The notes under the pieces are model-generated. The model had not been told where the DNA came from and searched no databases. It worked only from the letters and a program-made list of their open reading frames with translations. Shown in pieces: positions 1 to 64,000 of a stretch of 64,000 nt of DNA (positions are counted from its first letter, which is position 1; each line of letters opens with the position of its first letter). The DNA comes from Gemmatimonadota bacterium (GTDB taxonomy: Bacteria; Gemmatimonadota; Gemmatimonadetes; Gemmatimonadales; GWC2-71-9). The translations under genes were made by a program, and so were the position numbers. Location: contig JAJCZX010000024.1 in the NCBI GenBank assembly GCA_029262195.1, positions 1,323 through 65,322 of the forward strand. The letters run 5' to 3'.

Positions 1-1253
1 GGGACCCTGGAGGATTGGGCGACACGGCCGAACCAAATATCAGCCATGTTGGGTTGCCGAAAATCTGAGGGTTTGACGGCGAGGGTGTCAGCATGGTATG
101 CCATGGCCCCGGTGCCGAGCATATGAACGAAGGCGTCTTCCGCGACATGTTTCAGACAGTGCCTAACTCTGCGACTTCCTCGATAGCTTTTAATCGGGGT
201 GCGAAAAGTGATGCCGTGAAGACCAACAACGGTGGTGCGCTGGAAACGGTCTATCGATGCCCGCAATCGAGCAACATAGTCGGGCGGGTAGATCAGGTCG
301 TCGTCACAGACGAAATGGTACCCTGTGATGGTTGTGGCCCAGAAAAACTTTCCGGCGTCTCCACGGTCCCCAAACGTGGCGCTTGTTGCGAACTGCACCT
401 TCGGGTGTTCCAGCACCTTTGGGATCGAGCGGTGTCCGTTGAGATAGATATTAATTTGGTCCACTTGCGGTGCCAACGACTCGAGAACGCTCCCTAAGGT
501 GCTTACCCGGTCGGGAACCGTTGCCAAGCTTGCAACCACGTCAGGGCCATCAGCGAAACGCACGGTGTGCAGAGGGTGTTGGGCGCGTTCCTGGGGGTGC
601 ATCTGGGACGGATCGTAGGTGTGCCGCACAAGCGATTGGTGGACGCGATACATGGCGTAATCTGCGCGGAACAATCTTCGTGACATCTGGCTCCCTACGC
701 CAGAGCTTCTGTTTCGGTTGCGCGGCGGTTTGATCGGCGTCAACTCCCAGTTCAACGCGTCGAGAAGGTCGCGAGTACTGTAGAAAGCCCCGTCCACCCA
801 ACCGGTCAGATCGAACTCACCGAGACGTTTGGGTGAAAAATTTGTCCAACACGGTTGGTGTTCTCGGGAGTCATCCACGTGCACTGAAAGCGCAATCTTC
901 CGATCGTCAGAAATTTTCGACCACACGGCCTCCGCACGTTCGAAGAAACCGCGCGCGAGTCTAACGTCGTCCGGCAGTTGGACGAATCGGTCAAATGGCG
1001 CGGTTCGCAAATCGGCGTAGGCTCGGTTCGTCCACTGCCAGAACCGCAACTTGCCGTGGCGAACTTGTGACCGAGTGTAATTGCCCCCCATACCTTTGAC
1101 GGTGGCAACAACCTCCCGGTAATCTGCGTCTGAACCATCGTCATAAACGTAAATGTCGATTTGGTGTTTCTGCATTTCGCGCCGAAGGTCGCTTAGGATT
1201 GCAAGTAGCTGGGCGGGTCGGTTGTGCGTGAAAATGAGTACGCAATAGCGCAT
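1..1253 (-). CDS. Glycosyltransferase with two GT-A-like domains. The gene starts at 1253 and the C-terminus lies beyond the window edge (partial).
   Basis: This comes from my own translation of the minus strand from ATG at 1253. The frame stays open to position 1, and the ORF is missing from the track, apparently because it has no stop inside the window. The N-terminus is MRYCVLIFTHNRPAQLLAILSDL...IDIYVYDDGSDADY, a GT2-like beginning with a DxD-type acidic motif. The second domain is VVASLATVPDRVSTLGSVLESLAPQVDQINIYLNGH...YHFVCDDDLIYPPDYV, again with a DDD motif. It is divergent from the large operon. Confidence 0.7.
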   Translation of the reverse strand, partial: MRYCVLIFTHNRPAQLLAILSDLRREMQKHQIDIYVYDDGSDADYREVVATVKGMGGNYTRSQVRHGKLRFWQWTNRAYADLRTAPFDRFVQLPDDVRLARGFFERAEAVWSKISDDRKIALSVHVDDSREHQPCWTNFSPKRLGEFDLTGWVDGAFYSTRDLLDALNWELTPIKPPRNRNRSSGVGSQMSRRLFRADYAMYRVHQSLVRHTYDPSQMHPQERAQHPLHTVRFADGPDVVASLATVPDRVSTLGSVLESLAPQVDQINIYLNGHRSIPKVLEHPKVQFATSATFGDRGDAGKFFWATTITGYHFVCDDDLIYPPDYVARLRASIDRFQRTTVVGLHGITFRTPIKSYRGSRRVRHCLKHVAEDAFVHMLGTGAMAYHADTLAVKPSDFRQPNMADIWFGRVAQSSRV

Positions 1254-1306
1254 GGAACGTCCGCCTCTTTGTGATTATCGAAAGGTCTGTTTGCGGCCAC
1301 GATCTG

Positions 1307-1363
1307 GTGTTTGACCGCCGGGCGGGAGTCGTGTTTGACCAGGCGGGTACCGGCACCTATATT
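1307..1363 (+). promoter_or_regulatory. Putative sigma70-type promoter for the large operon (TTGACC, 17 nt, TATATT) with an upstream second copy of GTGTTTGACC
   Basis: GTGTTTGACC occurs at 1307-1316 and again at 1331-1340, a 24-bp register. The second copy supplies TTGACC at 1335-1340, and TATATT sits at 1358-1363 after a 17-nt spacer. The element lies in the 278-bp divergent intergenic region, about 170 nt upstream of the first ORF. Confidence 0.4.
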
Positions 1364-1531
1364 TGCCGCGCCAACCTGATGTGTCAACCTACCGTTGCGA
1401 TATGTTTCGCGCCTTGCGGGAGAGTTGAACGCGTTTCAATCGTCCGCGGATGTGCGCGGAGCGGCCGCCTCTAACTGGCCAAGATGTGTGTTTGGTGTGG
1501 CTTAGAACCGGATATCGAATCGCTGTAATGG

Positions 1532-4500
1532 TTGGCGATGAGGCGGCATTTGGATCGAATCACGGCAGGGTTATTCCTTATCGGCGACGGTGGTGGTAGT
1601 CCGTCGGTAGGCACCTACTGTTACTACTTGATGGCAGTGGATTCGACGGGATCGGGTCCGACAAGCGTGGCGCAGCTGTGGAACGACAAGCCATATGTTG
1701 GCTGGTTTCTTTTCCTGGATGAAGAGATCCCTGTTTCCGATGCCCCAAGGTTTGTCGCAACGGCCCGCCTGAAACTGCCCAGCCTCCCGCCGGGCAACTC
1801 GCGTGCGATAGTATGGCTCGCCAACGCTGATGCGAGTTCCATTGACCCGAATCTCACGCACTTGATTCTACAAACAGCGCTGTCGCTCTCTCTCCTACAC
1901 CCTATAAACACCCAAAGACAGGTCAAAAGCAGCGCGGGTTTCAGCTGGTGGGCGCTGGCGCTTGAGTTTCCGATTGGAGCTGCAGTCTCACTGAGCCAAG
2001 GGGTGGGTGGCCTGGCGTTCGGGGTTTCGGTAAAAGCCCGCGATCAATCAAAGTTTTTTCTACTTTGCGACGACGATCAGGAGTCGACATTCTTTCCGCC
2101 CAGGGGAGCGAATGTCTTTATTCCGATAGACGGATCAACCGCAGGGTGTGTGAGCGTCAACGCCGCACTGAAGTTACCCCCGTTGATCCAGGCCTTGGGT
2201 TGCGGTTTTCGGTATGTGAAAACGGGCTCCACGCCGAAAATATTTGACTTCCCGATGTATCCAGACGACGCGGCCAACAATTTACTTTACGCTTACAACT
2301 TGCGGTTGCACCCCCTTCGGCCGCTCGATAGCGACGTGACCGCGTTTCAGTTTGACCTGGAGGGTATTAGTCAGGAAGCCAAGAACAGTCGGCAGCTGAC
2401 GTCGCGGGCTTTCCTGACGCCATCGGGAACCGCTATTGAAATTGTACCCGACGCTGTTTCCGGGTTTGCATTCAATGAGTCGGTTTCGGCCAGCGGCCAC
2501 CCTTTTGGTTATCTGAGTCCCGTGGGGTTGTTCAAACTCGTTTGGGTGGCCGGAAGGCCTGGGTTGGAGACGACAACGAATGTTAAATCTGAGGAGGAGT
2601 TGCCCCAGGGATCCGCGCAGGCCATACCGGTGCAGTATATGCCCGGTGTCTCCGGCCAAGAATTTATCACATTCCAAACCGGGGATGTAATCGGGTTTGA
2701 GCAGGGCCACCCGGCGACAAGCAACGGGGATTCGAGCGGGGACGTCGATCCCGCTTTCGGCGTCGGTGAAGTTCTTGACGCAACTTACACGACGTCATGG
2801 TTTGGGGCTTTGCCTATGGGTGAAAGATGCCCGCGGTATTTTGCGCAACCCAGCGCTTCGGTGTATTATGGACCCGCTCCGCACATGTCCTTTCCGACCG
2901 CGATCTCGGCGCAACTGGCCGAATTCGGGACCCCTTCGCTCTTTCCGGCTGTTCCGTATGGATATGTGACACCAGCGGATGACGACGACGCAGACGCCTA
3001 CACGCACTTCGAGAACACTGTGTTAACTCCGGGGCGGAGTCGTGAGATACTCAAAGACACGTCGATGGGGCCCCGTTTCCTACAGCCCACCCCGGGGGGA
3101 AGTCCAACTTCGCCGGTGATTGGCGGCACCATGACGCCGCAGGGATTAATGGTTTCCGTTGGCGACGAAGGTCAATGGGAGCAACTTCTGCTGGCTCGAA
3201 GCCCCAATGACAATGAAAGTCACCTTGGGTTCAGCGGGTTGTCTCCTGGTGGCGAAGTAAGCCCGCGACTCGGCAGCGCTCTTATGCGCAACGAGTTGTT
3301 TCTGGTAATCTCGACTGGTGAAGCGCTGGGCGAATTCGAGCATGAGATCAACATGCGCGGATTCACGTTTAATCTCGACGTGCAAGGCGCCGTTGGCGTA
3401 GAAACGAGGCCAGATACGCCAGCTGGGTCTCTCCAAACCATCATGATTTTCAAGTTTGGCACTGGACGCTCGGTGAGCGAACTTGTAGAAAGCCCTGAAC
3501 ATTGGGTTAGCACTGCCGACTTCGTTGGGGATACCCCGTCGGCAATTGCGGCGGTGCAACGGGCCATTCGCGCCAATATCGCAGTAGCCGCTGAGGGCAT
3601 AGGGCTGCCGGGTAAACCCTTTGAGTATTTCAACTCAATTGTAAACTCACAAACATGGACCGGGATCCTAGCTCTGAACTGCTCAATCGACGCCAGGGGT
3701 ATGCCGGCAGATTTACAGATGTTGCTCGGCGGAGTCAGCGGCAATTTGATAGCTCATCATTTGGGGATACTCATCAATCGCGTGGAGTTGGGCTCACCCG
3801 CTTTAGAGATGCTGACGAGTTCCATCTTCGGTGTCATCCACTACGGGGAAGGGCAGTCGGACGCCTCCCCACCGAATTGTCCTCCGTCTCCCTGGCACTA
3901 CGCGCTCGAAAACCTGACTGTCCTGTTTGCTAATTCCAACATCACCTTCTTCAATGCGAAAATCGGCGTGATGATCACGCAGCTGTTTGGTCGCGAGGTC
4001 GAGCTTGTTTCGAGCAATGAGGGTGCGTCACCCCCCGAGCCGAATACGATTGTCATCAATGGGCAGTATCAAGAGCAGGAGGGTGTGGCTACTGTTCGCT
4101 TCTCCACGGACGACGACTTCGATTTTGCCCCAGTGCCGACGCCCGGGGCAATTAGGCTGATGGAGAAGGTGCGCGTGAGTAGCGCAGCCCTGGTGCCGAT
4201 CAGCAGCGTCGCCGACACTAAGAACCCGAAAATCGAAGACGTCATGATCGGGTTTCAGATGGCCGGGGAAATATGGTTTGCCAAGGATCCGTTCCCCAAC
4301 TCTGATTCTCTGGACCTGTTTTCCTACGGTAATGGAGACGTGGGGCTTGCGTACTCCGGGCTTTCTCTGGATATCGGGTATCAGCTTGATGAGGATGGGG
4401 CAGTCCCCTGTTCACAAAAAATTTCATTCAACTCTTCGGCAATGGTGTTTACTCCGAGCGCTGCCTCTACCCGTCCGGGTAGCTTGCTGGCCAGCCTGCC

Positions 4501-5143
4501 GATCAAGCTCACAGGGTTCACGCACAACGCAACGGCTCTGACTCCCACCGTCCTGGGGGCGACCCCGGTCCATTGCGTCAACTTGGAATCACCCACCGTG
4601 CCGCCTAAGAAACTCGTGCCGCCGAAAACCGGGCCAACACAACTAAAAACAGCACCCGAACCCCAGGGAAGCGCCGCTGGCAATGCGGCTCCGTACGTGA
4701 CTACTTCTCCCAATTATGGTCTGGTATTTGACATGCCGCTCGGCACCATGGGTTCGTTAGCCGGAGTTCACGCGGCCCTCACGGCAAAAATGATACTTGC
4801 CTGGGGCCCCTCGCCGTTCTTGCCGGGAAGCGATGCGGCAGCGGTATTTGTGCAACTCCCGCAAGTCATGGGCGGAGTCGATGGTTTCAACCTGCAAGGT
4901 ATCCTGAAGACCACATTCGGCGACGCCAACTTGATGAAGATTAACAATGTTTCTGAAAGATCGGGGCCGGTCTACGCAGTTTTGTTCAACAACATCGCTT
5001 TGAGCGTGCTCGGTTACACCTTCCCGCCCGGAATCGTGACGGACTTTATGATTTTTGCCGGGGAGGACCCACCAAAGGTCGCTGGCGATACCAACCTGGC
5101 GTGGTTCCTTATGACACATTCCTCCAGTGGAGGTACCTCCTGA
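1532..5143 (+). CDS. Large hypothetical protein (1203 aa), first gene of the operon; no recognisable domain
   Basis: This is the track ORF. The start is TTG at 1532 or ATG at 1538. The stop TGA at 5141-5143 overlaps the next ATG (TGATG). No N-terminal signal peptide or TM segment is evident, and I find no catalytic motif I can name. Confidence 0.8.
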   Translation: MAMRRHLDRITAGLFLIGDGGGSPSVGTYCYYLMAVDSTGSGPTSVAQLWNDKPYVGWFLFLDEEIPVSDAPRFVATARLKLPSLPPGNSRAIVWLANADASSIDPNLTHLILQTALSLSLLHPINTQRQVKSSAGFSWWALALEFPIGAAVSLSQGVGGLAFGVSVKARDQSKFFLLCDDDQESTFFPPRGANVFIPIDGSTAGCVSVNAALKLPPLIQALGCGFRYVKTGSTPKIFDFPMYPDDAANNLLYAYNLRLHPLRPLDSDVTAFQFDLEGISQEAKNSRQLTSRAFLTPSGTAIEIVPDAVSGFAFNESVSASGHPFGYLSPVGLFKLVWVAGRPGLETTTNVKSEEELPQGSAQAIPVQYMPGVSGQEFITFQTGDVIGFEQGHPATSNGDSSGDVDPAFGVGEVLDATYTTSWFGALPMGERCPRYFAQPSASVYYGPAPHMSFPTAISAQLAEFGTPSLFPAVPYGYVTPADDDDADAYTHFENTVLTPGRSREILKDTSMGPRFLQPTPGGSPTSPVIGGTMTPQGLMVSVGDEGQWEQLLLARSPNDNESHLGFSGLSPGGEVSPRLGSALMRNELFLVISTGEALGEFEHEINMRGFTFNLDVQGAVGVETRPDTPAGSLQTIMIFKFGTGRSVSELVESPEHWVSTADFVGDTPSAIAAVQRAIRANIAVAAEGIGLPGKPFEYFNSIVNSQTWTGILALNCSIDARGMPADLQMLLGGVSGNLIAHHLGILINRVELGSPALEMLTSSIFGVIHYGEGQSDASPPNCPPSPWHYALENLTVLFANSNITFFNAKIGVMITQLFGREVELVSSNEGASPPEPNTIVINGQYQEQEGVATVRFSTDDDFDFAPVPTPGAIRLMEKVRVSSAALVPISSVADTKNPKIEDVMIGFQMAGEIWFAKDPFPNSDSLDLFSYGNGDVGLAYSGLSLDIGYQLDEDGAVPCSQKISFNSSAMVFTPSAASTRPGSLLASLPIKLTGFTHNATALTPTVLGATPVHCVNLESPTVPPKKLVPPKTGPTQLKTAPEPQGSAAGNAAPYVTTSPNYGLVFDMPLGTMGSLAGVHAALTAKMILAWGPSPFLPGSDAAAVFVQLPQVMGGVDGFNLQGILKTTFGDANLMKINNVSERSGPVYAVLFNNIALSVLGYTFPPGIVTDFMIFAGEDPPKVAGDTNLAWFLMTHSSSGGTS

Positions 5144-5427
5144 TGGTCTCCCCCAAAAAGACAGTCAACGGCCTAATGCAGTGGTTGAGCCGAACGCTGG
5201 GAGTCGTACTACCCACGCTGGCTTTTTTCAAAGGCTTTCCGTCCATGCAGGCTCTCTGGCGTGGAGCAATCTCGGGATTCCCTGACCCAAACAAGCCGTT
5301 CCCGTGGCGGGTTCCGGTTAAGGGCTCGTGGTCGGAGTTGTTCCCGGATGCCCCAAATTTGGATGTCACCGTCACCATCGTGGTGGATGAAAATGATGAA
5401 TCACAATCAGATCAAGAAGGGTGGTAA
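5143..5427 (+). CDS. Small hypothetical protein (94 aa)
   Basis: ATG at 5143 is in frame with track ORF 5101-5427. GGAGGT at 5130-5135 lies 8 nt upstream, and there is a 1-nt overlap with the upstream stop. The N-terminal part MVSPKKTVNGLMQWLSRTLGVVLPTLAFF is moderately hydrophobic. Confidence 0.6.
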   Translation: MVSPKKTVNGLMQWLSRTLGVVLPTLAFFKGFPSMQALWRGAISGFPDPNKPFPWRVPVKGSWSELFPDAPNLDVTVTIVVDENDESQSDQEGW

Positions 5428-5430
5428 CGC

Positions 5431-5895
5431 ATGAAATCACCGGATACCGGAACCAATGTCTCGATCGCGGCGCAGTTCGAGTATAAGGATGGGCAATCGT
5501 TCACGATTCAATCACAGGACATCCAGAAACTTAGCACTGGCGGTTGCGTCAACTTTTCTCTGGCGTCGCCGATGGTGGTTGGTACTCTCGAAGATTTCGC
5601 CGAATGGCTTGCGGGCGAGTTCGGTGTTGCGAATGCGCATACTGAAATCCATGATGCCCTTGCGAACATGCCGAGTTGGCTGGCCGATCTGGTGAATGAT
5701 TTTCTCTCGCCAACACTGACGATCACCGTACTTGATGTGACCATCTGTAAAGAGAAGGGTAAGGGGAAACCTAGCCTTGCTGGTTTTTCTTTCGGCGTCA
5801 CCTGGACCTATAGCCCGCCGAAACACATCGTAGGGCCTTTGTATTTCGACGGCATTGGAGCGTTGATAGAACGCAACGCTGGCGCGTCGAGTTAG
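5431..5895 (+). CDS. Hypothetical protein (154 aa); weak resemblance to the N-terminus of the following giant protein
   Basis: This is the track ORF, starting 3 nt after the previous stop. The segments SPMVVGTLEDFAEWLAGEFGV and LTITVLDVTI resemble SPIALTDLYEWVRQLLEQIGL and VTITLEPDITV in the first 150 aa of the next ORF. Confidence 0.7.
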   Translation: MKSPDTGTNVSIAAQFEYKDGQSFTIQSQDIQKLSTGGCVNFSLASPMVVGTLEDFAEWLAGEFGVANAHTEIHDALANMPSWLADLVNDFLSPTLTITVLDVTICKEKGKGKPSLAGFSFGVTWTYSPPKHIVGPLYFDGIGALIERNAGASS

Positions 5896-5908
5896 AGCTA
5901 AACTCGAC

Positions 5909-8900
5909 ATGTCGTTGCTGGAGAATCAGGACGCGACTGCTGGGGCCGTTACCAAGGTAACCGTCTCGTTGAACGGGGAGTTGGATTTTGGCTCGTCCCC
6001 GTTCAAAATAGCTTTGGAGGCGGTAGTCGCGGGCGGTCCGTTGGAAATAGGCTTGGTGTCACAGTCGCCTATTGCATTGACCGATTTGTACGAGTGGGTG
6101 CGGCAACTGCTCGAGCAGATCGGACTGGATCTACCTGAACCTGCGGCTCCCTGGAGCATGATCCTGGATCGAAACGTCAACGCGGCCATCTGGTTGCGCC
6201 CCGGGGCTGAAACTCGGGCCGCCTACCTGCAGTTGGACCTGTCTCCTCCTTTGCCCATCGGCGGCTCCAGAGACTTCCACGGCGTGACAATCACGCTTGA
6301 GCCGGACATCACCGTCGAAAGTATTTATCTGGGTTATGACGCTGCATCGGGCAAGGGAGTTGATTTCCGTATAAAGGTGAGTTCCCCCACCACGGGAGCG
6401 ACGAAATCGGGAGCTGGACTACTGACGGCGGGCGGGGAATCACTGGTGGCCAAAGACCCCCCGACTAAGACGCAAGTCGTCAGCTATCCGTTTCCTGTGC
6501 CTTCGCAAAAATCAGCATCGAAATTCAAATTGAAATACCTGGGGCTTGGACAGCGTGTCGGGCCTGATCCGCAAGTAAACCCAAATGGCGATCCGCTCGC
6601 GACGATCTTTGATCAGCTTGAGAGCGACCTGGCGACCAACGATCCCAAGGCGATCCTCGAGCAGGTCGCGGCGAATTTTTACAAGCCTGATCGTGACTGG
6701 TTCATAGCAGCAGACATAGAATTCCGGGGGTTTGAACTCCGTATCCTGTTCAACGACCCTGCCATGTATGGCCTGGAGATCACCGCTGGAGCGGGGACGG
6801 GGCTCGAAGGTTTGTTGTTCGAGATTCTTTATCAGAAACTTGGGCCGCACCTCGGCGTTTATTATGGCGCCCTGACGCTTCCAGACGTTTTGCGGAGAAT
6901 CCCGATCGATGGTGCTATTCTAATCCTTCCGTCGTTCTCGGTTTGGATATACACCAATGGTGACTTCCGAATCAACATTGGTTGGCCGCTTGGCCCCAAT
7001 TCGATAGGTCTACAGCTCGACGTGCTGCTCGGGCGAGCCGGATTGTACTTTGCGAAACTGAGGAGTGGCGATAACCCCGGCCATTCGCCCTCGGAGTCGT
7101 CGCCGGGGTACAACCCCATTCTGGAGTTTGGCCTCGCCGTGTCCCTGTCTGCCGAGGCTTCGTTGAACGCTAGCGTGTTAAGCGCCAGCATATCGGTCGA
7201 CTTTACGGCAACGTTCCAGGGGCTTTTGGCCTGGGGAGCGGCTCCAGCCTTGAAGCCTCCGCAACGACCACCCCCCCAGGGCGGGGCGATAACGAAGACT
7301 CCCGGGCACTACTGGTTTGCGGCTACCGCGACCCTGGTGGTATCGCTAAAGGGCGAAGTCAATTTCCGTATTATCAAAGTCACCGTCGCAATCAATTTTA
7401 CGGCGTCGGTCGGAGTCGCGCTTGAGACGGGTCACGCGGGCCTTGTGCAGATCGCTGCAGAGGTAACGGTCTCCGCTTCCATAAAGATCATATTCTTCAC
7501 CATACACTTCAGCTTCCACGCATCGGTGACGCACACTTTTACCATCGGTTCGGGCCCTCCAGCCAGCACCAAAGGACCCCTCGGCATGGGATCGGCCGGT
7601 GCGTTGTACAGGGCGTTCGAGGACAAGGTATTAGAAGATGTCGCGCTACATAGAGAGTCGTTGTCGGAGGGGCAGGAATCATTCTTTGAGCTGACACCCC
7701 TCCAATCGCCACCGATTCCGGTAACGGCGTTTTTCATTCTCCAACCTGCGGTTGTTTTCGATCAGACCGGCGTTGGACAGCTTGCTGCGGTTGCTTCGCT
7801 TGTCACTGAAGCGCCGGTGGCTCGTGCTGTCGGTGTTGCAAGCCCTGACACCATGACTCAGTACGAGCAATTGATACGGAAATATGTTGAATGGTTGTAT
7901 TGCGAGTTCACACCGGCGGGCGGTGCCACGCTTGCGCGGTTGCGCGCTTTGGCTGGTGCGCTCGGTTCAGGAAAGGCATCGCCATCGACGCCGGTGTTCG
8001 GTGGTTTCGCAGGATTTCGAGAACACCTTTTTGCGTTTTTTAACGCCTACATTAGCCTCGAGATACGCTCGTCTTCGAAACACGAAGCTGATCTACCCCC
8101 CGACGTCGCCGTCCTGCCAATGTTTGATGAGCTACAGCTGAGACGTCAGAAAGCGGATGGGACCGTACAGGTCATTCGCTTCAGCGAGTACGAAAAGACA
8201 CCAGCCAACTACCCGCTGGCGATTGATCTTTACTATGACCTGTTGACCGAAACGCAAACGTGGGCTGAGATGGGTTATTCGACGGCCGAAACGATTAGCC
8301 AACCTTCCCCCACCGTCGCGTCATTCCTTTCTGAGGACTATTTCCTGATGGTGGCTCGACAGGCCGTAAATCAACTCGTTGATCTGGCGGACAAAAGCGG
8401 CGCGATTCTCGAAAAGCAGCTGTTTTCAGATTTGCGAGGTACTGATGCGGACCGCAGGAGAGAATTGATTCATGCCCATGTCATGCGGACTTCCGGTGAT
8501 AACACGTTGCTGGAACTTTTGGATGAACTAGACTACGGGTCAATCGCCGGACTCGGGTCTCGGTCATTGCTGCAAGGCGTGCAACTTCCCATACCTAAAG
8601 ACGTTCCGAAGAATCCCACGCCGGAGAACATGCCCGGAGTGCCGACCGCCGGGATGTCGGTTTTGACGGGGCAACAATGGCTAGTACGTACGGGTGCCAC
8701 TGACGTGACGGCCGCCTTGATGGCGAATTCGAACGACCCCGGACGTGCTGACTGGATCCATTTCGACGGTTCGCTCGGGACAGCCGATGCTGAATTGGCG
8801 CTTCCGGCAGCGGCGCCATCCATCCCGGCCCCGTCATGGAGCGGTCCCCAAAGTAGCCCTGCTGACGTTGATGTTCTGTACCGAGGCCCCGAGTCCGAGG

Positions 8901-11900
8901 GAATTGACGGTGATATTGAAGTTGGCGCGATAAACACGTTGACAGCTTTTCCACTCTATGTAGCGCAAACCAATCGGACGTTGTGGACGGCAGAGTCCGC
9001 GCGCACCTTGCTGCCGCTCAACGCGGATCTGGGCATGTGGCCCTCAGGTTCCGGGGCGGTTGAGGTTTCCAATGTTGCGCCCGACGAGGAAGCCAATCCG
9101 CCGCTGCTTGAGGGGGCAGCGGTATTGACGATCGCGCTTTCGATCAACCAAATCGGTACGATTCACGATACAGACGTGGGCGCGACCAGCCCGCCGCCCG
9201 ATGCCGGAACTACTCTTGGCTCTCCTCCGGTGTTTGGCCCTGATATGGCACTTCCGTTTGTGTTCTCGATCAACGGGGCCGACGAAACGACACGTGATCT
9301 TATCGAGGATGCTCTGCAAAGTGCCGACTTCAACTCAGTTCGAATATCGATCGCCTATGCTGATCCGTCCTCCAATCAGATCTGTTCGGAGGAGTTGTCA
9401 CCGGATGTGATGCTGCTCAAAACCAACCTGTCGACCTTGAATCAGGCCTACGAGGTGAGTGCGCTGTGCGGTGAACGTATGCAGGTGTTGGGGGCGTTGC
9501 AGGGAGACGATGTGGCCACTATCGATGAAGCCGAGGCATTTCTCCGCTTATTATGGGAATGCAGTGTGGTGCATGCGTCCGGATACTATCTGTATTACCG
9601 GACCAGCGACGGACATCCGCTAGCGCCAGATGTGTTTACGGATGGTAAGGCATCGATCACGATAATCGTCGAGCCGACGACCCCGTCCCAAAACCTCATT
9701 CAGGTGGCGTCATACCAGAACTCAGTATGCGTGTTGGGCAACCACTCGGCCGACACCCTCTATATGGACATGTACGAAACCGGCGGAGGAAGGGTAATGC
9801 GCTATGGCCCAACCTATCCAGCGGGCAACTTTGGGGTGGCTTTGGAATGGACACATCCCGCGGAAGCGAGTCCGCCTCCCATGGTCCCAGTCGCTGAACT
9901 GTATCACCTCATTCAATATGCCATCGAAAAAACCGGCGGATACGGAGGGTCTGTCTGGAGCCTTCCCTTAACCCCCAATGACGCCCCGACTGACGGCGGA
10001 CTGGTTGTCAGCAACTATCAGGTTATTGTGCCGGTAGACCGGTTCCTTACAGGGTCGACGAATCGATATCAGGTGAACGGCCGGCCCGTGGATATCAAGT
10101 TCAGACTCGCCGACATGTTCGGGAACATCATACTGCATGATTCACCATTCACCTTTACGCCCTACTATCACGATCCACTGGTGCCACCTGACGAATGGCC
10201 GTCTTTTGTGATGAAGTACCGGGTTATGCCGGGCGGTCTCGGGGAAGCAATGATCGCGTTGCATTGTGATTTCCAGATCAATGGCATCGAACATAATAAA
10301 GATCCCAAGAGCATGTTGGCCGCCGCCGATTCGCGGTATGCACTTATTTATGACCAACTGACGGATCCAAATGTTTCAATGACGGCGTTCACGACTCTAG
10401 TGCCCTTGGCTGATGGTCCGCTGCAAGGGTCTCATTACCTGCACCAAACATTGATTGACGTCGTCAGCACAATACGCAATCGGTTACGTGACGCGATCGA
10501 CAGCAACAAGTTCGTACCGTACCAACGGAACATTGACATCTCTGTACCTATAAGCGCGGTTGGGCAACTTCCTCAGGATATCTTCCCGATTGGCGTGACG
10601 GTTGGGATGGAACGACTGGAAGGCGTGCCGCCGCATGTCTTGGAAAACCTGCCCAGTGCTGGCTCGGTCCAGTGTTCGATTCGACCCGATCTTGACGCCT
10701 TGCGAGACGCGGTGTCCCCTGGAACTCAGGAGAGCGGCATACACATTTTCGCGAACGATTTTGAGAGCGCCTACTTTGGCTTTGATGGGCGTCAGGGAGA
10801 GTTGATAGTTGCGCAGCGGCCCGCAGCCCAGAAAAGTGCGGGCTCGCCCTCCGATGCCAGAGGTGGCGGAATGGTTCTCGGTCACGCGCCTGCTGAGGAC
10901 CACGATCTTTGGGCGGTTCGCTGGAGTGACACCGCCGGTATTTCAGTTCGGTTTGGCGGTGCCCCAATCGACGATTTCGCTTACTTCGCGGTTCGTCCAA
11001 TTAGTACGAAACTGCAGAACCACGTGTTTAACGGCACCACGCTCCACACTGGCGTCGATGTCGATCAATGGGCTCGGGAGTTCCTTGATGCGGTGGATAC
11101 TTTCCTTGCCCCGGAGTATGCCGTGGGTATGGCGGTGCTCGACTCGATGAACCAAACGGATTACCTCGAGGCGATACTGGGTTCGAAAAGACAGCTGGCC
11201 TCGATTATACCAAACGGACTTGTCAACATCTTTGAGGAGGGTGCCAGAGGCGACATCGGTGGTGCTCGGGAAGTTTTGGAGCAGTCGTTGCTAAAAGAAC
11301 TGGGTTCCGCATATTCCATATCGACGGTGGTGCAGGCGCGTTCGGAGGTCACCACCTTCCCTGCCAGTTTATCGAGCCCCAACGGCTTCCCGCCTTCCTT
11401 CTACGGAGGAATAGTGTCTTCCGATTCGCTACAGTCCGACTCGGGAGTACCACCGAAGATTTCGAAACGCTACACGCTTTCGGGCGCCCGTTTGCAGATC
11501 GAAGACGGTTATCAATGGGCAGCCTTCATGGTGGGAACTGCTGATCCCGCGTTACAAACGGAACTGGTTCTCCCGTTAAACTATGCGATCAGTTACTTGC
11601 AGCACGATTTCCTGCCCGATGAAGAGTACCAGGGGTTTGTGCCTTCGTCCTGGCTGAAATTTGTTCTTACGAGGGAGTCGCTGGATTTACCGGTCACCGC
11701 CTCAAACCCTGCCGAGATCCCAATTCCATTGCGCGCGGACCCTCAAGCCCCCGCGTGCGTTAAGCAAACTGCTCAAGGCGTTCCAATAACTCCGAAAAAG
11801 ACGCCGTCCCCACCGGGGCCTGAAATCACTGCAGCCTTGGACTGGGAGTATCAGGCTGATATTAGGGTGAAGTGGGATCTCCACGACGAGCTCTTGATGA

Positions 11901-18051: not shown

Positions 18052-20561
18052 AGATTACTCTGCTGACGACCCGTCGTTTCGACCCTACCGCTATCTGGTT
18101 GGCCGAGCAATTCCGCATTGCGGGAATGGACCTAACTCCATCTAGGGTTCTCACGCCGAAAACAGATCTGGCCCTTTTCTGGAGTTATGATCGTACGCGA
18201 GCACGACGACAGATCCGGAATTTTTGCGAGGCCCGCGGGATTCCAATTCTAAATTCGCGTACGCTCGGCGTGTTGTCGGTTGCCAGGCGGTTGCAACGTG
18301 CCGGGATTCCGGTAGTGCCAACCATGGAGGTTGCGGATAGGTCGGCAGCCCGCGAGGTGTTGGGGGGTTGTCCCCCTCCGGTCGAATTGACTACCGCCTT
18401 CGGAGGTCGAGTTCGCGAGGTCGTGGACGCGGCGGACCTCGAAAATAAATGGGGTCCCCGACACGCCATTGTTCGCGCCGTTGACAAAGATATGGTGCGG
18501 CTCGCCGTTGTGGGCGGCGAAGTGCTAGGAGAAGCGACTCCTGCATGGACTCAGCTTGCACGCGCAGTCAGCGATGCACTAAATGTTGATTTTTGTGTGG
18601 TCCGTTTGTGCACTTTTCACGGGCAACCAACGGTTGTTTCCGTCAGCCACAGGCGTCCGGGTATTGGGTCGTTCCCCGGAGCTGGCGAAGCCATGATCCG
18701 CCTTGCAGAAAAGCAAAAAGCGAGTGAGAAGCCAGCTTGTGTTCGGGGCTTTCGAAAACCGATGGTGTCAATTGTTACCGGTATTCCGGAAGACGAGACA
18801 GTAGAGGCCATTCGTAGGGCATGTGTGAATCAGGGTCTTGAGCCTAGAGTCACGACCGAGGTTCAAGCCGACTCCGACGCGGCGTTCTTTTGGGGGCTTC
18901 ATTGGCGCCATCACCGGGACGTATGGCGTCACGCGGAAACCATCGGAATACCGACATTGGGTGGACCGTGGCGCTCGATTTCGGACCAACTGGGCGCACT
19001 ACGCCGTGCACGCCTGTTCGTCCCTGATTTTCGACCGGCCAGAGGCGCAGACAGTGCCGCTCGATGGGCTCGCAGAATTGGATATCCGGTTATGGTTGGC
19101 GAGGACGGTGACCCTGATCGACACAGCTGCCGCCTTGTGTTCCAGGAAAGCGAGCTGCGCATGGCGTGCGATCAGATTGAACCTCCGGTCCTGTTGCAGG
19201 GTCTCCGTTGGTCCTCCTCAACCTTGCTTCGGGCCTGGGTGGTAGGGGACTCCGTGTTAGCGGTGAGATCGCAACCACTCGCCGATCTTAGTCAGGGCTA
19301 CAGGGGCGTCGGATTGTGGAGCAGGGAGGAGGCGTCTCAAACAATAAAGGTTGCCGCCATCGCTGCCAGAAACGCTCTCGGTACAGGACCCTGTATTGTC
19401 GAGTTGCTCGATGAACCCGATGGGGTGACGGTGCTGCGTGTTCTTCATCGACGTGTTGCGTTGGAGGAGTTGCCGGACGAGGCGTCGGAAAAAATTCCAG
19501 TGATCATGGCATCTGAGATTGCGAACTTGTTGAAGGAACCGGATCGACCGTTGGCTTTTGCCCCTCCGTTGAAGGTGGTAATGGCCCGCCCTTACCGGCG
19601 ACAAAACCGAATGCGGATATGGTGTATTTCTGCTGTGTATCATGAACTGGCCCGCCGCGGACATGAGGTCGTCCATCTTTTTGGACGTTACGACGCTCAA
19701 AAAATCGACCAGGCTGATCTCGTATTACAGGATCCTTTGGCTACAATGGGCTGGCGCCGTAAGCCCAATCCGCTCAACCGGCGGCTCTTGAGCGAAACCA
19801 AGGTGCCGTGTCATCTTCTTCGCCATCACAGCGGTCGGGGCAGGGGCAAACTAGGGTCTCTTAGTTTGGCGCGCCGATTGGATCTGCCCCACCCGCGGGT
19901 TTACCGACCGCGTTCTGTACAGCAAGGCCATCTTCCGGTCATCATAAAACCGCTGCATGGCTCGCTGGGGCGGGGCATCTTTCGAGTGGATGATCTGGAT
20001 CAACTTCGTCGCCTGAATCCTCGGGGGAAGCTAGTCCACGAATTTATCGACTCGGACACCGGATATGCCGTGAGTGCTCGCGTCGTAACCGTACGAGACG
20101 AGGTTGTAGCCGCTGGGATCTTTTACAGTCGCGGCGCTGTTATTTCTAATCTTTCCCGCGGCGGTCGCGCGGTAGCTCTAACCGGACCCGGCGCCTCCGC
20201 GCGCCTGGGTACCGAGGCAGCTATGTTGCTGCGGCGGATCGGGATTGACCCCACGGCACCACGTGTGGTGCCCGCCAAATTGGTTGCCATGGCATCGAAG
20301 GTTGGTGCTCATCTTGCCACTCGTGGGGTTCAGATGGTGGGGCAGGACTATGTGGTAAACCGTGACGGACAGTGGTTCTTCCTCGAAGCGAACAGGTCTT
20401 TTGGGATCGCGTTGTTCAACGTTACCGATGGCGACGGATATCCAAGCACCAGGAAAGGATACCGTCTGGCCGGAACTGTCCTGGCGCAGGGATTCGAGAA
20501 AACTGTCGGGCGGGCTCCGGCAAAAACGACACGCCACTTCCGGCGGAGAGGAGGGACATGA
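18048..20561 (+). CDS. Protein of three tandem ATP-grasp-like modules (837 aa); the C-terminal module is RimK-like
   Basis: The start is ATG at 18048 (MKITLLTTRRF), which overlaps the upstream stop; the track ORF begins 48 nt earlier in the same frame. Module 3 reads LPVIIKPLHGSLGRGIFRVDD...LVHEFID...YAVSARVVTVRDEVVAAGIFYSRGAVISNLSRGGRAVAL...GQDYVVNRDGQWFFLEANRSFG. This matches the RimK pattern (DIRxxVVGDxVVAAxxRxxxxGxFRSNLHRGGxA). Modules 1 and 2 repeat the same layout (pre-ATP-grasp Rossmann-like start MKITLL / MVSIVTG / LKVVMAR, IPxL, ...VVGGEVLG / WVVGDSVLAV) but lack clear phosphate-binding motifs. Confidence 0.7.
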   Translation: MKITLLTTRRFDPTAIWLAEQFRIAGMDLTPSRVLTPKTDLALFWSYDRTRARRQIRNFCEARGIPILNSRTLGVLSVARRLQRAGIPVVPTMEVADRSAAREVLGGCPPPVELTTAFGGRVREVVDAADLENKWGPRHAIVRAVDKDMVRLAVVGGEVLGEATPAWTQLARAVSDALNVDFCVVRLCTFHGQPTVVSVSHRRPGIGSFPGAGEAMIRLAEKQKASEKPACVRGFRKPMVSIVTGIPEDETVEAIRRACVNQGLEPRVTTEVQADSDAAFFWGLHWRHHRDVWRHAETIGIPTLGGPWRSISDQLGALRRARLFVPDFRPARGADSAARWARRIGYPVMVGEDGDPDRHSCRLVFQESELRMACDQIEPPVLLQGLRWSSSTLLRAWVVGDSVLAVRSQPLADLSQGYRGVGLWSREEASQTIKVAAIAARNALGTGPCIVELLDEPDGVTVLRVLHRRVALEELPDEASEKIPVIMASEIANLLKEPDRPLAFAPPLKVVMARPYRRQNRMRIWCISAVYHELARRGHEVVHLFGRYDAQKIDQADLVLQDPLATMGWRRKPNPLNRRLLSETKVPCHLLRHHSGRGRGKLGSLSLARRLDLPHPRVYRPRSVQQGHLPVIIKPLHGSLGRGIFRVDDLDQLRRLNPRGKLVHEFIDSDTGYAVSARVVTVRDEVVAAGIFYSRGAVISNLSRGGRAVALTGPGASARLGTEAAMLLRRIGIDPTAPRVVPAKLVAMASKVGAHLATRGVQMVGQDYVVNRDGQWFFLEANRSFGIALFNVTDGDGYPSTRKGYRLAGTVLAQGFEKTVGRAPAKTTRHFRRRGGT

Positions 20562-22972
20562 AATCAGGGACTGGTGACATTTGGTCGCTTCGTATACCGG
20601 CGGATGAGTTAACCGACTCAGAGGATTTGAGAACGTGTGCGGAGATAACCGCTCCGGCCCTTTTGCTCTTGCTGGCGACCAGGCACGGCGGATCACTTTC
20701 CTTGCGTCGCGAGGCGAACGATGTAGTTCTGGAGTCTACGATACGTCTGTCCGAAGAACATCAGGCGTGCGTGGGGGGGACTGTTGCGTCGATAGTGAGC
20801 GCTGTTTTTAAGGACGTGTGTGCCGGCGGGCTTCCGCCATCGTTGCTTCGTCACCCCGAATTGGTCGCAAAAGACGGCAAGCGATTCGTTATCTCCATTG
20901 ATCGGGACGGCGGCGGGCCAGTGCTGGCGAGGGCTCGAAGGACTCTATTGCCAGCGGTAAACGTCGACGGAGTTAGAAGCCGGGTGTCGGCTCAACAGAC
21001 TGCAACAGTGCTTTTTCTCCACGCCGAAACTGCACTTCGCGAACTGGTAGACAGCTCCATATTCGAAGTCCTTCGTGCAGCCGTGCTCGGAGAATTGTCG
21101 CTCCCGGTCGATGAAGTGGGCGGTGGAGTGGTGTCTGCGCCGGAGGGTGGTGAGTGGGAAGGATATTGTCCAGAGGTGCCGTACCCGGAACAGCCCACCG
21201 TTCCTCCGGAAGAGGGAGAACCCGAACCGGAACCACAGGCCGAACCTGAAGCGGAAGCAGAACCAGAGGCAGAACCAGAACCCGAGCCCGAAGGCGAAAC
21301 TGAGCCGTGTGTCGCCCATCTCCTGGCGGACACCGACCGGGACGGGGCGATCGATTCGACGGATGAACTCGGCAAGGGCAATTGGACCTGGGGACCTCGG
21401 GGCCGGGGTGCCATCGTCTACGTCAACTGCGATGACGATATTCCACAGCGGAGGCCCGATCAGTTCGACATGGCAATCAACGGTCCGGCGGATCCAGCAG
21501 ACCTGGCACCACTGCAGGTGACCGGATGGCCCGACATGCCCGCAGGATGGCGTGCCGAGATTGCCCTGAGCAATATGAATTTCATTCGGATCTTTGATCG
21601 CCGGGCGGTGGGTGCCGCGCCGCTTGTCGGAGTTGGCATCCCGAACGCCGCAGCTCCGCTTGATATCTCGGCTGATCGCGTTCTGGGAGTGGAGGGAGTG
21701 AACTTCGCTAGCGATCCCAATACTCCACCGGAGACGGATATCATACTTCGTGTGTACGACGCCGTCGGCGATGTTCGTTGTTCGGATCGAATTCGGTTCC
21801 GAGTGGCTCCGTGGATCGCGCCGTGGAACGGCCGTCCGGCCGAACAGGTGTACATGGTAGACGCCCCGGCAAAACCGGGCACCCCTATCACGGCCGCCGC
21901 GCCGGTAATTGCAGCGGTTCGGGCCGCCATTGGCGCGCCTCTGTTAACAGTCATTCCACCAAACTATAAACGGCAACCCGCCGGAGATCCCGAAAGATTC
22001 CCTCAAGACTGGTTCCAATTCGGGTATACTCATGCTCCTTATGCGGCCCGCCTCCCGGTAGTCGCCGAATCTCGAGGTACGGTATCCAACCTGGTTGGAG
22101 GCACTCCCGGATTCCGGCGGACCTATGCTCAATGGTTTCTTCTGGGGAGGGACTTCGGGTGGGATTTGCCCGCTCGCGCGCCAGGCGGGGTTTCCTCTGG
22201 AGAGACATTCGGTAATCTGGAGGTGTCCCCTCCCGTAACCGTTGCCAGGAAGGAATACCCATTCGGGCGAATCGTCCACGGCAACAACATCAGTGCTGGG
22301 CTCAAGGCTCACCTCAATGCCCAGGTGGTGCAGGCACCGATTGAGATCAATACGTCCTGGTTGCGGGTTGGGCATGTGGACGAGGTGGTCGTTTTCATTC
22401 CTGTGAACAATGGTTTCCGAATGTTGATCGCCAGCACCCGCGCCGCTCTTGGAATTCTGAACCGGTTGAACGCAGCCGGAAATGGCGGTGCTACACTGTG
22501 CACGAACAGAATTGATGGGAATCGACGTCGACTTCAACGAACCGTTGCTCAAATGCTTGGAGCTCCGGGCTTTGTGCCACTTCAACAAGGATTTCAACGA
22601 TCCATTGACGCCATTCGCGCCGTTCTGGTGAGAGAACTGGGGCTATTGCCCAACCAAATTATTGAGGTTCCCATGTTGTTTCTACCCGTAGGGCGAACGG
22701 CAGCAGCATACACCGGGAATATGGTCAACCTTCAGGTTGTGGTAGCAGGAAACAATCGGCACCTCCTCATTCCAGAGCCCTTTGGCCCGCTGGTTGGCGG
22801 GGTTGATCAGTTCAAAGCGGATCTCCAGGGGAACCTTGCCAACCTCGGCGTGAATGAGACCTGGCTCGACACGTGGTACTCATATCACGTGCGGGAAGGT
22901 GAAATCCATTGTGGCACAAACGTTCGCCGCACTCCCTTAACGACCAGAGAATGGTGGCGGATGGTGCCATGA
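20558..22972 (+). CDS. Protein-arginine deiminase (animal-type PAD: PAD middle + catalytic domains) fused to a novel N-terminal domain and a Glu-Pro linker (804 aa)
   Basis: The start is ATG at 20558 (GGAGAGGAGGG upstream, ATGA overlap). The catalytic region reads [25 protein letters not shown] ... [26 protein letters not shown] ... [29 protein letters not shown]. As I recall it, human PAD4 reads [25 protein letters not shown] ... [26 protein letters not shown] ... [27 protein letters not shown]. The catalytic Cys (HCGTN) and the His/Asp pair (GHVDE) are present. The middle domain reads [37 protein letters not shown] and [21 protein letters not shown], which match PAD_M-type strings. Confidence 0.9.
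   Translation: [804 protein letters not shown]
21209..21307 (+). repeat. Degenerate GAR-CCN hexanucleotide tract encoding a (Glu-Pro/Ala)n linker in the PAD protein
   Basis: The DNA reads gaagagggagaacccgaaccggaaccacaggccgaacctgaagcggaagcagaaccagaggcagaaccagaacccgagcccgaaggcgaaactgagccg. It translates to [33 protein letters not shown]. Confidence 0.9.
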
Positions 22973-23628
22973 TAACTAATCAGAATTCTGTCGAACAGCT
23001 GATTCAGGCAGCCCTGGAAGCACCACGGAACGCGAGAACGCCATTGCGCGAAAAAGTGCTTGCTATCGGCCGCAGCGCCCTGCCCAAACTGAAGGTCGCC
23101 CTCAATCATGAAGATGCCCGGGTGCGGGTAATCGCGAGGGCGTGGGTCGGCTGGTTAAAAACACCTGAAGACTATGCTGCTATCGACCGCAGCTTCGATG
23201 TTCCGTCCGATTCCTGGGTTGCAAACGTTTCGAACAAACCGCCCAGCCGGGAGTCGGTGGCTTCCGGCCTGATGTGGCCTCCTACCGAAGTCTCAGGACT
23301 GATTGGGGAGATCCTAATGAACCGTGGAGACCGGCTTGAGAGATACCAACTTGAGGGATGCATAGCCGCACTGGGGCAACTCCATCAGGAAACGCCCTCC
23401 GAAGTAGTTGAAGATATTTTCCTCTCGTTGTCAGACCAACCGACGTCAAACCCCGTGCGGCAGCTACTGTTGCACGAGTTGGCCACTAACGCGCCCCCAA
23501 ATCGCGAGCGCCTTCGGATTCTCGCGGGTCGCGCCATCCCGCCCCGACAGGCACTGGCGATCAGCCTAATGCTCGAAGCGATTCCGGATGCATACGACAA
23601 TCCTTTTCCCGATTCAGGGGGGCGATGA
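22969..23628 (+). CDS. HEAT-like repeat protein (219 aa)
   Basis: The start is ATG at 22969 (ATGA overlap with the PAD stop), in frame with track ORF 22909-23628. LAIGRSALPKLKVALNHEDARVRVIARAWVGWL fits the PBS-lyase/HEAT-like repeat pattern (ALPxLxxALxDxDxxVRxxAAxALG), and a second weaker repeat lies near the C-terminus. Confidence 0.5.
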   Translation: MITNQNSVEQLIQAALEAPRNARTPLREKVLAIGRSALPKLKVALNHEDARVRVIARAWVGWLKTPEDYAAIDRSFDVPSDSWVANVSNKPPSRESVASGLMWPPTEVSGLIGEILMNRGDRLERYQLEGCIAALGQLHQETPSEVVEDIFLSLSDQPTSNPVRQLLLHELATNAPPNRERLRILAGRAIPPRQALAISLMLEAIPDAYDNPFPDSGGR

Positions 23629-25628
23629 TGCGGAAGCCTGGTGACGTCCCCGGAGACGGCTGGACCTTGTGTGTTCCAATCCCGGGCCTAATACCAGAGC
23701 CCGATCTGGGGCTGCTCGCGGAGATTGCCGCGCCCGCCTTACTGCTCTTGCTCACGACCGCCGACGAAGCAACGATTTCGCTACACTCCGACCAACGCGG
23801 AGTTTGTATTTCCCTCCCAGGTTTTCTCGACAGAGACCATGCGCGTTGTGTTGAACAAACGTTGCTGGCTATGATCGGAACCCTCATGAAAGGCTTGGCC
23901 GACGAGGGAGTCCCGCAAGCGCTATTGCGTTGTTCTGAGTTGGTTTCCTCTGGCGACCGGGGCTCCGTGAGTGTGCCCACCCATCGGGCTGGAGCATTGG
24001 TGCTGCGTGCCGGCAGGATGACACCGGTTGCCACTTGCGACGGAAAAGACCCGGCGCGTGTCGTGCCGGTGCAACAGGCGGCAACCGTTCTTTTTCTTTA
24101 TGCGGAATCGACCCTTCGCAAAGCCGTTACAACCCAGGAATTTGAAGTCCTTCGAGCCGCTCTTCTGGGCGAGCTCCCACTGCCCATCGATATTCTAGCC
24201 CCCCCCCAAAGGGTTCCCCAAAAAATCTTCAAGCAGGACGACGGTGGTTTTGACTACCCCGAGTATGAAAAGCACCCCGAGCCTGAATTGGATCTTGAAC
24301 CGGAGCCGGAGCCGGAGCCGGAGGCAGAACCTGAACCCGAACCGGAGGCTGAGGAAAAGTGCTGCGACCATGCCCTGCTGCCCCCCCTGGCCTACAGCCT
24401 GCCCACCTTTGCGGCTCGCGATTATGATGATATTGACGCGAAACTCGATAAGCTGAAAGAGGCGGGATTCTGCGTTCTCAGCCTTACGCCGACCTATCGA
24501 GTCACCACGAGGCTCATGAACTTTGTTTATGACAACAAGCGCCTTCGGGGGGTAGTACAGATTGATGATCAGGTGACACCGTCTAAACAGGTGCTCACGA
24601 ACGTTGTCCGAAAGGCAATTCGCCGCGGCTTCCATGTTCGGCTTGAGCCGCATGTCGATGCAGATATCGTACTTGCCGGAAATCAGGAGTATTACTGGCG
24701 GGCCCAATTGATGATCGATCCGCAACCCGCAGGACCCTATTTTTCGCTTGTGGTCCAAAGGTCACTTGAGATTTTTGAGGCGGTTAAAGATGAGCTACTC
24801 GGAGGTGTACCAGACTGTCACCCGTGCTTTTGGCTGACTATCGGTTCTGAGTTGGAAATGTCCACCGTTGCCTTGCCTGATAGCTGGCTCGCGGCGTTGA
24901 CCCAGGCTCGGCGCGAAAGAACTCGGATGGGTCTAGACGGCAGGTTGGCGTTGATCCACAAGGTGAACCACGACTTCAACGCCGCCCAAACGCTTCCCGG
25001 TGGTCAAACGCGCACCCGCATGGATTACTGGATTGACTTTGCCAACGGTCACAATCGTGAGATCAATGCTACGGCACCACTGCTTACGAGTGCAGCCCAG
25101 CTGCCGAAAATCGGACGGTATCTAGGTCAACTCGATCACATTGGGATTAGCTTCTATCCCGAACTGACCGGACCCGAACGACCGCCGCCCGAACGCATTC
25201 CAGGTGAGCAATGGCGTACCGATCCTACTCCCGCCCGAGTTTCTCGTATCGCCAGCCTTATGGCCCGGCGCTTCGACGGCATGCTCCATCGGCCTTTCCA
25301 GGGCTTGGGTCGGGTCCTCGAACTTTCGGAATGCGGCATTGGAAGTCCGAATCCTTCGATTCCCTGGGAGGCCTCTAATCCACGTTCGATGGACACCGCG
25401 GAAGGCCGTAACGTCAGGCTGCATTATATCCGCGCCCTCTTGGAATACTTGCGCAACAACAAACAGCGTTTTACTTCACCCAATGGTTGTCTTGAGTATT
25501 CACCGGTGACCTTCTGGACCGTAATGCAATTTGATTGGCTGGGCGTTTCTGCCGGCGGCAGGAGATTCCGCCACCCTGATGTTATTGATGAGGTTCGCCG
25601 GTACAATCGTGAGACATTTGACGATTAA
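23625..25628 (+). CDS. Two-part protein (667 aa): N-terminal domain paralogous to the PAD protein's N-domain, a Glu-Pro linker, and a C-terminal (beta/alpha)8 glycoside-hydrolase-like domain
   Basis: There is an ATGA overlap with the upstream stop. The N-domain strings [38 protein letters not shown] and [17 protein letters not shown] parallel [38 protein letters not shown] and [17 protein letters not shown] in the PAD protein. In the C-domain, the strand-end pattern [10 protein letters not shown] / [10 protein letters not shown] / [11 protein letters not shown] / HIGISFYPE / [10 protein letters not shown] resembles clan GH-A TIM barrels with two catalytic Glu. This is a tentative call. Confidence 0.7.
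   Translation: [667 protein letters not shown]
24276..24356 (+). repeat. GAR-CCN hexanucleotide tract encoding a (Glu-Pro)n linker in the hydrolase-like protein
   Basis: The DNA reads cccgagcctgaattggatcttgaaccggagccggagccggagccggaggcagaacctgaacccgaaccggaggctgaggaa. It translates to [27 protein letters not shown]. Confidence 0.9.
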
Positions 25629-25667
25629 CGTAAACGGCTCCCACCTCCCTCGCCTTGTCGGTTTGCG

Positions 25668-27047
25668 ATGAAAAAAAAACGTAAACACAAAGGGTCGCGA
25701 CGCCTTGTCGGGGGAGTGGTGTCCTACGAAAGGTACACAGCGACCCTGGGACAGGTTCGGCTACACTACACACTGAATGATCGATACAAGTTCACCTGCG
25801 TTTATCGGATCCCTGGTTTTGATCCTGAGACGACCCCGGGCTGGGAGACTTTCGCATTCCATCTTGGATTGGCGCACTTTCCTGCCGTGTTCGCTGGATT
25901 TGCGCCTGCCTCCGTCGTGGTTAGAGCCGGTTTCCTCACCGCACCCCAATTGCGACAATGGACTACCTGGTATGAAGAAGGGTTAGCTGAGTTTTGTTTT
26001 AGAAACCACCTCCCATTCGAGGTGGTTTTAACCAGCGAAGGCAATTGCACCCACATCCCTTCGACGCAATCGTTGTCCGAAAGAGCTTTGGTTTTTCATG
26101 GGGGCGGAAAGGACTCCAGTGTCTCTGGGGCGTTCTTACGCGACCTGGGTTTTCCTCATACGTGGGTCCTCCTCGGTGGTTCACGGACCCAACGTTTTGC
26201 GACACGATCCGAGTTGCGTGGCGCACCAGCCGATCGCTGGATTGTGCGCCGCAACAAGAGCGCTCGGGTACGACGCCTGCGAGTGTTTCGGGGTCATCTA
26301 CCGTTGAACATGGAGCTTGCATTTCTCGGTGCGTTCCTCGCTGAGGTGCAGGGTTCCCGCTATGTCGTTGCATCCAACGAACGGAGTGCCAACGCCCCTA
26401 ACCTGGTGGTGGATGGACGCTCCATTAATCATCAATACAGCAAGAGTTTCGCCTTCGAGATGTCGTTCGATGCTTACAGTCGGGATTGGCTGAATCCGGA
26501 TACGCGGTATTTTAGTCTGCTGCGACCCCTGTTTGAGGTACAGATCTCCCGCCTGTTTGCCAGCATGTCCGAACTACACTACGGTTTCACGAGTTGCAAC
26601 AGAGGGGTGCGTCGAGGGCGCTGGTGTTGCCGTTGTGCCAAGTGCGCTTTTGTTTTTCTGGCTCTTTACCCGTGGATGGAAACAAAGCGTTTGACCTCCA
26701 TCTTTGGCCGGAACCTACTTGATCGGCCTCGATTGGTGGGCCTATACAGACGACTCACCGGAGTTCAGGGTTCCAAGCCATTTGAATGTGTCGGCACCGT
26801 TGAGGAAACCGCCGCCGCCATGTTGCTTGCGGCGCGCAACTCGGCTCCGCCTTTTGTTGTCCGCCATTTTATTTCCAATGAGCGGCAGATGCTCTCTTGC
26901 TCGATGCCCGAGGTGCAACAGCTGTACGATTCCTTTGACGACCAACACCTGCTGCCAGCCAAGTGGGAGGAGGGATTGCGAAAGTGGGTATCAAAACGTC
27001 TCTCTGGGGAAAGCGCTTCTCCTAAGCCTTACTTGTTCAGCGGATAG
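25668..27047 (+). CDS. PP-loop (adenine nucleotide alpha-hydrolase superfamily) ATP-pyrophosphatase-like protein with a C-terminal Cys cluster (459 aa); last gene of the operon
   Basis: LVFHGGGKDSSVSG matches the SGGxDS PP-loop motif. A later cluster reads SCNRGVRRGRWCCRCAKCAFVFLALYPW (CxxCxxC). The ORF starts 39 nt after the previous stop. The N-terminus MKKKRKHKG is encoded by an A9 run, so the exact start is uncertain. Confidence 0.65.
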   Translation: MKKKRKHKGSRRLVGGVVSYERYTATLGQVRLHYTLNDRYKFTCVYRIPGFDPETTPGWETFAFHLGLAHFPAVFAGFAPASVVVRAGFLTAPQLRQWTTWYEEGLAEFCFRNHLPFEVVLTSEGNCTHIPSTQSLSERALVFHGGGKDSSVSGAFLRDLGFPHTWVLLGGSRTQRFATRSELRGAPADRWIVRRNKSARVRRLRVFRGHLPLNMELAFLGAFLAEVQGSRYVVASNERSANAPNLVVDGRSINHQYSKSFAFEMSFDAYSRDWLNPDTRYFSLLRPLFEVQISRLFASMSELHYGFTSCNRGVRRGRWCCRCAKCAFVFLALYPWMETKRLTSIFGRNLLDRPRLVGLYRRLTGVQGSKPFECVGTVEETAAAMLLAARNSAPPFVVRHFISNERQMLSCSMPEVQQLYDSFDDQHLLPAKWEEGLRKWVSKRLSGESASPKPYLFSG

Positions 27048-27449
27048 CGACCGGAAACCCACGGCGGCGGCTAACTTCCCCCAAATTTCACCTTGCGATT
27101 TGATAAATTCTGGACCTGAAGAAGGGTTGGGGGTGCCCTACTCATGCAATGCTGTTGCGTATTTCTTCGAAAACCTAAACCGGACCGATGCTCGACGCCA
27201 CGACTCCCACGGTCGGAGGAGTGCCGATGAAAGCTAGCAGAATACAGGCGGTCTGCACTATATTGACAACCCATGTAATACACGACATGGTAGCCGGGAG
27301 TTAAATGGGCGGTCCACGGAAGATTGTACGGTACGCTTGGGTGATCGCTCCCCGAAGGGGCGACTCCGCGCTGGTTCCACTTCCGCCTAAGGCATGAGCT
27401 TTTCGGCGTGAAAGGCCTGGCAGATTGAGGCTATGGTCGGATGAGCCCT

Positions 27450-28391
27450 CTAACGTGCAGGTCGCCGCATCAAGAAAGAAAATCCGGTGAATTGGTACTC
27501 CACCAATTCGTCGTCTTGCTCAACGAAACTCGCCGCCCCCGCGCGCACCTCCTTGAATGCATCCCGCACACTCGGTAACAACTCAGGATTTGCCATAGGT
27601 GTGTTGTGGCCCGGAAAGACATTCGTTAGCGATGGTGCCAGTGCTGCAAGGCGTGTGATACTCTCCTCGTACGCGTCCAGATCCGTGCCGGGGAAATAGA
27701 GCCAGATGGGTCCGGCGTAGAACGTATCTCCCGTCCATAAAAAACCGCGGTCGCGGTCTAATAGCGACACCGCATCCGGCGTGTGACCCGGGACTCTAAG
27801 GACCTCAATACGCCTGCCCCCAAGGTCGATGATCGATCCGTCGCGGATGGTGCCGGTGCTGTTAAAGGGCCGGACGTGAAATTTTGCGGTATCAATGGGT
27901 GTGATGAGGCGTTCACCGCAAAACGCGTCGGGTGCTACTTCCTGGGCGACGTCCGCATGGGGAATGCCCCTGGCGCTTTGCCGAGAGTACTCGGTGTCGG
28001 TCGAGAGTATGTCGTTGAATTCAGCATTCCCACCAATGTGATCGAAATGTGTATGGGAATTGATAACCGTAACCGGGAGGTCCGTCAGTTCGACTACTAC
28101 CGAGGATATCTGACTCATACCCATACCTGTATCGAACAACAATGCCCGGCGCGTGCCGAGTATCAACCAGGAAATGATCTCTTGAAAATTGTTCGGCTCG
28201 TAGATCGCGTAGATGTCTGATTCCATCCGATGAACATGGAACCATGGGTCAGATGTTGAAATGCGTTCGTGATCTTCCCACCCCGGTCGTGCGGCTCGAG
28301 AGCACCACGATTGCCCCTGCGCGGTTACAGGCAACAAAGCGCCGATGAAAGCTATCAGAAATAAAGAGCGAAAAACTTGCACAGTCGCCAT
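27450..28391 (-). CDS. Secreted metallo-beta-lactamase-fold hydrolase (313 aa)
   Basis: It has a signal peptide MATVQVFRSLFLIAFIGALLPVTAQG and the HxHxDH zinc motif VINSHTHFDHIGGN. A later VPGHTPD motif is also present. Confidence 0.85.
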   Translation of the reverse strand: MATVQVFRSLFLIAFIGALLPVTAQGQSWCSRAARPGWEDHERISTSDPWFHVHRMESDIYAIYEPNNFQEIISWLILGTRRALLFDTGMGMSQISSVVVELTDLPVTVINSHTHFDHIGGNAEFNDILSTDTEYSRQSARGIPHADVAQEVAPDAFCGERLITPIDTAKFHVRPFNSTGTIRDGSIIDLGGRRIEVLRVPGHTPDAVSLLDRDRGFLWTGDTFYAGPIWLYFPGTDLDAYEESITRLAALAPSLTNVFPGHNTPMANPELLPSVRDAFKEVRAGAASFVEQDDELVEYQFTGFSFLMRRPAR

Positions 28392-28493
28392 CCTTGATGT
28401 TCGTATTGTCCGTCCGTGAAATGGAAAACGTGGAATCGCAGATCATACCATCCTCCATGAACCTGGTCTACCTACCACAAAAGTGGGCTGATG

Positions 28494-30656
28494 TCACTGA
28501 TCTGACGGTCGGTAGGTCCTTTCGGCATTGCGTTCTACATCTTCCCGGTAAAACCATGCCGTCTTAAATCGCCCCTGTGAATATAGTTCCACCTGGTCAT
28601 CAAAATGTGGTGAATCAGGGTCGGTGCTTTCTCCGAAAAACAGGATAGATCGGGCCCGAATTCGTTCGCCAAACTCGACAACGCTGACAAATGAGTTTCC
28701 GGCCCGGCCGTAGAAACGATAAGTATTGGCCCGGGGCGCCGAGTAGTAAGTGTAGACAGCTCCCAACCAGCCGGGGACACCCGGGATGCCGGTGCTCGGC
28801 GCGTCGTCCGAGAATCCTTCGTCACCCCTCCAGTTGGGGCGCTGATGTCGATTTAATTCTCCCCAGCCAACCTCGACGGTTCCCCAATTGTCCAGGAGAT
28901 AGGTCGTGGCGGAGTCCAGTCCGTCCAGCAGAGTGCTCCTGGAGGGGTCAAAGGGAGCCATAGCAAAACTCAGGGCGAGCAGCGACATCGCAGATGATTC
29001 CACTGTGCTGATCCTATTCCAGTTTTGGAGTAATTCGACTGGCACCCTTAGGCGAGCAGCCCGCGTTGGGTCCACGGCACTAAGGTTTTCCCACTGAACA
29101 ACCATTTCACCTATTAAGGAATCGGCGCGAACGACATAGGTGTCTGTTGCGGCCCGAGTCCAGGATTCGAAATCAAATTTATCTTCATTCGCAAGAAGTC
29201 GCCTGGAGGCACGGGCACGAGGATTATCGACCTCATTGCCCACCATATAGCTCGGGAAATCCTCGCGTGAATAGCCGGTGCTATCAGTGACGGTCATTGG
29301 AGTCGAGTTGGTGTTCAGTAACCAGCCGCTCGACGGGTTCAAGACCTGCGGCAATTCGGTATAGGAGTGGAATCCATCCCACTCCGCACGGGGGTCTCCT
29401 CCATCAACGGGCAAAGCCCAGTCAAAATTTTCGTTGCGTCGTGCAATGACTCCGTTGTAGATGTAGTAAATGTTGCCCGCGTCATCCGCATACATGATGT
29501 TCATATACGGAATGGCGTGCTGGCTTACGGCGGACTGGAATTCGTCCAGGTTAGAGGCCTTGCCCATATTGTACCACTGATCGTACCATCCGCCTTCTTC
29601 AATCTTGGCTAATCTCACGGCAAGTGGGATTCCCTTTCGAGACGCCACTATCGGGCCGTGATGGGTAGCGGTTAGCGTCACATTTGTCTCAACCACCTGT
29701 CCATCGGTAAGCACCCCTATGATCTCCGTCCATTCTTCGGCCCGGCGGTAGCCTCCGTCGTATCGGTACGCCAGAGGGTCGTTGGGGTCGTCGAACGTGA
29801 TCTCGTACAGGTCACCGTGATCGTGATAATTGTCGGTATGACTCCAGCCAAGGTGCTCGTTATGTCCGATGTAGGGAAACGGGAAACCGTAGCGCCCGAC
29901 GCCGGAGAGGTTCCACCCCTCTTCGCTGACAAGATGTCCTTCATAGTAGAGGCCGGTACCGAAAAAACTCACATGCGGGTTTATGAAAAGCATCGCATTG
30001 CCCTCAACGGTTTTTGAAGGTGCGACAGCCCACATGTTCGATCCCGTTATGGGTTCGGGGAACGAATCGGCGCGGACTTGTCCTGTTGAACCCAGTTCAA
30101 CCCGCGGAGTTCGCGATACATCAAGTTGGCTGAGGTCCACACCCGCGTAGCCCAAAAATTCCCGGACGTAATAGTTGAACCGAAGGAATGCAATCGAATG
30201 CCACGGTTCGAATCGTTCGAGCAAGGCCAGGTGGGCCTGTTTGCTACGAACGTAGTAGTTGAGGCCCGAAGCGAAGGCCTCATAAATCTCTTTCATCCGC
30301 GGATCACTCCCTAAGTATTCCGCTTTGGCAAGCTGTGGAATTCTGAGTGCTCGCGTCGCCAGATCAAATTCGTATTGGGCTTCACCGTAAACCTCCGACG
30401 CACGTCCCAGGCTTCTGAGAATATTGTCTTCCACCTGTTCCAACGCGTCTTCGGCCTGCGCATATGCGTAGCCGAAAACCACGGCCGCGTCGGTGGCGCC
30501 ATAAACGTGTGGCACGCCAAAAACGTCGCGGATGATGGTGACCGATTCGGCCCACTCCCGGGCGCGGTCGTCAATGGGATCCTGTGCCTGGAGGACTGGC
30601 GGAAAAAAGAGTAGCGCGAAGGGGACGACGCGTCTACTTAATGAAAGTTGCCGCAT
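28494..30656 (-). CDS. Penicillin-amidase-family Ntn hydrolase (AHL acylase / penicillin acylase-like, 720 aa), secreted
   Basis: It has a signal peptide MRQLSLSRRVVPFALLFFPPVLQA. The internal autoprocessing site ITGSNMWAV carries the Ser nucleophile typical of PF01804 acylases. Size and layout fit the alpha/beta-subunit precursor. Confidence 0.85.
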   Translation of the reverse strand: MRQLSLSRRVVPFALLFFPPVLQAQDPIDDRAREWAESVTIIRDVFGVPHVYGATDAAVVFGYAYAQAEDALEQVEDNILRSLGRASEVYGEAQYEFDLATRALRIPQLAKAEYLGSDPRMKEIYEAFASGLNYYVRSKQAHLALLERFEPWHSIAFLRFNYYVREFLGYAGVDLSQLDVSRTPRVELGSTGQVRADSFPEPITGSNMWAVAPSKTVEGNAMLFINPHVSFFGTGLYYEGHLVSEEGWNLSGVGRYGFPFPYIGHNEHLGWSHTDNYHDHGDLYEITFDDPNDPLAYRYDGGYRRAEEWTEIIGVLTDGQVVETNVTLTATHHGPIVASRKGIPLAVRLAKIEEGGWYDQWYNMGKASNLDEFQSAVSQHAIPYMNIMYADDAGNIYYIYNGVIARRNENFDWALPVDGGDPRAEWDGFHSYTELPQVLNPSSGWLLNTNSTPMTVTDSTGYSREDFPSYMVGNEVDNPRARASRRLLANEDKFDFESWTRAATDTYVVRADSLIGEMVVQWENLSAVDPTRAARLRVPVELLQNWNRISTVESSAMSLLALSFAMAPFDPSRSTLLDGLDSATTYLLDNWGTVEVGWGELNRHQRPNWRGDEGFSDDAPSTGIPGVPGWLGAVYTYYSAPRANTYRFYGRAGNSFVSVVEFGERIRARSILFFGESTDPDSPHFDDQVELYSQGRFKTAWFYREDVERNAERTYRPSDQ

Positions 30657-30988
30657 CGATTTTCTCCCAATTCGTTTGTCAGCGCCTATTTCAATAATAG
30701 AACCGGTGATAGGCCTTAGAAAAATAATTGTGCTGATATCTAATAACGCACAAAACCGAAAAAAGTTCGGACCAATTCCATCGGGAGCGCCGACCGACTC
30801 TCAGGGGTATGCCTGGATTTTAGCGAACGATGGCGGTTAACTGTAAAAAACAGTAGCCAGTTCTATGAAGACGGTCGGCTCTAATCAAGCACCTCCAAAG
30901 TCGGCAATGTTGCGTCCTGGAACCTTTTAGGCCCCCCGTTTATTTACCGTCGACAGCCCATTTTGCCTAGCCTATCGGAGTGATCGCC

Positions 30989-32176
30989 ATGAAACGGTCG
31001 TCAAGGTTCTTTTCCCTCGTCTCATTGATCAGTGTAGCTGGCACGATGGCTTGTGCGGAGCAGGCCACGAATCCCACCGGCGTAACCCAAACAGAATCCC
31101 CGGTGGCAGGAGAGCCGCCCACAACCGCCGGCGATCCGGTGGTTGGTGGCACGATAGATCCGATTCCAAGCTTCAAGTCCACGTTGGTTTGTACCGACCC
31201 CTCGTTTAAAGCGGAGCTTGCATCGGAATTCGATCCACATCTCATCCCCGCACTTGAATACCCGTCGGCCGTTGATGCCGCTGAGGCGCCGCTTGAGTCG
31301 ACCGATCGAGTACTTGGCGTGGTGGTGGATGGGGTTGCTCGAGCCTATCCACTGATAATGATGTGGAACCACGAGATCGCCAACGATACGTTAGCCGGGC
31401 GTCCGCTCCTGGTCAGTTATTGCCCACTGACGGGCTCCGGGGTGGTGTTTGACCGGCGTTTCGACGGTAAGGAACGTATGTTCGGTGCATCAGGAATGCT
31501 GTTCGAGAACAACCTTGTTATGTATGACCACGAAAACAAATCGTTGTGGACGCAAATGATGCTGGGTTCCCAATGCGGTCCGGATCGTGGCAAAGGTCTC
31601 ACCCGCATTCCGGTAATGGAAACTACCTGGGGTGACTGGAAAACAATGTATCCCCAGACCCGAGTGGCCACGGCAGGGACTCCCAATCGTACCGCTTTCG
31701 GGCCTTATCCCTATGGTGATTACGCAGAGTTAAACAACGCCACCACGATCTACCCGTCGTCCTCTTTTTCGGGAGAGAGACCGCCAAAGGAATTGGTGCT
31801 GGGAGTGTTCAATGGATCTCAGTCACTGGCATACCCGCTTGGCGAACTTGAAGAGGCTGGAGATCGTGTGGCCATTAACGAACGGTTGGGAAGTAAATCG
31901 TTTGTCGTTGTGTATTCAGCAGAACACAACTCAGCTCGAGCCTTTAACCGCAACATTGGTGGCCAGTCGTTGACCTTTGAATCCGTGGGGTCCGGTCCCG
32001 GGCACATGACCGACACAAAGACGGGGTCGACCTGGGATCGAGCAGGGCGGGCGATTTCGGGGCCGCTGGCCGGAGAAAGCCTGAGCCAGATGGAAGACTC
32101 CTATACTGTGTTCTGGTTTGCCTGGAACGTTTACTATCCGACCTCAGAGGTGCTGGCAGTAGCGTCCCAGGATTAG
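30989..32176 (+). CDS. DUF3179-family protein (395 aa) with a lipoprotein-type signal
   Basis: PLLVSYCPLTGSGVVFDR matches the hallmark CPLCG/CPLTG region of DUF3179. The N-terminus is MKRSSRFFSLVSLISVAGTMAC. The start ATG at 30989 (GGAG 8 nt upstream) is preferred over GTG at 30980. Confidence 0.75.
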   Translation: MKRSSRFFSLVSLISVAGTMACAEQATNPTGVTQTESPVAGEPPTTAGDPVVGGTIDPIPSFKSTLVCTDPSFKAELASEFDPHLIPALEYPSAVDAAEAPLESTDRVLGVVVDGVARAYPLIMMWNHEIANDTLAGRPLLVSYCPLTGSGVVFDRRFDGKERMFGASGMLFENNLVMYDHENKSLWTQMMLGSQCGPDRGKGLTRIPVMETTWGDWKTMYPQTRVATAGTPNRTAFGPYPYGDYAELNNATTIYPSSSFSGERPPKELVLGVFNGSQSLAYPLGELEEAGDRVAINERLGSKSFVVVYSAEHNSARAFNRNIGGQSLTFESVGSGPGHMTDTKTGSTWDRAGRAISGPLAGESLSQMEDSYTVFWFAWNVYYPTSEVLAVASQD

Positions 32177-32199
32177 GGAGACTTCTCTAATCTTTAATT

Positions 32200-32232
32200 G
32201 GCGCTCGGGTGTTTAGCCTGGGCGCCTTTTTT
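32200..32232 (+). terminator. Rho-independent terminator after the DUF3179 gene
   Basis: The stem pairs GGCGCTCGGG (32200-32209) with CCTGGGCGCC (32217-32226): 10 bp including two G-T wobbles, with a 7-nt loop tgtttag. A TTTTTT tract follows at 32227-32232, and the element lies 24 nt after the stop. Confidence 0.7.
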
Positions 32233-32330
32233 CTTGGGCAAATCTTGGGACTGGTTTCCCTCGATGTGGTATGTCGGGCTCGCGTTCCCCAAAACCGTCC
32301 ATTTGTGTACTGGAACAATTAGCGTTATCG

Positions 32331-32351
32331 TTTGTAGACTTAGTCTACAAA
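32331..32351. promoter_or_regulatory. Perfect 21-bp palindrome; putative PadR operator
   Basis: The sequence TTTGTAGACT-T-AGTCTACAAA has 10-bp arms with no mismatch. It ends 19 nt upstream of the PadR start at 32370. Confidence 0.55.
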
Positions 32352-32369
32352 GCAGACAAAAGGTGCAAG

Positions 32370-32702
32370 ATGGGCAAAAATGCTGGCCTCGGCGAGTTCG
32401 AGCAACTGGTTCTCCTGGCTATCCTTCAATTAAAAGACGACGCAAATGCGCCTTCCATCGCGCAATGCCTGGAAGAGTCGGCGCAGCGCGAGGTGTCCCG
32501 GGGGGCGCTGTATTCTGCTCTTGACCGGCTCGAAAAAAAGGAATTCTTGACCTGGGCGGTGAAAGCCACTGCCGCTGGGGACCGAGGGCATCCGAAACGT
32601 AGATTCGAGGTAACCGAAGAAGGGAAGGGAGTCCTACGTAACTATCGGGCTGCGTTGCTAGAACTCTGGGATGGGCTCGAAGAAGTCTGGGTGGCACGAT
32701 GA
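32370..32702 (+). CDS. PadR-family transcriptional regulator (110 aa)
   Basis: MGKNAGLGEFEQLVLLAILQLKDDANAPSIAQCLEE...VSRGALYSALDRLEKKEFLTW is the typical PadR winged-helix N-terminus. ATG at 32370 is in frame with the longer track ORF 32271-32702. The stop overlaps the next start (ATGA). Confidence 0.85.
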   Translation: MGKNAGLGEFEQLVLLAILQLKDDANAPSIAQCLEESAQREVSRGALYSALDRLEKKEFLTWAVKATAAGDRGHPKRRFEVTEEGKGVLRNYRAALLELWDGLEEVWVAR

Positions 32703-35374
32703 ACTCCATTCCTCCAACCCCGTTCTGGGGTCGCCTGTTGTTGTGGGTGCTGCCGAAAGAAAAATCCAGCGGCTTGCTGGTCGAAGAATTAAACCTTGAG
32801 TACGCGGTCAAACGCGACCAGCAAGGCCTGACGCAAGCCAGCCAATGGTACCGGCGCCAGACCGTCAAGATCATTCTGCATTCTTTTCGCGACTGGCTTG
32901 CCGGAGATAGGTGGGGGCGCGGCATCGGCCCGGCAAAGGGGCAGCGGTTGGCGAACCTGGCTCGCGATATCCGGATGGCAGGACGATCAATCAGAAAGTC
33001 ACCCGCTCACTCAATCGCCGTGATCGCTACCCTTGGAATCGCCATTGGAGCTAACACCGCGGTCTTTAACGCTGTCAACGCATTGTTTTTGCGACCGCTT
33101 CCATACCCCGCGCCGGAAGAACTGGTGATGGTTAATCGCTTCAGCCCGGGGACAGGAAACGGAGACGTCTCCAACCTGTCGCTTCTGGATTTTGTCGATC
33201 TGTCGGCGCGATCGGAAAGCTTTGCGCAGTGGGGTGCTTATCGCACGAGTCGAGAGACACATCTCACGTCCCGCGGCGCTGAGGAGGTTCAGGGTGCAGA
33301 GATGACTTCCGGGGCCTGGCAAGCTCTGGGTGTCACACCAATGCTCGGGACTTTGCCGGATGAAGTGGAAGGCGCGACCGGTACCGGACATGCCGTAGTC
33401 CTGTCACATTCGTTTTGGACCAGGGAGTTTGGTGCCGACTCATCCGTCCTGGGATCGGTGGTCGATTTTCAAGACAGATCTCTTATGGTCTCGGGGGTAA
33501 TGCCGGAGAATTTTTACTTTCCAACGCCGGAGCCTGAATTCTGGGCTCCGATCTCCGGCAGTTATCTCGAAAACAGGTCGGCGTGGTTTCTGGAAACGGT
33601 GGGTCGTCTGGCGGCCGGAGTTACGATCGAAGCGGCCGAAGTTGAATTGGACCGAATCGTCGCCGCCCTAGATGTTGAAACTGGGCAGGACACCGAGGAC
33701 TCGGAGTTGATTGTGCGCTCCCGGCTGGACGCATACGTTGGTGAGTCGAGCACGCTTCTTGGATTGCTGGCCGGAGCGGTTGGTTTTGTACTTGCCATTG
33801 CCTGCGCCAACATCGCCAACCTTTCTATTACAAAAAGTTCCTCTCGTATGCGGGAGTTTGCGTTACGCAAAGCCCTCGGCGCAGGTTACGGGCGTCTGTT
33901 TTCCCAGGCTCTGGTTGAAAGCCTTGTCCTGGCGACGCTTGGTGGCGCGCTGGCTCTGGGAATCGGCTATGGCATCACGGAGATACTCGTGAGCACCGGC
34001 TTGAGCGATTTGCCGCGCCGAGAGGAGATCACGATGGACTGGCGAGTGGTGCTATTCACGGTGGGACTGACGGTCTTCAGCGGAATTGCTTTTGGCCTGG
34101 TGCCCGCAATGCGCAACGCACGGGCTCCATCGGCAGATTACCTGCGCGAAAGTAGCGGCACCGGTTCGAACAAGGATCGAATGAAACTGTTAAACGGCCT
34201 TGCCGCGCTTCAGGTAGTCCTTGCTATCGTTCTGACTTCAGCGGCGGGTCTCCTGTTGAATAGCTTCCTGCGATTGGCGTCGGTAGAGCCTGGTTTTGTC
34301 GCCGAAAACACGTTGACTATGCGTATGCGTGTTGAAGGCGATTCCTATCGCGAACCCGAACAGATCGACCAGTTTCATACGGCAATGTACGAGCGACTTA
34401 AGGCGGTCCCTGGAATTGTTCATGCGGCGTTTACCAATGTTGTACCGCAAGGCCCTAACTCTCTTTCGGCGACCTACTACGATCTTGCGCTGGGGTTAAC
34501 GCAAGAATACTCCGCGGACCTGGAAGTGGTCGATGGAGAGTATTTCACTGCGTTAGGAATCAGGGTGCAGACTGGCCGACAGTTTGACGAGACTGACCTG
34601 CCCGATGATCCGATGAAAGTGTTGGTAAGCCAGACCCTCGCCGACCGTCACTGGGGACGAGGCAACGCCATTGGCCAAACGCTCAGCATCGATAGCGAGT
34701 TGAGGTTGGAAAACAACCTGACCGTCATCGGAGTTGTAAACGATGTAAAAAAATCCAACCTTGAGTATGATCCCACGGGGATTGTCTATTTCGATCGGGC
34801 CCAGTTCCGCCGACGTCACGGGTTCGTATCCGGGCGGGTGGGTCACCTTGTATTGAAGGTTGAGGGAGACCCGGTCGCCCTTACGGCGTCTGTTACGGCG
34901 GCGCTAAGGGAGGTAGCCCCCCGGATCATCATCGCCGACGTAAAGACTTTGAACGAGCGGCTAGGGTTAACGGTAGCAGAGCCACGATTCAGGGCCTGGA
35001 TCGTTGCATCGTTTTCAGCGATCGCACTGCTTCTGTCTCTTATCGGAATTTATGGGGTGCTGAATTTTTCTGTTGCTCAACGCTTGCGCGAACTGGCGAT
35101 CCGCAATGCTCTGGGGGCGACTTCAAATCAATTGCTGTCCAACGTCATGTTTCGTGGCATGGCCGTTGTCGGAATAGGCATCTTCGTAGGATTGTCGATC
35201 GCCCTTTTTGGCGGCCGGGCATTGTCTTCGGTGCTCTACGGGATTGCTCCCAACGATCCTATGACATTGTCGGCGGTGAGTCTCGCGTTTGCGTTGGCTG
35301 CACTGGCCTCTTGTTATTTCCCCGCACGCCGCGCCGCGAGGATCGATCCTCAGGCGGTTTTGCGAGACCAATGA
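32699..35374 (+). CDS. ADOP-type duplicated FtsX/MacB-like permease (891 aa)
   Basis: It has an N-terminal permease-prefix segment. Two MacB-like periplasmic domains are each followed by FtsX 3-TM bundles (e.g. ANIANLSITKSSSRMREFALRKALGAGYGRL and RLRELAIRNALGATSNQL). No ATPase gene is adjacent. Confidence 0.85.
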   Translation: MNSIPPTPFWGRLLLWVLPKEKSSGLLVEELNLEYAVKRDQQGLTQASQWYRRQTVKIILHSFRDWLAGDRWGRGIGPAKGQRLANLARDIRMAGRSIRKSPAHSIAVIATLGIAIGANTAVFNAVNALFLRPLPYPAPEELVMVNRFSPGTGNGDVSNLSLLDFVDLSARSESFAQWGAYRTSRETHLTSRGAEEVQGAEMTSGAWQALGVTPMLGTLPDEVEGATGTGHAVVLSHSFWTREFGADSSVLGSVVDFQDRSLMVSGVMPENFYFPTPEPEFWAPISGSYLENRSAWFLETVGRLAAGVTIEAAEVELDRIVAALDVETGQDTEDSELIVRSRLDAYVGESSTLLGLLAGAVGFVLAIACANIANLSITKSSSRMREFALRKALGAGYGRLFSQALVESLVLATLGGALALGIGYGITEILVSTGLSDLPRREEITMDWRVVLFTVGLTVFSGIAFGLVPAMRNARAPSADYLRESSGTGSNKDRMKLLNGLAALQVVLAIVLTSAAGLLLNSFLRLASVEPGFVAENTLTMRMRVEGDSYREPEQIDQFHTAMYERLKAVPGIVHAAFTNVVPQGPNSLSATYYDLALGLTQEYSADLEVVDGEYFTALGIRVQTGRQFDETDLPDDPMKVLVSQTLADRHWGRGNAIGQTLSIDSELRLENNLTVIGVVNDVKKSNLEYDPTGIVYFDRAQFRRRHGFVSGRVGHLVLKVEGDPVALTASVTAALREVAPRIIIADVKTLNERLGLTVAEPRFRAWIVASFSAIALLLSLIGIYGVLNFSVAQRLRELAIRNALGATSNQLLSNVMFRGMAVVGIGIFVGLSIALFGGRALSSVLYGIAPNDPMTLSAVSLAFALAALASCYFPARRAARIDPQAVLRDQ

Positions 35375-35600
35375 ATCGGAATTTGGATTGGGATGCCTTC
35401 GACAACGATCGCTGAGTTGACTCGCAGGAACTTCCAATGGCAGTCGATCGAAAGTCTGACGGCGCGTCAGATCCCAATGGCATTCTGATTGTGCCTTTCC
35501 CAGATAAGGAGTAAGTCCGCAGGGTCGGATTAGCTCCGTGTCTTTGCACCACGAAAATCCCACTCAATCCCTGCGTGGAACTCGCTTGTTAACTTAAGGT

Positions 35601-35632
35601 ATACAATGTATTCACATAAGTATACATTGTAT
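35601..35632. promoter_or_regulatory. Inverted repeat; putative operator of the second PadR
   Basis: ATACAATGTAT (35601-35611) and ATACATTGTAT (35622-35632) are perfect 11-bp inverted arms separated by 10 nt. They lie 15-35 nt upstream of the candidate starts. Confidence 0.5.
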
Positions 35633-35646
35633 GCAGTTGTCGGCGA

Positions 35647-36006
35647 TTGACACAACTGAGGAGAAAGTTGACGAACAAGAACGATTTTCCGGGAGAGTTT
35701 GAGCAGATGGTGCTTCTCTCCATACTGCGGTTGGGAAATGACGCCACGGCGATCAAGATTAGAGGAGAATTGCAGCAGACTGCGGGTCGCGCCGTTTCGC
35801 GGGGGGCGCTTTATCGGACTCTGGACCGCATGGAGGCGAAAAGTTTTGTGGACTGGCGGACAGTGGAGCCGACCGAAGAACGGGGTGGTCACGCCCGCCG
35901 AGTTTATGTAGTGGAAAAAGCGGGAATAAAGACGTTGCGGGCGTCGCGAGAAGCTCTGGAAAATCTTTGGGACGGCCTCGGGTCAATCCTGGAGACCGGC
36001 AAATGA
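35647..36006 (+). CDS. PadR-family transcriptional regulator (119 aa, or 112 aa from TTG at 35668)
   Basis: FPGEFEQMVLLSILRLGNDATAIKIRGELQQ...VSRGALYRTLDRMEAKSFVDW is a PadR sequence. Both candidate starts are TTG, and GAGGAG precedes 35668. The stop overlaps the next ATG (ATGA). Confidence 0.8.
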   Translation: MTQLRRKLTNKNDFPGEFEQMVLLSILRLGNDATAIKIRGELQQTAGRAVSRGALYRTLDRMEAKSFVDWRTVEPTEERGGHARRVYVVEKAGIKTLRASREALENLWDGLGSILETGK

Positions 36007-38639
36007 AGAGGCCTCCGTTTCTGTTTTCACGCTTCCTGTCCTGGTGTTTGGGTGACACGCTGCAGGGGTCCGCGGTGGTTGGAGACCTCAACGAAGAGTA
36101 CCACGAGCTGAGGTCTCGGGGATTCGGTACAAGGGCCGATCTCTGGTTTCTCTGGCAGGCCGTGGCGATTGGGTTGCCTTATCTCGCAGAGCGCTTAATT
36201 GCTCGACCGCTTGTACAATTGCGTAGCGACCTGAGATTCTCAATGCGTAGCCTTTTGCGAAGCCCGTCTTATCTGGGGGTGACCGCAGGCTCGTTGATTC
36301 TGGGCATAGGAGTGAACACCGCAATCTTCAGCGTAGTGAACGGCGTTTTGATTAGGCCGCTGCCCTATCCCGATCAAGAACGGTTGATCGATATGGGCGA
36401 GTTCAATCCGGCGGAAGTTTGCGAAGGTTGCGGGCTTTCGGCTTCCCCCGCGACGTTTCAGGCCTGGCAGGGGACGGTGGGGGTTTTCGAAAAAATTGGA
36501 GCCAGCACTGATGACCAGGTAACGTTGGGCGAGGGCCTGGGGAGACGCAGGGTGCAACTGGGCAATGCTACTCCGGCGCTTCTGGAATTACTCGGAGCTA
36601 ACGTGAATCGCGGGCGGTTGTTCAGCGACGTCACCTTAATCGACGACATCCGGGAAGGCGCCGTGGTGGTAAGTGAACAGATCTGGCGCACGATTTACGG
36701 CGCGGATCCAGAGATCGTTGGGAAAACGATCCTTGTTGACAGTCGGCCTCGCAACGTTGTTGGCGTCATGGACCCCGGGTTCAGGTATTTAGCGGGCGTG
36801 GATATTTGGGCTCCGCTCGAGTTACGGGATCTTGATCAGCACGCGCGCAACCTGTGGGTGGTGGCGCTGACATCTCACGGGGTTTCTTCGGATGAGGTGG
36901 CCGCACGGCTGGCGTCGATCGATGAGAGCCTGGCCAGCGTTGACCCGACGAACCACGCCGAGTGGGAAACTCGAACGCAACCGCTACGAGAAGCCTTCCT
37001 TCACGAGCTAGGACCGCCAGCCGCAGCGATCTTTTTGATGGCGGTCGCGCTTGCCGTGTTGCTCATAGCCTGCGCTAATATAGCTTCGGTCTCCGGAGCA
37101 CGAAGTCTGGAACGGATGCGCGAAATGAGCGTCAGAGCAGCTCTTGGTGCGGGACGAGGACGGTTGTTCAGGGAGACGTTGACCGAATCGATCGTGTTGG
37201 CGTCAATAGGCGGAGTCGCCGGTATCGCCATCGCCTACGGGTTCAGCGGGGTACTGGAAACAAAACTTGGCGGGTTCTTCCCTCCGTGGCTCCAGATCGG
37301 TGTCGACGTGCGGTTGCTCGCTTTTTCTGCCTTTGTTGCGGGACTCACCGTGTTGGTAGCTGGATTGGTACCAGCTTTGAGAGTATCACGCGTGGATGTG
37401 ATGGGGGCATTGAGGCGCGCCGGCTATTCCACATCTTCTGGAGCGCGGACCGTGAAGTGGCAGGCTCTACTTGTGACGCTCCAAATAGCGATGGGATTGG
37501 TGTTGGTCGGCGCGGCCACGCTGTCGGTCAGAAGTTACATCCAAATAAGTAGATTCGACGACCTCGGGTATAACCCTTACGGAGTACGGAGTGTCGGGCT
37601 AAGCCTGGACGATGATAGCATGGGCGTTTCCAACCGCAACAGCGTGGTGGGGTCCGCTTCCGAGAGCCTGGAGCCCCTTGCCGCGGGTCGACAGGTTGTA
37701 GTCGAGCAGGAAAGGTTCCTGGGCACGTTCGGTCCGTTCGATTCGGCGTCCCCGGTTTCCGTGGAGGGGTCAGAGTCTCCCGTGTCAAACTCGATAGTCC
37801 CCCGGCACGGTGTTTCCGTCAGTCCGGGTTATTTCGAACTCCTGGAGATCCCGGTGATACGGGGAAGGGTGTTTGATATCCAGGATGAGCGTCGGGGTGT
37901 CGGTGTGGTGGTGGTGAACGAAAAAGCCGCTTCGGTGCTTTGGCCTGGCGAGAACGCGTTGGGCAAGACGATGCGTATCGCCGACGAGAATGATGCGGGT
38001 GTGCTCACTGTGGTGGGGATCGTGGGAGACATTGTTGTTTCGCCGCTTCAGGCGAGTCGCTCGGGGCACCCGCGGATCTATACGCTGTTTTCCCAATCTC
38101 CGGGTGCCCGTCCCACTTTGCTTTTCCGTGGGTCCCCTGGGACTCGCACCGAAGTGTTGGAAATGATCTCAAGCGTCCAGGCGGATCTGACCCTGTTGGA
38201 GGTGTCGAGCCTGGAAGAAATGTTGATCAGGTGGATCAAACCCCAATCGGTTGCAGTTCGAATCATGGGTGGGATGTCCGTCCTGGCTCTGGTCCTGGCG
38301 AGTGTTGGGATCTACGGCATGCTTGCTCTCGCTGTAACAACGCGACGTCGGGAGATTGGTATCAGAATCGCATTGGGCTCGACGCATTGGGGCGTGGCGA
38401 GGCTCATCATGACACGCGTCGCATTTCTCTTTGCGGTAGGTGCTCTGCTGGGGCTTGGTGGGTCCAGTCTGTTATCCGGGCTCGGTGGTGCCATGGGCAT
38501 AACTTTGGGGACCAACGAGATAGGCACTCTCTTGAATTCAGTTGCGATACTCGCTCTGGTTTGTCTGATTGCCGCGGGGAGGCCGCTTCTTGATGCAGTG
38601 CGCACGAATCCCAGTCTGACGACACGAGGAGACGGGTAA
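36003..38639 (+). CDS. ADOP-type duplicated FtsX/MacB-like permease (878 aa)
   Basis: The start ATG at 36003 (MKRPPFLFSRFLSW) is in frame with track ORF 35967-38639. The architecture matches 32699-35374 (ANIASVSGARSLERMREMSVRAALGAGRGRL; RRREIGIRIALGSTHWGV). Confidence 0.85.
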   Translation: MKRPPFLFSRFLSWCLGDTLQGSAVVGDLNEEYHELRSRGFGTRADLWFLWQAVAIGLPYLAERLIARPLVQLRSDLRFSMRSLLRSPSYLGVTAGSLILGIGVNTAIFSVVNGVLIRPLPYPDQERLIDMGEFNPAEVCEGCGLSASPATFQAWQGTVGVFEKIGASTDDQVTLGEGLGRRRVQLGNATPALLELLGANVNRGRLFSDVTLIDDIREGAVVVSEQIWRTIYGADPEIVGKTILVDSRPRNVVGVMDPGFRYLAGVDIWAPLELRDLDQHARNLWVVALTSHGVSSDEVAARLASIDESLASVDPTNHAEWETRTQPLREAFLHELGPPAAAIFLMAVALAVLLIACANIASVSGARSLERMREMSVRAALGAGRGRLFRETLTESIVLASIGGVAGIAIAYGFSGVLETKLGGFFPPWLQIGVDVRLLAFSAFVAGLTVLVAGLVPALRVSRVDVMGALRRAGYSTSSGARTVKWQALLVTLQIAMGLVLVGAATLSVRSYIQISRFDDLGYNPYGVRSVGLSLDDDSMGVSNRNSVVGSASESLEPLAAGRQVVVEQERFLGTFGPFDSASPVSVEGSESPVSNSIVPRHGVSVSPGYFELLEIPVIRGRVFDIQDERRGVGVVVVNEKAASVLWPGENALGKTMRIADENDAGVLTVVGIVGDIVVSPLQASRSGHPRIYTLFSQSPGARPTLLFRGSPGTRTEVLEMISSVQADLTLLEVSSLEEMLIRWIKPQSVAVRIMGGMSVLALVLASVGIYGMLALAVTTRRREIGIRIALGSTHWGVARLIMTRVAFLFAVGALLGLGGSSLLSGLGGAMGITLGTNEIGTLLNSVAILALVCLIAAGRPLLDAVRTNPSLTTRGDG

Positions 38640-38867
38640 CTCATCTTTTTCTGGGAGGAGGGTTGGGCTCCCCCGGAGCTTAGCGCAGTCCCACCATTAA
38701 CAGATCTGAAAGAAACTGGGCATAAAATAAAGGTACGCTCGGCAGAGCGAATAGCCAATTTTACGCGGCCGCTGATCACGGCACCTCGTCTCAAGCTTAT
38801 TGTGTCGTTATTCTTAGACCATAATGTGTACGAAAGCTTGAGCTGCCTGCTACGGAATTGATGTCAG

Positions 38868-40457
38868 TTGTATCTACTGAACCCATACTTGGCGCACCCA
38901 AGGGGTAGCCGCCGAAATCGGTTTTTGAGTGCTGCCCGGCTAGCGTGTTTGATCGCTCTGGCACCGGCCTGCTCTCTGACTCCTGAGCCCTCGGTTCCCG
39001 TACCGGTGGCCGATTTGCCTGATACCTACAGTGAGCCCGAGTCGACGGATGCGCATCGCCCTGACGAATGGTGGAAAGAGTCTTTCCAGGATTCGGTGCT
39101 TAATCGTCTAATTGACACAGTACTGGGCTCCAACTTCGATATCTCCGTGGGAGTGGCCAGGGTCCAACAGGCGCAGGCCCAGGCCCGGATTGCCAAAGCT
39201 GCATTCTTGCCATCGGTTCAAGCCAGCGGTTCGGTCGCCAGTCAAAATACTCCCAGCAACGCGGGGTTTGGTGCTCAGTTTCAGGCGCTGGGTGGTGGGG
39301 GAGACTCTACGGCTGGTCCTGTTTCAAACCGAATCGGTGTGACTACCTACAGCCTCGGCCTGGATTTTTCCTACGAATTGGATTTCTGGGGGCGGGTTCG
39401 AAATGATGCCGCAGCTGCCGGTCAGGATTATCTGGCATCCGAAGCCGACTTTCTGACGGCAACGATAGGGGTTATTTCCGAAACGATCACCGCGTACTAT
39501 CAGGTCGTTGAAATCAGAGACAGAATAAAGCTCACTGAAGAAACGATCGGGGTGTTGACGGAGCGTGATGAACTGGCTGAGGATAGTTACGATGGCGGAT
39601 TGATCTCGTCTTTCCAGTTGTATCAAATCCGCCAGGACCTTCGGAACACAGAAGCCACTCTGCCCCAGCTTGAGACCCAGCTCACCGACGCGTTGGGAAG
39701 GCTTGCCATTCTTTCGGGACGCTACCACGCCGATGTAGCGAGGTTGCTTTCCGATTCGAGCCCTATCCACCAACCACCTACCCCCATACCCACTGGCCTA
39801 CCCGTTCAACTTCTAACCCAACGCCCGGATGTTTTGGCCGCATACAGACGAATGGAGGCTGCCCGATACAGGATAGGGGCTCGTAGAGCTGAACTACTGC
39901 CATCGCTTGCATTGTCCGGAACGGTCGGCTTGCAAAGTGCTGACGCCAGCGGGCTGTTTGACGCTGATCAGTGGTTCCGCAATCTCGCCGCCAATCTTGT
40001 TGCACCGATCTTTCAGGGTGGGCGGCGTCGAGCGAGCGTTAGTGCGGCACGAGCGCGGTTCAACGAATTGGCCGCAACATACGGAAGAACGGTAGTAACC
40101 GCAGTGCACGAAGTGGAGACATCGCTGGAGCGATTGTCTAATGAGTCACGACGCCATGCTCTCATTGCCTCCCAGAGCGACGAAGCTGACGCAGCTGTGG
40201 ATTTACAGTCGCGCCGTTACTCCCGTGGCGTGGCTGGATACACAGATTACCTCGACGCTCTTCGTACCGCTCTAAATGTTAGATCCAGTCTAACCGGAGC
40301 CCGGCGAGACCTGGCTCTCGCGCGGTTGGCGGTGCACCGGGCCTTGGGCAGGAGTTGGACTGAAACTAACCGCCTCATGGAGACGGCCGAGGTCGAGATG
40401 TTGGAAGCGGATTCTCGGCCGGCGGCCTCGGGAGCGCTTGACGGAGGACAAAACTAA
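38868..40457 (+). CDS. RND efflux outer-membrane factor lipoprotein (NodT/TolC family, 529 aa; start uncertain)
   Basis: The Cys-containing signal is LACLIALAPACSL. The sequence has the two-repeat OMF architecture with typical strings (WWKSF-like EWWKESFQD, LIDTVLGSNFDI, PSLALSGTVGLQS). All start candidates are TTG (38868, 38925). Confidence 0.8.
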   Translation: MYLLNPYLAHPRGSRRNRFLSAARLACLIALAPACSLTPEPSVPVPVADLPDTYSEPESTDAHRPDEWWKESFQDSVLNRLIDTVLGSNFDISVGVARVQQAQAQARIAKAAFLPSVQASGSVASQNTPSNAGFGAQFQALGGGGDSTAGPVSNRIGVTTYSLGLDFSYELDFWGRVRNDAAAAGQDYLASEADFLTATIGVISETITAYYQVVEIRDRIKLTEETIGVLTERDELAEDSYDGGLISSFQLYQIRQDLRNTEATLPQLETQLTDALGRLAILSGRYHADVARLLSDSSPIHQPPTPIPTGLPVQLLTQRPDVLAAYRRMEAARYRIGARRAELLPSLALSGTVGLQSADASGLFDADQWFRNLAANLVAPIFQGGRRRASVSAARARFNELAATYGRTVVTAVHEVETSLERLSNESRRHALIASQSDEADAAVDLQSRRYSRGVAGYTDYLDALRTALNVRSSLTGARRDLALARLAVHRALGRSWTETNRLMETAEVEMLEADSRPAASGALDGGQN

Positions 40458-40475
40458 AATGATTCGGACAACTGA

Positions 40476-41735
40476 ATGAAAACCAGAAGTCTCTTCATCT
40501 CCCTGGGCTTGATCGTTGGAGCTCTTGTGATCGCGATCATCATGGTGCGCCTGCGCCCGGACCCGCCACAGCGGGCGGTCCAGTCAGCTACGCCGTTCGT
40601 CACCACTCTGCCCATCGTGCCGGGCTCCGGCCCCATACCTATTCACGGGGCTGGTACCGTCCGCCCGATGGCCGAAATCGATGTGGCAGCACAGGTAAGC
40701 GGTTTGATCTCCTGGGTGAATCCCGCTTTCCAGAGTGGTGGCCGGATACGGGTGGGTGGAGTGTTGTTCCGGATAGACGACGCGGATTTCCGAAACCGCG
40801 TCCAACAGGCGCGCGCCATGGTTGCAGCCCAACAGGTTGCTCTGCTTCAGGCGCAGGAGGAGGCGCGCATAGCCCGTTCCGAGTTTGAACGTTTCAACGC
40901 CAGAGAATCTCGCCGGTCCGGCATGGTCGAAGGAGCCAGTCCATTGACCCTCAGGGAGCCGCAGCTTGCTGCAGCTCGCGCCGCGTTGGCTCGCGACAGC
41001 GCCTCATTGGCAGATGCGGAGTTAGCGTTGTCTCGCACGACGATTCGAGCACCCTTTAGTGGGGTAGTTCGCTCCGAGTTGGTTGCGCTGGGTCAATTCG
41101 TGGCGGCGGGGCAAGGAGTTGGACGTTTCTACGCGGCAGACGTGGTAGAGGTCGTGGTTCCGCTAGCCGACGAAGCCGCGGCGTTGATTCCCGGACTCTG
41201 GGACTTGCGTGCCGGGGATGCCAACAGAGGTGTGCGTGGGCGAGTGATTGGGGAGTTTTCTGGAAATCGTTTCGAGTGGGAGGGTTATGTGGATCGCGCC
41301 GATGCCGCGCTTGACGAACAAACTCGTACCATTGATATCGTGATACGAGTGGACGATCCGTTTGGCAGCGGGCGACCCGTTTTGTCTCGCGAACCGATTG
41401 ATGCAAATTCGGTTGGAGTGACGACGGCCCCACCGTTGCTGGTCGGACAGTTCGTTGATGTGGTGGTGGACGGTGCAGTATCAAACGACTTTTTCATTGC
41501 GCCTCGTCGTGCTCTGCAGACGGGCAATATATTCTGGGCGATTAGAGCGGACACGCTTGTCACGATAGTGCCCGTAACGGTGCTGCAACGTTCCGAAGAG
41601 GCAGTCTTTGTCACCGGGGCGTTGCGGTCGATCAATGACGTTGTAGTAAGCGGTCTCAGCGTGGCGACAGAAGGAATGACGGTCAGGAGGCGTTCGCCTG
41701 CCGCTGCCGCGCCGACACGATCTGGCGTACAATGA
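40476..41735 (+). CDS. RND efflux periplasmic adaptor (membrane fusion protein, 419 aa)
   Basis: It has an N-terminal TM MKTRSLFISLGLIVGALVIAIIMV. The GxVxP-beta / coiled-coil / TIRAPFSGVV motif layout is typical of HlyD/AcrA-family adaptors. Confidence 0.85.
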   Translation: MKTRSLFISLGLIVGALVIAIIMVRLRPDPPQRAVQSATPFVTTLPIVPGSGPIPIHGAGTVRPMAEIDVAAQVSGLISWVNPAFQSGGRIRVGGVLFRIDDADFRNRVQQARAMVAAQQVALLQAQEEARIARSEFERFNARESRRSGMVEGASPLTLREPQLAAARAALARDSASLADAELALSRTTIRAPFSGVVRSELVALGQFVAAGQGVGRFYAADVVEVVVPLADEAAALIPGLWDLRAGDANRGVRGRVIGEFSGNRFEWEGYVDRADAALDEQTRTIDIVIRVDDPFGSGRPVLSREPIDANSVGVTTAPPLLVGQFVDVVVDGAVSNDFFIAPRRALQTGNIFWAIRADTLVTIVPVTVLQRSEEAVFVTGALRSINDVVVSGLSVATEGMTVRRRSPAAAAPTRSGVQ

Positions 41736-44700
41736 CGGACAACATCCGGGGGTCCGTAGCCTTTATGGTGCGCAACAAAGTTGCCGCCAATCTTCTCATG
41801 GTGTTTATCCTCGCTGCCGGTGTTGTGGCGATGGGCTCTCTGGTTCAAGAGGTGTTTCCAGAGTTTTCCCTGGACCGAATTCAGATCACCGTGCCCTATC
41901 CGGGGGCGTCTCCCGATGAAGTTGAAGAATCGATCGTACGGAAAATTGAGGAGCAGGTTGAAGGAGTCGATGACGTCAAAGAGATCACCTCTACTGCCGC
42001 GGAGGGTCAGGGAGTCGTCGTTATTGAGTTGAAGCTTGGCGCGGATGTTTCTCGTGCTCTTGACGACATCAAGGCTGAGGTCGACCGAATTCAGACCTTT
42101 CCCGTAGGTGCCGAACGTCCCGAAGTCAGAGAGATGACCAACAGGCAGAGTGTGATTCGGTTGGCCCTTTACGGAGACGTCTCCGAGCGCACCATCAAAG
42201 AGTTGGCCTACAGGACCGAAGACGAATTGTCGGCTCTCTCGGTTGTGTCCTACGTCGAAACGTCCGGGATTCGTGATTACGAAATTTCGATTGAAGTGCC
42301 TATTGCTCGACTCCGCGCCCTCGGACTAACTCTAGAAGATATAGCTAACTCAGTGAGGACAGGGTCGCTCGAACTGTCCGCAGGCAGCATCGACACGAGT
42401 GATGAAGAAGTTCGAATCCGCACACTAGGTCAGAACTACACCCAGCAGGATTTCGAGGAAATTGTGGTGCTCGCTCGTCCGAACGGGACGGTTGTTCGTC
42501 TGGGTGATATAGCCAGCGTCGATGATGGTTTTGAGGACGCAGATCTAGTCACGCTTTACAACGGACAACGAGCCGCGTTCGTCGAGGTTTATCGCACTTC
42601 GGACGAACGGGTGTTGGATATTGCGGATGCAGTGGAAATCCATCTCGCTGAGGTAATCGTGCCGGGCCTCCCCGAGGGTGTGGGCATGGAAATTTGGAAC
42701 AACGACGCCGAGATATTCAAGGACCGTATGTTCTTGTTACAGAAGAACGCAGTCCTGGGTCTGGCGCTGGTTATGATTGCATTAACCCTGTTTCTGGAGG
42801 TGCGGCTTGCCCTCTGGGTTGCAGTTGGGATTGGGGTGTCGTTTATCGGCACGTTTGCGGTGATGCAGATAATAGGGGTTTCGCTGAACATGCTCTCCCT
42901 TTTCGCCTTTATTCTGGCCGTAGGAATCGTCGTGGATGATGCCATCGTGGTGGGTGAGAACATATACGCCGAGCGGGAACGCGGAGCGGATGGCTTGACT
43001 GCGGCTATTCGCGGGACCAATCGGATCCAGGGCCCTGTGATCTTTGCGGTGTTAACAACGGTGACGGCTTTCGGACCATTGTTTTTTGTACCGGGGACGA
43101 TGGGCAAGATGATGTCGGCAATACCGGCGATCGTAATAACGGTCCTGTTGATTTCACTGATTGAGTCCCTGTACATCTTGCCCCATCACCTGTCCCACCT
43201 TTCCGAGTCTCACGCTGATCCAAAAAATACGCTCACCAGATTTTTGTCAAAGACGCATCGGAGGGTGGACGCAGCACTGAAACGGTTCACCAACGGGCCG
43301 CTGGATACAGGGTTAAAGTTTGCTACCGAGCAGCCGTCGGTGATCATTGCGGGAGGCATCGCGTTGATGATCTTATCAATTGCGATGGTTCCGGCGGGAA
43401 TAGTAAAGGTCGCTTTCTTCCCGGAAATTGAAGGCGATCTTGTTATCGCGAATCTTGAAATGCCCGAGGGTACTCCGGCCAGCCGAACGGCAGAGGTAAC
43501 GGAAAGATTGGAAGCAGCTGGTTATCGCGCCTTGGATGCCCTGGAAACTGGTCGGCCCGACGGGGCTCCTCCGCTCCTCCAGGCCACCAACATCACCGTA
43601 GGCGAGGGGGCCACGACCACAAACCCACTCGGATTGGGTGGATCAGGTCAACTTAGAGGCAATATCGGAGCGGTCGAGTTCAAACTTATTGGAGCTGAGG
43701 AACGAGAGGTTTCTGCAACGGCGTTCCAGCAAGCATGGCGTGAAGAGGTTGGACAGTTGCCCGAGGCCCGGGCGTTAACGTTTACTGCCAATCTGGTAGG
43801 GTTCGGACAGCCCGTGGATGTGGAACTCTCACATCCCGATCCCGAGTTGTTGATTGAAATCGGAGATGCTGTGGCCGCCCGATTAAACCAGTTCCAGGGT
43901 GTTTTCGACATCCAAACGGATCAGGACGCCGGGCTCAGAGAGTTGCAAATCGAGCTAAAAGCGGAGGCCACCACTCTTGGCCTAACGCTCGATCAGCTTG
44001 CGAGACAGGTTAGGTCTGCGTTCTTCGGTGTTGAGGCACTTCGGGTGCAGCGGGGCCGGGAGGATATTCGGGTCTATGTGCGTCTGCCTGATACCGAAAG
44101 GAATGCGATTGCCGACGTGGAGGGCTATCTGGTTCGCACTCCTACCGGAGCTGAGGTGCCGCTCGGGAGAGTCGCTTCGGTGGGCTACGGTAGCTCCCCT
44201 ACAACGATACGACGCACCGATGGTCAACGGGTTATTACCGTTACGGCAGATGTAAATACCGAAGTAGTTACGGGTCAGGAGGTCAACCGGCAGCTGCAGG
44301 AAGTGGTCCTTCCCGAGCTTGCCGGCGAGTACTTCGGGTTGACGTATGCCTTTGGAGGAGAGCAACAGGAGCAGCAGGAGTCCTTCGGAGCACTGGCGAA
44401 AGGGTTCATGCTGGCGTTGGTGGTTGTTTTCGCTTTGTTGGCCATTCCGTTCGGGTCCTATGTACAACCTCTCATCGTTATGGCAGCCATTCCGTTCGGA
44501 ATAATTGGCGCGGTACTTGGCCACCTCCTGCTGGGGTTGAGCGTCGGAATAATGTCCATGTTTGGAATTATTGGCCTGAGCGGCGTCGTCGTAAATGATT
44601 CCCTGGTGATGATCGATTTCATCAACGAGTTGAAGCGCAAAGGTGAAACTCCGAGGAATGCAATAATCCAGGGAGCGAAGGCCCGGTTCCGGCCCATAAT

Positions 44701-44932
44701 GCTCACCTCGTTGACGACGTTTCTGGGTGTGGCACCATTGGTCTTCGAAAGAAGTCTCCAGGCGCAATTCTTGATTCCTATGGCGGCATCTCTCGGGTTT
44801 GGAATCATCGCTGCCACCGGCGTACTCATGCTTATCGTCCCCTCCCTGGCGATGGTGCAATACAACATAGGGCACTGGAGGGAGACACGAAAAACAGTGA
44901 GGATGGAAGGGCAGCCCAATATCATCGCTTGA
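41732..44932 (+). CDS. RND efflux inner-membrane permease (AcrB/AcrD/AcrF family, 1066 aa)
   Basis: There is an ATGA overlap with the adaptor gene. The size fits a 12-TM RND pump, and the strings are typical (VVDDAIVVGENI, GLSGVVVNDSLVMIDF). Confidence 0.9.
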   Translation: MTDNIRGSVAFMVRNKVAANLLMVFILAAGVVAMGSLVQEVFPEFSLDRIQITVPYPGASPDEVEESIVRKIEEQVEGVDDVKEITSTAAEGQGVVVIELKLGADVSRALDDIKAEVDRIQTFPVGAERPEVREMTNRQSVIRLALYGDVSERTIKELAYRTEDELSALSVVSYVETSGIRDYEISIEVPIARLRALGLTLEDIANSVRTGSLELSAGSIDTSDEEVRIRTLGQNYTQQDFEEIVVLARPNGTVVRLGDIASVDDGFEDADLVTLYNGQRAAFVEVYRTSDERVLDIADAVEIHLAEVIVPGLPEGVGMEIWNNDAEIFKDRMFLLQKNAVLGLALVMIALTLFLEVRLALWVAVGIGVSFIGTFAVMQIIGVSLNMLSLFAFILAVGIVVDDAIVVGENIYAERERGADGLTAAIRGTNRIQGPVIFAVLTTVTAFGPLFFVPGTMGKMMSAIPAIVITVLLISLIESLYILPHHLSHLSESHADPKNTLTRFLSKTHRRVDAALKRFTNGPLDTGLKFATEQPSVIIAGGIALMILSIAMVPAGIVKVAFFPEIEGDLVIANLEMPEGTPASRTAEVTERLEAAGYRALDALETGRPDGAPPLLQATNITVGEGATTTNPLGLGGSGQLRGNIGAVEFKLIGAEEREVSATAFQQAWREEVGQLPEARALTFTANLVGFGQPVDVELSHPDPELLIEIGDAVAARLNQFQGVFDIQTDQDAGLRELQIELKAEATTLGLTLDQLARQVRSAFFGVEALRVQRGREDIRVYVRLPDTERNAIADVEGYLVRTPTGAEVPLGRVASVGYGSSPTTIRRTDGQRVITVTADVNTEVVTGQEVNRQLQEVVLPELAGEYFGLTYAFGGEQQEQQESFGALAKGFMLALVVVFALLAIPFGSYVQPLIVMAAIPFGIIGAVLGHLLLGLSVGIMSMFGIIGLSGVVVNDSLVMIDFINELKRKGETPRNAIIQGAKARFRPIMLTSLTTFLGVAPLVFERSLQAQFLIPMAASLGFGIIAATGVLMLIVPSLAMVQYNIGHWRETRKTVRMEGQPNIIA

Positions 44933-45114
44933 AGGAGAGGTGTGGTGCCGGTCCCTGTGGCTCAGATCTTCCGCACGTGGCCCCGGGGTGCTTCAGTTAG
45001 GTGAGAATGCCGTCAAGAAAACGACCTGAAACTGTCAGGCTGGGCTTGTCGCGGTTCATTCATTAGCTCGACTCCGCTACGTTGCCCGGCAATTGCTGAC
45101 GAAATGTTGATGAA

Positions 45115-46251
45115 ATGAAAAAGAACCTATCAGTTGCTGTCGGAGTGTTTTTGGTTGCCTCCCTGCCGGCATCTTCTTCGGAAGCCCAAATCCGATCCGA
45201 CTTGGCACTAGAACTCCTGGCCGCGGTAACCGACACCGCTGAGGTCTATTCTTTGAGAGGCGTTTCCGCTGCCGTGATCGTGCCGGGGCAGGGTATGTGG
45301 ACGGGTGTCTTCGGGATGTCAGATCCTGAAACATCGCTCAGCTCAGATATGCTAATTTCGGTCGCGAGTTTGACCAAGACCGTTACCGGCGCACTAATTC
45401 TCCAGCTAGCCGACCAGGGCGTCCTCAATCTCGACGACTCTATTGGGAACTGGTTGCCGGAACTACAAAATGTCCCTGGAAACGCATCAATCAGGCAGCT
45501 GCTAAATCACACAAGCGGAATAGGTAACTTCGGTGCTCATCCCGAACTCGGTCCAGCGATTTCTGCGGACCGTTCCAAAACGTGGACTCAATTGGAAATC
45601 GCCCGGTCCTTTATACCGGAACCACGGTTCGGAGTTGGTGAAGCCACTTTCTACTCGAATTCAAACATGCTTCTCCTCGGCATGATTGCCGACTCCGCGA
45701 CCGGTTCGACGTTGGCCGTCGAGTTTCGGCGTCGCTTCTGGAATCGACTGGGCTTAGAGGATGTATTCCTGATGAGTGATGAAGAACCCAGGGGAAATCT
45801 TGCCTCTTCCTGGGTTGGCCCAACGATCGAGGAGTTGTCCAGCGTCGGGCCACTCGATTCACCTTTTGGCCGGGCAGTAGGCTGGGGCGCTTTCGGGTTG
45901 AAAGCAACTCCCACTGATATGGCGGTCTGGGGAGAGGCTCTAATGAGCGGCCAATTGTTGAGCAAAAACATGACCGAGCAAATGTTAACAGCCGTAGCTC
46001 CTCCTGCTGGAAGGAACGTTGCCCTCGGTACCGGCGTCGGGCTGGGTCTAAGGCGTTACTCAGTGGCTGGTGTCGAAGTCTGGGGGCATAGTGGCGTGTT
46101 GGGCACGGCGACGTCTCTCTTGATCCGAGACCAGGCGACCGGCGTAACGGTGGTAACAGCCATCAACCAGTCTCCCCGAACGCAGCGCAATTCACACTTC
46201 CGGGTCGCCGGTGCTCTACTAAAACTTGCGAACGATTTCGTGGATCGGTGA
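45115..46251 (+). CDS. Beta-lactamase-related serine hydrolase (class C / PF00144-like, 378 aa), secreted
   Basis: It has a signal peptide, an SxxK motif (SLTKTVTG), a YxN motif (FYSNSN), and an HSG third motif. Confidence 0.8.
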   Translation: MKKNLSVAVGVFLVASLPASSSEAQIRSDLALELLAAVTDTAEVYSLRGVSAAVIVPGQGMWTGVFGMSDPETSLSSDMLISVASLTKTVTGALILQLADQGVLNLDDSIGNWLPELQNVPGNASIRQLLNHTSGIGNFGAHPELGPAISADRSKTWTQLEIARSFIPEPRFGVGEATFYSNSNMLLLGMIADSATGSTLAVEFRRRFWNRLGLEDVFLMSDEEPRGNLASSWVGPTIEELSSVGPLDSPFGRAVGWGAFGLKATPTDMAVWGEALMSGQLLSKNMTEQMLTAVAPPAGRNVALGTGVGLGLRRYSVAGVEVWGHSGVLGTATSLLIRDQATGVTVVTAINQSPRTQRNSHFRVAGALLKLANDFVDR

Positions 46252-46443
46252 CCCAGGCTTGTTTGCGTTGCGCGTTGCAATTCTAGCTTAAGACCTTGTT
46301 TATGGGTGAACGACTTCCTCCGGGACAGCGCTCACGGCGGAAATAACTCGTCGAATTTCGCAGTTCGCTCCGACGTGACCGCAGTTGTTATCGAGTAATA
46401 GCAGCTCAGCGCCGGTGATTAGATTGGCGATCTACTGACGACG

Positions 46444-46881
46444 CTACCTCGATTTGGGCATTGGAATCACGAGGACCGGATGTTTGGCTTGACGGATGAT
46501 GGCGGCCGAAACGCTACCAACTAAAAGGTCATATGTTGCTCCGTGCCCGTGCGACCCTACGACCACAATGTCTGGCTTCATTTCGTCGGCGTGCGCCAGT
46601 ACGGTCTGTATTATCGGACCCCGGAGTAACAGCGGGGTGATGTTTACTGAAGCGCGTTCAAGGAAGTTCCCCATCTTTTGGAGCGACTTGAGTTCCTTGT
46701 GCCACTTTTCCCTTTTGGGGTCCAGTACGATCGGACGACCCGCGATGGCCGGGTCCGGTGCCACTACGTGCAACAACGTGACTTCGTGTTTGTCTCCGGC
46801 CAGGAGTTGTTTGACGCCTTCCAACGTAGGCTCCGAAACATCAGAGAAATCGATAGCCACCAGAACCTTCATTCTGCTCAC
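46444..46881 (-). CDS. Universal stress protein (UspA family, 145 aa)
   Basis: VLVAIDFSDVSEPTL ... DIVVVGSHGHGATYDLLVGSVSAAIIRQAKHPVLVI is the typical Usp ATP-binding C-terminus. Confidence 0.85.
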   Translation of the reverse strand: MSRMKVLVAIDFSDVSEPTLEGVKQLLAGDKHEVTLLHVVAPDPAIAGRPIVLDPKREKWHKELKSLQKMGNFLERASVNITPLLLRGPIIQTVLAHADEMKPDIVVVGSHGHGATYDLLVGSVSAAIIRQAKHPVLVIPMPKSR

Positions 46882-47067
46882 TCCGTTTGCGTTATTTTGT
46901 CATCATCGTAGGCAACAAACCGCTCGGTCCACCGCGCCTTCTAAACCACCCCGTCAATTCGCCCACCTTCCCATCATCATATTCCAAAGTCCAATGTACT
47001 GGAAGGCCTGCTGTTTGGGTGGATAACCGGAATGCAGGTCGAACTCCGTCAGTTTAGATTGTCTCCC

Positions 47068-49035
47068 ATGATTTCTGTATCAAATCTTGAGAAAACCTTC
47101 GGAGACCGGACCCTGTTTGGTGGGGTGTCCTTCCAACTCAATCCCGGCGAGCGTTACGGCCTGGTGGGCGCCAACGGCTCTGGCAAGACGACATTGCTTC
47201 GCGTCCTGAGTGGTGACCTGCCCCCGGACGAAGGCTCTGTTTCGCTTCCCAAAAGAGTCAGGCTGGGGGTTTTGCTCCAGGACCAGTTTGCGTTTGAGGA
47301 TCAAGAGGTTATTGGTGTGGCACTGCAGGGACAGCCGGAACTCTGGGAGGCGATGCACGCCAAGGAACAGTTGTTAGCCCATGCTGGCGACGATTTCGAC
47401 CCTGACCGCTTTGCTGAACTGGAGGAAACAGTCCAACGTCTGGATGGCTATACCGCCGAGGCACGGGCAGCGACGATTCTGGAGGGCCTGGGCATCCCGG
47501 CGGACGTTCATCGCAACGCTATTTCCACTCTATCGGGCGGTTTTCGTTTGCGCGTGCTACTGGCTCAGGTGTTGGCGAGCAATCCTGACGTCGTGTTGCT
47601 GGATGAGCCGACAAATCACCTCGACATCCTGTCGATACGATGGTTGGAGAAATTTCTTCGGGAATATGAGGGAACGGTTCTTGTCATATCTCATGATCAC
47701 CGGTTCCTCGACAACGTTGCGACAACCATACTGGATGTCGACTACGACACGGTCACGTCATACACCGGAAATTATAGCGATTTCCTTCGCGCCAAAGTCG
47801 CTGAACGAGAACGCCGTACCAAGGACCTTGCGACGCGCGAGCGGGAGATAGCCCACCACCAAAAATTCGTGGATCGTTTCAAAGCTAAAGCCAGCAAGGC
47901 CCGCCAGGCGCAAAGCAAAGCACGGATGATCGAAAAAAAGTCCGAGGATCTAGAAGAATTGCCGCAGAGTTCTCGGCGGTATCCGCGTTTCCGGTTTGAG
48001 CAGCAACGCGACAGCGGACGTGATGTCCTCACCGTCAAAGGGGTGAGTAAAGCCTTTGGAGACAACGAGGTTCTGAACGATGTTGAACTTTCAGTGGGAC
48101 GCGGTGAGCGTGTGGCAATAATGGGTCCAAACGGGATTGGCAAGTCGACGCTATTGAAGATTGTGATGGGCAAGCTCGACCCTGATGCGGGGAATGTGAA
48201 ATGGGGATATGAAACACACCCGTCATATTTCGCACAGGACCACAAGGAGGATTTTGATTCAGGGAAGGGCACGGCAGAGGAATGGGTGTGGAAGTCCTGT
48301 CCCGACCGGGATTACGGGTATGTGCGGGGTGCGATGGGGATGGTTCTCTTCTCAGGGGATGACGGGAAGAAGCGGCTCAGTACTCTTTCGGGAGGGGAGG
48401 CGGCCCGGCTGGTTTTTTCGAAACTAAGTATTGAACGCCCCAATGTTTTGGTCCTCGATGAGCCTACCAATCACCTCGACCTTGAATCCATCGAAGCGTT
48501 GGTCCAGGGACTCCAGAACTATGACGGTACTTTGATACTCGTCTCCCATGATCGCTGGTTCGTTAGTCAGCTGGCGACGAGAGTGATTGAAATTCGAGCG
48601 GATGGGATAACTGATTATCTGGGAACCTACGACGAGTACGTCCATGCGTGCGGCGATGACCACCTCGATGCCGATAGAGTCGTTTTAAAGGCCAGGGCGG
48701 CAAAGAAGAAGGAAAAATCGAAGTCCGAGACTCCGGTTCTCAAGCGGCCGTCTCCGTCGACTATGAAGAGGGAATTAGACAAACTCGGTGGGCGGTTACC
48801 GGCTGTCACTAAGAAGATCGAAGCGGCCGAAGTTCGACGGCAAGAGATAGATGAAATTTTCTGTCAGCCGGATTACTTCACCAGTACGCTACCCGACGAG
48901 GTGCGTCTTTTGGAAGAAGAACTCCGAGTGCTCCGCGAAGAAACGGCTGAACTAATGGCTGAGTGGGAGTCCATCGAAAGTGAAGCCGAAGAACTCCAGG
49001 AGTTGTTGAGAAGGACCGACGGCAGCAATGGCTGA
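47068..49035 (+). CDS. ABC-F family ATPase (two ABC domains plus a C-terminal coiled coil, 655 aa)
   Basis: Walker A occurs twice (GANGSGKTT; GPNGIGKST), the signature motif twice (LSGGFRL; LSGGEAAR), and Walker B twice (VLLDEPTNHLD twice). There are no TM segments. The start ATG at 47068 (MISVSNLEKTFG) is preferred over 47032. Confidence 0.9.
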   Translation: MISVSNLEKTFGDRTLFGGVSFQLNPGERYGLVGANGSGKTTLLRVLSGDLPPDEGSVSLPKRVRLGVLLQDQFAFEDQEVIGVALQGQPELWEAMHAKEQLLAHAGDDFDPDRFAELEETVQRLDGYTAEARAATILEGLGIPADVHRNAISTLSGGFRLRVLLAQVLASNPDVVLLDEPTNHLDILSIRWLEKFLREYEGTVLVISHDHRFLDNVATTILDVDYDTVTSYTGNYSDFLRAKVAERERRTKDLATREREIAHHQKFVDRFKAKASKARQAQSKARMIEKKSEDLEELPQSSRRYPRFRFEQQRDSGRDVLTVKGVSKAFGDNEVLNDVELSVGRGERVAIMGPNGIGKSTLLKIVMGKLDPDAGNVKWGYETHPSYFAQDHKEDFDSGKGTAEEWVWKSCPDRDYGYVRGAMGMVLFSGDDGKKRLSTLSGGEAARLVFSKLSIERPNVLVLDEPTNHLDLESIEALVQGLQNYDGTLILVSHDRWFVSQLATRVIEIRADGITDYLGTYDEYVHACGDDHLDADRVVLKARAAKKKEKSKSETPVLKRPSPSTMKRELDKLGGRLPAVTKKIEAAEVRRQEIDEIFCQPDYFTSTLPDEVRLLEEELRVLREETAELMAEWESIESEAEELQELLRRTDGSNG

Positions 49036-49069
49036 CCTTCTATTATCCTGCAAAGTGCCCAATATTTGA

Positions 49070-50377
49070 GTGGCTATGGCGAAACATCCAAAACTACTAA
49101 TCGTTGGCGGAGGTTTCGGCGGGCTTGCCGTCGCCAGGGCAATGGCCCGGGAACCGGTTGAAATTGTTCTGGTCGATCGGCACAACTACCATCTTTTCCA
49201 ACCCCTCCTGTATCAGGTTGCCACCGCCGCTCTCTCTCCAGCAGAGATAGCGGCACCGATACGTCGGATATTGCGGTCTCAAGAAAACGTAGAAGTGCGG
49301 CTTGCGGAGGTGACCACAGTTGACGTCGTTGGGAAAACCGTCACGCTCCAGATTCCTGGTGGAGGCCAACTGCTCGAATCGTTCGACTACCTGGTGCTCG
49401 CAGCCGGAGCCACTCATTCCTATTTTGGCAACGACGGTTGGGCGCGGTGGGCACCTGGCTTGAAAACAGTTGATGATGCGCTCGAAATAAGGCGTCAGGT
49501 CCTCGCGGCTTTTGAAGCCGCGGAGCTTGAAGAACAAGAGCAGGAACGTCGCGCCAAACTTACCTTCGTCGTTGTAGGTGGTGGTCCCACTGGTGTGGAA
49601 CTGGCCGGAGCGCTACGGGAGATCGCTGTGGAGTCAATCCCGGCAGATTTCCGAAGGGTCGATACGAAAACTGCCAGAATCGTGGTGGTTGAAGGCCAGG
49701 ATCGATTGTTACCGACGATGTCTGCCTGCGCCTCCGGTCGGGCGCTGAAAGATCTAACGGCGATGGGAGTCGAGGTGAAACTAAACACCCTCGTGACAGA
49801 GGTGACCGACTCCGGAGTCGTGTTTGAAGGAAAGTTGCTACCAGCGTCGAATGTAATCTGGGCAGCAGGTGTCAAAGCCTCCGGGTTAGGGGCTCAACTG
49901 GGGGCCGAATTGGATCACGTCGGGCGAGTGAAAGCGCTACCGGATTGCTCCCTGCCAGGCCGCCCCCACGTTTTTGCAATTGGAGACATGGCCTGTCTTG
50001 CAGATCCCCAAACCGGGCTGCAGGTACCCGGGATGGCTCAAGGGGCGATGCAGATGGGGGCCTTTGTTGGACGCACGATTGCCGACGAACTGAAGGGTGT
50101 GGAGTCGCGCGGGACCTTCCACTATCGTGACAAAGGGAGTATGGCCACCATAGGTAAGGCCAGGGCGGTGGTGGATATGGGTCGATTGTTTCTGGCGGGC
50201 TTGCCGGCCTGGCTTTTCTGGTGTTTCCTCCACGTCTTCTTTTTGATTGGGTTCAAAAACAAGATTGTAGTGATGCTCTCGTGGGCCTGGACCTACGTCG
50301 TCCACTCGCGCGGTGCAAGGTTGATAACGCGAGATCCGCGGTCAACAAACGCTCACGACCCGGATATTAGCCGTTAG
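49070..50377 (+). CDS. Type II NADH dehydrogenase (NDH-2, FAD-dependent pyridine nucleotide-disulfide oxidoreductase, 435 aa)
   Basis: It has two dinucleotide-binding motifs (LLIVGGGFGGLAVA; FVVVGGGPTGVELAG) plus AIGD, and a C-terminal membrane-anchoring helix. The start is GTG at 49070 or ATG at 49076. Confidence 0.85.
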   Translation: MAMAKHPKLLIVGGGFGGLAVARAMAREPVEIVLVDRHNYHLFQPLLYQVATAALSPAEIAAPIRRILRSQENVEVRLAEVTTVDVVGKTVTLQIPGGGQLLESFDYLVLAAGATHSYFGNDGWARWAPGLKTVDDALEIRRQVLAAFEAAELEEQEQERRAKLTFVVVGGGPTGVELAGALREIAVESIPADFRRVDTKTARIVVVEGQDRLLPTMSACASGRALKDLTAMGVEVKLNTLVTEVTDSGVVFEGKLLPASNVIWAAGVKASGLGAQLGAELDHVGRVKALPDCSLPGRPHVFAIGDMACLADPQTGLQVPGMAQGAMQMGAFVGRTIADELKGVESRGTFHYRDKGSMATIGKARAVVDMGRLFLAGLPAWLFWCFLHVFFLIGFKNKIVVMLSWAWTYVVHSRGARLITRDPRSTNAHDPDISR

Positions 50378-50471
50378 GCTCATGTTATCTAACGGATCTC
50401 ACGCCATTTCCCTATTGTAAAGGTGGGATCCTGAGTGATCCCTATTCTTCGCCCTACGGAGGAAGTCAAAA

Positions 50472-50996
50472 ATGCCTAAGCTCACCCTTGTCGCCGTTCT
50501 GGCCGGATTGACGTTGTCCGGTTGTGATTCACCGAATCCGATGGCAATACCTGATGGTTCTGCGAGGGAGCCTGAAGCGGCACCCACTTCGGGATTGAAA
50601 ATCGAAAACGCGATCTTGACGATTAGCAATTTAGCGCAGACAACCGTCACTGAACTGGGCGCAGATGAATTCAATTTCCTTTTTCTGTGGGTGAATGACC
50701 TGGGCCTTTTTGTTATCGGGGTCGATGGACCAACGTTCGCTGAAGAGGCAGGTTCGTTCGCTGGCAAGACGCTGGAGTTCTCCTGCGCGGGAACCGATGT
50801 CAGCTTTGTCAACGAGACGCGAGCCATATTGAACGGCGGTGAAAACCGACCTGCTCTGGTGACCTTTTTCAGAAATTTTAACATGGGTTCTTCCGACGAA
50901 CGTCCGCCGGATCTCGTGCTAGGTGTGGTGGAGGTTTTTAAACAAATTCCGGGCTTCGAAGAACGTAACCTGCCTCCGGAGTCTTGTTCACATTGA
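50472..50996 (+). CDS. Lipoprotein of unknown function (174 aa)
   Basis: It has a canonical lipobox, MPKLTLVAVLAGLTLSGC. The 200-aa antisense ORF at 50399-51001 is Ser/Arg-rich and is judged a shadow. Confidence 0.65.
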   Translation: MPKLTLVAVLAGLTLSGCDSPNPMAIPDGSAREPEAAPTSGLKIENAILTISNLAQTTVTELGADEFNFLFLWVNDLGLFVIGVDGPTFAEEAGSFAGKTLEFSCAGTDVSFVNETRAILNGGENRPALVTFFRNFNMGSSDERPPDLVLGVVEVFKQIPGFEERNLPPESCSH

Positions 50997-50999
50997 GTC

Positions 51000-51037
51000 A
51001 AAAAGGGCCGCCGTTCGTTCGGGACGCCAGCCCTTTT
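51000..51037. terminator. Putative bidirectional intrinsic terminator between convergent genes
   Basis: The sequence is AAAAAGGGC (51000-51008) ... GCCCTTTT (51030-51037), a GC stem flanked by an A-run and a T-run. It lies between the lipoprotein gene (+) and cysK (-). The inner part of the stem is imperfect. Confidence 0.45.
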
Positions 51038-51043
51038 GCTGAT

Positions 51044-51997
51044 TTAACTCGCCAGCGTGGTAACGTCGTCTGAACCCTCCGGTATCGAGTCGAAAAGCGG
51101 AGTGGTCAAATAACGCTCACCCGTATCCGGAAGCATCGCCAGGATAGCTGAGCCCTTGTCTGCTTTCTCCGCTACCTTGAGTGCGGCGGCGAATGTACCG
51201 CCCGCCGAAATCCCACAAAAGATTCCTTCTCGACTCGCAAGTGCCTGGGCGGTGTTGATCGCCTCGTCGTCGCTAACAAGAACGATTTCATCTGCAACGG
51301 ATGTATCCAAAACCTCGGGCAGAAAATCCGGTACCCAGCCCTGAATCTTATGGGATTGCCACTCGTTGCCACTCATCATAGCGGCTACCTCTGGTTCGGT
51401 AGCGATGACTTTTAATTCGGGGCGAGCGTGTTTGAGCATTTGTCCGGCGCCGGTAATCGTTCCTCCGGTTCCCCAACCCGAAACGAAGTAATCCAGTCTC
51501 TGGTTGGCGAAGTCGCGCAGTATCTCGGGACCTGTCGTGTTGCGGTGATAACGCGGGTTGGCCGGGTTTTCGAACTGCTGCGCGAGGAACCAACCGTTCT
51601 TGTCCGCCAGCTCCCGGGCGAGTTTGACCATGCCCGAGCCCCGTTCGGCGGCAGGGGTCAGGATCACTTTCGCACCCATCATTCGCATCAATCGACGGCG
51701 CTCGACGGAAAAACTGTCGGCCATTATTGCAACGAAGGGATAGCCCTTGGCGGCACAAACCATAGCAAGCGCGATTCCTGTGTTTCCGGAGGTTGCCTCG
51801 ATAACGGTCTGGCCGGGCTTCAGAATCCCTCTGGACTCGGCGTCATCAATGATGGCCAACGCTAGTCGGTCTTTGACCGACGCCATGGGGTTGAATGCTT
51901 CGACTTTGACGTACATCTCGGTGTGGTCGGGACCAAGGTGGTTGATGCGGACGATCGGAGTGTTTCCTATGGTTCCGAGGATGTTATCGTAGATCAT
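51044..51997 (-). CDS. cysK: Cysteine synthase A (O-acetylserine sulfhydrylase, 317 aa)
   Basis: It has the PLP-lysine motif NPMASVKDR, the substrate loop TSGNTGIALA, and the GTGGTITG glycine loop. It is full-length relative to typical CysK. Confidence 0.9.
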   Translation of the reverse strand: MIYDNILGTIGNTPIVRINHLGPDHTEMYVKVEAFNPMASVKDRLALAIIDDAESRGILKPGQTVIEATSGNTGIALAMVCAAKGYPFVAIMADSFSVERRRLMRMMGAKVILTPAAERGSGMVKLARELADKNGWFLAQQFENPANPRYHRNTTGPEILRDFANQRLDYFVSGWGTGGTITGAGQMLKHARPELKVIATEPEVAAMMSGNEWQSHKIQGWVPDFLPEVLDTSVADEIVLVSDDEAINTAQALASREGIFCGISAGGTFAAALKVAEKADKGSAILAMLPDTGERYLTTPLFDSIPEGSDDVTTLAS

Positions 51998-52227
51998 TGT
52001 TTCAAGCTCTCCAGCGTTCGTTTGTTGCTGTGTCGACGGAAAGGGTTCCGGCGACCGCGGGTTTGGTCTGTTGGCGGGGAAGGCGCAAGAAAGAAAGAAA
52101 ATGGATCATCGCCTTATTTCCAAATTGAACGGTAGAATATCTGAGGCGTTGTTGACCGCGTGGCACCTGACGTGTGAGCAAGGGTATTGATGGGCTACGC
52201 GGAATCTGATCTGAAACGGATGAGAAA

Positions 52228-53382
52228 ATGAAAAGAGAGGGTCGCATTAAGGACAGCAAGTTGCCCGGTGGGATTGGAACGTTGAAATTCGTTGCCGTGT
52301 TCTGGACCGTGGTGTGGGCGGTAGACGTCGCGAAAGACATTGTGGCCCAGGTAATCGGCGGCGAAAACGCAGATATCAGCGTCCTCCTTATGGATCCGAC
52401 TCCGTGGTGGCTGGCCTGGTTTCTTTTGACTCCCCCTATTTTGTGGGTAGCCCGCAGGACAGATCCTGATTCGCTGGGTTGGTTGCCCAGCGCGGCAGTA
52501 CATCTTCCTATATCGTTTTTCGTGACGGGATTTCATGTGGCGCTGGCCACGATTCTTTTCGGGATAAGAAACGGTGACCTCGAAGTCTCCGGCCTCATGA
52601 TAAACTTCCGAAACATGCTTTTCGGTTTCGGACTGGCGGACATGCTTACCTACTGGGCGCTTGTAGTGGGGAGTTATGCGTTCCGATTTCAACAGCAGTA
52701 CCGGGACCGCCTTTTGGCTTCGGTGCGCCTCGAGGCCAAAGCAGCGGAGCTGCAGGCGAGTTTTGCGAAGGCGCGGCTAGACGCTCTGAGAATGGAGCTC
52801 AACCCCCATTTCCTCTTTAATTCCCTCAATTCGATTTCCGGGTTGGTTAGACGGGGTGAGAATGACTCAGCGGTGGGGATGATTGCCAAACTCGGACATT
52901 TGTTGAGATTGACCCTGGATTCAAGTAGTCGTCCGGAGGTAAGTCTGAGCGAGGAGATCGATCTGGTTCGGTCGTATCTGGAAATAGAAAAGATCAGATT
53001 CGGGGACCGGCTCGAGGTAACGATTCAGTGTCCCGATTCTTTGCTAGACAAAATGGTGCCGACGCTTGTTATGCAACCCCTTGTCGAGAACGCTATCAAG
53101 CACGGCGCTGCGAAGCGGGCCGGACCGAGTTTGGTGGAAATAGTTGTTGGGGCTGCTGACGGCATACTTACGGTGAGAGTTAGAGATTCCGGCAAGGGTA
53201 CCGGCGAGGTGTTGCGGATTGACGAACCGGCCGGAGATGGGATCGGGCTTTCGAATACACGTTCCCGATTGGAGCAACTTTATGGGGCGGCCGGGACAGT
53301 TGAACTAAACCGTCGACCGCACGGGTCCGACGCGGTGCTTACCGTTCCCATTCGGCCGGTCTCGGGAGAACAGGCATCGTGA
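52228..53382 (+). CDS. LytS/YehU-type sensor histidine kinase (384 aa)
   Basis: The N-terminus is multi-TM. The His_kinase (PF06580) box is LNPHFLFNSLNSI. The HATPase_c strings are LVENAIKHG and GDGIGLSNTRSRL. Confidence 0.85.
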   Translation: MKREGRIKDSKLPGGIGTLKFVAVFWTVVWAVDVAKDIVAQVIGGENADISVLLMDPTPWWLAWFLLTPPILWVARRTDPDSLGWLPSAAVHLPISFFVTGFHVALATILFGIRNGDLEVSGLMINFRNMLFGFGLADMLTYWALVVGSYAFRFQQQYRDRLLASVRLEAKAAELQASFAKARLDALRMELNPHFLFNSLNSISGLVRRGENDSAVGMIAKLGHLLRLTLDSSSRPEVSLSEEIDLVRSYLEIEKIRFGDRLEVTIQCPDSLLDKMVPTLVMQPLVENAIKHGAAKRAGPSLVEIVVGAADGILTVRVRDSGKGTGEVLRIDEPAGDGIGLSNTRSRLEQLYGAAGTVELNRRPHGSDAVLTVPIRPVSGEQAS

Positions 53383-54173
53383 CCACATCTCTCCAAACAA
53401 TCCGGACTGTGGTCGTTGACGACGAACCGTTAGCTCGTGAGTGCGTTGTTAAGGCTCTGGAAAAAGGCAACAACTTCGAAGTCGTGGCTCAATGCGCCGA
53501 GGGCAAAGACGCGGTGCGCACCATCAATCGAGAACAACCGGATCTGGTCTTTCTCGATATCCAGATGCCGGGGATGACGGGGCTGGAGGTGGTTGAAAAG
53601 CTGGGAATCGATTCGGTACCGGCTCTGGTTTTCGTGACGGCCTATGACGCACACGCCATTCAAGCGTTCGAGCTGCACGCCATTGACTACGTTTTGAAAC
53701 CCTTTGATGATCAGCGATTGCTTGACGCTGCGGCCAGGGCCGCCGGGATTGTGCGGGCCGAGCAAGATGCCGATCTGAGGCGACGCCTGAGCCTCTTCCT
53801 TTCCGAAACCGGGCTTGGTACTCGGGGAGAATTGCGCGAAAAAACAGCGCATAACCATGTCAGCGTCCGTGTGGGGGACTCGTACCGGTTGATTCCGCCG
53901 ACCGATATCGATTGGTTTGATGTCTCAGGCAATTACGTCCGCCTCCATTGCGGGGAAGAAAGCCACGTTCTTCGAACGACGATGGCATCCCTTGTCGGTC
54001 AGTTGGAATCCGAAGGGTTCGTCCGGGTTCATCGTTCCACCGCATTGAACGTCAACCGAATTCGCGAGATCAAACCATGGTTCGGTGGCGACTATGTCGC
54101 GATTCTCCGTGACGGTTCTGAGCATCGCGTAAGCCGGGTTTATCGCGATGGTCTTCTGAAACGTGGTGGTTGA
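53379..54173 (+). CDS. LytTR-family response regulator (264 aa)
   Basis: There is a GTGA overlap with the kinase stop. The receiver domain reads VVVDDEP...DLVFLDIQMPGMTGLEV...YVLKP. The C-terminal LytTR domain reads IDWFDVSGNYVRLHCGEESHVLRTTMASL...FVRVHRSTALN. Confidence 0.9.
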   Translation: MTTSLQTIRTVVVDDEPLARECVVKALEKGNNFEVVAQCAEGKDAVRTINREQPDLVFLDIQMPGMTGLEVVEKLGIDSVPALVFVTAYDAHAIQAFELHAIDYVLKPFDDQRLLDAAARAAGIVRAEQDADLRRRLSLFLSETGLGTRGELREKTAHNHVSVRVGDSYRLIPPTDIDWFDVSGNYVRLHCGEESHVLRTTMASLVGQLESEGFVRVHRSTALNVNRIREIKPWFGGDYVAILRDGSEHRVSRVYRDGLLKRGG

Positions 54174-54339
54174 AGGCCCGACCGTCACGGAATAGCTCGT
54201 CCTGTCCCATCTCTGATCGCTCCATCCCCGGAGCGCCACTCGTTGGTGTTCCCCGTGTATTTCCCATGTCGCTCCGCTGGGATTACGCTGATGCCAACGG
54301 TGCTTATTTATCATACCAGAATGAGGCACGTGGTTTTCG

Positions 54340-56388
54340 ATGCTATGCAAAATACTTGGACGGAAGTGTGGACGTGGATTCCTGTTCTTTTCCCTGGCCC
54401 TGGCGGTCGGGTGCGGTGGAGGTGACCAGATAGGTCCCGAGCCAACCCCGGAGCCGGATCCAACGCAGAAAACGGCAGACGTGTCGGTAAATGTGTCCGG
54501 TCCGGCGACAGCAGCTCCGGGGGCGGACATCACCTATGCGATCACAGTTGCCAATGCAGCCGGTGGCGACCCCGCGCTGGAGGTAGTAGTTACTGACAGC
54601 CTCCCTAAAGGAGTTGTGGTCGCTTCGATCACTGACGGTGGGAGCGAGGCTAACGGCGTGGTCACCTGGCCAGCTATTGCCTCTCTGGCGCCCGGCACCA
54701 CACGTACCATGCGAGTAACGGTTACAGTGGCGCTAGAAGGTGAGCTGCGCAATGTCGCGTTCGGGACTTCTGTAACCATGGATCCTCAAGAAGGTAACAA
54801 CAACGGTACAGGGGATGGGGTACTTGTGATTGCCTCTGTGGCTTCAGCGGATGTGCAGGTCATTCACGTGTCCAGCGGTACGGCCAACACGGGTGACACC
54901 GCGCGGATCACGCTGACCGTGAGAAACGCGGGGCCATCAACGGCACGCGGAGTCGTCGCCACCGATATTCTACCGGCCGGGTTAACCCTCACCTCTATCT
55001 CAGACGGTGGGATTGCCACAAACAACACGATTCAATGGCCCACAATTGACTCCTTAGTTTCTGGAGGGTCGCGGGCTTTCACTGTGGACTTCGTGGTGCC
55101 GGCAATTGGTCCGGTTTTGGCTGTGGCCAATGCTGCGTCAACCACAGGTGATCCTGCACCAGGGAATAACGCAGGCGGGGCTTCGGGGCAGGTTAGCCTG
55201 AGTGTGGGCTTTACCCCGGTGATGACGATAACGGGTGAATCCGCCGGGGACCAATTCGGCTGGTTGATGGACAATGTTGGCGATATTGATGGGGATGGAG
55301 CGAACGACTACGTGGTGGGCGCGCCTACCAACGGAGCCGGCGGCACCAATGCCGGTCGTGCGTATGTCTACTCTGGTGCTACCGGACAGCTCGTTTACAC
55401 ATTCACTGGTGCTCCGGGCCAACGATTTGGGACGGCGCTTGATGCTGCCGGGGACGTCAACGGAGATGGTGTTGGAGATATCGTTGTCGGCGGCCCCAGC
55501 GCCGGTTCGGGACGCGCCGTGGTTTACTCCGGGGCGGACGGGACGGTCATCTGGGATTTGCCTGGTGAAAACGCTGGAGATGGCTTCGGCACCGCCGTTG
55601 GCAGGCTCGGCGATACCAATGGGGATGGGTTTGACGATTTCCTGGTTACCGCCCCAGGGCACGACTCTGGTGTGAGTAATTCCGGGAGGGTGTACGTGAT
55701 CTCCGGTGTCGACGGGAGCACTCTTGCGACCAAAAACAGCCTGGTGGGAGGACAGTTCGGATCTTCAGTTGGCGGCGTGGGGGACCTCACCGGAGATGGT
55801 GTGCCTGATTTTGGTGTTGGCGCCCCTGGAGCAACGGGGTCAGGCCGGATATATGTCCTCAATGGAGTAACTGCTGACACCGTTTTCTTCTCTATTCCCG
55901 GAGATGCAACTGGAAGTGCGCTGGGACAATTCTGGCTCAACGAAATGGGGGATGTCAACGGAGACGGTATCCCTGACTTCTACGCCTCTGATATCTTGAA
56001 CAACGCCAACGGGGCCCAAACGGGCCGAGCCTACGTTTTTTCCGGAGCCGATGGCAGTAAAATCCACACGATGACCGGAGAGAACCCCGGAGATCAATTC
56101 GGTATTGGACGCGGAATCCCAGACGTTGACGGCGATGGCATATCGGATCTGTTCCTGGCGGGTTGGTTAAGCAGCGAAGGAGCGTCACTTTCAGGGAAGG
56201 CCTACGTTTACTCCGGAGCCACCGGTAAGGTAGTTCGGAATTTCGTAAGCACCGTGGCCTCTGACAATCTCGGGTTTGACGCGATTGGTCTGGGCGATAT
56301 TACTGGAGACGGCAAACCCGATTTTCTGATTTCCGGTGGCATTTCTAATTTGACGCCCGGCCAGGTGCATGTAGTTGCAGGGATCTGA
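54340..56388 (+). CDS. Lipoprotein with two DUF11 repeats and a seven-blade FG-GAP (integrin-alpha-like) beta-propeller (682 aa)
   Basis: The lipobox is LALAVGC. The DUF11 units are ADVSVNVSGPATAAPGADITYAITVANAG... and ADVQVIHVSSGTANTGDTARITLTVRNAGP.... There are seven repeats of FGxxxxxxGDxxGDGxxDxxxGAP...GRxYVxSG. Confidence 0.85.
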   Translation: MLCKILGRKCGRGFLFFSLALAVGCGGGDQIGPEPTPEPDPTQKTADVSVNVSGPATAAPGADITYAITVANAAGGDPALEVVVTDSLPKGVVVASITDGGSEANGVVTWPAIASLAPGTTRTMRVTVTVALEGELRNVAFGTSVTMDPQEGNNNGTGDGVLVIASVASADVQVIHVSSGTANTGDTARITLTVRNAGPSTARGVVATDILPAGLTLTSISDGGIATNNTIQWPTIDSLVSGGSRAFTVDFVVPAIGPVLAVANAASTTGDPAPGNNAGGASGQVSLSVGFTPVMTITGESAGDQFGWLMDNVGDIDGDGANDYVVGAPTNGAGGTNAGRAYVYSGATGQLVYTFTGAPGQRFGTALDAAGDVNGDGVGDIVVGGPSAGSGRAVVYSGADGTVIWDLPGENAGDGFGTAVGRLGDTNGDGFDDFLVTAPGHDSGVSNSGRVYVISGVDGSTLATKNSLVGGQFGSSVGGVGDLTGDGVPDFGVGAPGATGSGRIYVLNGVTADTVFFSIPGDATGSALGQFWLNEMGDVNGDGIPDFYASDILNNANGAQTGRAYVFSGADGSKIHTMTGENPGDQFGIGRGIPDVDGDGISDLFLAGWLSSEGASLSGKAYVYSGATGKVVRNFVSTVASDNLGFDAIGLGDITGDGKPDFLISGGISNLTPGQVHVVAGI

Positions 56389-56494
56389 GCCCTCAACCTA
56401 CCAATGGGGTTAGCGTTGCCAATGAGACCTTTTTCACCCCAGCGGGGTAGCTACAAACGCCTGATTCAACTATATCGCCTCAAGGAGTAGTTAG

Positions 56495-57421
56495 ATGTCC
56501 AAAACCGCCGTTCTTGTAACCCTTGTGGGTGTGTTCGTCACTCAATCCGACCAGTTGTCCGCATTTCAGAGGCCTCTAAATGCGGTTTCGGTTGAAACCC
56601 TGACCGGCGAACTGGACGGAGGAACTGGTGGAATCTCGGTGGACGGGGAGGGCAACGTTTACGTTGCCGACTTCGGATCCAGTCTTTCGGGGGGCGGTAC
56701 GGTGGGTTCGAAGGTGTTCCTGGTTACTCCCGCAGGTGAGGCCCACATCTTTGCTGATGGTTTCCAAGGAGCTTCCGGAAACGAATTCGATTCGCACGGG
56801 AATCTGTTTCAGTCCAATATTTCGATCAGCACGATCAGCAAGGTTTCTCCCCAGGGAGTCATTTCCCCGTTCGTTTCGGAAGGTATCTCGACGCCGGTGG
56901 GAATCGTTAGTGACGCAGACGACAACCTTTTTGTTGCGAACTGTGGGAACGGTTCCATTCAAAAAGTCACCCCCAGTGGCGTCTCCACGACCTTCGTCTC
57001 CAGTCCTTTGTTGAATTGTCCGAATGGAATCGTTTTTGACGATGCCGGAAATCTTTACACCGCCAATTTCGGCAACGGGGATGTAGTCAAAGTCACTCCT
57101 GACGCGATAGCGAGCCGATTGGCTACGCTGCCGGGCGGCAATAACGGCCATCTGATTTATCACGACGGGTACCTGTATGTCATCGACAGGGGTGGGCATC
57201 GAATCTATACGATGTCACTGGCCGGTGAGTTTGAGGTGCTGGCAGGGTCCGGGCAGCGAGGTCGCCAGGACGGCGATCCCATGCTGGCGACATTCTCGTT
57301 TCCCAACGATCTCGGTATTAGCCCCGACGGGAGGACAATCTACGTCAATGAAGTTGCCGGTGCGACTGCGCCCGGTAACGTCCTGGCCCCGATGGTAGTG
57401 CGGGCAATTCGGGTGCGATAG
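56495..57421 (+). CDS. Secreted NHL / SMP-30-like beta-propeller protein (308 aa)
   Basis: It has a signal peptide MSKTAVLVTLVGVFVTQSDQLSA. Repeated units of the form GIVxDxxGNLYVAN / PNGIVFDDAGNLYTANFG / LGISPDGRTIYV are present. Confidence 0.75.
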   Translation: MSKTAVLVTLVGVFVTQSDQLSAFQRPLNAVSVETLTGELDGGTGGISVDGEGNVYVADFGSSLSGGGTVGSKVFLVTPAGEAHIFADGFQGASGNEFDSHGNLFQSNISISTISKVSPQGVISPFVSEGISTPVGIVSDADDNLFVANCGNGSIQKVTPSGVSTTFVSSPLLNCPNGIVFDDAGNLYTANFGNGDVVKVTPDAIASRLATLPGGNNGHLIYHDGYLYVIDRGGHRIYTMSLAGEFEVLAGSGQRGRQDGDPMLATFSFPNDLGISPDGRTIYVNEVAGATAPGNVLAPMVVRAIRVR

Positions 57422-58124
57422 GAGAGAGCTCTCGGCTGAACTGTCAAAGGGGGTCGAAGGCATCGCCGGTCCTCCGGAATTCCTGATCCACAAAACCAGA
57501 CTATGCGTAGCGAACCGCCGCTCAGCCGTAACCGATCAGTTCTGGCGGGAACGCCGGCAAGGGCCTGGGTTTCCCTGTGAGTGAAAGCGGCGTTTGGCTC
57601 CGATATTGTCACGATCACGGTGTCTCCCGCCATCTTTTCGGACCAAAACCCGACGTTGATCACACTCCATTCGAAGTTGGGATCGCCGAAGTTTTGAAAG
57701 GCACAATCGACGGGGCACTTGATGCGGTGATAAATCAAGGCTCTGTTCTTGTCGAGGGCATGTGCGGGTCTCGACCGATCAAGCGCTGGGCGAGTTGGTT
57801 GTTTTGCTTCTGGAACCCGATTCGCCGGATTCATTTTTTCAGTGGGGCTTCTTCCTCGAAGTTTTGCAACGTACCGAGTACATAGAGGCGTACGCCGGGG
57901 ACCCCTGGCAGAGATGATGTTGGACGGTGACTCGGAACTCGCTGAATTTGCGACGGCGCTCCAGGATTCCGTTTTCTCCGCAAGTCCCGTGGCGAGATTG
58001 GATTGGTTCTATCAACGCAGCCCGTTTTGGGACGACAGGCTCAACCTCTATCCGGTTGGTAGAGAAGAACGGTAGAATGTCAGAATGAACACTGCAGGAA
58101 GGAGAGTGCGGGAAAGAGATCTCT

Positions 58125-60794
58125 TCACTCCTGTGAAAGCACTGCTGTGGGGTCTACCTGGGTAGCGCGATGGGCCGGGACGTAACAGGCCGCAAGAGCA
58201 ATCAAAGCCAAAGTGATTGACACGACTCCGAGTGTCGCAGGGTCGTTCGCAGTTACCTCGTAGAGGAGACTGTCGATACTTTTCCCCAGGCCCAGGGCTA
58301 CGGCGACCCCGACGGCCAGGCCGCGCAAAGCCTGCACCATTCCTCGGCGCACCACGAGATTGCGAACCGACCGAGGATCTGCTCCTAGTGCGACTCTCAC
58401 TCCAATCTCCTTCATCTGCCGGGTGACGAAGTAGGATAGAACTCCGAAAACGCCGATTCCAGCTAAAACAACACCCACTACTGCGAAAACCGCCACGAGT
58501 GTAGCCCAGTATCGCGGGCGGGCAACCGAATCTGACAACCTTTTTTCAAAAGTATCAAAACGGGACAAGGCCAGTCCCCTATCCAATTCGAATATCTTTT
58601 CCCTTACAACAGCCGCTGATGGAAGCCCCGCATGCGCACGCACGATCACGTAGGCTCTGCTGGGGGCGAACTGGCTGTGCGGTCTGTAGACCGCAGTGAG
58701 GTCATCGCTTCCGATACCCATAAAACTTACATTGCCGACGACGCCGATGACGGTTGTGGGGTCGCAGCTACGGCATCCTCCTTCATAGAACTGTGCTCCC
58801 AGAACTTCGCGGTCGGGAAAGTAACGGTTGGCCCAGGCGCGGCTGACCATTGCTACCGGCGGTCCGTTCGCGTCAGCTTGATCCGGTAATCTGCCTTGAA
58901 GCAAAGGGATCTCCATGGTTTCGAAAAACGACGGACCTACCGTTATCCACGGAGCAACATGTTCACTCTGGCCAACCGCAACGGGTGCCTCAAGAAGATC
59001 GAAATTGTTGGACATGCTACCTCCGTCGGGTGGAAGTCCGGTCGCGAACGTGGCGTTCGAAAAATTGGGTACTGTTTGCAAAGCTTCCAGAGCCGTCTCC
59101 CAAAAAGCGATCCTGGCATCGGAGTCCGGGTAGTCGACGGCTGGGAGGGAAAGGGTTGCTACAACGGTGTTGTCATCGTCGAAACCCAGAGGTATTTTGT
59201 GCAAACGGGCCAGGCTCCCGAAGAGAAGTGCAGCGGTGGCAAGCAATGGAAGGGCCAGGGCGAACTCGATGGACACTAGGGCGCTCCTCATTGCTTTCGC
59301 GGCACCTGTGTCGGAATTAGTTCGTCCGGCCGTTCGGAGGGTTTGGGATGGGCTTTCGGTCCGTCCAGTGACGAATGGCGTCACTCCGAAAAACAACCCA
59401 CTGGCACCGGCAATACCCGCGGCAAATGCAAGGGCAGTCAGATCTAGGCCAACCTCATCCAGTCTCGGTATTGCGGGCCCGATTGCAACCAGAGCATCCA
59501 ATCCAATAGAGGCCAGCACAATTCCGATTCCACCTGCTATGGCGGTCAAGAGCAAACTCTCGACAAAGAACTGGTAGAGGAGTTGGGTGCGCGATGCTCC
59601 AAGAGATGCTCTAATGGCGGTTTCCCGCTGGCGTACGGTGGAACGGGCCATGAACAGGTTCCCAACGTTAGCGATTGCAATCAACATCAGGAATCCAACA
59701 GCCCCCAGAAGCATTCCCATAGCCCCCTTTACGCTCCCAACCATATTGTCACGTAATGCAAATGGAACCAGAGTGGCATTTTCGTCGCTGAACGTATCTG
59801 ACCACTGAGGAAAGATTAACTGGCTCACGGACCGGAGATCGTTGGTGAGATCTTCCAGCGAAACTTCGTTTCGCATCCGCCCGATGGCTCTAATAAAGAA
59901 CGGCCCCCTTCTTTGCGGCTCGTTCAATTGGAGGACCGGCCACACGTCGGCTTTGAAGCCAGCCATGGCTTCCATGCCCGTGGGGAGGACGCCCACCAGG
60001 GTGTGCGGCATTCCGTTCAGGGTCAAAGTTTCACCGATAGCCTGGGATGCGCTCTCAAAACGACGACTGGCAAACGCGTCAGTGACAATAACCACGGGCT
60101 CGTTGCCCGGGTTGCCATCGGCTGATTGAAATGCCCTCCCATGAGTCAGAGTAACGCCGAGCACGTTGAACCAATCTGGAGTTACTCGTCCCACGGGAAC
60201 CCGTTCTGAACGATCCGGTCCTGCCAGGGTCATTTCGCCTCCCGCGAAACCAGCAACCGAGCTCAACGAATTCGTGTACTGTTGAATTCCCTGAAAATCG
60301 ACCGTGGACACACCGAATCGGTTGGTGGGGCTATTCTGTTGGTACACCCTTACCAGTTGTTCGGAGTCAGCGTAGGGAAGAGGCTGCAGCAGGATCCCGT
60401 TGACCACACTGAAAACAGCTGTCGTTGCGCCGATAACAGTGGCCATTGTTGCTATAGCTGTCGCGCTAAAACCAGGCGTCCGCAGGAGGGATCTAAGAGC
60501 CATTCGCAATTCGCGCAAAATGGACTCGTACGGTTGGTGAGTACCATTCGTATTCCGTCGCCTTCCCCCGGGAGGGGTGATCAACCTCATCCGAATTATT
60601 TCACCGATCAGGGCAACGATGTTGCGAGAACTGTACGCGAACGACGCATATCGACCTTGGGAACGGAGTCGAGCGTGCTCTTCAGCGAAAGTTGCGACAC
60701 TATCTGCTCGCAGTGTCGAGTTGAACTCCCGAGGATACAATTTTGTTAGGAGCGAGTACGTGCGGACGGAGAAATTGCCCAATTCCTTACTCAT
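58125..60794 (-). CDS. ADOP-type duplicated FtsX/MacB-like permease (889 aa)
   Basis: The start ATG at 60794 (MSKELGNFSV) makes an 8-nt overlap (ATGAGTAA) with the upstream PadR stop; the track ORF extends to 60821. The duplicated FtsX architecture is present (ANVGNLFMARSTVRQRETAIRASLGASRTQL; QMKEIGVRVALGADPRSV). Confidence 0.85.
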   Translation of the reverse strand: MSKELGNFSVRTYSLLTKLYPREFNSTLRADSVATFAEEHARLRSQGRYASFAYSSRNIVALIGEIIRMRLITPPGGRRRNTNGTHQPYESILRELRMALRSLLRTPGFSATAIATMATVIGATTAVFSVVNGILLQPLPYADSEQLVRVYQQNSPTNRFGVSTVDFQGIQQYTNSLSSVAGFAGGEMTLAGPDRSERVPVGRVTPDWFNVLGVTLTHGRAFQSADGNPGNEPVVIVTDAFASRRFESASQAIGETLTLNGMPHTLVGVLPTGMEAMAGFKADVWPVLQLNEPQRRGPFFIRAIGRMRNEVSLEDLTNDLRSVSQLIFPQWSDTFSDENATLVPFALRDNMVGSVKGAMGMLLGAVGFLMLIAIANVGNLFMARSTVRQRETAIRASLGASRTQLLYQFFVESLLLTAIAGGIGIVLASIGLDALVAIGPAIPRLDEVGLDLTALAFAAGIAGASGLFFGVTPFVTGRTESPSQTLRTAGRTNSDTGAAKAMRSALVSIEFALALPLLATAALLFGSLARLHKIPLGFDDDNTVVATLSLPAVDYPDSDARIAFWETALEALQTVPNFSNATFATGLPPDGGSMSNNFDLLEAPVAVGQSEHVAPWITVGPSFFETMEIPLLQGRLPDQADANGPPVAMVSRAWANRYFPDREVLGAQFYEGGCRSCDPTTVIGVVGNVSFMGIGSDDLTAVYRPHSQFAPSRAYVIVRAHAGLPSAAVVREKIFELDRGLALSRFDTFEKRLSDSVARPRYWATLVAVFAVVGVVLAGIGVFGVLSYFVTRQMKEIGVRVALGADPRSVRNLVVRRGMVQALRGLAVGVAVALGLGKSIDSLLYEVTANDPATLGVVSITLALIALAACYVPAHRATQVDPTAVLSQE

Positions 60795-61110
60795 CTGTGC
60801 TGGTCGGTGAAAGTTCTCCAAGGGCGGTGTTTGTCAATTCCCTGAGCAAGTTGGCCTCACGGCGCATCTCGGTCACTCCGGCGGCGGTCACTTCATACGA
60901 ATGGGCTGGTCTTCCGGATTCCGAAGCCTGTTTAGAATCAGCGACTTCGATCCAACCTTCGGAGACCGCGGAATTTAGGATCCTGTAGAAAGAGGCCAGA
61001 GACGGTTGGCGTCCACCTCCCGCTAAATCGCTGATTCGTTCGCGTATCTCGGCTGCCGAATATGAACCGTTGGAAAGCGCCGCAAGGAGTTTGAATGTTG
61101 CCATTTTCAT
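60787..61110 (-). CDS. PadR-family transcriptional regulator (107 aa)
   Basis: FKLLAALSNGSYSAAEIRERISDLAGGGRQPSLASFYRILNSAVSEGWIEV is a PadR-type winged helix. Confidence 0.8.
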   Translation of the reverse strand: MKMATFKLLAALSNGSYSAAEIRERISDLAGGGRQPSLASFYRILNSAVSEGWIEVADSKQASESGRPAHSYEVTAAGVTEMRREANLLRELTNTALGELSPTSTDE

Positions 61111-61152
61111 CGACTATTGCTCACTGGAAAAATTGAAGCTCTGTCGATGTTA

Positions 61153-61167
61153 TTCTCAAAATGAGAA
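61153..61167. promoter_or_regulatory. Short palindrome upstream of the third PadR (possible operator)
   Basis: The sequence is TTCTCA-AAA-TGAGAA. It lies 43 nt upstream of the PadR start at 61110, within a 97-bp AT-rich gap. At this length it could be chance. Confidence 0.3.
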
Positions 61168-61207
61168 AAAGTTCCTTTTGCCTCCTCCGGACGAAGCGCA
61201 ACCTAAT

Positions 61208-62383
61208 TCAGATCCTAGGTTTGGTTATCCGTTGCCTTTGCGTTTTGCTATGGAACCTAAAAAGGACAACTGTCCGAAGTCGTCTTAGAATCCCGCCTGC
61301 AACCGATCTCCAATTCCTTTGGCGAGAGTGATACCGGATGGCCTCTGGTACCAGTTGTATTTTTCGAAGAACGGGTTCGGACCTTACCGAGCTAAAGAAT
61401 TTGGCACTCTGGTAAACCACGCTCAACCAAAAATGCCCTCTTCTCTCAAAAGAGATGGTCTGGAGCCAGGCCTTCTCAATTGTACTGGGCCCATCGGCGC
61501 GGAGCTTCGCAACTATGTCAGGCGGTATGGTCCTCGGCGAAACGTTTTCCAGGGCTTCAAGGGCTCTCGCCAATACGTTGTTCAAATCTAAATTTTTCGA
61601 ATGAAGAACGAGTCGGTCCCAATCGATATCTGAATTGCGAATGATGGCTGCACTGTCTGCGTACCATCTCAATGGAGGCAACTCTGCCCACAATTGCCCG
61701 TGTATGCACACGTGCAGTAGGTGATCTGACGGAGATAGTGTTCTGACCTTTCTTCCTCCGATCTCTACGTCCAATGACCCTTCGATGAAGTCCTTGTCTG
61801 CTCCCGGCCAGCAACAGGTCGTCAATGCGTGGTAATGTAGGTCAATCGACCGCCGGTTTTCGTCGTAGAACGTAAGAGCGTGAAAAAATCGGTGGTCGAA
61901 GAATCCATCTTCGTCCGCCGCCCAACCGGTTCTTCGTAGGATGGCTGCCGCTTTTGCGAAATCTTGCGGCTCTATTAGAAGGTCAACGTCTGCGACTCTT
62001 CGGGAAGATGTACTTTTATAAAAGAGAGGAAGTAGAGCGGAGCCCTTGAGTAAGATGGGATCAACCCCGCCTGCGGTAAGCGAAGTCGAAACCTCGTTTA
62101 GAGTTCGCAGGACCAATTGATTCCACGCCCAAACTTTCCTCGCTTCCACACCGAACACTTCAAGATCGGCGTCCTGGGGCAGGGATTCTGATAGGTTGCA
62201 AAAAACTAAAGGCGCGAGCTTTACCTCTCTGGAGTTGAGCCCTTTGGAGCTTTCTTGCGCCTTCCAGGTATACCACGCCTCCAACGCGCCTTCTCCCTGC
62301 AGAATTCCGGAGCGAAGTAGCAGTACCTCCCTCGGAGTCGGTTCAATCCAGCTAGATTGGCGGGGTTTGGGGCTTGTGGGCAT
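61208..62383 (-). CDS. Uncharacterised nucleotidyltransferase-family protein (PF14907-like, 391 aa)
   Basis: The string LLKGSALLPLFYKSTSSRRVADVDLLIEPQDFAKAAAILRRTGW and a later HxxxH-containing helical part fit the 'uncharacterised nucleotidyltransferase' pattern (GS...DxD). This is a motif-level call only. Confidence 0.55.
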   Translation of the reverse strand: MPTSPKPRQSSWIEPTPREVLLLRSGILQGEGALEAWYTWKAQESSKGLNSREVKLAPLVFCNLSESLPQDADLEVFGVEARKVWAWNQLVLRTLNEVSTSLTAGGVDPILLKGSALLPLFYKSTSSRRVADVDLLIEPQDFAKAAAILRRTGWAADEDGFFDHRFFHALTFYDENRRSIDLHYHALTTCCWPGADKDFIEGSLDVEIGGRKVRTLSPSDHLLHVCIHGQLWAELPPLRWYADSAAIIRNSDIDWDRLVLHSKNLDLNNVLARALEALENVSPRTIPPDIVAKLRADGPSTIEKAWLQTISFERRGHFWLSVVYQSAKFFSSVRSEPVLRKIQLVPEAIRYHSRQRNWRSVAGGILRRLRTVVLFRFHSKTQRQRITKPRI

Positions 62384-62451
62384 GGTTAGTGGGAGAAAGA
62401 TTGTATATTAGAGTATTCCTGGTTTTTTGCTAGTTCGGAGAATCGTCGCAC

Positions 62452-64000: not shown

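What the first reader, a model, noticed from the sequence alone, without database searches (positions are those of the whole stretch)
20558..22972. Animal-type protein-arginine deiminase with near-colinear catalytic domain, in an operon that could reveal its native bacterial role
The C-terminal ~300 aa track human PAD4 (recalled from memory) block by block. The matches are FGNLEVSPPVTV.(K/R)KEYP.GRI, VQAP......WL.VGHVDE, GE(I/V)HCGTNVRR and a C-terminal WW.MVP. The catalytic Cys and the His/Asp pair are conserved. The PAD middle-domain strings (NWTWGP.G.GAI..VNCD; FRVAPWI) are also present. The PAD N-terminal cupredoxin-like domain is replaced by an unrelated ~190-aa domain plus a Glu-Pro linker. 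This is not the Porphyromonas PPAD or an agmatine/arginine deiminase type. Eukaryote-like PADs are known to be sporadic in bacteria and have been discussed as the source of the animal enzymes. However, I know of no assigned bacterial substrate or pathway context. Here the gene is translationally coupled (ATGA on both sides) to ATP-grasp ligases and a HEAT-like protein.
Basis: partly seen in the sequence, partly recalled or inferred. Interest (0 to 1): 0.85.

Follow-up and report, generated by a model that had tools for sequence, protein, structure and literature searches.

The report
Bacterial arginine deiminase with HEAT partner
The gene is a real, apparently active bacterial relative of the human enzymes that turn protein arginine into citrulline. 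Such bacterial enzymes are already known; what is new is an orphan front domain, a conserved helical-repeat partner gene just downstream, and unusual neighbours that add and epimerise glutamate.

Summary
Window 20558..22972 (+) is an intact 804-aa ORF. Its residues 254-804 align end to end with human PAD1-4 (Pfam PAD 3e-78, PAD_M 1e-12). The catalytic Asp/His/Asp/Cys and calcium sites 3-5 are conserved, and ATGA overlaps join it to both neighbours. "Animal-type" is true only at family level. The protein falls among non-cyanobacterial two-domain PADs, 100% bootstrap away from the animal/Nostocales clade, and lacks PAD_N and the Ca2 site. Bacterial PADs are widespread (at least 581 loci in species-representative genomes). 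One already has a known substrate, the citrulassin lasso peptides. The operon context is not conserved: none of the neighbouring genes recurs beside 84 other PAD loci. One exception is new. The 219-aa "HEAT-like" gene is a divergent member of a HEAT-repeat family found directly after PAD in 16 of 17 genomes of this PAD clade. In relatives the partner often carries a signal peptide that the PAD lacks. The 190-aa N-domain is an orphan, duplicated (41% identity, same Glu-Pro linker) on an unassigned protein two genes downstream. The flanking genes resemble TTLL polyglutamylases, RimK-type glutamate ligases and the MurL terminal-glutamate epimerase. Upstream lies a widespread giant-protein/glycosyltransferase cassette of unknown function. 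The substrate is unresolved.

The parts
20558..22972 (+). PAD gene (804 aa), whole ORF
   Evidence: Identical gene call on Logan contig SRR15505516_2538.
20558..21115 (+). Orphan N-terminal domain (aa 1-186)
   Evidence: No Pfam or PDB hit. No homologue in the 5.8-billion-protein search or in any fetched locus. The only paralogue is in ORF X. The AF2 model is unusable (pLDDT 42.8).
21116..21313 (+). Glu-Pro/Ala-rich linker (aa 187-252)
   Evidence: Sequence read directly. Spurious Trypan_PARP low-complexity hit.
21320..21712 (+). PAD_M middle domain; Ca3-5 ligands N290, D292, D294, D301, D304, D312, D315, E379
   Evidence: PF08527 at 1.2e-12. Ligand columns conserved.
21779..22969 (+). PAD catalytic domain. 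D484 (22007-22009), H606 (22373-22375), D608 (22379-22381), C785 (22910-22912). Unusual substitutions F481 (PAD4 W347), W485 (E351), Q487 (E353).
   Evidence: PF03068 at 3.2e-78. Residue mapping.
22969..23628 (+). HEAT-repeat partner (219 aa), 4-nt overlap with the PAD stop codon
   Evidence: Iterative profile search finds it at E 5e-05 before it enters the model. A profile built without it scores it 18.4 bits, E 7e-4, against a best of 7.0 bits in 2000 shuffles. Family members match HEAT_2 in 7 of 17 cases and alphaRep/HEAT structures in PDB.
23625..25628 (+). ORF X (666/667 aa): second copy of the N-domain (23652-24191), an EP linker, then an unassigned ~420-aa C-terminal domain
   Evidence: BLASTP 41% identity over 182 aa, E 4e-25. 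The C-terminal domain has no Pfam, PDB or plasmid hit.
18048..20561 (+). 837-aa ATP-grasp protein. The third module is RimK-family with an ExN motif; the two upstream modules look degenerate.
   Evidence: PF08443 RimK at 2e-07. TIGR00768 rimK_fam at 3e-11. ATGA overlaps at both ends.
16876..18051 (+). TTL-family ATP-grasp ligase (391 aa)
   Evidence: PF03133 TTL at 1.5e-14. Best PDB matches are the tubulin polyglutamylases TTLL7 (1.5e-9) and TTLL6.
25668..27047 (+). MurL-like ATP-dependent peptidyl-glutamate epimerase homologue; last gene on this strand
   Evidence: NF041275 MurL at 5.6e-67, full length but 226 bits against a 700-bit cutoff. MurL_N and MurL_epimerase_C are on record for this gene.
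1532..16638 (+). Upstream same-strand cassette: g1 (1532-5143), two small ORFs (5143-5427, 5431-5895), g2 (5909-13042), double GT2 (13042-15693), a lipoprotein-like 166-aa ORF (15686-16186) and a 145-aa ORF (16201-16638). A 237-bp gap separates it from the TTL gene.
   Evidence: The g1/small/small/g2 core is conserved at 33-38% identity in 8 other loci. No Pfam, NCBIfam or PADLOC hits for g1 or g2.

Best explanation
The gene encodes a catalytically competent, calcium-binding protein-arginine deiminase of the bacterial two-domain (PAD_M + PAD_C) type. It is inherited as a two-gene module with a HEAT-repeat protein encoded directly downstream, and that protein most likely binds and controls or steers the enzyme. 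In this (probably acidobacterial) genome the module has gained an orphan N-terminal domain on a flexible Glu-Pro tether. A copy of that domain sits on a second, unassigned enzyme (X), so both enzymes are probably docked to one common partner. The module lies in a translationally coupled block with a TTLL-like ligase, a RimK-type glutamate ligase and a MurL-like terminal-glutamate epimerase. My committed reading is that this block remodels the charge and termini of a protein target: it adds glutamates, epimerises the terminal one to D-Glu, and converts Arg to citrulline. The acidic giant proteins of the upstream cassette are the leading candidate substrates. What is shown: family membership, intact catalytic and Ca3-5 residues, gene coupling, duplication of the N-domain, and conservation of the PAD-partner pair. 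What is inferred: enzyme activity, docking by the N-domain, the role of the partner, the concerted action of the block, and the identity of the substrate.
For: PAD identity and residues. ATGA coupling runs from TTL through ATP-grasp, PAD and HEAT to X. The N-domain plus EP linker is duplicated on X at 41% identity, E 4e-25. The partner family lies directly after PAD in 16 of 17 genomes of the clade holding this PAD and in 0 of 20 on the animal/cyanobacterial side. HEAT repeats are protein-binding scaffolds. Three neighbours all point to glutamate chemistry on peptide termini: best hits to TTLL7/6 polyglutamylases, the rimK_fam alpha-L-glutamate ligase model, and MurL, which natively pairs with an L-Glu ligase and epimerises a terminal L-Glu using ATP (PMC5808125, PMC8788868). 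The ligases and the epimerase are strongly basic (pI 10.0-10.4), while g1, g2 and the small core proteins are acidic (pI 4.7). Neither PAD nor its partner here has a signal peptide.
Against: The block is a singleton. All its proteins are one-member clusters, and no related PAD locus or giant-protein cassette shares these neighbours, so co-occurrence cannot support a functional link. A 237-bp gap separates the block from the giant cassette, and co-transcription is not shown. Calcium sites 3-5 are conserved, yet bacterial cytoplasm is very low in free calcium (general knowledge), which sits awkwardly with a cytoplasmic role. In relatives the partner is exported while PAD has no signal peptide, which favours an inhibitor/immunity role over an adaptor role. 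The window's partner is the most divergent family member (12-19% identity; E about 7e-4 without itself). W347F and E353Q are rare substitutions beside the active site.
Confidence: 0.35

Rival explanations
1. Effector-immunity pair. In this PAD clade the deiminase is a toxin or effector domain used against other cells. It is attached to varied N-terminal delivery or targeting modules, and the downstream HEAT-repeat protein is its cognate immunity protein or inhibitor. In the window, the N-domain shared by PAD and X would be a delivery or loading domain, possibly for the giant-protein cassette.
For: The PAD core always sits at the extreme C-terminus behind highly variable N-terminal regions: Big_2, CarboxypepD_reg, PG_binding_1 with OmpA, M15 and S8 peptidases, a lipase, and giants of 2800 aa. 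A small, fast-evolving partner gene follows, overlapping the stop codon by 4 nt. In about 12 lineages the partner has a Sec or lipoprotein signal while the PAD ORF has no room for one (L015, L016, L017, L024, L044). That is the topology of periplasm-acting effectors with periplasmic immunity proteins. HEAT-repeat immunity proteins (Imm-HEAT) have precedent (PMC3482391). P0001's PAD and partner sit next to a 3486-aa TcA-like ABC toxin. Conserved calcium sites fit an enzyme meant to act outside the producer's cytoplasm. Two proteins that share an N-domain but carry different C-terminal enzymes resemble polymorphic effectors. The g1-g2 cassette is sporadic and lies near integrases, TA genes, Rhs and Fic.
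Against: No secretion-system or known trafficking domain was found near or in any of these proteins. PAD is not in the polymorphic-toxin catalogue I read. In the window the gene after X is a 459-aa MurL-like enzyme, not an immunity-like protein. The tightly coupled ATP-dependent ligases look biosynthetic. Here both PAD and partner are cytoplasmic. No toxicity data exist.
Confidence: 0.3
2. Distal substrate. As with the Streptomyces PADs that citrullinate citrulassin lasso peptides, this PAD acts on a peptide or protein encoded elsewhere (a RiPP or a cellular protein). On this view its neighbours say nothing about its substrate.
For: Harris et al. 2020 (bioRxiv 10.1101/2020.07.16.207027) showed that the PAD is not in the biosynthetic gene cluster and that bacterial PAD contexts are highly diverse. 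My own survey found no shared neighbour apart from the partner.
Against: Four-base overlaps on both sides, and an N-domain shared with a gene two positions downstream, argue for a stable functional unit rather than chance adjacency.
Confidence: 0.15
3. Non-ribosomal glycopeptide or polymer pathway. The ATP-grasp ligases build a short peptide (containing Glu and Arg) on a sugar or polymer carboxylate made by the GT2 enzymes. [quoted passage not shown] PAD then converts an arginine of that peptide to citrulline.
For: MurL's only known substrate is a nucleotide-sugar peptide (PMC5808125). Glycosyltransferases and sugar-modifying genes are constant companions of the g1-g2 cassette. ATP-grasp enzymes make such amide bonds in many pathways (PMC4431377).
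Against: PAD_M + PAD_C enzymes are known to act only on peptidyl-arginine in proteins and ribosomal peptides. The best matches of the ligases are protein-modifying enzymes (TTLL, RimK). No Mur-type ligase, flippase or exporter lies in the block.
Confidence: 0.1

Closest known systems
Bacterial two-domain PADs (PF03068), e.g. the Streptomyces albulus/glaucescens PAD that forms citrulline in citrulassin lasso peptides (Harris et al. 2020)
   Same: Same Pfam family, same PAD_M + PAD_C core without PAD_N, the same conserved catalytic Asp/His/Asp/Cys, and many of the same calcium ligands. Both sit on the non-cyanobacterial side of the tree.
   Different: Only about 32% identical to Streptomyces plasmid-borne PADs. 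It carries an orphan 186-aa N-domain and an EP linker. It is embedded in a coupled block with glutamate ligases and an epimerase. The HEAT partner gene was not described in that work.
Human PAD1-4 (e.g. PDB 5hp5, 1wd8)
   Same: Colinear from PAD_M to the last residue (234 bits). The catalytic tetrad, Ca3-5 ligands, R374 equivalent and C-terminal WW.MVP are conserved.
   Different: No PAD_N cupredoxin domain. The Ca2 switch site is lost (E351W, D369E, N373G) and Ca1 is weakened (E353Q). W347 is F. Identity is 34.7%.
Cyanobacterial three-domain PADs (Nostocales; Cummings et al. 2022, PMC8826395), the proposed source of the animal enzymes
   Same: Same family; bacterial.
   Different: Those proteins have a degenerate PAD_N, keep E351 and are at least 45% identical to PAD4. 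None of the 20 sampled loci on that side has the HEAT partner. The window's PAD lies across a 100%-bootstrap split from them.
Porphyromonas gingivalis PPAD / agmatine deiminase (PF04371)
   Same: Same guanidino-modifying superfamily and the same chemistry.
   Different: A different family: no PF04371 hit, no PAD_M, calcium-independent.
Toxin-immunity pairs with HEAT-repeat immunity proteins (Imm-HEAT; Zhang et al. 2012)
   Same: An enzyme domain at the C-terminus of variable proteins, a small HEAT-repeat gene directly downstream, and an exported partner beside an enzyme with no signal peptide in many relatives.
   Different: PAD has not been listed as a toxin domain. No trafficking domain or secretion system was identified. 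Neither toxicity nor inhibition has been tested.
MurD2/MurL and RimK/TTLL glutamylation systems
   Same: The logic of an L-glutamate ligase paired with an ATP-dependent terminal L-Glu to D-Glu epimerase. The ligases are most similar to enzymes that glutamylate proteins.
   Different: The MurL-like protein scores well below the equivalog cutoff and has no MurD2 beside it. The substrates are unknown. A PAD has never been reported alongside these enzymes.

Membership tests
Protein-arginine deiminase, PF03068 (PAD/PADI) | Catalytic-domain HMM match above the gathering score over the full profile | tested here: met
   263.9 bits against a cutoff of 25; profile 3-394 of 395.
Protein-arginine deiminase, PF03068 (PAD/PADI) | Catalytic Cys645 with Asp350, His471 and Asp473 (PAD4 numbering) | tested here: met
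   C785, D484, H606 and D608 in a 203-sequence alignment and in the PDB alignment.
Protein-arginine deiminase, PF03068 (PAD/PADI) | PAD_M middle domain (PF08527) with Ca3-Ca5 ligands | tested here: met
   48.2 bits against a cutoff of 24.8. N290, D292, D294, D301, D304, D312, D315, E379 and D532 are all conserved.
Protein-arginine deiminase, PF03068 (PAD/PADI) | Ca1/Ca2 'calcium switch' ligands at the active site | tested here: not met
   Ca2: E351W, D369E, N373G. Ca1: E353Q, with Q349 and E411 kept. Most non-cyanobacterial PADs also lack E351.
Protein-arginine deiminase, PF03068 (PAD/PADI) | Peptidyl-arginine deiminase activity | not testable with these tools
   Needs an enzyme assay.
Three-domain animal/cyanobacterial PADI clade | PAD_N cupredoxin-like domain | tested here: not met
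   No PF08526 hit. The N-terminus is an orphan domain.
Three-domain animal/cyanobacterial PADI clade | Phylogenetic placement with animal and Nostocales sequences | tested here: not met
   NJ tree of 121 taxa. The split that puts the window's PAD with 78-87 other bacterial and archaeal sequences, away from PAD1/PAD4 and Nostocales, has 100/100 bootstrap support. This is distance-based only; no ML tree was made.
PPAD / agmatine deiminase (PF04371) or arginine deiminase | HMM match to that family | tested here: not met
   Only PAD and PAD_M were reported at E <= 0.01.
PAD-associated HEAT-repeat partner family (defined here, alignment A4) | Profile match, position directly after PAD, and start overlapping the PAD stop codon | tested here: met
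   E 5e-05 at iteration 1. E 7e-4 with a profile built without it, against a shuffle maximum of 7.0 bits. ATGA overlap. It is a weak, divergent member at 12-19% identity.
Toxin-immunity (polymorphic toxin-like) system | Recognisable trafficking or secretion domain, or a linked secretion apparatus | tested here: not met
   None in the Pfam, NCBIfam or PADLOC scans of the window's genes.
Toxin-immunity (polymorphic toxin-like) system | Toxicity of the enzyme and its neutralisation by the downstream protein | not testable with these tools
   Needs expression and competition experiments.
[quoted passage not shown] | Equivalog-level score and an adjacent MurD2 | tested here: not met
   226 bits against a cutoff of 700. 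No Mur ligase lies in the block. It is a homologue, not the peptidoglycan enzyme.
TTL/TTLL ATP-grasp family (neighbour gene) | PF03133 match above the gathering score | tested here: met
   54.3 bits against a cutoff of 20.1, but only aa 162-266 are matched. Best PDB hits are TTLL7/TTLL6.

The most novel reading that the evidence does not exclude
The non-cyanobacterial two-domain PADs may be a family of calcium-gated protein-citrullinating effectors (toxins), each neutralised by a cognate HEAT-repeat immunity protein encoded directly downstream. On this reading, citrullination began as a weapon in microbial conflict before a derived cyanobacterial branch gave rise to the animal enzymes. The window would then show one such pair recruited, through a private docking domain, into a larger protein-modifying or delivery locus.
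Probability: 0.3. Interest if true: 0.85.

Novelty: new variant of a known kind. Interest (0 to 1): 0.55.

Why it matters
PADs matter in human disease (rheumatoid arthritis, NETosis, cancer), and animals are thought to have acquired them from bacteria. Outside one lasso-peptide case, what bacterial PADs do is unknown. This locus does not answer that through its operon, which is a one-off. Following it up did show that the PAD clade containing it is almost always followed by a HEAT-repeat partner gene. That partner is often exported while the enzyme has no signal peptide. The result is a concrete, testable handle on bacterial PAD biology: does the partner inhibit, activate or target the enzyme? 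It also raises the possibility that citrullination is used as an inter-cellular weapon. Separately, the locus pairs PAD with TTLL-like, RimK-like and MurL-like enzymes. If these act on one target, it would be a rare bacterial example of combined glutamylation, D-Glu capping and citrullination.

Tried and rejected
- **Full-length homologue search.** It returned only one hit, probably because words from the EP linker swamped the candidate list. I replaced it with an exhaustive search using the core alone.
- **N-domain.** No homologue in 5.8 billion proteins, in Pfam or PDB, or by profile search in 95 loci and the window. The AF2 model from a 2-sequence alignment reached pLDDT 42.8, too poor for a fold search.
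- **First genome-contig scan.** A single-protein query found nothing. An alignment query then worked.
- **Context conservation.** tblastn of every operon protein against the ±10 kb around 84 PAD loci found nothing. BLASTP against 5 related giant-protein cassettes matched only g1, g2, the two small ORFs and, weakly, one GT. The called genes of three further cassettes show no PAD, ligase or MurL-like gene.
- **ORF X C-terminal domain.** No Pfam, PDB or plasmid tblastn hit. My by-eye guess of a GH-A-like TIM barrel is unverified and is not used in the argument.
- **Defence systems.** No PADLOC hits.
- **Promoter/terminator scan of 12.5-28.5 kb.** No more sites than chance, so it does not define transcription units.
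- **Apparent PAD-partner fusion in L008.** This was an artefact of a long six-frame segment. The partner is in another frame with its own ATG.
- **Homology between the A4 partner family and the Myxococcota HEAT-rich downstream ORFs.** hhalign gave probability 29%, E 6e-4, so this is inconclusive.
- **Recurrent ORF upstream of PAD in relatives.** No PDB hit.
- **Source organism name.** Cluster look-ups returned no names. Taxonomy is inferred only from three ADOP-family permeases.
Full report
**Observation**

Window 20558..22972 (+) is an intact 804-aa ORF. It has an ATG start behind GGAGG, and ATGA overlaps join it to the upstream ORF (ends 20561) and the downstream ORF (starts 22969).

Pfam assigns aa 408-800 to PF03068 PAD (3.2e-78, nearly the full profile) and aa 255-385 to PF08527 PAD_M (1.2e-12). 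There is no PAD_N hit and no hit to another guanidino-modifying family. phmmer against PDB aligns aa 254-804 colinearly, to the last residue, with human PAD1 (3e-68), PAD4, PAD2 and PAD3.

**Residues**

I rebuilt PAD4 116-663 and the PAD1 core from the printed alignment and checked the row lengths against the coordinates. I then aligned 203 PAD cores.

- The catalytic residues D350/H471/D473/C645 correspond to D484/H606/D608/C785.
- All Ca3-Ca5 ligands of PAD_M are conserved.
- Ca1 keeps Q349 and E411 but has E353Q.
- Ca2 is lost (E351W, D369E, N373G).
- W347, which is W in 199 of 200 relatives, is F here.
- R374 aligns with R521.

E351 is kept only in the animal and Nostocales sequences. The nearest relative, P0002, shares the W at that position.

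**How common, and where on the tree**

An exhaustive phmmer search of 1.84 billion cluster representatives found 2090 PAD relatives at E <= 1e-3 and 403 at E <= 1e-30. None was more than 44% identical. The 80 best loci come from Cyanobacteria, Myxococcota, Planctomycetota, Acidobacteriota, Proteobacteria, Actinobacteria and two Methanophagales MAGs. RefSeq/GenBank annotation already names such plasmid genes "protein-arginine deiminase family protein".

The window's protein is 34.7% identical to PAD4, like other bacterial PADs (33-37% for its nearest relatives). Nostocales sequences are at least 45% identical to PAD4.

In a neighbour-joining tree (121 taxa, 527 columns, 100 bootstraps) the window's PAD is sister to P0002 (96%). 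It lies in a weakly supported 48-member group. A split with 100% support separates it, together with 78-87 other sequences, from PAD1/PAD4 and Nostocales.

This matches the "two-domain" bacterial type of Cummings et al. (PMC8826395). "Animal-type" is therefore correct only at family level.

**What is already known**

[quoted passage not shown] Their text contains neither "operon" nor "genomic context".

Harris et al. [quoted passage not shown] They also found that the PAD is not encoded in the gene cluster and that bacterial PAD neighbourhoods are "highly diverse".

**N-terminal region**

Residues 1-186 have no Pfam or PDB match. They have no homologue in a 5.8-billion-protein search and none among the top 150 PAD relatives or 95 fetched loci.

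The only relative is in the same operon. ORF X (23625..25628) starts with a copy that is 41% identical (E 4e-25). That copy is also followed by an EPEPEPEAEPEP-type linker and then by a different, unassigned ~420-aa domain. AF2 on the two-sequence alignment was unusable (pLDDT 42.8).

In relatives, the PAD core sits behind many different N-terminal modules. Examples are Big_2, CarboxypepD_reg, PG_binding_1 with OmpA, LCAT-like lipase, S8 and M15 peptidases, Ig-like arrays, and giants of 2800 aa. Replacement of PAD_N is therefore the rule in bacteria. This particular module is private to this locus.

**The block around PAD**

Five genes, TTL-like (16876..18051), ATP-grasp (18048..20561), PAD, the HEAT-like gene (22969..23628) and X, are joined by 4-nt overlaps. 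A MurL-like gene (25668..27047) follows after 39 bp. The next gene is on the other strand.

- The TTL-like protein matches PF03133 (1.5e-14). Its best solved relatives are the tubulin polyglutamylases TTLL7 and TTLL6.
- The 837-aa protein has a C-terminal RimK-family module (TIGR00768, 3e-11).
- The last gene is a full-length MurL homologue (5.6e-67), far below the equivalog cutoff.

MurL is an ATP-dependent, one-way epimerase of the terminal L-Glu that MurD2 adds to a peptide (PMC5808125, PMC8788868). Three neighbours therefore point to adding and epimerising glutamate on peptide termini. These enzymes are strongly basic (pI 10.0-10.4).

**Upstream cassette**

The window comes from a 137.7-kb Logan contig (SRR15505516). 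Three ADOP-family duplicated permeases suggest Acidobacteriota, by inference only.

On the same strand, upstream, lie g1 (1203 aa), two small ORFs, g2 (2377 aa), a double GT2, and two further small ORFs, one of them lipoprotein-like.

g2 belongs to a large family of proteins about 2300-2400 aa long and conserved over their full length. I found 197 hits across many phyla, including Xanthomonas hortorum, Erwinia, Klebsiella and Burkholderia.

In eight other loci the order g1, ~95 aa, ~160 aa, g2, large dual glycosyltransferase recurs. It is usually followed by a highly conserved 256-aa GT2-like protein and methyltransferases. The downstream genes vary: S8/PatG-like proteases, a thaumatin-domain protein, or sugar-modification genes. 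The cassette is often near integrases, toxin-antitoxin genes, Rhs or Fic. None of the eight carries a PAD, a TTL-like or ATP-grasp ligase, X or a MurL-like gene.

g1 and g2 have no Pfam, NCBIfam or PADLOC hits. An AF2 model of g2 aa 1-1150 (pLDDT 71) has no credible structural match. Both proteins are acidic (pI 4.7). A 237-bp gap separates this cassette from the PAD block, so co-transcription is possible but not shown.

**Is the context conserved among PADs?**

It is not. tblastn with all operon proteins against the ±10 kb around 84 other PAD loci gave no neighbour matches. The operon therefore cannot be read as the native context of bacterial PADs.

**The conserved neighbour**

Clustering the neighbours of the 80 genomic PAD loci showed recurrent small ORFs directly downstream of PAD.

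I ran an iterative profile search seeded with three of these ORFs plus the 214-aa gene after P0001's PAD. The database was 12,256 six-frame ORF segments.

- The window's 219-aa ORF was recovered at E 5e-05 before it was included in the model.
- The search converged on 25 hits, all directly after a PAD gene.
- A profile built without the window's sequence scores it 18.4 bits (E 7e-4). The best of 2000 shuffles scores 7.0 bits.
- Several of the weaker hits are also ORFs that lie just after PAD.

The start codon overlaps the PAD stop by 4 nt in the window and in at least nine other lineages. Seven of 17 members match Pfam HEAT_2 (best 5e-08). The family profile matches alphaRep and HEAT-repeat structures.

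On the tree, 16 of 17 genomic loci in the window's 48-member group have this partner. None of the 20 on the animal/cyanobacterial side has it, and none of a further 8. Twelve Myxococcota loci have a HEAT-rich ORF whose homology to the partner family is inconclusive.

In about 12 lineages the partner starts with a Sec or lipoprotein signal. The cognate PAD ORF in several of them has no room for a signal peptide (L015, L016, L017, L024, L044). In the window, P0001, Actinoplanes and others, neither protein has one.

I found no description of this partner in the papers I read.

**Interpretation**

Firmly supported:
- an apparently active two-domain PAD;
- a private N-terminal docking-type domain shared with enzyme X;
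- a conserved PAD-HEAT two-gene module;
- a unique, tightly coupled block of glutamate-handling ligases and an epimerase.

My committed reading (confidence about 0.35) is that the block modifies a protein target jointly, by glutamylation, D-Glu capping and citrullination. All three make the target more acidic or more protease-resistant. On this reading PAD is tethered by its N-domain and controlled or steered by the HEAT partner, and the acidic giant proteins are the leading candidate substrates.

The main rival (about 0.30) is that this PAD clade is an effector-immunity system. Its support comes from the C-terminal enzyme behind variable N-termini, the fast-evolving coupled partner, the exported partner beside a PAD with no signal peptide, and the precedent of Imm-HEAT proteins (PMC3482391). 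P0001's position beside a TcA-like toxin and calcium sites that suit action outside the producer's cytoplasm point the same way. Against it, no trafficking domain or secretion system was found, and the window's neighbours look biosynthetic.

Lesser rivals are a distal (for example RiPP) substrate, as in Streptomyces, and a glycopeptide pathway.

**Verdict**

The family assignment is right but the kind is already known. The claim of closeness to animal enzymes and the claim of "no known bacterial substrate" do not hold. The operon is a singleton and cannot reveal a general role.

The value added is threefold: the conserved HEAT-repeat partner with its signal-peptide asymmetry, the N-domain shared with a second enzyme, and the unusual glutamate-ligase/epimerase company. 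All three are directly testable.

Noticed in passing
window 1532-15693 (g1 1532-5143; 5143-5427; 5431-5895; g2 5909-13042; GT 13042-15693): A conserved cassette of unknown function: a ~1200-aa and a ~2400-aa protein with two small ORFs between them, followed by large glycosyltransferases. It occurs in many phyla, including Xanthomonas hortorum, Erwinia, Klebsiella, Burkholderia and Acidobacteria (197 g2 homologues). It has no Pfam, NCBIfam or PADLOC hits and no structural match. This may be more novel than the PAD itself.
   Followed up: partly
window 25668-27047: A full-length MurL homologue (5.6e-67, below the equivalog cutoff) with no MurD2 beside it. It sits next to TTLL-like and RimK-like ligases, which suggests a terminal-glutamate epimerase working outside peptidoglycan synthesis.
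   Followed up: partly
L002-L005 (P0001 locus), e.g. L002:10001-21959: A 652-aa PAD (35% identical) with its 214-aa HEAT-type partner lies directly upstream of a 3486-aa TcA-like ABC-toxin protein (PA14, ABC_toxin_N, Neuraminidase, TcA_TcB_BD). An S8 peptidase lies upstream in one variant.
   Followed up: partly
L006:8834-9613, L011:9217-9912, L016:3167-3934, L056:768-1532, L015 (three copies), L014, L064: A second recurrent PAD neighbour occurs in 7 loci. It is a ~120-aa unit, often duplicated to ~255 aa, with a conserved F-G-x-x-F-D-x-D-P-x-Y-P-W motif, usually just upstream of PAD. It has no PDB hit and is absent from the window.
   Followed up: partly
L031 and L035 (Methanophagales archaeon MAGs): Full-length PAD cores (32% identical, E 3e-68 and 3e-67) occur in two archaeal ANME-1-type MAGs. 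Cummings et al. dismissed their single archaeal hit as misattribution, so these deserve a contamination check.
   Followed up: no
window 15686-16186: A 166-aa ORF begins MVRNKMTSVVGLLGMVGFMIAAWSC, a lipoprotein-like signal. At least one product of the region is therefore likely exported.
   Followed up: no
window 32699-35374, 35967-38639, 58125-60821 (-): Three ADOP-family duplicated permeases (TIGR03434; two score above the cutoff). A PadR gene sits before the first according to the contig's gene calls. This is typical of Acidobacteriota and is the only taxonomic clue I obtained.
   Followed up: partly
window 27450-30656 (-), 45115-46251 (+): A metallo-beta-lactamase-fold protein, a penicillin amidase (5.8e-128) and a serine beta-lactamase-family protein lie close to RND (AcrB-type) and MacB-type efflux genes.
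   Followed up: no
window 16876-27047 versus 1532-13042: There is a charge asymmetry. The TTL-like, ATP-grasp and MurL-like proteins have pI 10.0-10.4, while g1, g2 and the small core ORFs have pI 4.7-4.9, with only 3.0-3.8% Arg in the giants.
   Followed up: partly
L092 (Mycetohabitans rhizoxinica plasmid pBRH02, 1228-15968): Distant g2 homologues occur on plasmids. Here three giant hypothetical proteins stand in a row (1178, 1114 and 2614 aa; the last is annotated as LysM domain-containing) on a conjugative plasmid of a fungal endosymbiont.
   Followed up: no
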